This document shows, one piece after another, positions 1 to 64,000 of a stretch of 64,000 nt of DNA. The stretch is from Lytechinus pictus (taxonomy: Eukaryota). Under the pieces are notes generated by a model. The model was not told the origin of the DNA. It did no database searches and saw nothing but the letters and a program-made list of their open reading frames with translations. The DNA is taken from NCBI RefSeq assembly GCF_037042905.1, contig NC_087251.1, forward strand, positions 6,202,001-6,266,000, read 5' to 3'. The translations under genes and the position numbers were made by a program. Within the stretch, counting starts at the first letter, position 1, and every line of letters begins with the position of its first letter.

Positions 1-1
1 G

Positions 2-1264
2 TGAATTGATATCGCGTATCGACAGCGAAGCGTCAGGACCATAAGTGTACGACGGTCCATCACCTATGGTGATGCGGTGCTTAGCAGGACGGATGGTAAT
101 GTCATGTAACTCTATGAATGGAATTCCTGCATGAATTTGAATAAGCGGTGAGTCTACGACATACGCTTCGAAAAGCAAGTGTTCCCCATTCCTACTTAAG
201 GTAAGACTTGTCGTACCAATAACTGGAAGGCGCGAGGAACGGTTAGCATAACACACCGACCGAAGGGTATCTGTAGGCCTGATGACAGCACCAAGACTTT
301 GAACGCTGGAAAGACCAATGAGGTTCTGTGGTGAACCACTGACAAGTTTGACCTGGACGAGCTTTTGACCATGAAAAAGATTGACACTTGGAGACGGAGA
401 GGAAAGGCTGGCCACTGAAAACTGTGGCGAATGTGTAACCTTGGAGTGGTACTCACCTAACTCCGATGAGTCACTCATATCATCGCCGAGAGAATCTCCA
501 TGGATTTCATGCGGTCTGCCTGACTCTGGCAAGACCTCGGCACGACCGAAAGAACTATCTGTTAAGCCTGTTCTAACAGGCAAAGCATCCTCACTATCCG
601 AAATAGAACAATCATAATCATCATAGCAGCATTCATCACTCTCAGATAAATCAGAGACAGAGTCAGCATATAGAAGTTGACAATCATCTTGATAATCATC
701 ACTTACATCCAAATACTCTGACCAAACTGATTTGGAAGAAGTCAAGCAATTTTGTGTACTGATACTTCTTTCAGACTTTTTCAAGAATGAGCACTCACTT
801 TTGTTATGACTAGGCCTACAATTATATTTAGATACTGAATAGTAGGGATTGTCACAAGTAGGTCCAACGTTTGAGTAAGAACTAGATCTGTATCCAACCC
901 TATTTGTGTTATGTGTACTAGCTTTATGACTGTCTTGATTATGTACTGTACAATGTAAAACCCTACTTGCTCTAGGAAAGGAATGAGAATGGTCTTCAAT
1001 GACAGACTCATCATGATCAAAACAATATTCATCATCATATGCATAATCATTGTTTAAATCATACAAATCAAGATTGTCACAATCACTCACAATCATATCA
1101 TTTTCTTTCTCTCTTCCGATTTGGATTAATGTTGAATTATCATTAATAATTTGTTCATGTTGGTTATGTTTAGTGTAGTAGCCTCTATATTGGGCATGAT
1201 ACTGGCGGCCGCTCTCTCGGGCCTGTGGAAGGTACCGGTACATGTACCGGGGATAAGCCATCAT
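2..1264 (-). CDS. Gypsy-like LTR retrotransposon-derived ORF (acidic N-terminus, degenerate knuckle-like segment, aspartic-protease-like domain); runs off the left edge
   Basis: Hand translation: ATG at 1264, 421 codons without a stop to the window edge (absent from the ORF track). The C-terminal part SPSVNLFHGQKLVQVKLVSGSPQNLIG...LLFEAYVVDSPLIQIHAGIPFIELHDITIRPAKHRITIG resembles Gypsy retropepsins, but the D[TS]G motif reads VSG. Confidence 0.65.
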   Translation of the reverse strand, partial: MMAYPRYMYRYLPQARESGRQYHAQYRGYYTKHNQHEQIINDNSTLIQIGREKENDMIVSDCDNLDLYDLNNDYAYDDEYCFDHDESVIEDHSHSFPRASRVLHCTVHNQDSHKASTHNTNRVGYRSSSYSNVGPTCDNPYYSVSKYNCRPSHNKSECSFLKKSERSISTQNCLTSSKSVWSEYLDVSDDYQDDCQLLYADSVSDLSESDECCYDDYDCSISDSEDALPVRTGLTDSSFGRAEVLPESGRPHEIHGDSLGDDMSDSSELGEYHSKVTHSPQFSVASLSSPSPSVNLFHGQKLVQVKLVSGSPQNLIGLSSVQSLGAVIRPTDTLRSVCYANRSSRLPVIGTTSLTLSRNGEHLLFEAYVVDSPLIQIHAGIPFIELHDITIRPAKHRITIGDGPSYTYGPDASLSIRDINS

Positions 1265-1415
1265 GAAAGGCTATGTGTGGGGATAGCCGTGGCGTGAGAA
1301 GACATGATTGACAATGAACTACAACTACCTATCACGAAAAATGATGCTTTTCGACCGAATGAATGCTAGGGTAGCAGTGGCCATCCTATTGTGTGGATAG
1401 ACAGGGATCGAACCT

Positions 1416-1425
1416 GCTGCCACCA
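1416..1425 (-). promoter_or_regulatory. Putative primer-binding site (tRNA-Leu type) of the LTR element
   Basis: Minus strand TGGTGGCAGC is complementary to the 3' end of tRNA-Leu(AAG/TAG)+CCA. It lies about 150 nt upstream of the ORF, with an AATAAA (+ strand TTTATT near 1484) in the presumed LTR. LTR outer boundary not resolved. Confidence 0.45.
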
Positions 1426-1884
1426 CGACACGACAATAAAGGAATGACACTTCACTCACAATAGTTGAATAATTGTACCTTAATTTATTAGGCAGCTCAT
1501 GACTTCAACCGCGGCGCCGTCAAGGGGCGAATTACCATCGTTGCATTGGCACTAAAACCAATCCACCACAAGGTGGCGCTATAGCACAAACAACAAACAT
1601 TGGCGCAGATGTCAGGAAACTGCCACTCGTTAGACCTTCATCCATATAATCGTGGTAATTGTATACTTTCTGTTTTCACAATTCATTTGGAGAAATATTT
1701 AGACCATAAATCACCCTAGACCGGTGACTATGGTCAAATACACGGTAAGCTCCTAGGCTCCCCGCCCGCTGTGCGGGCGGGAGCTTCCTGGGTTATCAAT
1801 GAACCAGTGGCAGTGCAATGAACAAGGTTATGAATATGATATAACCTTGTTCTCTGTTACTACTCCATGTGTGGCAAAATAAGG

Positions 1885-4070
1885 TTGATTTACCTTGATT
1901 TACCTTGATGTTGGGCATAAAGTATAGAAGACTTATTTGCCCCTCTGCATCTAGACTTAGAACTTGTCCTCAGTTATAAACGTTACAATTTCACATGCAT
2001 GTGTGGGTTTGGACAATTTGTGAAAATTCTGTGTCTGGGTCGAAACGATTATACTTGGTTTTCCAGGCCTTCTCTTGATTTGATTTGAATGAATTTATAC
2101 TGCTACTGTTTACGACCTCAGAAGGTAGGTCATTCCATAGGTTGATTACTCGTTGCAAGAAATCCTGTTGCCTGAGTGTTGAATGTGCTCTTAACTTGAT
2201 TATTTTTCTAGAATGTCCTCTTGTCCGAGGTCGAGTGTCAAGTTTGAAGAAATTTGTACAGTCCGAATCATCTATGCCCTGAATAATCTTAAACGTTTGG
2301 ATCATATCCGCTCTATTTCTCCTATAGGATAACGTTGGTAGATTTAGTTTCTTCAGTCGTTCCATGTAGCTCAAGTTCTTCAGATGTGGAATTAGCTTGG
2401 TTGCTCTACGATGGATTTTTTCCAGTTTTATGATGTCTTTCTTGAGATAGGGGTGCCATACACTCCTGCAGCATTCTAAAGATGGTCGTATGATTGACTT
2501 GTAAAGTTGAACCAGACCTCTTTCATCCAAGTTTGAGAAAGTTCTCTTGATAAGTCCTAAGAGGCGGTTTGCTTTGGCACAAGCTTTGATCACATGTTTA
2601 GAAAATTGCAAATTGTTATCAAAAGTTACTCCCAGGTAGTTTTCCTCTGTCACTTTTGGAATTTCAGAAGTGTCATCTGGTACTAGTAGGTAGCTCATAC
2701 CTGGATTTTTTCTTCCAATAGACATTACTTTGCATTTCTTCTGGTTGAAAGTTAACTGCCAGTCTCCTGCCCACGACGAAAGGTTGGACAAATCATCTTG
2801 TAGGCTTACGTTATCATCTTCGTCACGGCGAGGTGCATACAGTTTTGTGTCATCTGCAAATAATTTGACTACAGAGTTCTTAGAAATCACATCTGGAAGA
2901 TCATTGATGAAGATAATATTAGAGGGCAGGGCCGATAACACTACCTTGAGGAATTCCACTGGTCACCTCACATTCCTTGGACAGTGCTCCATCTACTATC
3001 ACCCTTTGTTTGCGATCAGAGAGAAACGCTTTAATCCATGTCCATACTTTTCCTTGAATTCCATATCCTTGTACTTTTGTGAGGAGTCTAGTATGGGGAA
3101 CACTATCAAACGCTTTGCGGTAGTCCAGGTAAATGCAATCGACTATATCCTTTGCATCAAGGGCAGTACTCCAATCATTTGTGACTTCCAGTAGTTGGGT
3201 AGTACAAGATCTTCCTTTCCTGAACCCGTGTTGATGAGGCGTTAGTAGGTTATTGGATTCTAAGTGATCCAATATCTGATCCCTAACAATTGTTTCCATA
3301 ATCTTACAAACGACACTTGTAAGACTTACAGGTCGATAATTCTCTGGAACATTTTTCGGTCCCTTTTTGTGAATGGGCACCACGTTAGCAGAATGCCACA
3401 AGTCAGGGATCTGTCCTGTAATCATTGAGGTGATGAAAATATCTACTAATACTGGGGCTACCATCTCCTGTAATTCCTTTAAGATCCTAATATGAATTCC
3501 ATCAGGACCTGGAGATTTGTCTTGGTCCAGACGTCTTAGTATTTTAATTATAGCTGAACTGTCTATGTGGATATCAACTAAGGGATCCACGAAGCATCTG
3601 TTCTTGAACTGTGGAATTTCCAAAGTATTTTCAACAGTGAAAACTGAGCTGAAAAACTTATTAAAAACTTCTGATTTCTCTTCATTGCTTTCGTCATAAG
3701 ATCCCTCAGCATTTATCAAAGTAGGTATTCCAAACTTGGATTTTGTCTTGCTGTGTACATACCTCCAGAAACTCTTTGAGTTGTGCTTGATTTCAGATGA
3801 AAGTTTTTTTTCAAAGTCCCTTTTAGCACTGTTAATCTTTTTTGTTGCTTCGTTTCTCATGGTGGTATATATAGCTCTGGATTTGACCGTATTTCTTTTC
3901 TTGCGTCTGTCCCTCTGAAAAACATTCCATGCTTTATGTTTATCTTTAATTGATCTCTTCACTTCAGCATTCATCCATAGTGGTTTAGGTTTGCAATTTG
4001 TGGATACAAGTGGAACATATCTTTCAGTTAGATATGTCGATGTTGGCAATGTTTGGCTTATTTTCTCTTT
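1885..4070 (-). mobile_element. 5'-truncated CR1-clade LINE (RT domain), frameshifted
   Basis: ORFs 2919-4115 and 1991-2959 carry KSPGPDGI, NYRPVSLTS, QHGFRKGRSC, YLDYRKAFDSVPH, PQGSVIGP and LFADDTK. A 1-nt frameshift near 2920 splits PQGSVIGPAL/IIFINDLP. The 3' tail is a short ATCAAGGTAA tandem near 1886-1910. No endonuclease domain. Confidence 0.92.
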
Positions 4071-4988
4071 CTCTTTGGGACAAATGCTTGATTTTTTGAC
4101 ACTGCCAGTCTCCATTACAGCTATTCATCATATAACTTGGCTCTTAAGTAAATTTGATTCCTTGAATTATTTTTACTAAATTAAAAAATAGAGATTGAAA
4201 AATGACAATTTTCTTGCCATATTACTTTCCACCAATAGAGTGCGTACACAAAAATATGCAAAAAATTCAAGTTTTTGAGCTCTCTGGTGAACACAAAAAA
4301 TAATTCCCAAGTTAAAAATACATTGCAACTGTATATGGAAAGTAGTATTTTTGGTCACAAAAGTGATATTTTAATGATTTGTTAAAGTGTGTGCTGTGTA
4401 CAGCATTGACATACCCCACAGGCAGGATGGTTGCAGCGAGCAAGTGTGTTAGGGCCTAATTTAATGGACTGAATTATTTGCACCCATAAAGTGACCGCTA
4501 GTGGCTAATGTCACCAAACTTATAATCACACTGCCATTTATTATTCATAGCCCCTCACCAACCTCACCTCCCTACCCAGAGAGGAGGGGTGGGGGTGGCA
4601 TCACCCCCGGGAATGGGCTATTTATCAATTATTTTACAGTGTGATTTGCTGGTATGGGTTGGGTGAACTGAGCAACCACTTTTGTGTGCAAATAATTTAG
4701 TCCCCTAAAACCCAGGATTACCCCACCCCATCATGAAATCACAGCCGAAGTTTCCAGTCCCGTTAGTTTAAAACTCACTTGACAGACATCTTTGTATGTA
4801 AAGAATTAAAAGATGCAAAGGTACGGGTAATAGTACACTAAAAAGATATCAGATAAAAAAAAATAAATGCATGGTACTATCCAAGGTTATAGGCCTATAC
4901 AGTATGTGTGAAAGTTTTTATCAATAATAAGCCTATCAAATTTGACCTACAAATCATAAGATTTACAGTGGATTCCAGTAAACTTATT

Positions 4989-5394
4989 GGCCCGAATTCA
5001 CAAAGGTGGTTTTGAAAACCCACGGTTGAATCCATTGTTTATGCATATTTCCTGTATATATTACGCTTAATTTAGCGCGTATCAGGCGCGGGTATAAAAC
5101 ATGTCCAATGCTGATGCGCGCTTTTGTCACAGTGCGCCAAATTGACGCCTGTTACCATATGGTAAGATATGCTATTTTATTCATGAGTCCATTGTTTGAA
5201 GAGTGGACTCGTGAATAAAATAGCGTGGATAACCACGGCAACAGGCGTCGATTTGGCGCACTGTAACAAAAGCGCACATCAGCATTGGACATTTTTTTGA
5301 TGTGCGCAGTAAATAAACGTAATTTATACAGAAAATCTGCATAAATCATGGACTCAATCGTGGGTTTTCAAAACCACCTTTGTGAATTTGGGCC
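4989..5394. mobile_element. Palindromic MITE (GGCC termini, 3-bp ATT flanks; Harbinger-like)
   Basis: GGCCCGAATTCACAAAGGTGGTTTTGAAAACCCACG at the left end pairs with CGTGGGTTTTCAAAACCACCTTTGTGAATTTGGGCC at the right end; the internal sequence is also quasi-palindromic. Confidence 0.8.
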
Positions 5395-7723
5395 ATTGAA
5401 TTTGGGCTTGTTATTCCATTTCACGTGCAAGCTAGTATAATAGTTGCTCAAGTAGCTCTGCTGACAATGTGCTGTGACAGTCAAGGAAGGTGTGCAAGGC
5501 CTGCATAGTTATGATTTCTGTCTGTGATTAAAGGTCCCCTGACATGAAAATACAGAATACTTTCTGATATTGTGTATGAGTCTTTACTTCACCAAATCAT
5601 GTCCTGCTGGGTTTAAATGGCATCATATTGTTTCAATATTTTAATCTCATTTGTCTTGCATTTATCTGCAGTATGCTAAGCCCTGCCTCCTTAACATCCG
5701 TTAAAACATTTTTGCCTCTTGTGATGTCACAGGAGGCAGAAATAAGCATAACAATACACAAACTGACACAAAGCAATGCAACTTACCATATCTATGTACC
5801 ATTGCTAACAATTACAAGTCTTCATACAATACCACTCACAAGCAGTAACTAAATGACAGTTTGAATGGTTGCTATATGTAGGCCCAAGTGTTGTTTGAAG
5901 ACTTGTGATTGATAGCAATTGCACACAGTTATGGCAAGTTGCATAGCAATGTGTATTGTATTGGCAAGTTGCATAGTGTAGGATGGTTATTTTGTCATTT
6001 CCCTATTTTGTTCATTTTCTTTAACTTGTGCTTTCTTCAGCTGTTTTACATTTCTGTTCCGTCTAGACTTGAGTTCATTTGCATTTTCTTTCATCACTGC
6101 CCTTGCAGTCTGAACTTAGGTTATTTGAGGTTAATTATATTCAGTTTTTTATTCACCCTTCTCCACATTGGATTCTTTTCCTCTGATTCTCTTTTGTCAT
6201 CTTCATTCCTTCTCTATTAAGGTGTTCCACTCATTCCATCCCTCACCTGACTCCATAGTTTCTAATGCCATTATTACATAATCACACAGACATCTTTTAT
6301 CACCTTCATCTTATTCCTCATTGGTTTATATTATGAATTGGATTACTACATTTTAGTTGGGCTCTTCTATTTTCTTTTAATTTCATTGGTTAGCTTTAAG
6401 ATGATTTAAATAATGTTTACTGTAGCAACAATTTTGATGTGGGCCGAGGAAGGCCAAAGGTATAAATAGAGAGAGTATTTTAATAAATGCATGAGACACT
6501 CACAGACACATTTGCACAGATACGACACTACAGATCCAGTCTCTTCGTTTAGTTATTCTCTGTCTTCTGTTCCCGATATGTTATGTTTGCTGTTTAGTTC
6601 CTGAGTTATGCTGTTTTAAAACTGATTATTTTATTCTCATCAAGTAGGTGTTTAGTTTTAAACCCTACAATAGCATTGTGTATTGTTATGCTTATTTCTC
6701 CCTCCTGTCACAAGAGGCAAGAAATAATATAGTGGATTTTAATGGGGCGGGGCTAAGTACACTGTTAATCAATGCAAGAAAAATGAAATAAAAAATATTG
6801 AAATTATATGATACATCTAAACTCGAGGTAATGACTTTAGTGAAGTAGAGACTCGTACACATTAACTGAAGATAACATGAATTTGTATGTCAGGGGTCCA
6901 CCTTAGTGAGTTTTCAAAACTGAACACCAATGTGTTTGATAGGGACGTGTACAATTTATAATATGTGATTGTTTTTCCCCAATTTCATCTGACAGTGACA
7001 GAACAAAATGTCATGAAATAACTCTACTCTAGCTAAAAGGCAATTTTACAAATCTAGCTACATTGGCAGGAAAGCACAACTAAGTGTTTGATCACTTTTC
7101 CATTAGGCCTCCACTTCTTGGGCAATACCTAATTATCATTTAAGACAATCTCAGAGTACTAGCTGGTTACTCAAAGTGAATAATGCTACCTGCTAGCCTT
7201 GCTATATTTGGCCTATAGGCTTGATTAGTATTCCACGTCCTGTTGAAACTTTCACTCATTGTGGTTCCTGCACAGTCTGCGCACAAGCATGAATTCATGC
7301 ATGCCAATGCAGTGGTCTTGAGTACCAGCATGCGGAGAGGTGCGGGAGGGGTGTGGCAGTGTGTGAAATGGGTGCAAAAATTTTTAACATGTTAGAATTT
7401 GGGCACAAAAAAATTTGTGATCCATTCGTGAACATGAACTGAACACATTTTAAACAACGGGTATATATCCAAGTGATTAATGAAATCCCTGTTTAGGGTG
7501 TGCAAATCTGAGACATGGTCTGCATGAAATGTGTGTTTAGGGTATCCTAGTGGCCTGCCTTTTAATCCTCATTTAGCATTGAGGGTGCTTTTCAGGACGA
7601 TTCTTGCAGATATGCTATAAATGCACTTTTCAATGGAAGTGACCAGCGCCCCCCCCCCCCTTCCGGGATACATGTATGTATTTAAATATTAATGTGATGC
7701 ACTTATTTGTTTCTACCATGCAG

Positions 7724-7821
7724 AAAAATTGTTGCAAGGAGGCGCAGTCACCGGTATTTCACTAGTCTCACATCAAGGAGTCTGCTTATATTCCACGGGT
7801 CTTCTTCAAGACTTTAAGAAG
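7724..7821 (+). CDS. Profilin-like gene, internal exon
   Basis: ttctaccatgcag acceptor, AAG/gtatac donor, 98 nt, open frame KLLQGGAVTGISLVSHQGVCLYSTGLLQDFKK. Confidence 0.65.
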
Positions 7822-10800
7822 GTATACAATATGATTATGTTAAATGTACAGTGGATACATTTTTTCATCTAATTATGATCAAATCTTTGTTTCACCATAA
7901 TACTATTTAAGTGACCTGCTATTTCGCCAATTATGAATCTTCACTGATGTAATATGAGTTGCTTTACAAGTACCGCATACTTCCTTGTTGCATCTCTTTG
8001 AATTGGCTGATGAATACAAATGAATTTAAATCACACCATCCATATTGTTTTTCTGGGCCTCAAGTGTAAAAACTAACCGTCTTGATAACTCCTACTGCAC
8101 TGGTTATATTACTACCATTTCTCGAGCTACATTCATCTTGAGAATGTACATCAAATTCCCCTCACATACAAATGTGATTACTGCAGGTATGAGACCCACA
8201 GATACTTGCTTAGCACTCAAGCCCATGCACTATCCTTGGAAACAAGAGATGTACCAATGGAAAGTCAAGATATGGCCAAGGGATTTGAGATGGTAGAATC
8301 GGATACCAAAGGTATCGCCCCTGAAAGGAGAGTGATCCTGCACAAGGATCCTGCTTAGCACTGAAGCCCATGCACTATCCTTGGAAACAAGAGATCTAGA
8401 TGTACCAACGGAAAGTCAAGATATGGCCAAAGGATTTGAGATGGTAGAATCGGATACCAAAGGTATCGCCCCTGAAAGGAGAGTGATCCTGCACATGGAT
8501 CCTGCTTAGCACTGAAGCCCATGCACTATCCTTGGAAACAAGAGATCTAGATGTACCAACGGAAAGTCAAGATATGGCCAAAGGATTTGAGGTGGTAGAA
8601 TCGGATACCAAAGGTATCGCCCCTGAAAGGAGAGTGATCCTGCACAAGGATCCTGCTTAGCACTGAAGCCCATGCACTATCCTTGGAAACGAGATCTAGA
8701 TGTACCAACAGAAAGTCAAGATATGGCCAAAGGATTTGAGGTGGTAGAATCGGATACCAAAGGTATCGCCCCTGAAAGGAGAGTGATCCTGCACAAGGAT
8801 CCTGCTTAGCACTGAAGCCCATGCACTATCCTTGGAAACGAGATCTAGATGTACCAACAGAAAGTCAAGATATGGCCAAAGGATTTGAGGTGGTAGAATC
8901 GGATACCAAAGGTATCGCCCCTGAAAGGAGAGTGATCCTGCACAAGGATCCTGCTTAGCACTGAAGCCCATGCACTATCCTTGGAAACGAGATCTAGATG
9001 TACCAACGGAAAGTCAAGATATGGCCAAGGGATTTGAGGTGGTAGAATCGGATACCAAAGGTATCGCCCCTGAAAGGAGAGTGATCCTGCACAAGGATCC
9101 TGCTTAGCACTGAAGCCCATGCACTATCCTTGGAAACGAGATCTAGATGTACCAACGGAAAGTCAAGATATGGCCAAGGGATTTGAGGTGGTAGAATCGG
9201 ATACCAAAGGTATCGCCCCTGAAAGGAGAGTGATCCTGCACAAGGATCCTGCTTAGCACTGAAGCCCATGCACTATCCTTGAGAACGAGATCTAGATGTA
9301 CCAACGGAAAGTCAAGATATGGCCAAAGGATTTGAGGTGGTAGAATCGGATACCAAAGGTATCGCCCCTGAAAGGAGAGTGATCCTGCACAAGGATCCTG
9401 CTTAGCACTGAAGCCCATGCACTATCCTTGGAAACGAGATCTAGATGTACCAACGGAAAGTCAAGATATGGCCAAGGGATTTGAGGTGGTAGAATTGGAT
9501 ACCAAAGGTATCGCCCCGGAAAGGAGAGTGATCCTGCACAAGGATCCTGCTTAGCACTGAAGCCCATGCACTATCCTTGGAAACGAGATCTAGATGTACC
9601 AATAGAAAGTCAAGATATGGCCAAAGGATTTGAGGTGGTAGAATCGGATACCAAAGGTATCGCCCCGGAAAGGAGAGTGATCCTGCACAAGGAGGAAAAT
9701 CAAGAACATCGAATCATGATTACTATAATAAAATAAAACCCAAAGGCCAAAGCAGGAATCATGAAAATAAGAAATTGTGACTAAACATTTTACCACATAC
9801 ATGGACAGGAAGAAAAGAAGTGGAATTGAAGTGACCGATAGTTATTATGATTCATTTTATGTATTAGAAGCTCTTTTTCTGGAAGTGAGTGAGAGCACTT
9901 TATTGAATAGTTTATATTGGATTTAGTAGATAGGTCATAGTGATTCAGTTTGCTTTTTGCCTCCCAGGCACAGATGACGCCTAACAGATAATGACAAAGA
10001 AGTATATGGTCATAAAAATTTTATAATCAGGACAGACACTGAAGTACAGACAGCAAGGAATGGATTCTAGAGGATGTCTTTAATTGAAATACGTAAAGAC
10101 TAGTTAAAGGACAAGTCCACCCCAACAAAAAGTTGATTTGAATTAAAAAGAGAAAAATCCACCAAGAATAACACTGAAAATTTCATCAAAATCGGATGTA
10201 AAATAAGAAAGTTATGACATTTTAAAGTTTCGCTTAATTTCACAAAAGAGTTATATGCACATCCTGGTTCCCAGGACCAAAATCCAGTTAAAACCAATTA
10301 GAGCAAAACCAATTGAAACCAGTTGGCCAACTGGTTTCAATAGGGAAATTGGAACAACTGGTTCCAATTGAAACCAGTTGCCAACTGGTTCCAATTGAAA
10401 CCAGTTGCCAATTGGTTCCAGTTAAAACCAAGTGGGCAACTGGAACCAGTTGGTAATTGGTTTCATTGGTTCCAGTTGTTCCAATTTCCCTATTAAAACC
10501 AGTTGAATCCAATTGGAGGCAACTGGTTTCAATTGGTTCCAGTTGAAACCAATTGGAGGCAACTGGTTTCAACTGGAACCAGTTGAAACCAATTGGTTTC
10601 CAATTGGATCCAATTGGAACTTCCAGTTGGAATGAACTTAATTAGTTACAAATTAATTAGCATTTGCACTAACTATTGCCCCGACTATTGCTCATGCTAA
10701 CACAGAAGCAGTGTTATATGTCTATTAATTAATACCAATGTAAAGGGCATCGATAAAATACAGACTTTCATATGTATATATTTATATGGAAGATCTTCAA

Positions 10801-13800
10801 ATATATGTATTTTTATTTGATGTAATTTGGTAACAGTTAGTAGTGTGATAATTATGTTTTAATCTGTTGTAATTATAATCTATAACATTTATGAACATGG
10901 TTTTCACTGCTAAGTATTCTAAACACTTATCTGAAACAAGTGTGGTACTTTAAATTGTAAAGAATTAAATAGATACATTGTAAATGATGATGAATCTCAT
11001 AAAACATCAATCTGTGCACACTGGCAGATAATATGCAAATTAACTGGTTTCAATTGGATCCAGTTGGGTAACTGGAAAATTTCCAATTGGAAACCAATTG
11101 GAAATCATTTCCAGTTACCCAACTGGATCCAGTAAGGATTTCCAGTTACCCAACTGGTTCCAGTTTTATTTCCAGTTACCCAACTGGTTCCAATTAGAAT
11201 TCATTTCCAGTTACCCACCTTTCCAGTTAGAAGTCATCTCCAGTTACCCAATTGGTTCCAGTTAGGATTTCCACTTACCCAACTGGTTCAAGTTAGGATT
11301 TCCAGTTACCCAACTGGTTCCAGTTAGAAATCATTTCCAGTTGTAAGTCATTTCCAGTTACCCACCTTTCCAGTTAGGATTTCCAGTTACCCAACTGGTT
11401 CCAGTTAGGATTTCCAGTTGCCCAACTGGTTCCAGTTAGGATTTCCAGTTACCCAACTGGTTCCAGTTAGAAATCATTTCCAGTTGTAAGTCATTTCCAG
11501 TTACCCAACTGGTTCCAGTTAGGATTTCCAGTTACCCAACTGGTTCCAGTTAGGATTTCCAGTTGCCCAACTGGTTCCAGTTAGGATTTCCAGTTACCCA
11601 ACTGGTTCCAGTTAGAAATCATTTCCAGTTGTAAGTCATTTCCAGTTACCCAACTGGTTCCAGTTATGATTTCCATTTGCCCAACTGGTTTCATTTGGTT
11701 TCATCTGGGAATTGTTAAATTCCAGTTAAAACCAATTGAAACCAGTTGAAACCAATTGAAACCAGTTGGAAATCCAACTGGTTTCAATTGGATTTTGGTC
11801 CTGGGTTGGTACGCAAATGAGACTATGACGTCATCCACTCACTATTTCTTTTGTATTTTATTATATGAAATACGAAATATTCTAATTTTCTCATTGTCAA
11901 GTGATACAACAATTAATTCCTCCCTGAACATGTGGAATTAGCATTGTTTAATACTATATGGTTCGGTCAAGTTGGTCCTTATTGTCAAATCTATAAAAAA
12001 AATGAAATATTGTATAATTCAAACAATAAAAAACAAAAGAAATAGTGAGTGATGGACATCATCGACTGACTCACATAGTTGTGCATATCACTGTTTTGTG
12101 AAAAATAAGCGAAATTTTAAAATGTCATAACTTTCTTATTTTACATCCGATTTTGATGAAATTTTCAGCACTATGTTAGTTTGATTTTTCTCTATTTATT
12201 CAAGTCAGCATTTTCCTGGGGTGTACTTGACCTTTAATAGGTAATTCTGAAGTCGGTGATAGAATAATGAGTTTGAGGCTATTATATTGAAGAGAAAATA
12301 GCAGTATTAAAGTGATATGATTAGTCAGAGGAAGCTAGCATGTAAATAAAACAGTGGATAGACCTGTTAGGAAAATACCTGTGGTGAATTAGAAAGGAGT
12401 TACGTCTTTACTAGGGTTGCTCCTGGTAGCCTAAATTAGAAAGTGGTTGAGAGGCCCATCTGGAGTAGAATTAGTTGAAAAGGTAAGGTACATTGTTGGA
12501 ATAGAATTTAGATTGTACATTCAAACTAGGCCCGTTTCGGGTACACGTGTACACGTGTACACGCACGGTCAAGTCAGTGCACGTGTACTAAATTCCATCA
12601 CCGTGTACACGGTAGCATCTGCATAAAGCTTGCATGGGACTACAAAATCAGTGAACAAGCTCACAGCCTCACATTAAATCATAGTTCTCAGACACTGCAC
12701 ATATTCTAATTACTAATATGTCAATATATTTCAATTAATCTAGAGTGAGTTCACTTCCAAAATCGCCGATTTAATCCACGTACATTCTGGAGACTCAAGT
12801 TTTTGTACCACGAAATGGGTCTGCTCCGCCTCCGGTCTCGAAAGTGTTGCTCAATCACACTCATAGCCAATTTGAGAATCACCAATTGCAACAGCGATCA
12901 TTGCTACAACTTACGTGTTATACGCTCGTACACATGTGCTACAAGCCTACAAACAAACGCTCCTCAAATTGGCAACAAAATAATGAAAATCAATCGATAA
13001 CTTCAGTTACACTTAATTCTGCAGCGATCTGTGGGTGTCACGCGCGTAAAACATTCCCCATAGACTTGTGTGTTAAAATGGCACTTTTGAAAAATTCATA
13101 AAAAATAAATGTGAAATTAGAGGGTGGAATGTTTACTACCAATGGATAGGATATATATCTGACATTCCAAATCTGACCAGGAAAGGGTACCGTAGCCAGC
13201 TCATTTTAAAAATAAATCGCCATTTATAAAGATAACTATGAATCGATCGAATTCATCAACTGAAACAGTAAAATAGCCCTAATTATTCCGCCAGTCAAAA
13301 AATAGTTCCAAATTACTTATTTATCTTCCCAATTTGGGCGAAGTAAGTTCAGTAGTTACCATTTCTAGAATCAGTGTTAGATTTTGAATCACATTCATAC
13401 ATTTTTGTCAATCAGCAATATCAAATTGACAAAAATTCGAATGGGTTGGGTCGAACGAATATCTTTAGCCCTCCTGATGTAATTAGGCTCGTGGAACCTA
13501 TATTATGTGACTTATGTATTTTATTTTTTTGAATAGCTACTTTTCTATTCTTTTATATCTGTACACTCACACTAGCACAAAGAAATACATTGAAAATGCC
13601 TATTTTCTATGCAATGACCCATTTTAATGTGTTACCCATACATGTTATTTTCACTATTTATGGATGTATACAAATCCTACCTGCATATAGCCCAACAGTG
13701 AATGCAATGACAATATAGGTCCCTATCAATTGTAATATAAAAGTGTATGTAAATTCTGTGTAGATATCAGGATACCAGAACTGTCCCAAACATAATTACC

Positions 13801-13920
13801 AAATATACATGAGATTGGATGAGGAAACAATAAAAGAATACTAATTTAGTATATTTGCATTTGACCTATTCAAAATCTTCCTAGGGCTGTTGCCTCTCAG
13901 ATGTAAGAAGGAAGAGATAC

Positions 13921-13967
<47 letters not shown>

Positions 13968-16900
13968 AAAATAATTTTATAGATGGCATGGCTTAATAAA
14001 GGGGGGGGGGCTATACTAAGATTGCAGCACACAGCCACCCCCTCCCTCCCTAGTTGAGCACTATTAGATACCTTACCTTACTCTGTGCCCCTTTCTAAAT
14101 ACCTTCTTGAAGGCACCACTCTAGTTCTCTTTAGTAAAGTTCTCAAAGTTCTATCTCCTCTCTACATACCCCCTTCCTAAGAACAATTTTAACATGAGGA
14201 ATTTCTAAAGGTCTTTCTAATGCTAAGTAGGTGATGTACACTAACACAAAACAATGATAAATCAGAACATAAAGAGGCCTTGACTCTATACATTGACCAA
14301 TATACATACATTCCTAGGCTACACAGACCTACTAACTTTACCTGATGTAGCCCTGCTAGCCATTAAATCCATTTTTTTACACCACTTGATGACTAAACAT
14401 ATTGATATCAGTGAGAAATTGTTTGCTACTGAAGAGTTTGGCCAGGTATTCCATCCACTACTAGGGATTTCCCATATTACTTACAGGTGTCACGCGCGTA
14501 AAACATTCCCCATAGACTTGTGTGTTAAAATGGCACTTTTGAAAAATTCATAAAAAATAAATGTGAAATTAGAGGGTGGAATGTTTACTACCAATGGATA
14601 GGATATATATCTGACATTCCAAATCTGACCAGGAAAGGGTACCGTAGCCAGCTCATTTTAAAAATAAATCGCCATTTATAAAGATAACTATGAATCGATC
14701 GAATTCATCAACTGAAACAGTAAAATAGCCCTAATTATTCCGCCAGTCAAAAAATAGTTCCAAATTACTTATTTATCTTCCCAATTTGGGCGAAGTAAGT
14801 TCAGTAGTTACCATTTCTAGAATCAGTGTTAGATTTTGAATCACATTCATACATTTTTGTCAATCAGCAATATCAAATTGACAAAAATTCGAATGGGTTG
14901 GGTCGAACGAATATCTTTAGCCCTCCTGATGTAATTAGGCTCGTGGAACCTGTGCATGCACGTACGGTACAGTATACAAAATGCGCATCCAACGAGCGTC
15001 GGCGCTAGCAGGGCCCTGCACTGATTTTCTTTTGCATTCTTTATTAATTTAATGCGCTGCTAAGCTGAGTAAACTTTTAATTTGCACCAATTTTTGTGGA
15101 TTGATACTTCAAACTTCTCTGGTAAGCTTTAAAACCGTGACTTAGGCTATATAGACCCCCTTTTTAATGACATGTTGATGCAGGTCCGTGTCGACATGAA
15201 AACAACTCGCTCTCAGAGTGTTTACAACGTGTACACGTGTACACGACCGAAAAACACGCCGTGTACACGTGCATCAAAAATGGACTTTCAAAACGGGCCT
15301 AATTCAAACCTTGTTCCTATTTAGATAGAATATAGATTACCTAGGTATAGGTTACCTAGGTTTATTAGATGGAATATTTACTTGTACATTACAGGATAAC
15401 AGCAACTGTAGTCAAAATAAGAAATTATTCAAGTTCGAAGTGATACACAATGAATTGAACTCTAGGCCTTGTTTGTTGAAGAATAGTTAATTAAGTTATT
15501 TGTTTCTTTTGAACAATAAGACTGATAGATTTATTCTCTTCAATGTCTGATTAGGCAATAGTTACAATGGAAATGGATGAAATTGATAGTTTAACATCTT
15601 GATTAGATAGCAGTTTTGATCGTCTGACTTTTTATCAGACAATTAACCATGTCATTGCACTTTAGATTGCTAGCTACCTTATTTATGTAGAGGATGTGAT
15701 TGAGAGAGAATAGCCCCATGTACAGAGTAGTTGTAGGTTACAAGGGTAATTTGGTAAATTTGACTTGTTTGAGCAGTTTGAGCAGTTTTGTTGAGTTGAA
15801 CTGTAGTGTGTGAGATAATAAAGCAATATTGACTGGCCTCGGGACGATACAACTTATATTGCCCAAACTAGATTATAATCAACGTAGACAAGGGTGATAA
15901 TCAATTTAGTTAGGGCGATATATGTCCTTTCGCCCCCAGGCCAGTCAATATTGCTATTATTAACCAAATCAGACATCTAGAGCAAAAATTGTTAAAATTG
16001 ATATATTTTAGAGTTTAAGAATGGGAATCTATTTTGTCATGTTGAGCAGACTGGGCCTCTGAACTTTACTATTTTGACGTAATTGAAATGACACGTCCCT
16101 GGCCTAGGGACGCAGTATCCAGCGTTGTCTCAACTTGAGTAACATTGGGACGCATAGCACTGCGCGGTTCAAGTACGCGTACAAAAACGCGTTGAATACC
16201 CGGATGTTAGCTCTGCCTTACTGCCCGCTACATTTCCACGCATTTTCTCATTGACTTTCTTGAGCGGGCAATAAATTGGTTCTGTGGATAAGCAATTGGA
16301 AACTTATTGACCGACCATTTGACCACAGTTATAAGCAGGCAATGTATTGAAGTTGCCCTGCTCAGATGTCTGATATGGTTACCAGTAATAATTGTTTCAA
16401 TGTTGTGACTGAGTAGTTAACTCACCATTATTGTTGAAAGTGGAAGCCTGAACCTATGTGTGACAATGGAATTCTCATGTTGTAAAGGGAGGATGATTCT
16501 GATGCTCCTATATTTTAGTTCAGATGAGTGCAGCTTACCTTTTTAGTATTATTGTATAATGGTGGTATGAGGAGTGAGAAAACTCCATCCAACTTTCCAT
16601 CCAACTCTCTTTCTCTCTCTCTCATGCACACACACATTTCCTTTTCACTCCACCCTTTCCTACTTTCCTTTCTATCTTTTTTTCATCCTATTCCTCTTAA
16701 ATTCTTTCTTTCTATTTCTCATATTTTCCTTTTCTTTATTTCTTTATCCATATCTTTTTCTCATAAAGTCAAAAAGGGGCCTAAGCTTTCGATCCTAGCA
16801 GAATCTTCGTCGGAGGCAAAATGACAAACATATAAAGTGGAACAACCATAATATAGACCACAAACAAGCTACAGCAACACTAGAAACAAGGAGACAAAAG

Positions 16901-19900
16901 GGGCATTAGTGAGTAGAGAAGACCAATCAGGTTAGTGAAGGGGATGAAAGAAAAGGAGTAGGCAGACACAAAGGGAAGTTAGTGTAAGTAAGGCCAAGAG
17001 GGATTAAGATAATGAGGCAGGCAACATCAAACAGGATCTGGAACAAAACAGTGATAGAGGGATGAATAACTAGAGAATTAGTGAGAGGTGGGTCAAACAG
17101 GTTACAAAGAAAGGCTTAATAAACTGGTGCATAAGAGTGGGGGGGAAAAAAGAAGAAAAAGAATGGGGAACAACTGATAATGTGCAAAAGACATATAAGT
17201 TGTTGTTTCATCATGACTTTATTCAAGTTCAAAGACACTGATATACAATATATACATAAAGAGACCAGGTCCATCGTTTCCATTCCAAACAAATGGCAGG
17301 TCAGTACATGGATTACAAGACAAGTAATACGTATATATACCAATATAGATAATTATTTAGGGTAACATAAATGCAGGAAAATAATTAGTTAAAGCTGTCG
17401 TTGATATCACGTTGTAAAAAAAAAAAAAAACACTCAATCAGTCTTCTAAATCAGAGCTGGATGTGTAAATGGAATTAATCAACTACATTATAAGTTTTTG
17501 TGTATTAAAATTAATATAATTAGCTACTGACATCACAAATTTATGAAAGTAATATTAGTAAAGTACATTTGCCTTACGCAGAAAACATAGTTAAGAAAAT
17601 TATCTTGGGCCCTTGGGGATAGTTACGGGTCCAAGTGACGTACCACCCCCCAGGTTCGCTCTTTTCTTGCGTAGAATATCGAAAAAGAGGAGAGTATGGC
17701 GAGTTTAGAAAGGGTATGGAAAAATTCGGTTGGTCGGACTTTCGAGCTTGTTGTTCTGAGGAGTTTTTTAAGGCGGTGTTTATTATTCCGGTCTACTAGG
17801 CCCCTTGCCCCGATTTCTACGGCGTAGAATGACACCATGTACCCCTTGTCTTTGATATCCCTAACGATTGACTCGTACTTTGTGCTTTTCCTTTGGTGTG
17901 CATCTTCGATGTTGGTTTCAAATGGGATTGTTAATTCGGTGATAATTATCTCTTTCTGATCCTCCCGTAAAATTACTAAATCTGGGCGCAAAGTGGTTGT
18001 GAGTATGTGGGGTGGTATGGTGCCCCCGGCGATTGAATGCCCTTCTAAATCAGTATAAATATTCCCGTTAGTCAGATTTTCAAGAAATGTTTTGTGCATG
18101 AACCTCAAAATGTTATTATGACGCCACTCATATCTCTCAAGGAAGACTGGGCAGTTTGAGAGTATATGATGGAGGGTGCCTGTGGTACCAGGACAGAATA
18201 TACATTTGTCATTTAGGCGTTTACCCCAGGTATGCAAGTTTGTATAAGAGGGCAAAGAGTCAATACATGCATTAACAACAAAACTTAGAACTCGTTTTGG
18301 GAGATTATACATAATAGATTTCCAAGTTAGGTTTTCATTTTGCAGTAATAACAAGGAAGCAAATTTTCCCTGGACCAAGAGTGGCTCCACTCTATCTGAC
18401 CAATATTTAACTGTGTCTTCCTCTATTATCTTCTTAACGGTTCTCTTCACAGTATGCCATGGACTAGTCTCAACATTGATAGCATTTTCAACTCTACGAT
18501 GGGTTTCGTTACATTGTACGACAGTTGATTGTTTACGTGACCATTGTGACTCTCTTTCAATAGCAGAGTCAATCGCTTGATTAACTACTGAATCCGCTTT
18601 AACTCTCGATCTGCTAAAAGCGGTAGATTGGGATTGGCGGTAAATGTCGGATAGTCTCTGGATATTGAGACCTTGAGGTAAGTGGACCATAGCAATGTTG
18701 GCACCTCGAGAAGGGATACCTAACCAATTTTTCAGGTATTTATCGGTTAGCACGTCGAGTTTATCCAAATGGGTTTTTTGTAATGTATGGACTGTGAGCA
18801 AAAAGCGGATAGAATTGAGTACGTATCGTGAGTAAATGGCAACTTTAAACTCAGGACGTACGGATAATTCGTCTACTCTTTGTATTCTGTCAGCAATTTC
18901 CTTATGGACAAAATCATATACTTCAGCTGGTTTGCCATTGAAACAAATATTTGATCCCAAAAATTTGTGCGGCTTTTCTCTGATTGAACGAATACTTTCT
19001 GTGCCGATTGAGAACTTGATTTCTTTCGGGGTACCTCCACAAATTGACAGACTGCAACATTTGACAGGTTTTAATTTGAGTCCCATCGACGATGTGTATG
19101 AATGTAACTGATCAATTATCTTTTGATGTTGTACTTTATTATTGGTTATTAAATTAAAATCGTCGGCGTACGGGGTTGTTATGATCCTGGTACCATTCAG
19201 GTCATATCCCAGACTATCTTTCATTTGACCGAGGTATTCAATGAGGGGGTTAAAACATGACAAGAAGATGATAGGTGAAAGGGGATCTCCTTGGAACACA
19301 CCTTTTTTTAACCTAAATGTTTCAGATGACCATTTATTGCCTTTTACATTGCCTTGTAATCTACCATATAGATTACGAATGTACGCTGACAGATTATTAG
19401 GCACATGAAATCGACGTAGAGAATGGGAAATTAGCTCGTGAGATACACTACCAAAAGCATCAGCTAAGTCAAAGAACGTGACATGTACAGTGCGTTTCCT
19501 AGCTTTACTATGTGACATTATTTCATGTAAGACTTGATTGTGTTCCACACAACCATTGATACCATTAATAAATGCCTTCTGAACGTTATGGTCAATGTAA
19601 TTATTTGTAGTCAAGTAGTCAACTAAACGATTTGCTAGTAATTGATGGAAAACTTTACTTACACAAGAAGTTAACGAGATCATTCTGAAATTTTCTGGTA
19701 CATTGGTATCCCCGCCCTTGTGTATGAGCGTTACTTGGCAACGGGACCAACTCTCAGGGGGGTCGTGTGTTTCGAGAAGAAGTTGAGAAAATAGGGTGGC
19801 CAAAAAATGATGAACACACAGAGTATTTTTTAACAAACCATACATAAGGCCGTCTGGCCCGGGAGCAGAAGATGCCTTCTTGGCATTTAATACCAATTTC

Positions 19901-22900
19901 ACTTGCTTAGGAGTAACCAGGGTCAAATCGAAATCATGGTTTGATTCATTAACATCAATGTAGGGAAACCAAATACATCTATTAAAGTCAATATGCTCTG
20001 TTTGAGAATATTTTCGTGGGTAGTACTCATCCGCGATTTCTTTCGAGAAGGAAATGGTGGGCGTAGTTCTGTTAAAGTCTCCGTTACATACTTGTTTCGA
20101 AAAGTTCCAAAAGTCATTTCTGTATCTTTTTTCTTGGTAAGCTGCGGTCTTTTCGGCTTTCCTCTTGTCAGATCGCTTTTTCAGAAAAGATACTGCTTTA
20201 ACGGCCGATCGGAAATTTTTCCTGTCCTCGTCCGTGCCTTCTTTGCTGAATGCTTTTCGGCGAAGAAAGTTTTTTCTTTTCCGCGCATCGGCGAGGGTTT
20301 TTGGTTCATGCTCGACATATTCGTGGGAGTTGTTTTCTTGAACGAAGTCAGTTTGCGAAGCGAAGTAATCGAAGACGGTACGGCTGAAAGAATCGGCGGC
20401 CTTCTTTGGGGTCAGGATACGATGGTTTAAGTCCTCGTGAATGGGCGTTATCCGTTCTTTCAATTCATTGTTCTTTTGCTGCCATTCATTTCTCACGTAC
20501 TGCGGAATGATGAAGCGGGTAAAAGCTTCTGAATGGGCGAGGTGAACAATGAGTAGCCAAAAGCAGAGATGCATTATACCGTGGGAACCCATTGGCTTAC
20601 GATTGGTGATCACGTGGTCAGTGGGTGGCGCCAACTTTAATAGCGGCTGAAAAGCCAGCGGATTGTAGACGATCGGCTAGTGGGGAAGGTCCCCGATTCA
20701 ACGCCTTGGACGCACGTTATTTACGTTACAGTATTCGGATGAGAAATGCAAAATAATATGACATCGGGTCCTCCAATAACGGCTGATAATATTTTAATAT
20801 CAACGACTGCTAGAAATACTGAGTCACTCACCAAAACGATGATTACATTTACAGTGATGGTGGACGCGGCCAAATCCGGAATTTTAAGCAAAATTTGCAG
20901 CGGTGAAAAAACCTTTTCCGAGATTGCCGTTGCGCCCTCTTAAAAAAAAAAAGTATATATGATAAAGCATTAAACAAACTAAGAGAAGAAGGTAAGTGTA
21001 AATATGTATCTATAAGTGATATGTATATAAATATATCAACAACAAAAAAATGTATATGAAAAAATATATAAATATATACACATATGGTGTAACTGATATG
21101 GTAATCCGCTAGGTGTGACGGGAAAAAACATAGGACTATATAGCAGGAAAGAAAAAAAAAAAAAAAAAAAAACCTGTATATGTGAAAAAGAGGAAGCAAA
21201 TTGCCTAAAAAGGTAAAAGCAAATATAGAAGAGAGGGGGTGTATTATGAAGAAACCATAGTATACATGTAAATAAGCAAATGTGGTAAATCTAAAAGAGG
21301 TGAGTGGAGAAAAAACAAATATATATATATATATATAATAATTATTATATCGCCTGAATAAGGAAGGAAAAATTGGAGCTGAGCTTGTATGAGATATGGG
21401 AGGAAAGTAGAGTAAGAAACTATAATGTAACTATTCAAAAGAGCTGAGGGGAAAAATTATATGTATATATAAATTGAAAGTGGATAGGAAAGAAAAATCA
21501 GTCGTCTTTTTCTCAACAGCTTTTTGTTTTCCTCACTCCCTCTATTTAGGGTACAAATTCCACATCATAAATTCACATCCTAATTTGCCACATTCAGTGG
21601 CAGCGGTGGGATTTATTCCTATCTTTGTATCTTTTCTTTACTCTCTTAACCCCTATTGGCCACAATATCAATTAAGGTTAAATTTGGCATGTAAATGAAT
21701 CCTATCAGTCAGATATTGAAGAAAATTCAATGAAATCTATGTATGATGTTGAAAAATTATTACACTATTTCAGCCTAAAAATTCAACTGGTGTGAAAAAA
21801 TGGGGGGTGTCAACTTCCAAGCAGTGCTTGATGTAACTTACATCTAGCACTCTTCTTCCTAAAAAAAATCCTCCCAATTTATGATGTGAAATTCATACCC
21901 TAAATAGTTATGCCCTCTTTATTTCACTCTGTTTTCTGTTTATTTTCACAGACATGTGATGAGAAGCAGATTCTCCATCTTTTTGATAGTTCCAAGAAAC
22001 AGAAGACACACACACTTCATGTTCATATAAGAGGTCAAGGGTCATTGTCTTTTCAGGTCCATCAACAGACAACTTGCAGGTATTATATCTTGATATAGGT
22101 TATAGGTCTGCTTGACTTGGTTCATGTATATCACAGACCTCCAGATTCTTCTATGGCCGTGTTTATGCTTCCACTTTTTAGGCCAGAATCAGCGTTTCCA
22201 TACGTGATTAGTCCAAAACACGGTTGCGTCCATGCTTACTTTCATTTAAACAATGTTTCAAAACGCCAATCGTAAACTCACAAAAAGGTGCGTTTGTAAA
22301 CGTCTTTTGACCAGAATCAGGCTTTCTGGGGAAGTATAAACAGAACCACGATCGTAAACGTGTTTAAATGACGTCATTTGGTACATGCTTCCGGTGAGAT
22401 GCAAATACGGTCGCATTGCTCCATGGTCACATGTTACCTCCGCGTAATAACAACACTCGGAAAAAACAATTTCGAAAAAAGGCGCGCCCAATTTGACCTC
22501 GCTTTCCTGCTCAACGAAAATTACGATGCGAAGCCAGCTGGAGATCGTGATTTCGCCTCTGAAAAGTTAAGCATAAACAGCACTCCCAGAACCACGTTTA
22601 CGATTGGCGTTTTGAATCAACGTTTGAAGACGCTGATTCTGTCCTTGCAATGGAAGCATAAACACACCCTTAAATGCACCATATGTTGTTTTTAGGGGGT
22701 TTTATGGGGGGTATTTGACAATTTTATTTCTGCATAAGAGACGCAAGTTTTTTATGCCCACCTTTGTAATTAAGAGAATTCCATCTTGATATGAGACAGT
22801 TTTTGTCTAAGAGAAGGAAAAATATACAAAGTTTTAGAAGATTTTTTTTTGTAGTAAAAGGAAAAATTATTAATTTTGTTTTGTGAACACTGTCAACAGT

Positions 22901-23530
22901 AGTATATTCTGTTAGCATCCTTCCTAACCTGTAATATCTTGATGTAATTGTCTTTGTCATCATAGATTTGACTGAAATCTTCCAACATAGTTGTAAAGAC
23001 ACAGGGTGCATATTGTAAATAAAGCATGTATGATAAGTCACAAGTCATGTGATGGGTTTCTACTTCAGACATTATATTAGTTTTGAATTTTAATAAGAAA
23101 TTTTGGAAAATTTAACAGATCTTTTCCTCTCATGGTTGTTCTGCTTTAAACAAAGTGATATCATGTTGAATTTCTCCTAAATATAAAAAAAGCTAAAGTA
23201 CCTGGTACCTTGTAAGATAATGATTGGAAGAATCGTGAACAACAAATATGTTATGCAAAGATTTTTATTTCATCAATCCTATAGAAATATTTTTTTACCG
23301 TAAATCACATGGAAGTCCTTGGTAAAACCTTACTCAATTAAACTATGGAGGACATTTTTTTTTTCATTTCCACTTGCAGCTTGTATGCAGCATCAGTAGG
23401 AAGCCATATTGGATTGCTGGTAGGGAATTTACCCCATGGGACTCTGGCTTGTACATACACTCATAGAGAACCAAACACTGGGAGAGCAAAGAAGCAGTTT
23501 GAAGAGGCGTGTCGTCTGCTACGATCATGA
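7724..23530 (+). CDS. Spliced profilin-like protein gene, join(7724..7821,21952..22079,23380..23530), 5' partial
   Basis: Three exons with AG/GT boundaries and matching phases (1-0, 0-2, 2-stop) give about 125 aa: KLLQGGAVTGISLVSHQGVCLYSTGLLQDFKK/TCDEKQILHLFDSSKKQKTHTLHVHIRGQGSLSFQVHQQTTCS/LYAASVGSHIGLLVGNLPHGTLACTYTHREPNTGRAKKQFEEACRLLRS*. Size and pattern resemble the profilin fold. AATAAA near 24009 and 24045. Confidence 0.7.
8208..9693. repeat. Tandem array, 10 copies of a ~149-bp unit
   Basis: Units start at 8208, 8353, 8504, 8655, 8804, 8953, 9102, 9251, 9400 and 9549 (GCTTAGCACTGAAGCCCATGCAC...GATCCTGCACAAGGA); near-identical. Confidence 0.97.
10108..12233. mobile_element. Kolobok-type non-autonomous DNA transposon, interrupted by a nested element
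   Basis: TTAA at 10104-10107 and 12234-12237; termini AGGACAAGTCCACCCC / GGGGTGTACTTGACCT; long imperfect subterminal inverted repeats. Confidence 0.8.
10270..11805. mobile_element. EnSpm/CACTA(CMC)-type non-autonomous element with CCAGTT/AACTGG arrays
   Basis: TIR CCCAGGACCAAAATCCA / TGGATTTTGGTCCTGGG, 2-bp TT duplication, subterminal CCAGTT/CCAATT motif arrays and an internal ~31-bp tandem (CCAGTTACCCAACTGGTTCCAGTTAGGATTT) at about 11110-11680. Confidence 0.75.
13034..14950. mobile_element. Composite insert: two identical 465-bp direct repeats (13034-13498, 14486-14950) flanking 987 bp
   Basis: Copies read identical by eye; TGTG on both outer flanks (13030-13033, 14951-14954); each copy has weak inverted ends GGTGTCACGCGC / GCTCGTGGAACC. 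Confidence 0.8.
13923..13963. repeat. (AG)n microsatellite
   Basis: About 20 AG units. Confidence 0.9.
15815..16382. mobile_element. Non-autonomous element with a terminal hairpin plus inverted repeats (Crypton-like architecture)
   Basis: AGCAATATTGACTGGCCT (15822-15839) pairs with 15938-15955; ACCAAATCAGACATCT (15963-15978) pairs imperfectly with 16364-16379. No TSD seen. Confidence 0.4.
16779..16817 (-). ncRNA. Minimal type I hammerhead ribozyme motif (Penelope-like-element type)
   Basis: Minus strand GCCU-CCGACGA-A-GAUUC-UGCUA-GGAUC-GAAA-GC-UU-AGGC: stem I GCCU/AGGC, core CUGANGA with U4->C, stem II, GAAA, palindromic AAGCUU in place of stem III. Confidence 0.7.
17199..20940 (-). mobile_element. 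HERO-clade (RLE-type) non-LTR retrotransposon, apparently intact
   Basis: Single RT+RLE ORF; 3' UTR with AATAAA (+ strand TTTATT 17218-17223) followed by (AAC)3; GC-richer 5' leader starting near 20940. The 5' boundary is approximate. Confidence 0.8.
17623..20634 (-). CDS. Reverse transcriptase / restriction-like endonuclease polyprotein (HERO-type), 1003 aa
   Basis: RT motifs APGPDG, QKAF..GCVEH, FFDLADAFGSVSH, GVFQGDPLSP, YADD; CCHC knuckle CIFC..TLHHILSNC; RLE motifs RHN, RPD, ELTIPFE, KSTKY, VEIGARG. First ATG at 20592. Confidence 0.93.
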   Translation of the reverse strand: MAPPTDHVITNRKPMGSHGIMHLCFWLLIVHLAHSEAFTRFIIPQYVRNEWQQKNNELKERITPIHEDLNHRILTPKKAADSFSRTVFDYFASQTDFVQENNSHEYVEHEPKTLADARKRKNFLRRKAFSKEGTDEDRKNFRSAVKAVSFLKKRSDKRKAEKTAAYQEKRYRNDFWNFSKQVCNGDFNRTTPTISFSKEIADEYYPRKYSQTEHIDFNRCIWFPYIDVNESNHDFDLTLVTPKQVKLVLNAKKASSAPGPDGLMYGLLKNTLCVHHFLATLFSQLLLETHDPPESWSRCQVTLIHKGGDTNVPENFRMISLTSCVSKVFHQLLANRLVDYLTTNNYIDHNVQKAFINGINGCVEHNQVLHEIMSHSKARKRTVHVTFFDLADAFGSVSHELISHSLRRFHVPNNLSAYIRNLYGRLQGNVKGNKWSSETFRLKKGVFQGDPLSPIIFLSCFNPLIEYLGQMKDSLGYDLNGTRIITTPYADDFNLITNNKVQHQKIIDQLHSYTSSMGLKLKPVKCCSLSICGGTPKEIKFSIGTESIRSIREKPHKFLGSNICFNGKPAEVYDFVHKEIADRIQRVDELSVRPEFKVAIYSRYVLNSIRFLLTVHTLQKTHLDKLDVLTDKYLKNWLGIPSRGANIAMVHLPQGLNIQRLSDIYRQSQSTAFSRSRVKADSVVNQAIDSAIERESQWSRKQSTVVQCNETHRRVENAINVETSPWHTVKRTVKKIIEEDTVKYWSDRVEPLLVQGKFASLLLLQNENLTWKSIMYNLPKRVLSFVVNACIDSLPSYTNLHTWGKRLNDKCIFCPGTTGTLHHILSNCPVFLERYEWRHNNILRFMHKTFLENLTNGNIYTDLEGHSIAGGTIPPHILTTTLRPDLVILREDQKEIIITELTIPFETNIEDAHQRKSTKYESIVRDIKDKGYMVSFYAVEIGARGLVDRNNKHRLKKLLRTTSSKVRPTEFFHTLSKLAILSSFSIFYARKERTWGVVRHLDP
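21952..22079 (+). CDS. Profilin-like gene, internal exon
   Basis: Long pyrimidine tract plus cacag acceptor, 128 nt, AG/gtatta donor, phase 0 to 2. Confidence 0.7.
22155..22669. mobile_element. PIF/Harbinger-type MITE (internally deleted copy of 52732-53579)
   Basis: TIR GGCCGTGTTTATGCTTCCA / TGGAAGCATAAACACACCC; highly similar to the 52.7-kb copy but lacks about 330 bp of its middle. Confidence 0.85.
23380..23530 (+). CDS. Profilin-like gene, terminal coding exon
   Basis: ttttcatttccacttgcag acceptor; phase 2 completes an AGC codon; ends ...KQFEEACRLLRS TGA. Confidence 0.72.
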
Positions 23531-25144
23531 CAGAACAATCTGGTCATTTATGTGAGCTGGGGAACTGCTTGATGAGCTGTGGTAAAGGTTCCTTGTGAAA
23601 GAATTTGAAAGATCATTGCTGACAAGAATTCATTTCATATTTGATGTTTGGGGATGAGAAATTAGGATATTCTCCATCTGTGTAGTCTACCCTTTGAAGA
23701 AAAGAAGCAAGTGATTGGAAGTTGGATCTATAACATGGAGTGGATGATCGCCGATTCAAGGGTGAAATTTTGGGGCCACTGGGAGTTGAAATGAAACCAG
23801 TATGTGTATTTACCAATATATCATTGTTCATTCTTTATTATTTCAGATCAATTCAAATATTGAATATATTTCAAATACGTTTAGATACTTTATGTAATGA
23901 TGTACTTTGACGACAGTTTGTAATAAATTTGTTTTTAAATATCAGATTTTGTAAGTGTATTGTTGTAAATTTGTTTGAAATAATTTCTGACATGAAAGCA
24001 GAGATCATAATAAAGAATGGCAAAATGAAAGAAAACAGACCAAGAATAAAAAATCACATTATACACTGTAGATTAAATTATTATCCAAGTTTGTAAATCT
24101 CAATGCAGAATTTGGGAAGTGAAATCCAATAGAGCCTTGACAAAAGCCTCTTAATGAAATGTTCTTTCTGGTTCCTTACTCATGTTTGGCACTTTGGCAC
24201 CATTTTTATCTGTTATCAACAAGGATGCACTAAGTTTAGCCAATATTTTATCTGGGTAACCAAGCTTGGCTGTCCAATTTATCAGCTTATTTGCTATGAA
24301 ATATATTAAAACTACCTGGGAATCATAAATATAACATCATTCTTGACCATTTGCGTCTCCTCAATGGAGTTTCCTCAAAGGGCTAAATGGCTCTGTACAT
24401 TACTTTTAAGTAGAAGAGTGAGGTAAACAATTAGACAATATAACGACAATTCAGCATTCATAACATGATTGCAATGCTGGGAAACATCTCGTTTTTTTAA
24501 TATATTTTGTTTTCTTTATATGTTTATATCATGGGCATCAGCTCAGAGAATATCTTTTGTTTTGGGGGAACGTAACAATAGATTCCCCCCAACAAAAGAA
24601 AATGTTCTACGTTGATGCCCATGTATTTACCTTTTTAGTTCTCTTCAATGCCAAGCCTACCCTGGATCTGGAAGTTACATGTTTGGAAAACCTGCATTCA
24701 TTTATTATTCACGTGTAGTGTACACACCAATATGCCTAGTCCTCCATCTTTTAAGGGATTTCCAAACAAATAACTACTAATGTCCAGATCTAGGCTAAGA
24801 CTCCCAGAATCTGAGTCTAGTTCAATCAAAACAGTGAAATTAAACTATCAAAAGTGTAAATAATTCATTGTTTCAGGAAATGATAGATGCAGCAAAGGCT
24901 TTGAGAATATTTAAGAAAGAGTTCTGTTTAAATCTGTGCTTGTAATCCTTCACATGTAATGCTGTGATTCATCAGACATTGTAGATGACAGTTTCTGATA
25001 CAGCACGACCAAGCACTAAAATGGGATCATAGTCATATGTTAACTTAAAGGAAGAGCATATTTGTGAACAAATTTTCGGCATTACTCCGATGTGTTTAAG
25101 ATCGCATGCTCGATCTGTAATGAAAATCATAAGTCAGAAAAAAT

Positions 25145-25218
25145 TGGAACCAGTGGGACTCGAACCTGTCATCTACTGCTTGCCGGGCAGCGACTCGACC
25201 ACCAGGCTATTCTGGTTC
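25145..25218 (-). mobile_element. tRNA-derived SINE-like head (pseudo-tRNA)
   Basis: A box TAGCCTGGTGG, B box GGTTCGAGTCC, anticodon-like arm CTGC-CCGGCAA-GCAG; T-stem and acceptor geometry do not fit a functional tRNA. Confidence 0.5.
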
Positions 25219-25548
25219 ACGGCTAAGTCACGATGAACTAGAATACAAATACCCTCTATCCTCTTCTTTCTGACTCATTGATATGCAAATGCCGTCTGCC
25301 GTGGGCAATAGATAGTAAATAAAGAGCATATTGTTCCAAGTCTTTATTCAGGGGAGGGGGCTGTTGGTGTGACAAAGATTGCAGCATTGCTAGCAAAAGC
25401 TTACCAAATGGGGAAAATTTTCCCCAATTGTATATAAACAACTTTTTTCTTTGTACTATCATACCAATTGGAACCCAATTGAATGCAGATTGCACACCTT
25501 TCATGGAGATAGGATTCCTGTAGATTTACATTAAAAAATTTGCTTTAA

Positions 25549-26027
25549 AGGGGAAGTTCATCCTGACAAAAAGATTATTGTAAAAAAAGCAGAAAAAATA
25601 ATTAAAAATATTGCCGAAGGTTTGAGAAAAATTCATCAGATAATTAAAAAGTTATTAGAAATTTAATTTGTGACGTCATATGCGAGCAGCATTCCTACAT
25701 AGCAAATGGTAAAAAATCTATGAAATGTCACTTTCTCAGAAAATTGAAAATGGTTTTCACTGTACCTTTTGTATATCAATAGACAAATCATTTCACACCC
25801 GATCATGAATAGAAAACAAAATTAAGTCATCAGGAACCATACAAAATTTGAAATTCATGCATTTTTTATTACATAACACATGGGGCAGCTGTTCGTTTAT
25901 GAAGTCACAAATCCAAAACTTTGAACTCTAATACCTTTCTTACTCTTTAACGGATTTTCCTCAAACCTTCACCAATATTTTTTCTGCTATTTTTACAACA
26001 AAGTTTTCTTCAGGGTGAACTTCCCCT
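25549..26027. mobile_element. Kolobok-type MITE
   Basis: TTAA TSD (25545-25548, 26028-26031); TIR AGGGGAAGTTCA / TGAACTTCCCCT. Confidence 0.82.
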
Positions 26028-26031
26028 TTAA

Positions 26032-26109
26032 AGCCTTTGGTATGACTCAGCCTGGGGTCAAACCCAAGAACTCCCATTAATGAGGCGGGCGCTCTACCAC
26101 TGAGCCACT
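26032..26109 (-). mobile_element. Degenerate tRNA-derived SINE head
   Basis: Minus strand GTGGCTCAGTGGTAGAGCG...GGGTTTGACCCC...GAGTCATACCAAAG; cut off at the TTAA of the adjacent MITE. Confidence 0.6.
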
Positions 26110-26113
26110 ACTA

Positions 26114-26298
26114 GGTGGGGGCCGTTTCATAAAGCTGTTCGTAAGTTAAGAGCGACTTTAAGAATGACTGGTGAACCTTTCCTACGTGCTAAACCATCGC
26201 CAATTGTGTAGACTTCTATACCATTTACCAAAAGAAAGGATCACCAGTCGTTCTTAAAGTCGCTCTTATCTTACGAACAGCTTTATGAAACACCCACC
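26114..26298. mobile_element. Short palindromic MITE
   Basis: About 55-bp inverted arms, GTTTCATAAAGCTGTTCGTAAG... / ...CTTACGAACAGCTTTATGAAAC. Confidence 0.75.
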
Positions 26299-27324
26299 AG
26301 GGCTCAGTAACACCAAGGTTTGCAATGAATTGCAAATATGAAAGAACACTTCTGATTGGTTCCTGGTCAGTATTTTGCGCCAAATTTCGTGTAAAATTGA
26401 TCTTGATTGGTCAGTGCATTTAGCAATTGATTGCTAATATTTGTGTTACGGAGCCTTGGTCTTTCTACAAAATTGGCCTATTCTATTATGTGATGACACT
26501 GACTTCTACTTATACTGATCCTGGTATTTCTGCAACATCTAGTCTATTCTTGTGTGTAAAAAAAGCAAGTTTGGGGAATAAACATCTAAAGGGAATATTC
26601 CAAGTCTGATCTATTGTATTAAATCAAACATGCTGAATTATTGAACTCTGCTGACAAGAAGAACACTGCAAAGGGCTCATCATGATCCTTGATTTATTTG
26701 GTAGCCAAAGTTGGCTGTTCTCTTGACATTAGGTCTACATCTGATTAACAATTTGGTGAATAAGTGAAATATGGACTGCTTTCATAAGGAGTCACCTCTT
26801 GGCTTGTGGGTTTCCTTAACAGACTGACCAGGCCTTTGGACAAGGCCCAAAGGCAAAGTCTCATTTTTTTAATTCCAATTTTAAAATTACGCTAAGTCTT
26901 TGATCCAATTTTGATGAAATCCTCATATCGTTTACATAATTTGAGTGAATTCATTCAACTCAAATGATATTTACAGTAGATTTGGCCTTTATGCTAAAAT
27001 TTTTCTGTAATATTTTTTTACTCAATCACACATTAAAATTGCACATACATGTACCAAATGAAATAAAATGTTATAATTTATTGCATATAAATCACCAGAA
27101 AAATCAATTACAAAACTTTTGATGAAATATATTGATATACATTGTATGTTATCATAATTTTAGTATTCATATATCGAGACATATACATACATAATATAGA
27201 TACAAAATCATACAGACATAATTCATGTCTCTTTCATTTCAAATATTTGGTTGCAATCACTTTTGCCTTCGAGTTTGTACAGAGTTGCATGTTGTAAGCT
27301 GAGGTAAATCAAGCACTATCACTG

Positions 27325-27496
27325 TGTTAATGCCTGCTTTAGCCGCTTGCTTTTGCTCATCCTTGCTTGCATTTGCTCATTGCCACTCATCTTCGCTCAT
27401 ATGAATTTTGGGAACGTAACCAAAATTCATACGAGTGGCAATGAGCAAATGCAAGCAAGGACGAGCAACAGCAAGCGGCTAAGGCAGGCATTAACA
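27325..27496. repeat. Near-perfect ~170-bp palindrome (MITE remnant)
   Basis: TGTTAATGCCTGC...TTCGCTCATATGAATTTTGG mirrored by CCAAAATTCATACGAG...GCAGGCATTAACA. Confidence 0.75.
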
Positions 27497-28363
27497 GTGT
27501 TGTGGATGTTTGAAAAAATTACAAACATCCAAGCTAGAATGCAAGGCCTCGCCATTAGTCTGTGTATTGAGCTTGCATTAGCTTGTTTCATTGCGTTTGT
27601 CTGCATTCAGGCAATCCGCAACTGAACGCAAGCCCAAAACTCGAAGGTGTGAGCCAGGCTTTATGGAATACATGTATACCACCCTACATACAGTTTGTTA
27701 AACAAGAACTGGAAGTCAATTATTGAGTAGCATGGCAAAAACTCATTTATGAAAGTGAAACTTACCTGGGGTTTCAATTTCAAATGAATTTGTAGCAAAC
27801 TTTAATACTGGAATACTTGTTTACACCAAATACACTCATTTTCTTTAAATTAAAGCTTTGGATGTCAGCCTCTGTATTTTTATTAACCCATACCTTTTAG
27901 GGAAAACAAACATATGGACTAAAAACTGTCCCTTGACCTATTAGTGTGATGATTCTCTCATCCTACTAGAGTAATATTAAACTAAACAAATATGCAAAAC
28001 AATGTAAATCTGCCCCTTGCTGAGATTTTTTTGTTCATTTTAAAATGACCATCTCATTTACCAACAAACAATGATGAAGAACTACAAATATATTTACTGA
28101 AATTTAATAAAATGACTCAACCAAAAAGTATAGGCCTATATACTTCTATTTCAATAATGGATTGGATGTGCAAGAACTATAGGAAATATAATGTGCCCTA
28201 ATTTTCACCCAAATTTAATGTTATTTGCTCATGACTTCTACTGAGTAATATTTGCTGGTTAAACATAATAAAACAAGATCATCACATTTTTAGTCTACAC
28301 ATACAAACCGAGTTAAATAAATACACTAATATCGCATTTCATTGTTTTTATTTTTGTAATATA

Positions 28364-28968
28364 CAGTTGAGGCCGAAAGTTTACATACACCCATGGAATT
28401 TAGTTAAATTTGTTCGTTTGCCAAACATCGTAAAATTTACTATATCTTCAGAAATATAAATACTACCATGACGAATTTGGTGTCAAATAAAAGAGCATAT
28501 TAAGCTCTTTCACATGATTGGAATGCCGCTGGGATTAAAGTAAATTTCAGGCAGAATTTTTTTGATGAAAACAAGTAATATTCGTGCCCAATGTATTCTA
28601 TTGTTTGTTATTATATTTTCAAACATCGTTTCATAGAAATATATAAATGTTAAATCTATGATTTATATTACTTTTTCTATCATGTCACCACTGAACAAAA
28701 AGTGTAATCTGAAATATTTGTGTTGAGAAGTAACTAGCACAAATATGAAATGTTTTTGTCAAGTTTTTAATTTGACTAAAATATGAAGATATTTTTCAGC
28801 TCCTGACAAAGCAATGGGATGAAGGGGCATGGCATACTCATTTGTTTGATATCAAATTTGTCATGTTAGCACAAATATTTTATAAGATACAGTAAATTTT
28901 ATGATGCTTCGCAAGTGTCAATTTTTCTTTGAATTTCCTTGGTGTATGTAAACTTCTGGCCTCAACTG
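28364..28968. mobile_element. Tc1/mariner-type MITE
   Basis: TA TSD; TIR CAGTTGAGGCCGAAAGTTTACATACACC / GGTGTATGTAAACTTCTGGCCTCAACTG; imperfect inverted repeats extend over 100 bp. Confidence 0.88.
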
Positions 28969-29138
28969 TATGTCCTGTAACATCAATTACACAACTGATA
29001 ATGAATGTAAGTCTGAAAAACTCCCAAGCTTTAAGTTAAGATTAAAAGATTGATTTTATATTTTTGTTGCATGACATAGATTGTACATATTAATTCTTCA
29101 ATTTGAATGAAACAGGAAATCATAATGAAAGGATATTT

Positions 29139-30017
29139 AAACACTACCACATCAATGATTTGGAGCTCATCCGGCATCTCGCAACAAAATTTAACACAAT
29201 TTTAATTTCAGCACAGTTGACACTAGTAAATTATATTAGTGACATAAATTGAGGATATAGAATTAAAATTGATGAAGAAATGACATAGAAGCATTTTTTG
29301 TGATCTATGAATAAATTTCATATAAATTAAGCATAAATAATTTTCTAGTCAAAATTTCTAAACTGTGTAGAACCTTGGTAAACCTCGTGTAGCTCTCAGA
29401 TGGACCAAAAAAAAATCAACATATAAATAAGTATTTTTTGTGAGTTTTTTAAATGTATGAATAAATTAGCATATTCAATGAGTTTCAAAATTCTTTGTTG
29501 AAATTTTGTATCACCACCTCGAGCTATTATATAAAACAAACAAAATTGAAATTGATCAACAAATGAAAAAGAAAAAAAAAATTATTTATGAATAGATTTT
29601 GCATAAATTAGAAAAAAAAAATCAAAATCAGTCAACAAATAAGAAACATTTCATGTGAATTTTCAAAAATATCCATAAATTAATTTTGTATAAATTAGCA
29701 TAAAAATTGTTCTAGTCAAAATTTCAAAATTCTGTGTAGAAGTTTGGTGAACCTCTACCAGATGGAAGCAAAAAATTCAAAATCGGTCAACAAATAAAGA
29801 AGCATTTTTTGTGAATTTTGAAAAATGCGCATAAATTAGCATATTAACTGAGTCAAAATTCTGTGTAGAAGTTTCGAATCCCCACCTAGTGCTATCATAT
29901 AAAGCAAACAGAATTGAAATCGGACTTGAAAATGGCGAAGAAGCATTTTTAAATTGTGGACGGATGCCACGCCACGGCATAAGCTCATCTGGCCCTTTGG
30001 GCCAGATGAGCTAAAAA
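29139..30017 (+). mobile_element. Helentron-type non-autonomous element (HINE-like), degenerate
   Basis: Subterminal GAGCTCATCCGGC, degenerate internal repeats, GGACGG motif, terminal hairpin AGCTCATCTGGCCC-TTT-GGGCCAGATGAGCT followed by AAAAA. Confidence 0.6.
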
Positions 30018-33008
30018 TCAGTTCACTCTCTCCAATCCCTAAAGTAATTTGGAGTATCATTATCTTGTTGGTTTTATGAGTTTATATATTCACTCAAGTA
30101 ATAAAAACCAGACAAAACAAACCCCAATATTAATCAATATAAAAGAAAAGTAAATTATCTTGCAGTCACAGACATGGCTTCTAGACCCCTAAACTGAAAA
30201 TAAAAAATGAAAGTCACCTTTCATTCATAAACCAAAGAGAAAGAGAAAAAAAACAGTACTTGAAATGAAGTTGATTCATGATCAAACAATTGACGCTTTC
30301 AATTCACAGATAACAATTTAAAAAGAATTCACATGTATTGAAGCTTTTCATCAAAGTAGAATTAAAAAAAAAAAAAAATGTAGCTTAAATATCTTAAATA
30401 AACTCTGAGATATGACAGAGAAACAGTTACCAAAAGATATATTTCCACTTTACGTAAAGATTGTTTAGACAATGAACTTATACATTGAGATTCTGGGCTT
30501 ATTTACGTTTTACACTGTTCTTTGATGGACAACATCAAAATTGAAAAAGTTTATTAAAATATGGAAATCTGTTCTCATCAAGGCACTTTAGATCAGTACA
30601 ATCAAGTTTGAAAGAAATTGTTCTTTTAAGCTTCAAAATTAAGATTTAAAAAAAGCATTTATTGGGCATGCATATTCACTTGTTCACAATTTTTTATATT
30701 GCATAGGAAAAGTTACTGGTAAAAAGGAAACAAAATACAGTAAATCAAATTCAAAGCTTTCAAATCAAATTGAAATACCATGTTTCATCAAATCTAGTAA
30801 CGGTAGAGGGAATACATTAACACAATGCAATTTTTTTAGGTTCAAGCATGACAGAATTATGATGGATAATCTTTACCAGGAGTAATTTGAATCATGAAAA
30901 TATCACCGGTCAACACATATTTATGTATCAAAAATTGCACATAATTTCCCCCACATCAGAGTCTGAATTCAGATGAAACACTTGCTTTTTTATAAAAGAA
31001 ATGGAGATAATGATTGTGACACAATATTTACACATCCTGAAAAATGAAAGCCACTGGTATGTGTAGATATATTTACAGCTGACTTGATAATGTACATTTA
31101 TACTGGCCAAGTATCAACCAAAGCCTCTTTGAATACTATTATTAGTGAAACTCAATGACAACCAGGGGTTTTAAGAGCATTTCAGTAATGATTCTGTTGT
31201 CTTAGAACTACACGACACATTTTCTATAATGGTCAGTAGAAAAAGCATATTTGGCAATTTAATTTTAGTCAACTCTAGAAAGGCATATCGACTCTGTTTT
31301 TGCATATAGGATGGGCAGGCTTCAACTTTTACAAATGATAGCATGATTGAATAAACATAAAAAGTACATGGAATTTACAAGATAATACTGGATTTTACTA
31401 GAATATTTTTGCTATTGAAGTCTTTATCATATCCTATGCACTCCTAAACTGACTTATGATCTTGATGTACAAGAATTTATCAGTGCTCTGGTATAAAAAA
31501 AAAACAGGCTTCATACTCTGACATAAAATAGGCCTTTAACAGATCTCTTAATACCGCATGTCTTGTTTTGGGAGGTTTTGAAAGTGTGGACTTAATCACA
31601 CTGAATTACAAAGAAAATCAAGCAGTACAAACAGTAATGTATTGAATATTTACTATACATTGGAAGCCAAGAATTCAAAAACAATAATGAAAAAGTATAT
31701 TATTGCATCTCTCGCAACAACAACAGCTAGTCATTTTCCAGAATTTCCTATCGTCAAAAAAAGGTTTTCTTCATATATCAAATAGATGAGCACAAGTATT
31801 TTTTCAATGATGTATTTCACTCAATTTCCAATGTTTATTATCGAAACAAAATCAATTCGTTATTAGATTGCATTCTTATTTTGACTTGTATTTCATGTAA
31901 AAGAATTGTAAAGGTTTCATACCATGTAGTATATGAACCATTATACTGATTAATGACAAAAAAGTGGGGTGGTTTGAGGATAATGGAACAGGATATCAGG
32001 GTGGCAGAAACATATTGGGTCCATGGCATATCTCTATCACACTATTTTAAACAACTGAGATATAACGGTCGGCTATGATATAAAATCCAGAGGCAATCCC
32101 CATTTCCCCGATCCAACTCAAAAGGGCGCCATTCAGTATATTTGTGGTAAAGACGATTGCCACAACAGCAAGAAAATATATATTCGCTTTATGTTTAAAG
32201 AGTAAGAAATTAAAAATATCTAATCTAAATATCAAAATATGAGGCTTGGAAAAGAGCACACATCTTCCAATTTCATGGTTAATTTACCATACACCCAGAT
32301 CCTTTACAATACCTCAAACAAATTAGAGGACATGTACTGTTACCCTTTAATAATGTCCTAGAATTGTCAAGAAATGTCATTGTAAATTCATGCACAACTA
32401 CTTTACCACTTCCCATAAATAAAATTCATATTCAACTGACTTAATGCCAAGTAATATACTGTTTGAAAGAAAATGTGGCAAATTTTACACAGGGATATTC
32501 TTACATTACAGGGCAAAAATAGATACCTCAAAAACGACAGAAACAATATCAAATAAACAGACTCTAAAAAAGAATGAAGGCTTTCTTGTCATTATAAACG
32601 GAGAGTAAAGAAAAACAAAACTGACAGAAAATTGGGTTTTTTTAATTCATGAGTTGGTGATGGAAAAGTAAAAAAAAAAAATCAGCCTAAAGAATCCTAT
32701 CACAGGCCAGGAAAGTTCTGCTAATCCCTTGAAATAAACCAAGTCTTACATTGCAAAAACGATTTGACCTTGGTAACAACACAGGTCTCAGATAACAGGG
32801 TCAAAAGATATCTTGAAGAAGTGCAACAATGTAAAAGAACTTGTCCTGTTCTAAAACAGTGCTCATATTTCAGATTCCAAAGAGAATAAAAGAAATGAAC
32901 AAACTGGCACAATCTGAAGCATATCCACTTCTGAAAGTGGGAAAGTGAGATGTATTTGAAGAAACCACTTGTTGTTATGTAAGGAGAAGGCAGTCCTATG
33001 ATGGCATG

Positions 33009-33886
33009 AACAAGGCAAAAGCAATTTTGTGTCTCGCCCACTTATGAAAATAACCAGAAATATTGTGAATTGCGAGGGCACGCAACAGAATTGTAAGAAA
33101 ACTTCATTGTGAAATAACTGGGATGGAGTAACACTTGTCATAAGAGCCTTGCACGTGAACTTTAATGTTGACCTGAAAATGACTTTTGACCTAAACATGT
33201 GAACTCCGACTGCAGCATCACATGCAGGTCCCCCAAGTCCATCTACCATCCAAGTTTGGTTGAAAAGTGACTTACGGTTGCGGAGTTAGGTGTCATAAGA
33301 GAGCCTTGCATGTAAACTTTAACGTTGACCTAAAAATGACCTTTGACCTTATCATGTGACCTCTGACTGCAGCATAACATGCAGGTCCCTCAAGCCCATC
33401 TACCATCCAAGTTTGGTTGAAAAGTAACTTACGGTTGCGGAGTTAGGTGTCATAAGAGAGTCTTGCATGTAAACTTTAACGTCGACCTGCATGTAAACTT
33501 TAACGTTGACCTGAAAATGACCTTTGACCTTACCATGTGACCTCCGACTGCAGCATAACATGCAGGTCCCCCAAGTCCATCTACCATCCAAGGTTGGTTG
33601 AAAAGCGACTTACGGTTGCGGAGTTAGGTGTCATAAGAGAGTCTTGCATGTAAACTTTAACGTCGACCTGCATGTAAACTTTAACGTTGACCTGAAAATG
33701 ACCTTTGACCTTACCATGTGACCTCCGACTGCAGCATAACATGCAGGTCCCCCAAGTCCATCTACCATCCAAGGTTGGTTGAAAAGTGACTTACGGTTGT
33801 GGAGTTATGTGTCATTAGGTTTGTGACGGACGGACGACATTTGGATCCCTAAGTCTCGCCTTCACCTCTGGTGGGCGAGACAAAAA
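33009..33886 (+). mobile_element. Helentron-type non-autonomous element with 181-bp core tandem repeats
   Basis: AACAAG start, subterminal IR TGTCTCGCCCAC / GTGGGCGAGACA, about 4 core repeats, (GACG)n, 3' hairpin, A-run end. Confidence 0.8.
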
Positions 33887-33938
33887 GGAGAACATGTGAA
33901 GATGATAGAAGAGACTGGATCCTCCAAACATTTGGTTT

Positions 33939-34255
33939 TCATTCACCATTAGACCCTGGAGTGCAGCCATTTACAAGCACAGATTTTTTGCATGCCAAGT
34001 CTGTTCCATTCTCCACAACATCATTGAGAGGTCTCTTAACAGGTTTGTTGACAGTTTGTTGAAGGGTGCAATCTTCAACCTTTGCTATTGAGTCTTTGAG
34101 TGTTGGTGCAATTCCATTCATTAATTGCACACTAGTTTGTTTAGCTTTGGAGTCCTTAGGAATGACTGGATTATGTTCTGATGTCTTTGGATTAACTATC
34201 AGTCTCTCAATGTAGTTAAACAAAACTTGCATGAATTCTGGTACACCATCATAGC
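33939..34255 (-). CDS. ITPK1: ITPK1 last coding exon (GYDGVPEF...SNGE*)
   Basis: tttttccctccag acceptor, phase 1, TGA at 33939-33941. Confidence 0.9.
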
Positions 34256-37200
34256 CTGGAGGGAAAAAACAAAATCCAAAATAAAGATTAATTCGGGTAA
34301 TCACTAGGCAAGTGTCATAATATTTTTGTTTTCACCAGTGCCCGTCAGTGATTTACATCGGCAGAGACGAGCAAACTGATGAATTAAACAAATACATGAG
34401 AAATTCAGTGTCAAAAACTTTGAAATTAACTAGTTAAGCACTAAATTTCCTATTATATTAAACTTATAATGTATTATATTTCAAAACTTTTATCAAACAA
34501 GTGGGGCTATGGATTTAAATTACCAAGCAGGACTTCTCAATTTTCTTACTTGAATTCATTGGCTTGTAAGATTATGATGTTGTTGTATTCAGTTAGGCAC
34601 AGCCATTTTTGTTCTGCTGGTTTGCCACTTGGAGGTGGCGCCACCTCAGCAGAGCTGACATAGAAAGCAACAATATTGTAATCTAGGTCCAGGTGGGGGG
34701 GGGGCATAATGACACAATAACGCCAATTATGTTACATTCAGTGCATGTCCAACCTAAAATTACAAAAAAGGGGATTTCACATACAAATTGAATGCAACAA
34801 TTGTTTTTCTTACCTGGGAATGCATTAACATCAATGACATAATGAAGGCCTGTATGGTTCTCAACTATGACATCAGCCCCAATCAGTGACATCTGAAGAC
34901 CATTGTGTAAACAGTCTGCTAGAGATTTAAGTACTTCTGAACATGGCTCTAACATCACATGATCAGCATCAGTTTCATCAAGCTATCAAATCAGGACCAG
35001 TAAAAAATAGAAGTATTGTGAAATACTGAAAATCAGTAAACTGTACATGACATTTGAGCAGGGCATTCAGCTTTCATAGAGGTGTACCACAGTCAACTGT
35101 TTAAAATGAGGGTAAAGAGACTATAAGCAGTTGAGAGAAGGAAAAAAGATGGGTTTGGGGAAATAGATTTTGTAGATAAAGTGATGTCCACATGAAATCC
35201 AGCTGCATGTCCTTAGTTACAAACTTCTTTTGAGCCAAGCTCTGGGTCATATCTTATAGATGTTGACATTGAAAGTCATTCCCCAGACATGAATAAGCAA
35301 ATCTGATTAATAAAAAGTACACACACTCCATCAAACTCACGTATGTGTGAGCTAGAAAACACAGAAAGAAAAACATTTGTTTAACACAGCAAGGCTGAGC
35401 AATCAATCTGTGATACTTGTCATACATTAACGCTCAGCTCAAAAGGGGGTCATTGGAGAGATACATACCCATACTAGAGTAAACATGAATGCCTCCACCC
35501 AATTAATGCTCAAGGACAGGGCATACTGAGGGAAAGGGGAAAATACTATGTCTAAAGCAATATGATCTGATTTAGGTAATGCAACTTGTATCTTTTTCAA
35601 GACCGATCCACATTATTTAAAAATTTTAGATATTACACATAGCACAAACTATAATCACCATTATCCAAAGTCATTGCTAAATTGACTACACTACCAACAT
35701 ATAATGTTTATGAAGAACAAGACCTTATTTCTTTTTCAGGAATGATCTCATAAATATGATAGACATACCTCATTCAGGAATGATGTTGAGTTGAATTTGG
35801 ATACATCATGACTGTCAAAAAATATAGTGCTCTGATCTGAGCCTGAGAAGAAAGGGAAAATTCATTTTAAAATAAATCAAAAGCTTGTTCTAGATACATG
35901 TAAAATGTATTATCATAAATTGAATATTGACACATGTTATTCAATTAACATGCAAAGACGATGTAACTCCTGACAAAGATAATACATTTCTGCAATTAAT
36001 AATTTGCTATATACAACCATGAAATCTCTATAATAAATTTCTTGAACACCCTATCCCATTTGTCAGACTGGTTTCAGACTGGACAAATTGTAAGACCTTT
36101 CTCCACACCATGGGAGTATTCCAGCAAGGTCTTGAAATAATCACAATGTTTGGCAAACTACAGCAACTTTTCCACATTCCTGGATGTTTGTTTAATGCAA
36201 ATGTGTAGTCTTGCCAAAGATCTTTGTAAGGAATGTGTCAATCACATGACATGAAGAAGTCGCTTGGGTTACATTACTTTTGAGATATTCACTTACCTCC
36301 TATTGTGAAGTTTTTAACTGACGGTCTCTTGACTACAAAGTACTGATCTCCTATGATGAACACTTTATGAAGCAAGGCATTGTGATTAATGAATGTTTGA
36401 GCTACACATGGCGGCCTGATATCCTTTAACCCAGCTTCATTGAATATCAAAGACATCTTGAAGAAAAAATAAAGGAAACATAAACTAATAGTGAATATTA
36501 ATGAAAATTAACTGACCACTTTGAACTTTAACATTTTTACCTCACATTATAACCAGATAATTGTACTCCTATTGCATTTAAAGACCAACTCTTTTTGCAA
36601 TATGCGTCAGGAATAAATTTCACCTAACAAAGGATTCTTTAATTATCTTGAGAAAGAGCAAATTCCTAGTATCTATTGACCTCTGTGACCTTTGACATGG
36701 TGCCAATGACATCTTCTAAAAAAGTTTCCCTCTCCAGAGTTGAATACATAAGCCCAGTTCAAAGTCTTATATGTCATACAATTCTAATTATTTTGAGTAT
36801 AATGAGAAATGACCTCTTTAACATTTGACCTTGATACCCCCAAATAACTACTTACTGACACCACCATCACTCATAACCCAAGTTTGAAAATGATCAATCG
36901 AATGGATTTATGTTCTCCTGAAAAAAATGAGGACAGAAGGGAAACCAGGAAACATAATACTAAAATCAAATGCCTAGATGGTGGCTGAAGGGGATGCATG
37001 AAAAGATAAAATTAAAATGAAAGAGTAAATTAAAAGAGAGAGAGAGAGAGGGATACACACTTGAGTCATGGAAAACACACATGGGCAGTAGATATTTTTA
37101 GGACAAGGCCAATTTTCAAAGAGCACATTTTTATACTACAACACAAGTTCGAGAAAAATTAAAAAGGGCACAAAAATATCTAACGCCAGTGAGGCCAATT

Positions 37201-39342
37201 CAATAGAGCAATTGAAAGTCTTGGATGGTCAAGGATTAATTTAAAACATACAGTATTGTAGTTATAAATCAATATTCATGTACAAAACCGGGAAGCTTTT
37301 TGCAACAAACACAAGAAAATATGTGAACAGGATCTAAAATTATTTCCTTATTATTCCCACAATCAATTGGATCAACACATATTTCCCCTCTATTTTATGG
37401 TCTTAACATTCTGTAAATGAATGTTGATAATTACATGGTGGAATAACAAAGTATGGCTAATATTTTCCCTCTTTGGATCCTTTGATATCAATTAATTCTC
37501 TTCCTTATAATATGATAATTATACTTATCAACCTATCAAACTCAAATGTTTTTTTTCCATCATGAATAAAAGATTCATACCACAGAATAATTTCCCAAAA
37601 CACAAATTACATGAAGATTACAGAGCACATTTTACATTCACTATTTCACATTCATTCATTACCTTTTAGTTCATTAGATCACTTGCATTTAATTACTTTT
37701 TAATTTCAATTAAGTATTTTCATGGTTGTACACAGCCTCTTGCCCCAATGACCCCCCCCCCCCCCCGAAATTTTGAAAACTTCAAAATTTTCACTAAATT
37801 CACCAAAAATATGCACAAAATCCTTCAATTTCGCTTTAGAAAATGCAAAAGCACCCCCAAGCTTAGCCGCTTTGCTCTCTTGCTTCTTAAAGAAATTTAT
37901 GCTGCTTGCCCCCCCCTCCCCTCCAGAAAAAAATTCCTGCGTAAGGCCATAAATATTTTCATTTGCTAAAGTGTCTTCTAAATTGTGTCTGGCTATAAGG
38001 TAGAGTGAAAACCAAACAATTGAAAAAAAAAAATGTTCTGGCCAACCTTCACATCTATTTACCTGATATCTACATGCTAATAATACCAAGGAATTTCTGA
38101 TCATAACATGAAGGATGGAAATGATTATAATTGCTTAAAATATTAATCGAAAACTTTTTAATTTGTAGAAAAACAGTTTCTGGTGGTTCAAATACAATGA
38201 ACTGTCTTTTTTTCTGATCAGAACTTTGCCTCATATCATCCTCATCCTTTACTTTGGGTTCTTACCTTGTGTGAGATTACTGATCCATGGGCTTGAGATG
38301 GCTTACAAACTGTACAAAAGGAAATAAAAGATTGCTCAAACTGAGATTTAAATTTTTCACAGAAAGCTTGTCTTCTAAAAATTATGTTTACATCAAACAT
38401 ACAGTGTCTACAAGAATTACTTGTAAAATTTACTTGTACACTGTAAATTAACAAGTGGAATGCCTCTGGCCGTCTCACCTGCATCACGCGATTCAATATA
38501 GCAGCAGTGCTGATTTTGAAAACTACTATAACTCGCACAAGATGTTCAGTGATACTTGGTTACTCGTATTTCCACGTTTTATGAATTAGACCAATACACT
38601 TATAGAGATATGATGGCAATTCAACAAATACCCCCAATGTGGCCAAAGTTCTTTGACCTTACATGACCTTTGACCTTGATCATGTGACCTGAAACTCGCA
38701 CAGGATGTTCAGTGATACTTGATTACTCTTATGTCCAAGTTTTATGAACTAGACCAACACACTTTCAAATTTATGGCTGTAATTCAACAAATACCCAAAT
38801 TTGGCCAAAGTTCATTGACCCTAAATGACCTTTGACCTTGATCATGTGACCTGAAACTTGCACAGGATGTTCAGTAATACTTGATTACTATTATGTCCAA
38901 GTTTCATGAATCAGATCCATAAACTTTCAAAGTTATGATGGTAATTCAACAGATACCCCCAATTCGGCCAAAGTTCATTGACCCTAAATGACCTTTGACC
39001 TTGGTCATGTGTCGGGAAACTCATGCAGGATGTTCAGTGATACTTGATTAACCTTATGTATAAGTTTCATGAACTAGGTCCATATATTTTCTAAGTTATG
39101 CTGTCATTTCAAAAACTTAACCTTAGGTTAAGATTTTGATGTTGATTCCCCCAACATGGTCTAAGTTCATTGACCCTAAATGACCTTTGACCTTGGTCAT
39201 GTGACATGAAACTCAGGCAGGATGTTCAGTAATACTTGATTAACCTTATGGCCAAGTTTCATCAACTAGGTCTATATACTTTCTAAGTTATGCTGTCATT
39301 TCAAAAACTTAACCTCAGGTTAAGATTTGGTGTTGACGCCGC

Positions 39343-39373
<31 letters not shown>

Positions 39374-42300
39374 GGAAAAGCGGCGCCTATAGTCTCACTC
39401 TGCTATGCAGGTGAGACAAAAACACTGAAAAATGAGTGGATGGACTATGATAAAAGTAAAAAATGTGTAACCTGGCTTTCATAAACTCTAATGAATTATA
39501 TATCACATGAAAGAGAAAAGTATAGTCTTTGTTTTCCATTTGGTAGCAAATTGTTATTGGTCACGCATGAATGATTGTATTTCAAATCAGTCTGATAATG
39601 CATATTTTCATACCTTTTGTGATCATTGAAGTGTAACTCGCAATGCTTCGATGATCATGACTTTATTACTTTTTCTGAGATGATATGCTCTCATTTCATA
39701 TAAAATTCAAATCCTTTTCACTCACTTTATTCATTTTGACAGGAAATGAAATATCAACAAGTGGAATGCCTCTGGCAGTCTCGCCTGCATTACACGATTT
39801 GATATACCAGCAGTGCTGACATTGAAAACAGCTATTAAATAATTACTCATAAAAGAAAACACTCATAAGATAATAAAATACTATGTGCATTTACCCAACA
39901 TGACCTTTGAACATGATCATGTGACCTCAGACATGTGCAAAACAACTCGATTACTGGTACCCTTATGTTTACTTTAAATGAACTACATGTGTAGATCCAT
40001 AAACTTTCTAAGTTGTGATGCCAATTCAACAAATACCACCAACATGGCCAAAGTTCATTGACCCTAAATGACCTTTGATTTTGGTCAAGTGACCTGGAAC
40101 AAGCACAAGATATTCAGGGATACATGGTTACTCTTATGTCCCAAGTTTCCATGAACTAGATTTATAAACTTTTAAATTTATGACAATTCCACAAATACCC
40201 TCAACATTTTCAAAGTTCGTTGACCCTATGACATTTGATTTTGGTCATGTGACCTGAAACACACACAAAATATTCAGGGATACATAATTGCTCTTATGTC
40301 TAAGTTTTATCAACTAGATCCATAAAATTTCAAAGTTATGATGACGATTCCACAAATACCCCCAACATGGTCAAAGTTCGTTGACCCTAAAGGACCTTTG
40401 ACCTTGGTCATGTGACCTGAAACTCAGGCCGGATGTTCAGTAATACTTGATAACCTTTCTGTCTAAGTTTCATGACTAGGTCCATATAATTTCTAAGTTA
40501 TGATGATATTTCAAAGACTTAACCTTGGTTAAGATTTCAATGTTGAAGCCGCCGCCGTCGGAAAAGCGGCGCCTATAGTCTGTCTCTGCTATGCAGGCGA
40601 GACAAAAATGAATCGAATTACACCCCTGTACAAATGTCAATGGGACAACAGCAGACAGGTATCAATTCGTTTTAAAATTGTTTATGAAATATGTAATACC
40701 GACTAAAATATTAAGACCTGTATATCAAATGAAAGCATATCATCTCATCTCTCAGGGGAAAAAAAGGAAATAAACCATGACCAATGAAGCGTTGCACACT
40801 TTGCTTCAATAATTACAGCAAAGGTCTGAAAATATACATTTTTGCATATACCAATTCAGAATCATTCATGCATTACTGATCACTATTTGGAAGTAGTTGC
40901 AAAACAAAGGCCATTCTTTCTTTTCCATTTTTATATTCAGTTTGACAGGAAATGAAATATGAAAAATTAATTTAATTACACCCATTTACAAAAGTCAATG
41001 AGGCAACAGCAGTTGGACATCAATTTTTTTTAAATCATTAACAAACTCTGTAAAACCGACTGAAATATTAAGAATTGTATACCAAATGAAAGCATATCAT
41101 CTCATCTCTTGGAAAAATAGAAAATAAGTCATTATCAATGAAGCATTTTGTGCTATGCTTCAATAATCACAGCAAGGTCTGAAAGAATGCAAATTGGATT
41201 TCATAATTCATTATCATTCATGCATGACCGATGACGATTTTCAACTAGTGGAGGTGCAAAACAATGGTTACACTTTCCTCTTTCATATGATATAAATTTA
41301 TTATATTTCATGATGGCCAACCTAGGAATTTTTGGGTTCCAACATAGTTCATATTCTCATTTTGCATTGCTGTATGTAGTGTACATTGTAGACACTGTAA
41401 ATCCATTGTAGATAGTATTTATAAATGCACTCTGTACCAAGTACAATTTACCTTATTCATATACTAACAAGGCACACTGTAAGCATTAAAATATTCTAGG
41501 GTATTGCAATACATGGATATATTTGTATGACAACAAAAAAATTCTCTACATGTAGGCCTACATGGCTACATGCCCGGGGGGGGGGGGGGGGGGCACTCAG
41601 TATATAATGCATAGTGGGTATGTGCCACGGGGGGGACCCCCATTTTTACACTCAAATTTCCGTTCCAACGCATAGCATTTGTGTCTTATTGAGAAAAAGA
41701 ACAAAGAAAGCCGCTCCTAAGCATAGCATATTCTTCTTATCATGAAAAAAGAAGAAAGAAATCCGCTCCAAAGCTTCACATATTTTCTGTAACGCCGTTC
41801 CGGCCACATTGATCTGCTACAAAAATGAGCCGCAGTTTTGGTGAAAAGCGGCCGCAGAGCGCTGTCCGACTATCGCCTATGCGCTAGCGCACCCGGCGCC
41901 TGTGCCGCCATGCTAGTTGCATGCATGTATGCCCGTTCCATAGGGACGCATACGCACTCACACACAGGCGACCCATTCCAAGGACCCCCTTTTTCACAAA
42001 CATTTGTAGTTCCGAAGCCCGTTCCGAGGACCCCCTTTTTTACAATAAGCCCGCTCCAAGGCCCCGGTTTTTTGCCTCGCCCGCAGCACATACCTACTAC
42101 TTTTGAATTTGGATACATCATGACTGTCAAAAAATATAGTGCTCTGATCTGAGCCTGAGAAGAAAGGGAAAATTCATTTTAAAATAAATCAAAAGCCTTT
42201 GCATAGCCCCCCCCCCCCCCCCCCCCCCCGGGGGGCTACATGCAAAGGGTTTTGTTTAATACCAGCTTAAAATTTGTAGAGGATTTTGTGGTCAATCATT

Positions 42301-45300
42301 CTATGGCCTGTTTACTGCACTGGTGGCTATTCAAGCAGCAAATCTCAAATGGTCTGTCATGACCCCCCCCCCCCTTCCCCCTCCACTTGAAAAGGGTGGC
42401 TTTACAAATCTCCATAATGATACATTGTGTTTTAACATACTGTACATTCAGATAAGCTGCTCCTCAAGGCAAACCCAATAAATGATAAACATGAGCTGAC
42501 TAAATAAATGATAAGTGACTTAAAATTGGATTTAAAATCGGATCAATACATCATGAATTTTAAACAGTGTTTTGCCTCAATGTTACGGTATACCTTGTAA
42601 AGCATGTCAGTAAATAGCACTATAACAATGTGGAGGTCCACTCCCCTATACATGTACATGTAGCTTTTCTTAAAGGCCACCGCACACCTTAAAACCCAAC
42701 TGGTCTGCGACTGAGTGAGGGAAAATGTTAAGTCACAGCCCTTGTCAGACAGAAGAGTCGCCTTTAAATACTGACGCGTACCTGATATGCAACATGCACA
42801 CGCAGTACTAAGCATCAATATCTCTGTTGCTATGGCAAAAAGCAAAAAGCACATGCGTGAGTTGCAGACCAGCATAGTCAGATTGCAAGGTGTGTGGTGT
42901 CGAGGCTTATTACTACCTTGCGATTCATCTCCCTTTACTCAGTCGCAGACCAGTCGGGTCGTAAGATGTGCGGTGGCCTTAAAATCCTTTTAAATCCTTT
43001 CTTTGATACAAAACACCAAATTAATCCTTTTTAGTGTGTGTGTATTTCTAAATATTTACAAGTGCTTTCTGGTTATCCGTCCTCATACTTCTAATTGTTT
43101 CTCAATCTTGTTTATCTAAAATTACAAATGATAATATAATAGTCATGATAGAGACAACTTAATGAATGAGGATTGTGAAATCATAATCATCATTATAAAA
43201 AAATAATAATTTGAGAATTATCATTATCAATCATTACTACCAAATCATAATACCATAGAAAATAGAATGACAGTACAAAACATGTATATACCTACCACAG
43301 GACACTCACTACCATATATGGTTACAGAGAGAATATGCAAATGGTATTCACAACTGTTCCTCAATTTCATATCCTTACCTAAAGGGAATCCTACTTGAGC
43401 CTTGCGTAGAAGCTGCATAATCTCCGTTTCTTTGGTTGTATGGATTTCAACAAAGTTGGGTACTTTGACTTTCCTATGAATATCTAAGAATAAATAAGTA
43501 AATATATGATATATACAATCAAACTTTTTTCTTTCTTTTTCTTTTCATTCGAGCAATTTCTTAATAATGCATACTGAAGCATGATAGCTGTTAAATGTGA
43601 GGAAAGACAGTTTGAAAGGTGTAGGAGTTGTGATGCACTGTACTGGGGATTGCAATTTTTGAATAATTCTTGTCTATTCATCAGGTTATATTAATCACTC
43701 TGTTGAATTGTGATTGAGCCTGCAATCCTTTTAATACAATCCAGATTATTAATCAGACAAGAGATAGAGAGCTCAGCATTATTTTGTGAACAAAGTCAAT
43801 ATGAGGCATTAAAAAAGCAAAACACACCAATAGGTGAAACATTTTTTTTGTTAAGGTGACACAATCTGTGCATCAATCAAATTTGTTTATGTGGTTACAA
43901 AAAATTATCCAGATTAATGACAACAAATTCATGGCAAAATAATTAATGAAAACAATACAATGTCATTAGGTCAGTGAAATACTTGAAGCATAAATCGGAT
44001 TGATTTGTCTCATCATTTCTAAATGCAATGAAGAAAGTTGTTGCACCTGGCTTTCAAAAAACCATATCCTCGTAATAAGATCGTAAAAATTATGAGCACT
44101 TATCTCTCATTATCAAGTTTGAGAATGGTAGTTGCAGACCATTTGGATTGTAAGGTGCATGATGGGTTTGGCCATGGACCTAGGCACAACAAAATTGTCT
44201 GGTGTCTTGAATATCAAGACTCTCTCCTTTCAGTAATGATATACTTACCAGGGTTACTTTGGAGGGAATCTAGTAGGACTTGATAGCTAATATTACGATC
44301 CATCAGGTTCTTGACGGCACTTAGAGGATCTAAGACCACTACATCAGGATTAACCTTGATGTACATCTGAAAATAACAAAATGTCATAGTCAAGAATACA
44401 TTTTTGAAATTCATATTTTTGTAATTTAAAATATGCTTTAAGGGCAGTTAAGGCACTTTGAAACAAGCCAACAGCCAGACTGAGTCCCTCCCACCCATAC
44501 CTTCATGAGTTTCCTGAAGTACATGTACATCCCTATTATGGTTACACAACATCTACTACGGCGACAATTGCTCCGGGCTTTATTTCATCTAAGATAAAGG
44601 GTAGGGTTAGGATAGGCTATATAGTGTTAAATCCGGGGTTGAAGTTGGTCATTCCATAAATGTGTGGAATTTGCAGCGGAGCAATTATCGCCAGATCAAA
44701 TGTCATGGAACCCCCTATTATATGTACACCATGTTTGATTTCACATTTCATTTGGATCCTAAGTCTCCTTTCATCTTCAGTGGAAGAGACAAAAAGAAAA
44801 AAGAATTATCTGTCATTCAATCACACAGTGAAATAAACAGACATGTAGCTTTGCAGTTTGTTCTTCCAAGGAATTGGAGATGCTACAAAATTCATAATGC
44901 ATTAAAATGAATACAAAATATCACACTGTTCGTACTTGTCAAGTTTGACAAAGCTATTGCATTTCCTTTTCTCTTTTACATGTAAAATAACTTTGTGCAA
45001 AACAAGTTCATGTAACAATTCAATTTTATGATATGGGAATATGTAAAGTTTGAGAGATCTCCTTCTAAGCAGTATAACAGTATGAAAGGGGGATGTAGAC
45101 TCACTCTCCAAAACAACTTTATTTCCTTATATTTATTTTCTGCTTTTATAAGTTTTTCAACAATTCAAAGGGCAAGCTCACCAAGAGTTGAAATTCATTT
45201 GAAAGAATCAAAAGAAAGAAATACAAGCAAAACCGTGAAGTTTCACCTGAAATAAATTGGATGAAAAATGACATAAATACAGCATTTGTTTCAAATACCA

Positions 45301-48300
45301 GTATTTGAATAACAAAGATCTATCCATCATTAAAATGGGCTTATCATTTTAAAAGCCCATTTTTTCTTATCATTTTTATAAATATTCAAATTTTCTGCTG
45401 GGAAAAAGGAAAAAACATTGCATGGCTCTTTAAAATTGTGCATTAAAAGCACAATGCATTCAGCTTGGAAACCTGGCTCCTGAGTTGGCATCAACAAGTC
45501 ATTGGACATTCAAACTTCTAGTAGTCATGAATGTGTATAAAATCATCTATATTACAGGCAGGTCTATAATTCACCAGCCAGACAGGTCTTTCCCAGGAAA
45601 ATTACTAGGTTATTGATAACTATTGGATTTTTGCAATTTATATCAGAATCAACCATAAATCAAAATGTCATTGTTTTATGTCTCTCTTTTACTGTACAGG
45701 TATGATAAACTCACAAGCCTGTATTCTGAAGTCTGATTAACCTCTAGAGGCCATGGTCTAACTCTGTGCCATTATGGGAAACATTGTATTAACATTGTAA
45801 TTTTATATTTCTTATGCTCATTATGTTGTTTAACCATGCTATAATGATGAAGAAAACTGATTCATTGTACCCAGAGAGTTATGAATGACCCAAGTGACAG
45901 ATTAGATTATACAAATCAAACCTGTGATATTGGAGATTTGGGTCTCAATTGGCTATCCATAGTTAAATCACAACTTTAGACCAGAGTTTAAATTAAACCA
46001 AAGTTTTGAATACAGGCCCATAGACTATCCAGTAACATTTATCTTTACAAGTAAACGCAAGTTAAAGCAACCTAGGATGCAACCCTCTACAGCCCAGGGT
46101 TGTGTTCCCAAACCTTTTCTTTTCAAGGGCTAACACATCAGTGTTCCATCAGTGTTACAAAGGCCATATCAACAACCATCTGTCAGCACATGTGGTATGC
46201 AATTGCCACTAAAACAATGTCCATTCATGAAAGTGTAGGGACCCTATCATCCTCCTATACTAAACCTTACGAGCTATCATTAATTCATCCTCTAATAGTC
46301 TGGATCAGCTAAGTGTGTACCCATTGCTTGGTAAGAGTGCAGAATGGAAATACATATATATCCGGATTATTATCATGTTAAAAAAACGTGCGCAGTGTCA
46401 CAGTCTTTACAATTTGAAATTCCTGTTCATGAATTTCAAGATGAGAACAAATGCTGCTTATGCGGACCAAGTCCTATCAGCGGCACTCAATTAGTCTGTA
46501 CTATTCTGGTACTCAACCTTTCATGAATAGAAATAGTCTGCACTAAGTCTGCTCCATGAACGTATGAAAGGGGTAATATACAACCTAGTATCTGTTGAAC
46601 ATTCCTCTGTACCTGCAGCATGTGCATACATGGTGGTCATCCAGTCGACCTGAAAACAATCACTCACAATCACTAATAGTCTGGACTTGCAGACCCTAAT
46701 GTTAATCTGCATCATATCTCATCTCCCAAATAACAAATGAACAACTTCAACAACATGTAAGTTCCAAAAAAGTGTACACTGAGATATATATATATATATA
46801 TAGTGTAATCCAAACTGTGTGAGAAACAATCCCTACTACAACACTTAAAAAAAAAAGGTTTTAGAAAATGAGAAGTAGACATACCTGTGGCTGTAGCCGA
46901 ATATTCCTTATTTCAGATACCTTTGTTTCATATGTAAAATTTTCCTTAACCCAGTATATAGATGGGGTTAAATTGCAAGTTAGCTGCCTTCACCTAACTT
47001 ACAGGGTTATAGCTTGGTCCACTTTCTTTTCTCACAGTGGGCACACACACACTACCGATTTGAGTGTGCAAAAATAGCAGGGTTAGCCAAGCAATTGCCA
47101 TGTTACTTTTAAGTGTGAAAGTCCAGGATTAAGAGTCGCTATGAGAAATGAGTTCCAGCCAAGCGAAGGACGGTGCTCCATGTTTGATTTTAGCACATAT
47201 AACTATTCAGGAATAAACATTTCATACAGTGTACATGTAGCTAAATCTATTTGCGAAAGAAATGAAAACTATCACTTTACTAAAAATTATTGAAGTTTGA
47301 GATTCATATCAGAGATAAAAAGGGCAGGAAACATATTTAAAACATCCCAACTAAGATGATCTTTGAAGGTTTCAGTGGTAGAGAGAATAATGGAGGTTTT
47401 CACGGTAAACACCATGTATGTAGTCCTGAACAGGACTGTTTGTCATTCTTTCTTGATTGTATGTTAGCCCCGGGGGGGGCACTCGACCAAAAAAGTGGTA
47501 GGGGTGTGCCGCGGGCGAGGCAAAAAACGGGGGCCTTGGAGCGGGCTTATTGTAAAAAGGAGGGTCCTCGGAACGGGCTTCGGAACTACAAATGTTTGTG
47601 AAAACGGGGGTCCTCGGAACGGATCTCCGTATCTCTGTGAGTGCGTATACATCCCTATGGAACGGGCAATCGTGCATGACGCAGCTAGCGCGGCCTCTGC
47701 CGGTGCGCTCGCGCTTAGGCGATGGTCGAAAAGCGCTCTACGGCCGCTTATCAATGCGACCGGAACGGCGTAACGAAAAATATGCGAAGCTTTGGAGCGG
47801 ATTTCTTTCTTCTTTTTTCTCGATAAGAAGGAAATGCTATGCCTTGGAGCGGCTTTCTTTGTTCTTTTTCTCAAAAAGACAGAAATGCTATGCCTTGGAA
47901 CGGAAATTTGAGTGTAAAAATGGGGGTCCCCTCCGCGGCACATACCCACTATGCATTATATACTGAGTGCCCCCCCCCCGGGATGTTAGCTCTGAAAAGA
48001 ACTGTTGACGATATTTCGACCAGCATGTTCTGGTTGTCATCAGGAATGATGATCCACATGAAAACATCCTTACTACCAAACATGATTTTGAAAATCTGTC
48101 ACCAACATGATTAAAACCTACATGTACTGTATGATTATTCAGTAAAACCAATATACACAAAATGAAGTTATCAAATTATACATTTTACAAACAATCATAA
48201 GAGTTACGCTAAGAAATCTATGTTTGTTCATAGATGTACATGAAGCTGAATAACTTTAGAGCAAGACTTTGTTAGCCTTTTTAATACCTTACCTAATATA

Positions 48301-51300
48301 CAGATGTATGTATCTATCGTTAATACTATCTAGTCGCTTTGAAATGCAAAAAAAAAAGTTTCTATAGGTATTTTCTTCCTTGACAACAGATGGGTTGTGA
48401 TTTCTTACTCCTTTCCTTTGTTGTAACTGGATCAATTCAAATGCCATTTATGCACTGCTTCAGTAAAATGTTATGCCTCATTACTTTACTGCTGAGGGGT
48501 AAACAAATCTTGCATCATCTGTCGGAGTCTCAAAAAAGGAGTAGGCCTACAGTGTACTCCGGACAAAAAAATAATCATATCTAAATGTAAATAATGTAAA
48601 TTTCAAAAAGCAAAATGCTGGAATTTCGTTAAAATGTGATAACCAATGAAAAAAAGGTTTAGCAATATTTTGTTAAAACAATTATATGCACGCAGTTATG
48701 AATATGCAATACATGTAGGTAGGATGATGTCATGTCCCCACTTTCCCTTTTCTTTATTACCGTATATGAAATCATAATTTCATATTTTCATACATGTGTG
48801 TATGACATTTCTCCCTTTAAGTTGCAGCAATTAGTATTATGCACAATAAATCAGCAGTCAATCATTGTTATTTTATTCTTGGAGGACCAAATATGATATT
48901 TCACATAATATAATACAAAAGACTAAGTGGCACTTACTGATATGACATCATCAGCTTGCTCATTGCATATTTGTGAAGAAATACATACGTAGTGAACTGT
49001 TTCACCAAAATAATGAAATTCTTAAAAGGTACCCATTATTAGGGATTCATTACAGGGGCGGATCCAGGATTTCCACAAGCATTCTTTGTCAGATTTTGAT
49101 GAAATTTTCAGTGTTATGTTTATGTTATCTGTTCAAATCATATCACTTTCAGCCTTGAGTACCCATCACATTGGTTAGATAGAGGGTAGTGGCAGTACAC
49201 TACTGCAGTGTCACCTATGAACTTACGTGTGTAAGTGCACATAGACATACATGGAGTTAAATACTGCATAAAATCACACTCAATAATTTGTGAAACAGGG
49301 TTGTTTATTTCTTGGTGTTTTGAAGCCAATTTGGCTCATCATAAAATGAGTGCAGTAAAAATCAATGACCCAACAAACTAAAATAGTTGCCCCAGTTAAG
49401 TTCATGCTTACAAACCCTAATGCGGAAAAAAAAGTTAAATATGTGTAAGAGGCAAGGTAAAAAGTGAAAAACAAGTTTACTTTAAATAGTCCTTCATATT
49501 AGTTTGTGGTTAGGTCCTACATGAACGTATGAAATTCAATGTGTTTGTCTTACCACTGGCCGACTAGCTATTAGGTCATTTGTTACAGCACTTTAAGTTT
49601 CATAATATTCATTCAAAAAATGTATGTAAATTATTATTGAATTTCAAAAAAAATTTACATGCACTTTGTGGATGTATTATCAAGGAAAACTTCAAGCTTT
49701 CATGTATCTATATCATGATGCTCCAGTCATGAAAGTCATGCATGACCTGACAAACAGTCCCCTATGTATTCTGGGTGGAAAGTGGCAACAGTAGATCAAT
49801 GGGCCAATTAACAAAGTAAGGCCAATTGCTTTTTCTAGCAAATCATTAACAAGGGTCATATACCGGTAGATCTTCATTTTCATACAATAGTGACTGCCAT
49901 TGGAGAATCCAATCTTCCTTAGAATATAGATTTACATGTAGATCTCACCAAACAAAAACGATCCAGCTTCCTTGAATATCTCTCTCTCTTCCTTTCTGGA
50001 AATTCCTTTAATAATGGTTTATATTTCATGAAAGACATTTGATTTGTGGTGAAAATAAAGGTCCATGTTATGAAACTAAACAGCTGCTTTCAGACCCAAT
50101 TGGAAAGTTTAAATACCTCGTACTTTCTAATCAGGAAATGTACCACGATCAACAAATACCTCTTAGTTAATAAGTATTTTCAAATATTACATAAACTTTT
50201 CAAATTATTATTTATTTGATCAAATCTCACTACCTACAAGTCTACAACACAACTTATCTACCATCTATCCCATCCAGCTAGTACGCTGGGTGAAGGTACT
50301 TGGGAGCTATAGAAAGTAGATAGCCCCACTGACTGAACTTGCGATTTTGAAAGAGTGCGCGCGTCTCTTCTGCTCAGCTTTCAGGTGGTTATATAAATAT
50401 GGAAAAAATAATTATCGGTTGTTAATAGGGTCAAAATAAGTTCTCGCTAGTTTACAGGTGTGTGATGAAGGAGTGAGTCTGAAAGCACCTAATAAAGAGT
50501 TTTTCTTCAAACCCAACCCAAAATACAATCTACTTTGTTAAAGGAATCAGTCCTTACCTCTAGATTATCAATCATACACCTTGCTTTGTTGTCTCCCTTA
50601 GCTGCCTGTGTAACTACATCAGTTAGTTTGTGAAAGATGACTGAGAATGGCCCTTGATCACTCAGTGACTTCTGCAGGTCAAGCTGTATATGAATAAAAT
50701 CATTATTACTGATATGTCCCTTGAAATGCAATCATCCAAAATATATCCTGTGTATGTTTGAAGTGCATTCCAAAAGGGCCACTTCCATTGATGAGTGGAT
50801 ACCATGCGCGACCATGGGGTCTCGAAAAGCATCTTAACAAGTATTTTCCATATTCTGAAAGTGCACCCGTAACATAACAAGTATTGGCGTGTGAAACCCT
50901 ACCCTTAACAAGTATTGGAAACAAAATGATACCCTTGGCAAGTATTCCTTGAATTGAACCCCTAAACACGGACGTCGGTCGTCAGTTTTACCTTTACCTA
51001 CATGTACATCCCTATATCAATGGGTTTAGTATGGCCCCACCTCCCATACCTCGTGCAAATCGGACTCTATACACGTAGTGTTTACTATTGGGGCGAAAAG
51101 TAAATCCTTACAAAACATTTTAGTCTTATTTATACCCTCGCAAATTTGACCCTAAACATGTAGCTTTCCTAGAGAAATAGATTTTAAAAAATCATTATTT
51201 TAGTGTTTTTGACACCCTTATTTGTTACGTACATAATGTGGCCTATCTTAAAAAATACATCCTTTTTACACGTTTTTGGGGACTAGCAATAGAAGAGTTA

Positions 51301-53775
51301 TTAGCATTTGAATGTCGAGATCACTATGCTATGGAGATCCTCCCATTGGCAATGCGACCAAGATCTATGATGTCACAGATGAACAACTCTCACCTTTTGG
51401 ACGCTGAAAATATACCCCAAAACATCTCTTTTTGCTCATTCTAATCATATGACAAACGATTCATCAATGATATAATGTTGTGAAACCCCTGTACTTGTCT
51501 TCTCATAAAGAGAACACCTCACCTTGTGATAGACTCTATAAAAGTGAGAATATAAGTGAAATAAGTACTAAAGTAACGAGGGAGTTGTACGTGTGTGACA
51601 TCACAGATCTTGGTCGCATTGCCAATGGGAGGATCTACATGGCATTAGTGATCTCGATATTCAAATGCTCATAACTTTCTTATTATTCATTCAATCTTCC
51701 TCAAACTTTCAACAATATGTTTCTTTGATTTTTCTCTTTGATATGGATTCAGCTGGTTTCAAGGGTTTCATTCTCCTTTAAACGCAAGTCCAAAATGCAC
51801 GCTTTTGATTAGCTGATAATCAAGTTACGTACGATTTTAGAGTTTTGTTTGATTAACTGACCGTTTTCAGATCAAGTTTTTACAGGGTTTGGGGGGTATA
51901 CTGGATCACTTCAGGCCTCATCCACCAAAGGTAAAAAAAAATAATAAGGGACTGCAAACATTGGGACTTGTAAGTGGAAAGGGGGCAACTTTAAGATGGG
52001 AAGGGTACTGAATAAATAGATCTCTATTTTATCATATTGATTCAGTCATAAATGCAAAAGAGATGTAATCATATTCATATTTTTGTATTTAAATCATTCC
52101 CTTCAAATTTTAAGGAGATACTGCATTTTGTATGCTGTAACCTAATTCCATCACAATGTTATCAAACAAACTTACACAAGGTAACTTGTGTAGGTTGGAT
52201 AAGCCAAGATAATCTCCAAGAATTTTTCAGGTCATACTGTAGTATTTATTTTGGAATGGAAAAAACCCTGAATTTCCAGAAGTTATGCAAAGACAAGTTT
52301 TTTAAGCAGATTATTTCTTCCCCTAAAATCTACTGAATTACTTGCATTTGCTATTGATATGAAACTTCAAAATACTATCGACTTTATCTAACTGTACAAA
52401 AAAGAGAAAGAAGAATTATTTTACGGTTTTTTTTTTAAACATGCATATATGTAAATCAGCAAAATCACTAAGTGTTGCTGAATGTCAAATCCTACTCTGC
52501 TTTTACATACAGTAGAAACCTGACAAAGTTCATCTACTACACAAGTAATCAAGCAATCAATCAGACACACATTTTTATTGATAAATCTGTAGAATACAAT
52601 AAGACAATATTGTTTCTAATCTTGAAATTTAATCTATCTTTCTCAGAGATTTCAAAATTAGCCTAAGAGACGAAAGACTGAGAGAGAAAAATAAATCTTC
52701 TTACTTGAGAATATTACACATGGACAATTAAGGCCGTGTTTATGCTTCCACTTTTCAGACCAGAATCAGCGTTTCCAAACGTGATTAGTCCAAAACACGG
52801 TTGCGTCCATGCTTACTTTCATTTAAACGCTGTTTCAAAACGCCGATCGTAAACTCACAAAAAGGTGCGTTTGTAAGAGTTGTTTGACCAGAATCAGGCT
52901 TTCTGGGGAAGTATAAACAGAACCACGATCGTAAACGTGTTTAAATGACGTCATTTGGTACATGCTTCCGGTGAGATGAAAATCCGCGGGCAAATACAGT
53001 CGCATTGCTCCATGGTCGCATGTTACCTCCACGGAATTACCTCTCATCTCCCTTGTTTTGCATGTGTAACATAGTACTATTACTAGTATTACTCTTCCAA
53101 TTTGTCATCACGATGAACAATGAGGGATTTACACAAAAAAACCTGGAACATGAGTTATAATGAGGAGACATCGCCAAATGCCCAAGTAGCATAAACAAAT
53201 AGATATCTTATTATTTTGTATACTTAATATTCTTTTTTTTTCTTACTATTATCCTCACCATGTGGAAATTATATGGCTATATCAAGAAGCTCCATGCAAT
53301 GACTAAAATATCGGAAATTGTTCGATGTTTATATGACAGTCGACGTACCTTCCCCATAACAACACTCGGGGAAAAAAACTTTCGAAAAAGGGCGCGCCCT
53401 ATTTGACCTCGCTTTCCTGCTCAACGAAAATTACGATGCGAAGCCAGCTGGAGATCGTGATTTCGCCTCTGAAAAGTTAAGCATAAACAGCACACCCAGA
53501 ACCACGTTTACGATCGGCGTTTTGAATCGACGTTTGAAAACGCTGATTCTGTCCTTGCAATGGAAGCATAAACACACCCTAAATCCTTCACAAATATTGT
53601 TAGCTGGTAAGACCTATTCCACCATAAAGAAATATTCAAGAGTGAATATATTCTTAAAATAAATTTCTGGGAACAGTGAACAAAAATATGAATTAGAGTA
53701 TTAATATCCCAGTATGTACTTAAACAAAAAGCATTAAATATAATTCTTACCTCAACGAGCTCTGTTCCTCTTTGT
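33939..53775 (-). CDS. ITPK1: Inositol-tetrakisphosphate 1-kinase, 9 exons, 5' partial
   Basis: Exons 53751-53775, 50558-50683, 44249-44366, 43379-43483, 38266-38309, 36297-36456, 35769-35842, 34814-34982 and 33939-34255 all have GT/AG ends and consistent phases. Motifs QGPFSVIFHKLTD, VLDPL, CKP..AHG..SH.MSLIFN, PPCVAQTFINHNA, KRPSVKNF, FFDSHDVSK, IDVNAFPGY. Confidence 0.95.
34814..34982 (-). CDS. ITPK1: ITPK1 exon (LDETDADH...IDVNAFP)
   Basis: 169 nt, AG/GT ends, ATP-grasp metal-binding D-x-N motif. Confidence 0.92.
35769..35842 (-). CDS. ITPK1: ITPK1 exon (SDQSTIFFDSHDVSKFNSTSFLNE)
   Basis: 74 nt, ttctcag / gtatgt. Confidence 0.9.
36297..36456 (-). CDS. ITPK1: ITPK1 exon (MSLIFNEAGL...KRPSVKNFTIG)
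   Basis: 160 nt, AG / gtaagt. Confidence 0.93.
38266..38309 (-). CDS. ITPK1: ITPK1 exon (VCKPSQAHGSVISHK)
   Basis: 44 nt, tacag / gtaaga. Confidence 0.9.
38450..39422 (+). mobile_element. Helentron-type non-autonomous element with ~160-bp core repeats
   Basis: AACAAGTGG start, IR GTCTCACCTGCA / TGCAGGTGAGAC, repeated TGACCTTTGACC cores, (GCC/GTC)n tract, 3' hairpin. Confidence 0.8.
39425..41365. mobile_element. Degenerate TIR element interrupted by the 39756-40608 insertion
   Basis: AAAATGAG...ACTATG...CATGAAAGAGAAAAGT at the left end is inversely mirrored by ACTTTCCTCTTTCATATG...CATAGTTCATATTCTCATTTT at the right end; internal ~360-bp duplication. Confidence 0.5.
39756..40608 (+). mobile_element. 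Second copy of the Helentron-type family at 38450
   Basis: Same termini (AACAAGTGGAATGCCTCTGGC ... GCTATGCAGGCGAGACAAAAA) and the same core repeats. Confidence 0.8.
41573..42234 (+). mobile_element. GC-rich MITE with CCCGGG(G)n termini, carrying a templated insertion
   Basis: (G)GCTACATG duplicated on both flanks (8-9 bp); homologous to 47469-47982 in the opposite orientation. Confidence 0.8.
42103..42196 (-). pseudogene. 94-bp duplicate of an ITPK1 exon fragment plus splice acceptor (copy of 35791-35884)
   Basis: Identical sequence TTGAATTTGGATACATCATGAC...AAATAAATCAAAAGC at an offset of 6312 bp, same orientation. Confidence 0.9.
42674..42979. mobile_element. PIF/Harbinger-type MITE
   Basis: TAA TSD; TIR AGGCCACCGCACA / TGTGCGGTGGCCT. 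Confidence 0.82.
43379..43483 (-). CDS. ITPK1: ITPK1 exon (DIHRKVKVPNFVEI...VGFPL)
   Basis: 105 nt, ttcttag / gtaagg, phase 1-1. Confidence 0.88.
44249..44366 (-). CDS. ITPK1: ITPK1 exon (MYIKVNPDVVVLDPL...QSNP)
   Basis: 118 nt, tttcag / gtaagt. Confidence 0.92.
47469..47982 (-). mobile_element. GC-rich MITE, inverted copy of the 41573 family
   Basis: 8-bp TSD ATGTTAGC (47461-47468, 47983-47990); CCCGGGGGGGGCACTC / GAGTGCCCCCCCCCCGGG termini. Confidence 0.85.
50558..50683 (-). CDS. ITPK1: ITPK1 exon (LDLQKSLSDQGPFSVIFHKLTD...DNLE)
   Basis: 126 nt, atacag / gtaagg. Confidence 0.93.
51294..51781. mobile_element. Kolobok-like palindromic MITE, left end missing
   Basis: About 80-bp inverted arms (51295-51377 vs 51595-51677); right end ...TCATTCTCCT followed by TTAA. 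Confidence 0.55.
52732..53579. mobile_element. PIF/Harbinger-type non-autonomous element
   Basis: TAA TSD (52729-52731, 53580-53582); TIR GGCCGTGTTTATGCTTCCA / TGGAAGCATAAACACACCC. Confidence 0.87.
53751..53775 (-). CDS. ITPK1: ITPK1 25-nt microexon (R-QRGTELVE)
   Basis: cccttctcag / gtaaga; corresponds to the KRGMEVVQ segment of vertebrate ITPK1. Confidence 0.82.
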
Positions 53776-54088
53776 CTGAGAAGGGAAACAATGAAAAAAA
53801 AGGAATATTTACAAAAATATGATTTATAAAGATGACACAAAAATAAACAAAGGTTTAACCATGGATCATTCATAACAATCTTTTCAACTGATTATTTGAT
53901 CAAATCTCACTACCTACATGAAAACATTTATGAAAAACTTATGATAAAGAAATCTTAACAATGGCACAAACCAAGGATAAACAAAGAAATCCCTGAAAAC
54001 AGGGATTCTAATTTTCAGACTGGAGCCTCTACAATAAAACTATGGTAGAGTGCCCCAAATCTGCGCTATGAACCTTGTCTGCGCATAC

Positions 54089-57000
54089 GGGTCATTCCAC
54101 GGGGTTGGGGCAACAGCACTTTTTTGTGTTCCCTATGAATTGTTGGCTTTATCCTGAAAATGTGTTTGGCGTTTGGATGTTGCAATGTGGTTTTGTTGGA
54201 AGGCAGTTATGTAAGCAATTACTTGATGCAGAAATAAAAATGTTGAACCTCAAGTATTTTTGATGGTGAGACTTTAAATGATGATGTCCAGACTCTTTTT
54301 TGGGGTACCAAGTGTGACATCCAAAATGGTCATTTTCAGTTGAAGATATCTAATTAAAAGATAAACTTAGTCAAATTCAAATGGCCATGATTGATAAAGC
54401 AACATTTGTTTAATAACAAAACAGTAATGGGATAGCAAATGAAAAGAGGCTTCATATCATAAATCATTCCTACAACATCGCATACCACCGTTACATGCGA
54501 TGTCCGCGTTTATTTTTTTCTGTAACGGCGGTAAAGTGGTAAATAACTAAAATTCAGAAATCATTCTTTCCAAAGTTATGTGTCAGAAATAAAGGGCAGG
54601 CAGTAAGCAACTTTTCATCAAAAGATTAGCTTTGAAAACCAATGTTAATGTCATGTAAATTAATCGAGGGTCGCCGATGTTTTGGGCGATGTCCGGGCCA
54701 AATTTGTAACGGTGGATCACATTTCATCGCGTATGTAAAAAGGAGAGACCGGAGAAGAGACCGTCGTTGTATCAGACGGACGGGATGTTAGCCGAAATCC
54801 ACGTGCACATGAACGGCTATGATATCGGGTGTTTTGCAGCATTGCAATTGGGAATCTTCCTGCAATGTCCATGTAACGGTGGATTGGATCTCCACGATGT
54901 TTTCCCTTTCAAAGCGACGTAAGTACGGAGATTTATCCCGATACTCGTATTTTTAAATCAGTTAAACCTTATCTTAAAAATGTGAAACTATATTATCATG
55001 CAGAAAGTGTTTTTAAGTTTGAAAAATCTCGTTAATTTTCCATAATCTTTTACTACAGTCCCACATGTATCTTTTCGTGTAAGTGAAATATGTGATTGAG
55101 ACATCGCCGTGTTTGTTCCAGATTTGCTAAACGGCCCCAAAGAAATAATGTTTTTATTACTGTGATTCCGTGCAAACATGTTTTGAATGTTAGCTGACAT
55201 GATTCAATCGCAATTTAGTTGATTTTTTTAAACACCGAAATATGTTATTTAAATAGGCCAATGGGTATACTCAAAACTGCTCTATCACCGATGATCATGC
55301 TGACATCTCAGATTTGGTACAAAATCTCGTGGCTTTCTCGCCTTGTTTAAATTGGCTCCTACTGATTCTACGTAATATGGGTATCAAAGACCTGATGATC
55401 GAATTTGAATTTCCCCAAAAAATGAGAGTTTAGAACCAGTGGCAGCGCCACGGGGGAGGCAGGCCCCCCCCCCCCATTTTTTAAAATTTATTTTATTAAA
55501 AAAAAATTTTTTAATTTTTTTATTATTTTTTTTGCTTGTCAGCTGATCCCAATCCGAAAGAAGGGGGGTGGGGGGGGGGCTAAATAATTTTTCTGTTACT
55601 ACCCCCTACACATAGTACATGTGCTTTGTGTATGATGAAGCATGGTCATAATCCAATTACTAGTAATTCTTGGCTCTAGGCCTAACCTTCCCAAAACTTT
55701 TCATCTTGTTGAATGTTATACTTTTCAGCACATTCTTTTTTTCTCTCAATATTTTGTATTTTGATTTCTATATATTCAATTGTAAGGAGAGGGGGGGGGG
55801 TTCGTTTTATCAGAAAGCAAAAGCCTGTGTGATTGTTTTCAATGTGATTTTATTTTATTGCAATATAATGAGATTTTTAAAACATGTACAAGTGAACAAA
55901 AGAAAATGTCACACAATCAAGTTTGTTTCACAAGAGTTTATTTGCTGTATCAGAAGGTAAATTGCAGATTTGAATTCCATTAATTCATTTAATTCCAATA
56001 AAACATACATATATTATGTAATTGCTTGAACAATTAAACTTCAGCGATGAAAATTAAATAGGATGGTCATAAAAAACTAAATGGAATTGTCTAGATAACC
56101 ACCCTTGATTAGAATGCAGAATAAAATTAGATGAAATAAATCCATTGAGAAATGAAATTGAAGTACAGATAATTTATGAAAAGGTAATGGGCAAGTAATT
56201 GTATTGTGAAAACAAAGTAGAACACAACAACACAAATACAAAAACCTTCTATAAAACGTAACTTTATATTTAATTTATGAACTATGAAATGATGAATTCT
56301 ATTTGCTATGAAAAAAATACAAAGTGAAGGTTCCTGTGTATTTTGCAAGAACAGATCAGATTCATTGTCCCTAGTAATCCACCCCCTTTAATGAGAAAAT
56401 GTCAAGACATAAATAAGTAAATGATTTGATATAATATAAAAAATATTTGCTTATTGCTTAAAAAATATAGTCAAACTTCCAAATACTATTTTTCTCAACT
56501 ACAGGTAGCCTCTGTTCAAGGTGAAAATGTATATCTTCAGTACATGAAGTGTCAATCTGGTGACCTGTACTCCTGGCCTGATGGCGAGGCACAATTCTAC
56601 CTCCATCCACTTTGTGACATTGACAGAATCCTCTTCCAAACTTTCTTATTGGGTCACCAGTCTTCTTGAAGTTCATAAACTTGTAACCTGAATGCAGAGA
56701 GAAATATTGCATGTTAATTTTAATAGTCAGGTTTAGTGTACAGTGTAAAACATTTTTTGCATTTGCCAGTAAGAAGTTTACCAAAGAGTTCTTGCAGTTT
56801 TATTTTTGAACATTAGAATAGCTTAGTACATTTTACTTTCTCGCTTACAACTCTGTTAAAAAAAACAGAACTTGAGAAGATATAAAGGTGGTGAGTTTTT
56901 TTAATTAAATTTGTCCACTAAGTACTTTACAATTGTCCTTTTCGCATGTTGGAACTTAATGTTTTATCTAATGTATGTAAGTTCCAGTGATGACATGATT

Positions 57001-58806
57001 GTATTTTAATTAATGTCACTTCTACACTACCATTTTGAGGACATGATGTCCATGTAACTGAGGTAAAACAAATTAGAGTTAACAAATTGAACAAGTTTAT
57101 ATGTGTAAGGTATAAATGCGTTGTCCATGTCTATGCCAACTTTGTCTTGTTTTGTCTTGAAAAACCATAGCTTAGAAGAACTATTAAAACTATAACCTTT
57201 TCCCTACATATTTTTCACCTGAATATTGTATCAAAGGTATAAAAAAATGTTATAATTGTGTATGAATAAAAAAAACATTTTACCTGTTCATTGATATAAA
57301 TTACAGAAGCTTGCTTGTAGATGTTGTATTACTACACTTGAGTAAGATGAGTTAACTAAACTTGCATTAAGTGTGTTGATACTAGAAAAATATGTCAAAT
57401 ATTCAAGTAATGCTATTCAATATGACCATTACAAGGACATGATGTCCGTGTAACAGAGGTATCTACATTTGAAAGTAATATCTTGAAGGAGATATTTCAA
57501 AGTAATAAAAGATTTGGAGATCGTAAGATAGCACTGTTTCGTTTTTCCCCTTTAGACAGAAACATAAATGTTTCCAGAGACAGACGGAAGTGGAACCTTA
57601 AGGATTAGTATGATTTTAAATATAATGTCAATAATTTTGTACATTTTTCCTTGTTTAAACTCTAATTTAAAGTGCTTTTACTTGCAAAGAATTTGACATG
57701 CAAAATGTTTTTCTTCTAGTATAATCAATTGAACTTGTGCAAATATTCTAAGGCAGAGAGGGTAATTTGGTATGTAATGACCATTAATGGATCTTAACTT
57801 TAATACAATGCTTCAAATTATACCTCTGTTACAGAGACATGATGTCCATGTAACGGTGGTAACACCAAACAAAAATAGAAGGTTAGGCCAGAGAGAGTAG
57901 TTGAGTTTTTCCAAAGAGAATATTCCATTCTGTTGAGGCATGACTTCTCTCAACTATTTAGTTCTACATGCCATCATAAATTGAATTTTCTTGACTGGTG
58001 AGAAAAAAGAACGACACATAATTTGTCAATAATTTTGTACATTTTTCTTTGTTTAAACTCTAATTTAAATTTCTTTTATTTGCAAAGAATTTGACATGCA
58101 AAATGTTTTTTTTCTAATATAATCAATTGATCTTGTGCAAATAATTTAAGGCAGAAAGTGTTATTTGGTATGTGATGACCATTAATGGACCTTAACTTAC
58201 AATGCTTCAAATTATACCTCTGTTACAGAGACATGATGTCCATGTAACGGTGGTAACACCAAAAATAGAAGGTTAGGCCAGAAAGAGTAGTTGAGTTTTT
58301 CCAAAAAGAATATTCCATTCTGTTGAGGCATGACTTCTGTCAACTATTTAGTTCTACATGCCATCATAAATTGAATTTTCTTGACTGGTGAGAAAAAAGA
58401 ACGACACAGAACATGGCACTGGTATACACACAGAGCATCAAGTTCCATTTATTGATGCTAAATCTTTCAAAATATATATGCCATGTTGGAAAATATGGAA
58501 TAAAGTGACTAAAAATGTTGTTAGCAAAATATTAATTAAGAGGAATTGAGATCAACCCTTTTATTTTGACAGTGGGAGAGTATAGTCTAAGTAAGGATGA
58601 TAAATGATGTCCGTGTAACGGTGGTATTTTGTCAAATCTTGTTTCGCAATTTACTCAAATATGCAGGGTGGTATGAAATGCCTGTAAGTGGATTTAGTTG
58701 AAGAATTGTCCCATGAAACATATAAGAAAAAAAACTTTTCATTTATTACATTTCTATTTTTTGACCCTGATGTCACAATTTTTGCCCCAACCCCATGGAA
58801 TGACCC
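54089..58806. mobile_element. Sola2-like DNA transposon, 4.7 kb, non-autonomous
   Basis: 25-bp TIR GGGTCATTCCACGGGGTTGGGGCAA / TTGCCCCAACCCCATGGAATGACCC, 4-bp TSD ATAC, dispersed TGTCCATGTAACGG motifs, internal ~395-bp duplication at about 57625-58410. Confidence 0.8.
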
Positions 58807-60451
58807 ATACGCGCATCTATCAAAATTTAAAAGAAGATACGCAATGACCAAAAACTTTTCACCTGCATACATCACCGTGAGATTCACAATATTTATCGGC
58901 AAATGTAAGCATTTTTTATCTAGCACTGCTCATGATTTTGCCGCCCTCTATACGCGTCTCGTAGCTAGGCTGCAAAAACAAAGAAGACAAGATGGCGACA
59001 ATAACATCTGTGAGTGAATGCTCTCCTTCTTACAATCTTCTTGTAAAATGCAACATAAATGCATAATTTAAAAAGGCACAATTTAGTGCCTAAAGAGGGG
59101 AAATAAAGTTGTAGCCCAGAATATTTTAGGGCTACAAAAGTTAAAGATTTGATAGTTTTTTTAGGTAGAGTCTAACCGTGGGAAAAACGACAGTGTGTGT
59201 AAGTGAATGCAGTGGAATCCCTGGCTCCGTGGAGATTAAGCACGTAGTGATTGATTTAATCTCTAGCCTCACTCCACTCGCGCACAGAAAAAACCAAGCC
59301 AAAGAAGTCGTGTGTTGTGGACGCCAGAAGTGGCGTCTCAGCATGCGCAACCCACTAGTTAGAAATTCACTGCCAAATGCGGTTCTTTGTGCGAGGTTAG
59401 TATACTAATACTAACCGCGCACTAGTGTTGAGTGCTCTGGCCTAGGAGCCTCCTGCCTAGCCAGGAGGCTCGTACAGAGTAATTCATATAGTATGAAGGC
59501 TTATCTCCACGGAGCCAAGGACAGCATGCCATTGCAGTACATGCACCGTCCAGTCAGTAGGCAGATCCTCAAAAAGTAGCTTCTTTCATTATCCAAGTGA
59601 TATTCATGACTAGAGAGGTTCATAAGCATATTTAATGAGCTGGGTGCGAACCACAACACCTCTTTTTATTCAGTCATTGCTGCTCTAAATTTATATTAAA
59701 AATTTGATGATTCTGGTATCATTGTAAAGAAGAAGAATCATTCTCTCAGGTCATCGTTATTATAATTTGGCTAATCTTGAGTGTCCTTCCGTTTGACATT
59801 TGTTTGACGGTGCTTTTCTCTGAGGTTTTCCACTCAATCGAGCTGAATTTTTTTCTAAACATGGTTAAATTATTCGCAGATTGTCATGAGAGGGGTTGTT
59901 TGTGGTATTTTGGTCGCATTATTTAAATTTTTGTAACAATTCTTAACTTTTTTGCATTCCTTTTCGCAGCCCTGAATGCTGGTCATAAGTGGTAAGAAAT
60001 TTTTTATGTTATAGGCAGTGTATACAGCCACATGCATGCGGCCACACACGTGTGGTTATATCCAATACTAGGCCCTGCTGAGGATACCGCTACACGCATC
60101 CCTTGCACTCTATGCAGCGGCAGTAATTGCAAGCGCGTAACACAAGCGATGTGTATTTCTTGCGACGGTACATGTCGCAAAACTTCATCAAAAAGGTTTT
60201 ATCTCTCGATTTCTTTGACATACAAACAACATTCTCACTTCACTGTCACCTGCTTGCCAATCAGGTGAGAATGAAGTGAGAATATTTTTTGTAGGCCTAG
60301 AATCTACATGTATGTCAATATCAGTGAAATCGGGAGATAAAGCCTTCATGATGAATGAGAAGGTTACCTTCTCTTGATAATTAGGTCAATCCAATGACCT
60401 ACCTACCCAGTTTCATTAACACATCGTACATTTAATCCTATATTTCAACAG

Positions 60452-61165
60452 ATTTGGCTACCATCAGCAATACCCTCTGGAGTTCCTCAATACCATATCT
60501 ACAGGGATGCCACCGCACTTTCTTTGTCTAAAAAAAAAGGGTATCCAATCATGCTTATGAGAAATCTTGATCCTGCAAATGGCCACTGTAATGGAACAGG
60601 ATATCTGATCAACAGCATGTATGACCATGTGATTGAAGCAACTGTTGCTATGGGTGTCCATACAGGGAAGCAGATTTTCATTCCTAGAATTCCCATCTTG
60701 CCTTCAGACACAACTCGATTTCATTCCAGATGCAGAGAAGCCAATTTCCAATCAAGCCATGTTTTGCCATGACAGCAAACAAATCAAAAGGACAAACTCT
60801 ATTTAATAATAATAATATAGGGTATTTATATTGCGCACATATCCACCTTGTTAGGTGCTCAAGGCGCTCCTATATTACCCGTTCACAGCGCACACAGCTT
60901 CTTGAGGAAATTACACCATGGCTGGGATTCGAACCCACGACCCTCTGTTTCAAAGTCTGGAGACTACCGGTAATCCACTGGGCCACAACGCTCCAGAGTT
61001 GGGTTGTACCTCTCAAAAGATTTCTTCTCCCATGGCCAACTCTATGTTGCAATGAGTCGGGTTGGAGACAAAAGAAACATCAGAATACTAACACGAAATG
61101 GCCAGTTCCCTGAAAAAGATGGTGTTTACACTGATAATGTAGTGTTCCATGAAATTCTTTCATAG
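60452..61165 (+). pseudogene. Helitron RepHel PIF1-like helicase C-terminal remnant
   Basis: YPLEFLNT..GMPPH, PIMLMRNLDPANGHCNGT, IFIPRI, QFPIKPCFAMTANKSKGQTL, RVGLYL..DFFSHGQLYVAMSRV, YTDNVVFHEIL; frameshifts plus a SINE insertion. Confidence 0.88.
60802..60994 (-). mobile_element. tRNA-derived SINE inserted in the helicase remnant
   Basis: Minus strand GGAGCGTTGTGGCCCAGTGG...GGGTTCGAATCCC head, GAGCGCCTTGAG...GCGCAATATAAATA 3' region and a (TAT)n tail. Confidence 0.85.
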
Positions 61166-62928
61166 ATTTCTTCAGGTAAATGTCAGTTTGTACAGTTGAT
61201 TTACAATGCCATGTATTTCCTATTTATCTTTTGGACAGAAACCTGGAAACCACAACGAAGCAAATTATTGAAAAGACAATTCAAGAAATCATAGGCATTT
61301 ATACAAGAACAACATATAGACAATTTACAGCTCAAATCGGTATGAAAAAAGAGATAAAGGCGATTAGTGAAGTGGAGCTACTCCTGAATAAAATGGAAGA
61401 CCAACACATTAAAGAAAATAACAATCTCATGACCAAGAATCGTGATTTGGCCAAAAAATGCATAGTCTCAAACAAGAACTAAATGACGCCAACAAGAATT
61501 TGGCAAAGGCCAAAAATGACCTAGACTCTTCACAAGCCAGTTTCCAGGCCCTTTACAAAGATGTTAACGATGAAGAACTAGAAGGCCAAGAGGAATGTTG
61601 CAACAGACAAGATAACCAAAACTCTTTCAAACAATCCTTCCACCACTCTGTGAAGATGATAAAGTGAGTAATTGAACAATGTATAACACATGACGAACAG
61701 GATCCAACTCTTAGTGATACATTTTTGTTGTTCTTATAATGGGTTTTTCATTATTAATTTTTTTCTTGCTCTTTTGCTTAGGACATAAAAGTGCTCTTCA
61801 TTTCTTTCCAATATCTTTCTTTTTCCCCCTCTTTTCATTTACAGGAATTATTTAACTTCAACTGTGCCATTTTTTTTTTTTTTTGCTGGATGTACATTCC
61901 TATATTTAAGTGTAATTTTGTTGAAAATATTTCTGACTGTTCTTAAATTAATCCTTCCAAGTTCCATTCCTATCTAAATATGTAGATTTTACTTCTGTGG
62001 AAATTTTACCCAATAATCTATGACACATTCATCAGGGACCTATATCCATACTAGGGCCTATGCAAACATCCTTTTGTTCTAAAGATGAAAAACACCAAAA
62101 AATTGTTTTAAGTAGGACCTCAAAGAAATTTACATTATACATGTATTAGTGGAAAGCGTTGACACCACCAAGGTTAAAATCAAAACTTTATATCGTCAAC
62201 GCACCAGGACGACCATAATTACACATCAAAGAATTAGAATGTGATACCCCCTCCCCCCCAAAAAAAAAATTATATATATATATACAAGTAACAAATAAAC
62301 TTTTCCCAGATGTGTAATATAATCACAAAATAATATTAAAACTTGAAATACCTCAAACTCATCTCTACAAAATTTATATGCACTTACAGTGGCTTTACAT
62401 TTTGCTCTCAATTAGAATTATGTCATCATCGTGGAATAGCCCCTTTATAAACAATTTCAAATAAAATAAAAAACTTTAACATATATTTAGCTCATAAAAT
62501 AATATACATGCATTATTGAAGTCATCCTGTTCTGTTCACATGATAAAATTAAAATTGTTCACTTTTATGTTGTAATAAGCTTTCCAATATATTATAAAAT
62601 GTCAATTTCTTTGAAATTCAACTTTATAAACAATCTCGCGTATAACATGCATGATATCAAACTCTTTGGATTCCTGTATGATTTTTTTTTGTTCAATTTT
62701 GTTTATCTTTTATTCATATTCAAATATCTGTATTTACATCAGACATCTTACTGGTCGCTTAGAGATTCATGATTTTTTTAAAATAATTGCAAAAGTATGT
62801 GCCGTGCCATTCAGTAATTTCATTTGTATCTCTAGCCTTAACAAAGTCTCTACATAGCCTACATGACATTTATGGTCTTGCTTCTTAGTACCTGATGGTT
62901 TTTTCTGTGAATATTAAACATAATATTT

Positions 62929-63700
62929 CCAAAGTTTCAAGAGTTTTTGTACAAAACAAGTTTTACCTTTTTAAGACAATTTAGTCTAACATTCTGTTGT
63001 ACATAAATTACATGAAGATAGTTTTATGTCAAAGCAGATAAGAACATACTGAGTAAAAAGTGGTTTATCATTCAGTCCTTTATTTTGGCATCATAACATG
63101 CAAATATTCTGATCCAATCTGTACACTGTATCGTGACTTAAATTGACATTTTTATATTTTGTCTGACATAAATTTTGCAAAGTCTTTCTTTTGTTTTAAT
63201 GTTGATAGTTTATTGTAGATGTACACATGAATATGACAGAGTGAAATGGCTTATTGCTAAAAACAACTGTTAACCATTGCAATGTATCTACCAAAGTTAC
63301 AAGAGTTTTTGTACAAAACAAGTTTTACCTTTTTAAGAAAATTTAGTCTAACATTCTGTTGTACATGTACATATATTACATGTAGATAGTTTAATGTCAA
63401 AGCATAATAACATAACATGCCATCTCATATATTCTGATCCTACATGTATCTGTACCGGTATTTTGCCTTCAATTGACATGTTTTTATTTTGTTGACATAC
63501 ATGTACTTTACAAAACTCTGTTGTACATATGTAGATGTTTATAAAAATGTAGATATGAATAAAACAGAGTAAAAATGGTTTATCGCTTCAACAGCCAATA
63601 CCATGTATAGTATCTATAGCAGACATACAGGGCCATTTTTTATGCATTATGACATGCCATCTCAAATATTATGATCTTTTCATCTGTATACTGTTGTAGC
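62929..63700. repeat. Degenerate ~360-bp tandem duplication
   Basis: CCAAAGTT.CAAGAGTTTTTGTACAAAACAAGTTTTACC recurs at about 62929 and 63291. Confidence 0.65.
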
Positions 63701-64000
63701 ATATCTTGCCCTTTAATTAACATGATTATATTTTATACATTGTGTTTTACATTTATATTAGAAAAAGACATAATCTAACAAACACGTATCAATATTGTCA
63801 TTTATTTGAATGAAATGAAATATTTTATTCTAATCAGTGAAGATGCCCGTATAACTTTTAAAAGACAAAAGAATTCCACATACAGTGTACTTTTTAAGAT
63901 TTTTATCAATTATTTCAATGCATAACTATTTGACCCACCCAAAAAAAAGATATCTAAACCTTAAAAAAACAATTAAAAAGTCCATGGAACCCAGACAAAT

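Follow-up and report, generated by a model that had tools for sequence, protein, structure and literature searches.

The 3' UTR of a Penelope-like copy, 5'-truncated but belonging to an autonomous family, holds a full-length non-LTR retrotransposon that encodes a reverse transcriptase (RT) and a restriction-like endonuclease (RLE); two separate, recent target-primed insertions very probably produced this arrangement. Coordinates refer to the window, the 64,000-nt stretch of Lytechinus pictus NC_087251.1 that was analysed, and the assembly searched represents one genome. All features described below are on the minus strand.

Boundaries and internal layout of the composite locus

An earlier note on this DNA had described a unit bounded by an 11-bp direct repeat, with a change in strand composition at its ends. 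Both observations were reproduced: TCTTTTTCTCA is found at 16753–16763 and 21505–21515, and the GC skew flips at both unit ends. The repeat occurs four times within the 64-kb window, compared with 0.19 expected, and the remaining two copies (41690 and 47863) belong to an unrelated inverted repeat, within whose arms they lie. The 11-mer is the target-site duplication (TSD) of the Penelope-like copy, with its upstream copy at 21505–21515 and its downstream copy at 16753–16763; its length is given as 9–11 nt, since the element-adjacent base at each junction also fits the element. The first part of the Penelope-like copy (20951–21505) comprises the last 8 nt of the ORF, with the stop codon at 21500–21498, and the proximal 3' UTR. 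The second part (16763–17196) is the distal 3' UTR or pseudo-LTR and terminates, with no tail, at the common short 3' end of the family.

Between these two parts lies the RLE element (17201–20939, 5' end ±1 nt), in which an AATAAA at 17223–17218 is followed by GATGAAACAACA at the terminus. No convincing TSD other than TAA had been reported around this inner part, but a short ACTT duplication is present (17197–17200, partner at 20954–20951), the first two bases of which also fit the RLE tail. The 5' junction carries an additional T9AA (20940–20950) that neither empty Penelope copies nor other RLE copies contain; these ~11 extra nt are likely untemplated or the result of slippage. The RT frame was, as claimed, intact (20676–17623 unbroken; RVT_1 E 5e-31). 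From the first ATG it encodes a 989-aa ORF (17623–20592) consisting of a leader, a helical basic N-terminal domain without a zinc finger, the RT, a CCHC knuckle and the restriction-like endonuclease. The leader, aa 1–23 (20524–20592), is hydrophobic and is predicted to resemble a signal peptide. A conserved stem-rich block was also seen in the element near 17260–17310. No C(U/C)GANGA was found in the 3' UTR or 5' region of the RLE element.

The outer Penelope-like family and its hammerhead

The earlier proposal that the RLE element had inserted, co-oriented, into a Penelope-like element is broadly borne out, but the envelope then taken for a ~1-kb non-autonomous element is in fact the 3'-terminal part of a Penelope-like family that is autonomous and ~4.2 kb long. 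The non-autonomous envelope was rejected after upstream extension of the copies reached coding sequence. Other copies continue upstream into a 909-aa ORF with RT and GIY-YIG domains, and in the two copies whose frames were recovered (L104 and L105) RVT_1 is matched at E 1e-8 and GIY-YIG at E 0.001, the latter scoring 19.2–19.6 bits, slightly below the Pfam cut-off of 22.6. A non-autonomous Penelope-like element or retrozyme would be non-coding, with fixed ends or arranged as tandem monomers; the 5' ends here vary, each reflecting truncation of an element that codes for protein. A pseudo-LTR with a hammerhead is present upstream in 15 of 24 anchored near-full copies (25 were fetched and L139, which was not anchored, was left out), 9 of 34 copies were flagged as inverted, and 11 of 45 ends are tailed. 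Junction repeats of at least 7 nt occur in 12 of 19 simple truncated copies, compared with 7.6% of mismatched pairs.

The translated ORF contains CX4CxxC, which fits the CX2-5CxxC linker that precedes GIY-YIG in elements of the clades Neptune and Nematis (Craig et al. 2021, PMC8557442). Compared with the endonuclease-bearing elements of that type as described there, the family has a longer tail (~62 nt versus 30–40 nt) and a long 3' UTR (~980 nt). It shares with Poseidon of Anolis, as described by Frangieh et al. (2024, PMC11167929), AT-rich targets and two kinds of 3' end, one short and one tailed, which two internal starts of the RT would be expected to give. The Poseidon hammerhead described in that paper overlaps the ORF start, whereas here ~500 nt of 5' UTR separate the two.

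The hammerhead motif noted previously was recovered at 16768–16825 as a minimal type-I form with helix I GCCU/AGGC, core CCGACGA, a 6-bp helix II, GAAA and a palindromic AGCU. The predicted cut, 16783|16782, falls 19 nt from 16764, in agreement with the earlier estimate of about 19 nt from the unit end. Several features are common to this motif and the minimal hammerheads of metazoan Penelope-like elements described by Cervera and De la Pena (2014, PMC4209133), namely a short helix I and long helix II, an unpaired base between positions 9 and 10.1, a G10.1–C11.1 pair and a palindromic 15.2–16.2. The core differs from those described there by U4C and U7C; this variant is found in 73 of 74 motif matches of the family, some places being counted twice, and the canonical CUGANGA is not matched. 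Folding energy was not better than that of shuffled sequences (z −0.4 to +0.2), unconstrained dimer folding did not produce a hammerhead dimer, and an Rfam search of the window at E ≤ 1 listed no hammerhead or other ribozyme. Among indexed public datasets containing the locus sequence, none is recorded as RNA.

Could the RLE element have captured this trailer as its own 3' end and now move as a ribozyme-ended chimera? The window copy is the sole one with an unbroken ORF among five near-full-length RLE copies examined, with the hammerhead ~400 nt downstream of it in the sense orientation, as such a capture would have it. Against this, the three closest RLE copies (L062–L064) end at the normal 3' end without a Penelope trailer, minimal hammerheads of metazoa are described as weak as monomers (PMC4209133), and no pile of RNA ends was seen among those listed for two RNA runs, a survey of ~6% of each run with reads that cannot be assigned to the locus and that is silent on expression and cleavage. 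We regard capture as extremely improbable, the least probable of the alternatives considered. As part of the nested-insertion explanation, the hammerhead and the 11-mer are in all likelihood parts of the Penelope element that serve no function in the RLE element.

Origin of the nested arrangement

The earlier note had also raised the reading that the whole 4.7 kb moves as one chimeric retroelement, to be abandoned if other RLE copies had unrelated flanks while empty envelopes were common. This reading is not supported, as both prove to be the case. Among 24 distinct 3' flanks of RLE copies, one is sense Penelope sequence (this locus) and one is antisense. Empty, contiguous envelopes are common, being found in at least 53 locus rows that represent at least 48 distinct places when the best 40 of 1345 and the best 40 of 601 candidates were scored, and in each of the 58 junction rows from outside the window the Penelope sequence continues without interruption. 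This empty joint, 17196>20951, was likewise seen in reads or contigs of public runs (3 of 4 in one set and 4 of 4 in another). Finally, a 28-nt sequence spanning the RLE/Penelope junction has a single exact match in the assembly. Since the junction is unique and only one of the 24 flanks is co-oriented Penelope sequence, we find no support for a mobile chimera or for targeting.

Preferential targeting of this Penelope family by the RLE family, which had likewise been suggested, deserves consideration since transposons are targets of some RLE elements (PMC4640811), the insertion is co-oriented here, and a second RLE–Penelope association exists on C1 (L075/L161). However, Penelope is not matched in 22 of the 24 distinct 3' flanks, and 58 of 58 sampled Penelope junction rows are empty at the RLE insertion site. 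On C1, moreover, an older (~88%) RLE copy has its end removed by Penelope sequence in antisense orientation; there, therefore, Penelope inserted into the RLE element. Targeting is accordingly rated as highly unlikely.

A third alternative is that the RLE element first entered a transcribed Penelope donor elsewhere and that the entire 4.7 kb was then brought here as one cDNA made by the Penelope machinery. A single TSD encloses everything, the length is feasible, and both parts are about equally young: the nearest Penelope copies differ from the window copy by 4–5 substitutions per ~980 nt and the nearest RLE copies by 1 of 1445 and 2 of 749 positions. Yet neither a donor nor a sister composite turned up, and the junction is unique in the assembly; no second full-length match appeared among the best 40 of 1345 and the best 40 of 601 candidates; and Penelope sequence is upstream of none of the other RLE 5' ends examined. 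In addition, the RLE AATAAA (17223–17218) would likely end transcripts before the hammerhead end. We consider this route improbable, if less so than targeting or capture.

Two successive insertions remain the preferred explanation, which the youth of both parts also favours. In the first, the Penelope RT/GIY-YIG protein would have begun cDNA synthesis immediately beyond the hammerhead, where synthesis in this family commonly starts, and the cDNA would have extended for ~990 nt, halting 8 nt from the ORF end and leaving the 9–11-nt TSD. In the second, the RLE element would have made its nick at TATATACTT|ATATG within the AT-rich UTR and integrated there through target-primed reverse transcription, duplicating ACTT. 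No allele with the Penelope copy minus the RLE element was seen at this exact locus, so the order of the insertions is inferred. A fully empty site was sought in seven public runs, and no ~16763-to-~21505 joint was present among the joints listed. In one contig of a related organism, the alignment begins precisely at 21505 and is preceded by 63 letters that do not align, a pattern compatible with an empty site.

Further points count against the two-step explanation, among them the scope of the genome searches, in which the best 40 candidates were scored in a single genome. The Penelope UTR makes up ~0.07–0.16% of the genome, and a chance hit is therefore expected in only a few percent of cases over 24 or more RLE copies, a rather low likelihood for this particular pair of elements. 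The 4.7-kb composite is also within the insertion length of Penelope (a unit of ~4.2 kb plus pseudo-LTR).

The inner element and its signal-peptide-like leader

Like R2-group elements, the inner element carries RT, CCHC knuckle and restriction-like endonuclease in a single ORF, and its best matches are to R2 (structures 9nl2, 9nl3, 9dou and 8gh6), both in sequence (E 2e-37) and in fold (TM 0.71). Unlike that group, it has no N-terminal zinc finger and a hydrophobic leader in its place. In a tree from which L155 and L160 were excluded, its lineage formed a clade (97/99) that excluded two ELTVPWE-type elements found in this genome as well as its U2-flanked RLE elements; the tree included no labelled HERO reference and gave long-branch warnings. 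On the basis of their motif, the ELTVPWE-type elements are tentatively taken to be HERO. The HERO label previously given to the inner element is unproven; in having no fixed target the family does resemble many of the HERO families described in PMC4640811.

A profile search for the N-terminal domain took in 121 proteins, 77 with a hit and 44 without. Removal of 19 hits (18 without the anchor motif and the mis-anchored P0021) left 58 lineage proteins. A leader with a Leu-rich h-region followed by a small-x-small site was found in 43 of these 58, compared with 22 of 689 internal-Met controls, as scored by our own heuristic and not SignalP. The lineage h-regions contain 33% Leu and 11.5% Phe, and across proteins ~37–60% identical the character of the leader is kept while its sequence is not. 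The leader of L143 is visibly similar yet failed the heuristic. As a caution, the start of the Penelope ORF is also hydrophobic, but it is Phe-rich and derives from DNA with 55% T; four RLE leaders checked have 28–39% T, with T highest at codon position 2. An ESM Atlas search with aa 1–200 returned unnamed clusters only, and the 121 proteins showed no NPGP motif within their first 200 aa.

A reverse transcriptase binds its own RNA in the cytosol and acts in the nucleus, and an export signal is unexpected in such a protein. The predicted leader would recruit the signal recognition particle (SRP), bringing the translating RLE RNA to the ER membrane. There is precedent in Ty1, a retrotransposon whose RNA undergoes SRP-linked translation at the ER (Doh et al. 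2014, PMC3945221), although in that case the element is of the LTR type and it is Gag that is routed. Similarly, 2A-like signal sequences act at the N terminus to confer dual localisation (Roulston et al. 2016, PMC4981915), but they belong to host NLR proteins. We found no published description of a signal-peptide leader in RLE non-LTR retrotransposons in a search that did not extend to Repbase Reports, most subscription journals or bioRxiv supplements, any of which may describe the lineage. We tentatively propose, as a possibility somewhat short of even, that the inner element represents a widespread, apparently undescribed R2-like lineage without N-terminal zinc fingers, whose leader may be a functional signal peptide or anchor, with SRP bringing the RNA under translation to the ER or to the nuclear envelope, or with export of the protein.

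The nesting itself is ordinary, and the main lasting interest lies in the inner element and its leader. The enzyme would be a compact, 989-aa R2-like protein without zinc fingers and, if the leader is real, it would point to a new step in the LINE life cycle, either ER-anchored RNP assembly or cell-to-cell transfer.

The outer element and its ends

The earlier note had placed two 11-mer copies, flips in strand composition, an intact RT-RLE element on the minus strand and a hammerhead-like motif in or around the unit 16764-21504, and all were found as described; the minus-strand frame is unbroken, with a 989-aa ORF from its first ATG at 17623-20592. One check proposed in the note was for empty envelopes, in which the two flanking halves are joined directly. 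Searches of the 812-Mb assembly (window, G000:C7:6202001-6266000) with the envelope ends gave 1345 and 601 preliminary candidates, and the best 40 of each were scored. Among the loci thus retrieved, the halves are contiguous and the joined envelope matched over at least 800 nt in 53 rows, representing 48 distinct places. All 58 junction rows from outside the window read TATATACTT|ATATG with no insert, and the empty joint also occurs in public reads and contigs, among them DNA runs (three studies) of a related organism.

The envelope 5' end was rejected as a family end, since other copies extend upstream by variable lengths. These extensions reach a 909-aa frame (RT, CX4CxxC linker, GIY-YIG). 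In the window, the stop codon of this frame falls 8 nt within the unit. A variable upstream pseudo-LTR that includes the hammerhead motif is present in 15 of 24 near-full copies; inverted 5' pieces were seen in 9/34 copies and a ∼62-nt tail on 11/45 3' ends. The near-full architecture matches that given for Penelope-like elements (PMC8557442), and the two kinds of 3' end fit the two internal RT starts of Poseidon (PMC11167929). Because copies extend into the 909-aa ORF and the near-full architecture and 3' ends fit, we conclude that the segments 21505-20951 and 17196-16763 together make up one copy, truncated at its 5' end, of an autonomous Neptune/Nematis-type element.

The 11-mer repeat coincides exactly with both Penelope junctions, which were mapped independently, and a junction repeat of 7-14 nt was found in 12 of 19 simple truncated copies versus 7.6% of mismatched pairs. 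The 11-mer is the Penelope target-site duplication, of 9-11 nt given a one-base ambiguity per junction. Its other two copies sit within 41584-47979, probably a DNA transposon, in which terminal inverted repeats of 230 nt enclose about 5.9 kb. Elsewhere the window holds a 149-bp tandem array (8207-9742), a palindrome-rich inverted-repeat element (10144-12198), a perfect 300-nt direct repeat spaced by 1452 nt (13034-14785) and, labelled by eye, a frameshifted CR1-like reverse transcriptase remnant (1991-4124, minus strand).

The hammerhead motif shows the features given for minimal hammerheads of metazoans (PMC4209133), with the core CCGACGA in 73/74 matches, some places being counted twice. For Poseidon, PMC11167929 reports that the ribozyme depends on protein and that insertion in vitro can proceed without the ribozyme. 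Depth in reads and contigs at the hammerhead end (16763-16825) is 3-30 times that of the adjacent UTR bin and RNA runs have many loose ends at 16815-16825, which suggests numerous hammerhead-only stubs.

The nested RLE element

The RLE element spans ∼20939-17201; its insertion duplicated ACTT, and the 5' junction carries an extra T9AA. The 28-mer across the junction between RLE element and Penelope is unique in the assembly. Two element families, their ends and both duplications are directly observed, together with this uniqueness. Common empty envelopes and a unique junction speak against the chimeric 4.7-kb unit of the earlier note, which is most likely nothing more than an ordinary case of nesting; the note's alternative of an RLE element inside Penelope-like DNA holds as to nesting but not as to a non-autonomous envelope, since copies continue into the 909-aa ORF. 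In the order of events that we propose, the Penelope copy came first, and the RLE element would then have entered an AT-rich site by TPRT. No Penelope-only allele of the locus was seen, so we retain co-mobilisation of the composite from a lost donor, although as an improbable course. Among 24 distinct RLE 3' flanks, sense Penelope occurs once, at the window locus, and the closest RLE copies among the matches listed (differing by 1/1445 and 2/749 bases) have normal 3' ends; RLE targeting of Penelope and a ribozyme-ended RLE chimera are both very unlikely.

The other RLE 3' flank with Penelope sequence, at G000:C1:248000-256500 (L161), shows the reciprocal nesting: a full-length, tailed Penelope copy has inserted in antisense at the 3' end of an older RLE copy. 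Another locus, L158 (G000:C21:9273500-9280500), has a 1399-aa frame with a retroviral-type protease motif at its start and an APE-type LINE at its end, and LTR-element-like coding DNA resumes downstream; it is likely a LINE nested in frame within an LTR element.

All four other near-full RLE copies examined contain stops or frameshifts. In a near-identical copy (L114, G000:C19, about 4395775-4399007) the 5' half is inverted, a pattern reminiscent of L1 twin priming. In the 17485 region, older copies have about 100 nt of 3' UTR that the youngest ones lack, and a conserved stem-rich block of the RLE 3' UTR at 17260-17310 (minus strand), possibly pseudoknotted, is perhaps the RT recognition signal.

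Lineage and signal-like leader

The best sequence and fold matches of the RLE protein are R2 proteins. An RT-region search gave 172 relatives, of which 120 were listed. In the RT tree, which carries long-branch warnings, the 21 rows of the lineage group together in a single clade (97/99) that stands apart from one U2-flanked and two ELTVPWE-type elements. ELTVPWE is a putative mark of HERO, so that the note's HERO label for the inner element is provisional. An intact, Utopia-like RLE element with three zinc fingers (L150, G000:C8:33308000-33314500) is followed by presumably U2-snRNA-like sequence.

The alignment of listed relatives contained no N-terminal zinc finger; these proteins carry a hydrophobic leader, unconserved in sequence, ahead of a conserved (R/K)F..P....W motif. 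Among the matches listed, our simple signal-peptide rule was passed by 43 of 58 proteins with this type of N-terminus, versus 22 of 689 internal-Met controls. The closest Met upstream of the motif is typically 12-28 residues away from it, and the next Met follows only a median of 184 residues downstream, so the leader is likely the start of the protein. The leader h-regions are Leu-rich, unlike the Phe-rich Penelope ORF start, which derives from T-rich DNA. AlphaFold gives a low-confidence helix at residues 4-21 (pLDDT 55-61), then a domain at pLDDT above 90. One leader subtype has a small-x-small site; the other, of the short LL(S/T)FLRF type, may escape cleavage or be no more than an amphipathic helix.

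A signal-like leader is also present in three sister families in the genome. The rule is passed by L144/L145 and by L146/L147/L149; the L143 leader looks alike but fails, and the L148 sequence begins inside the ORF. None of 11 more distant ORFs passed, several being incomplete at the start. The literature searched yielded no description of such a leader in RLE elements; precedents are SRP-linked translation of Ty1 RNA (PMC3945221) and the 2A-like signal sequences of sea-urchin NLRs (PMC4981915). As a sequence pattern, the inner lineage's putative signal leader is real.
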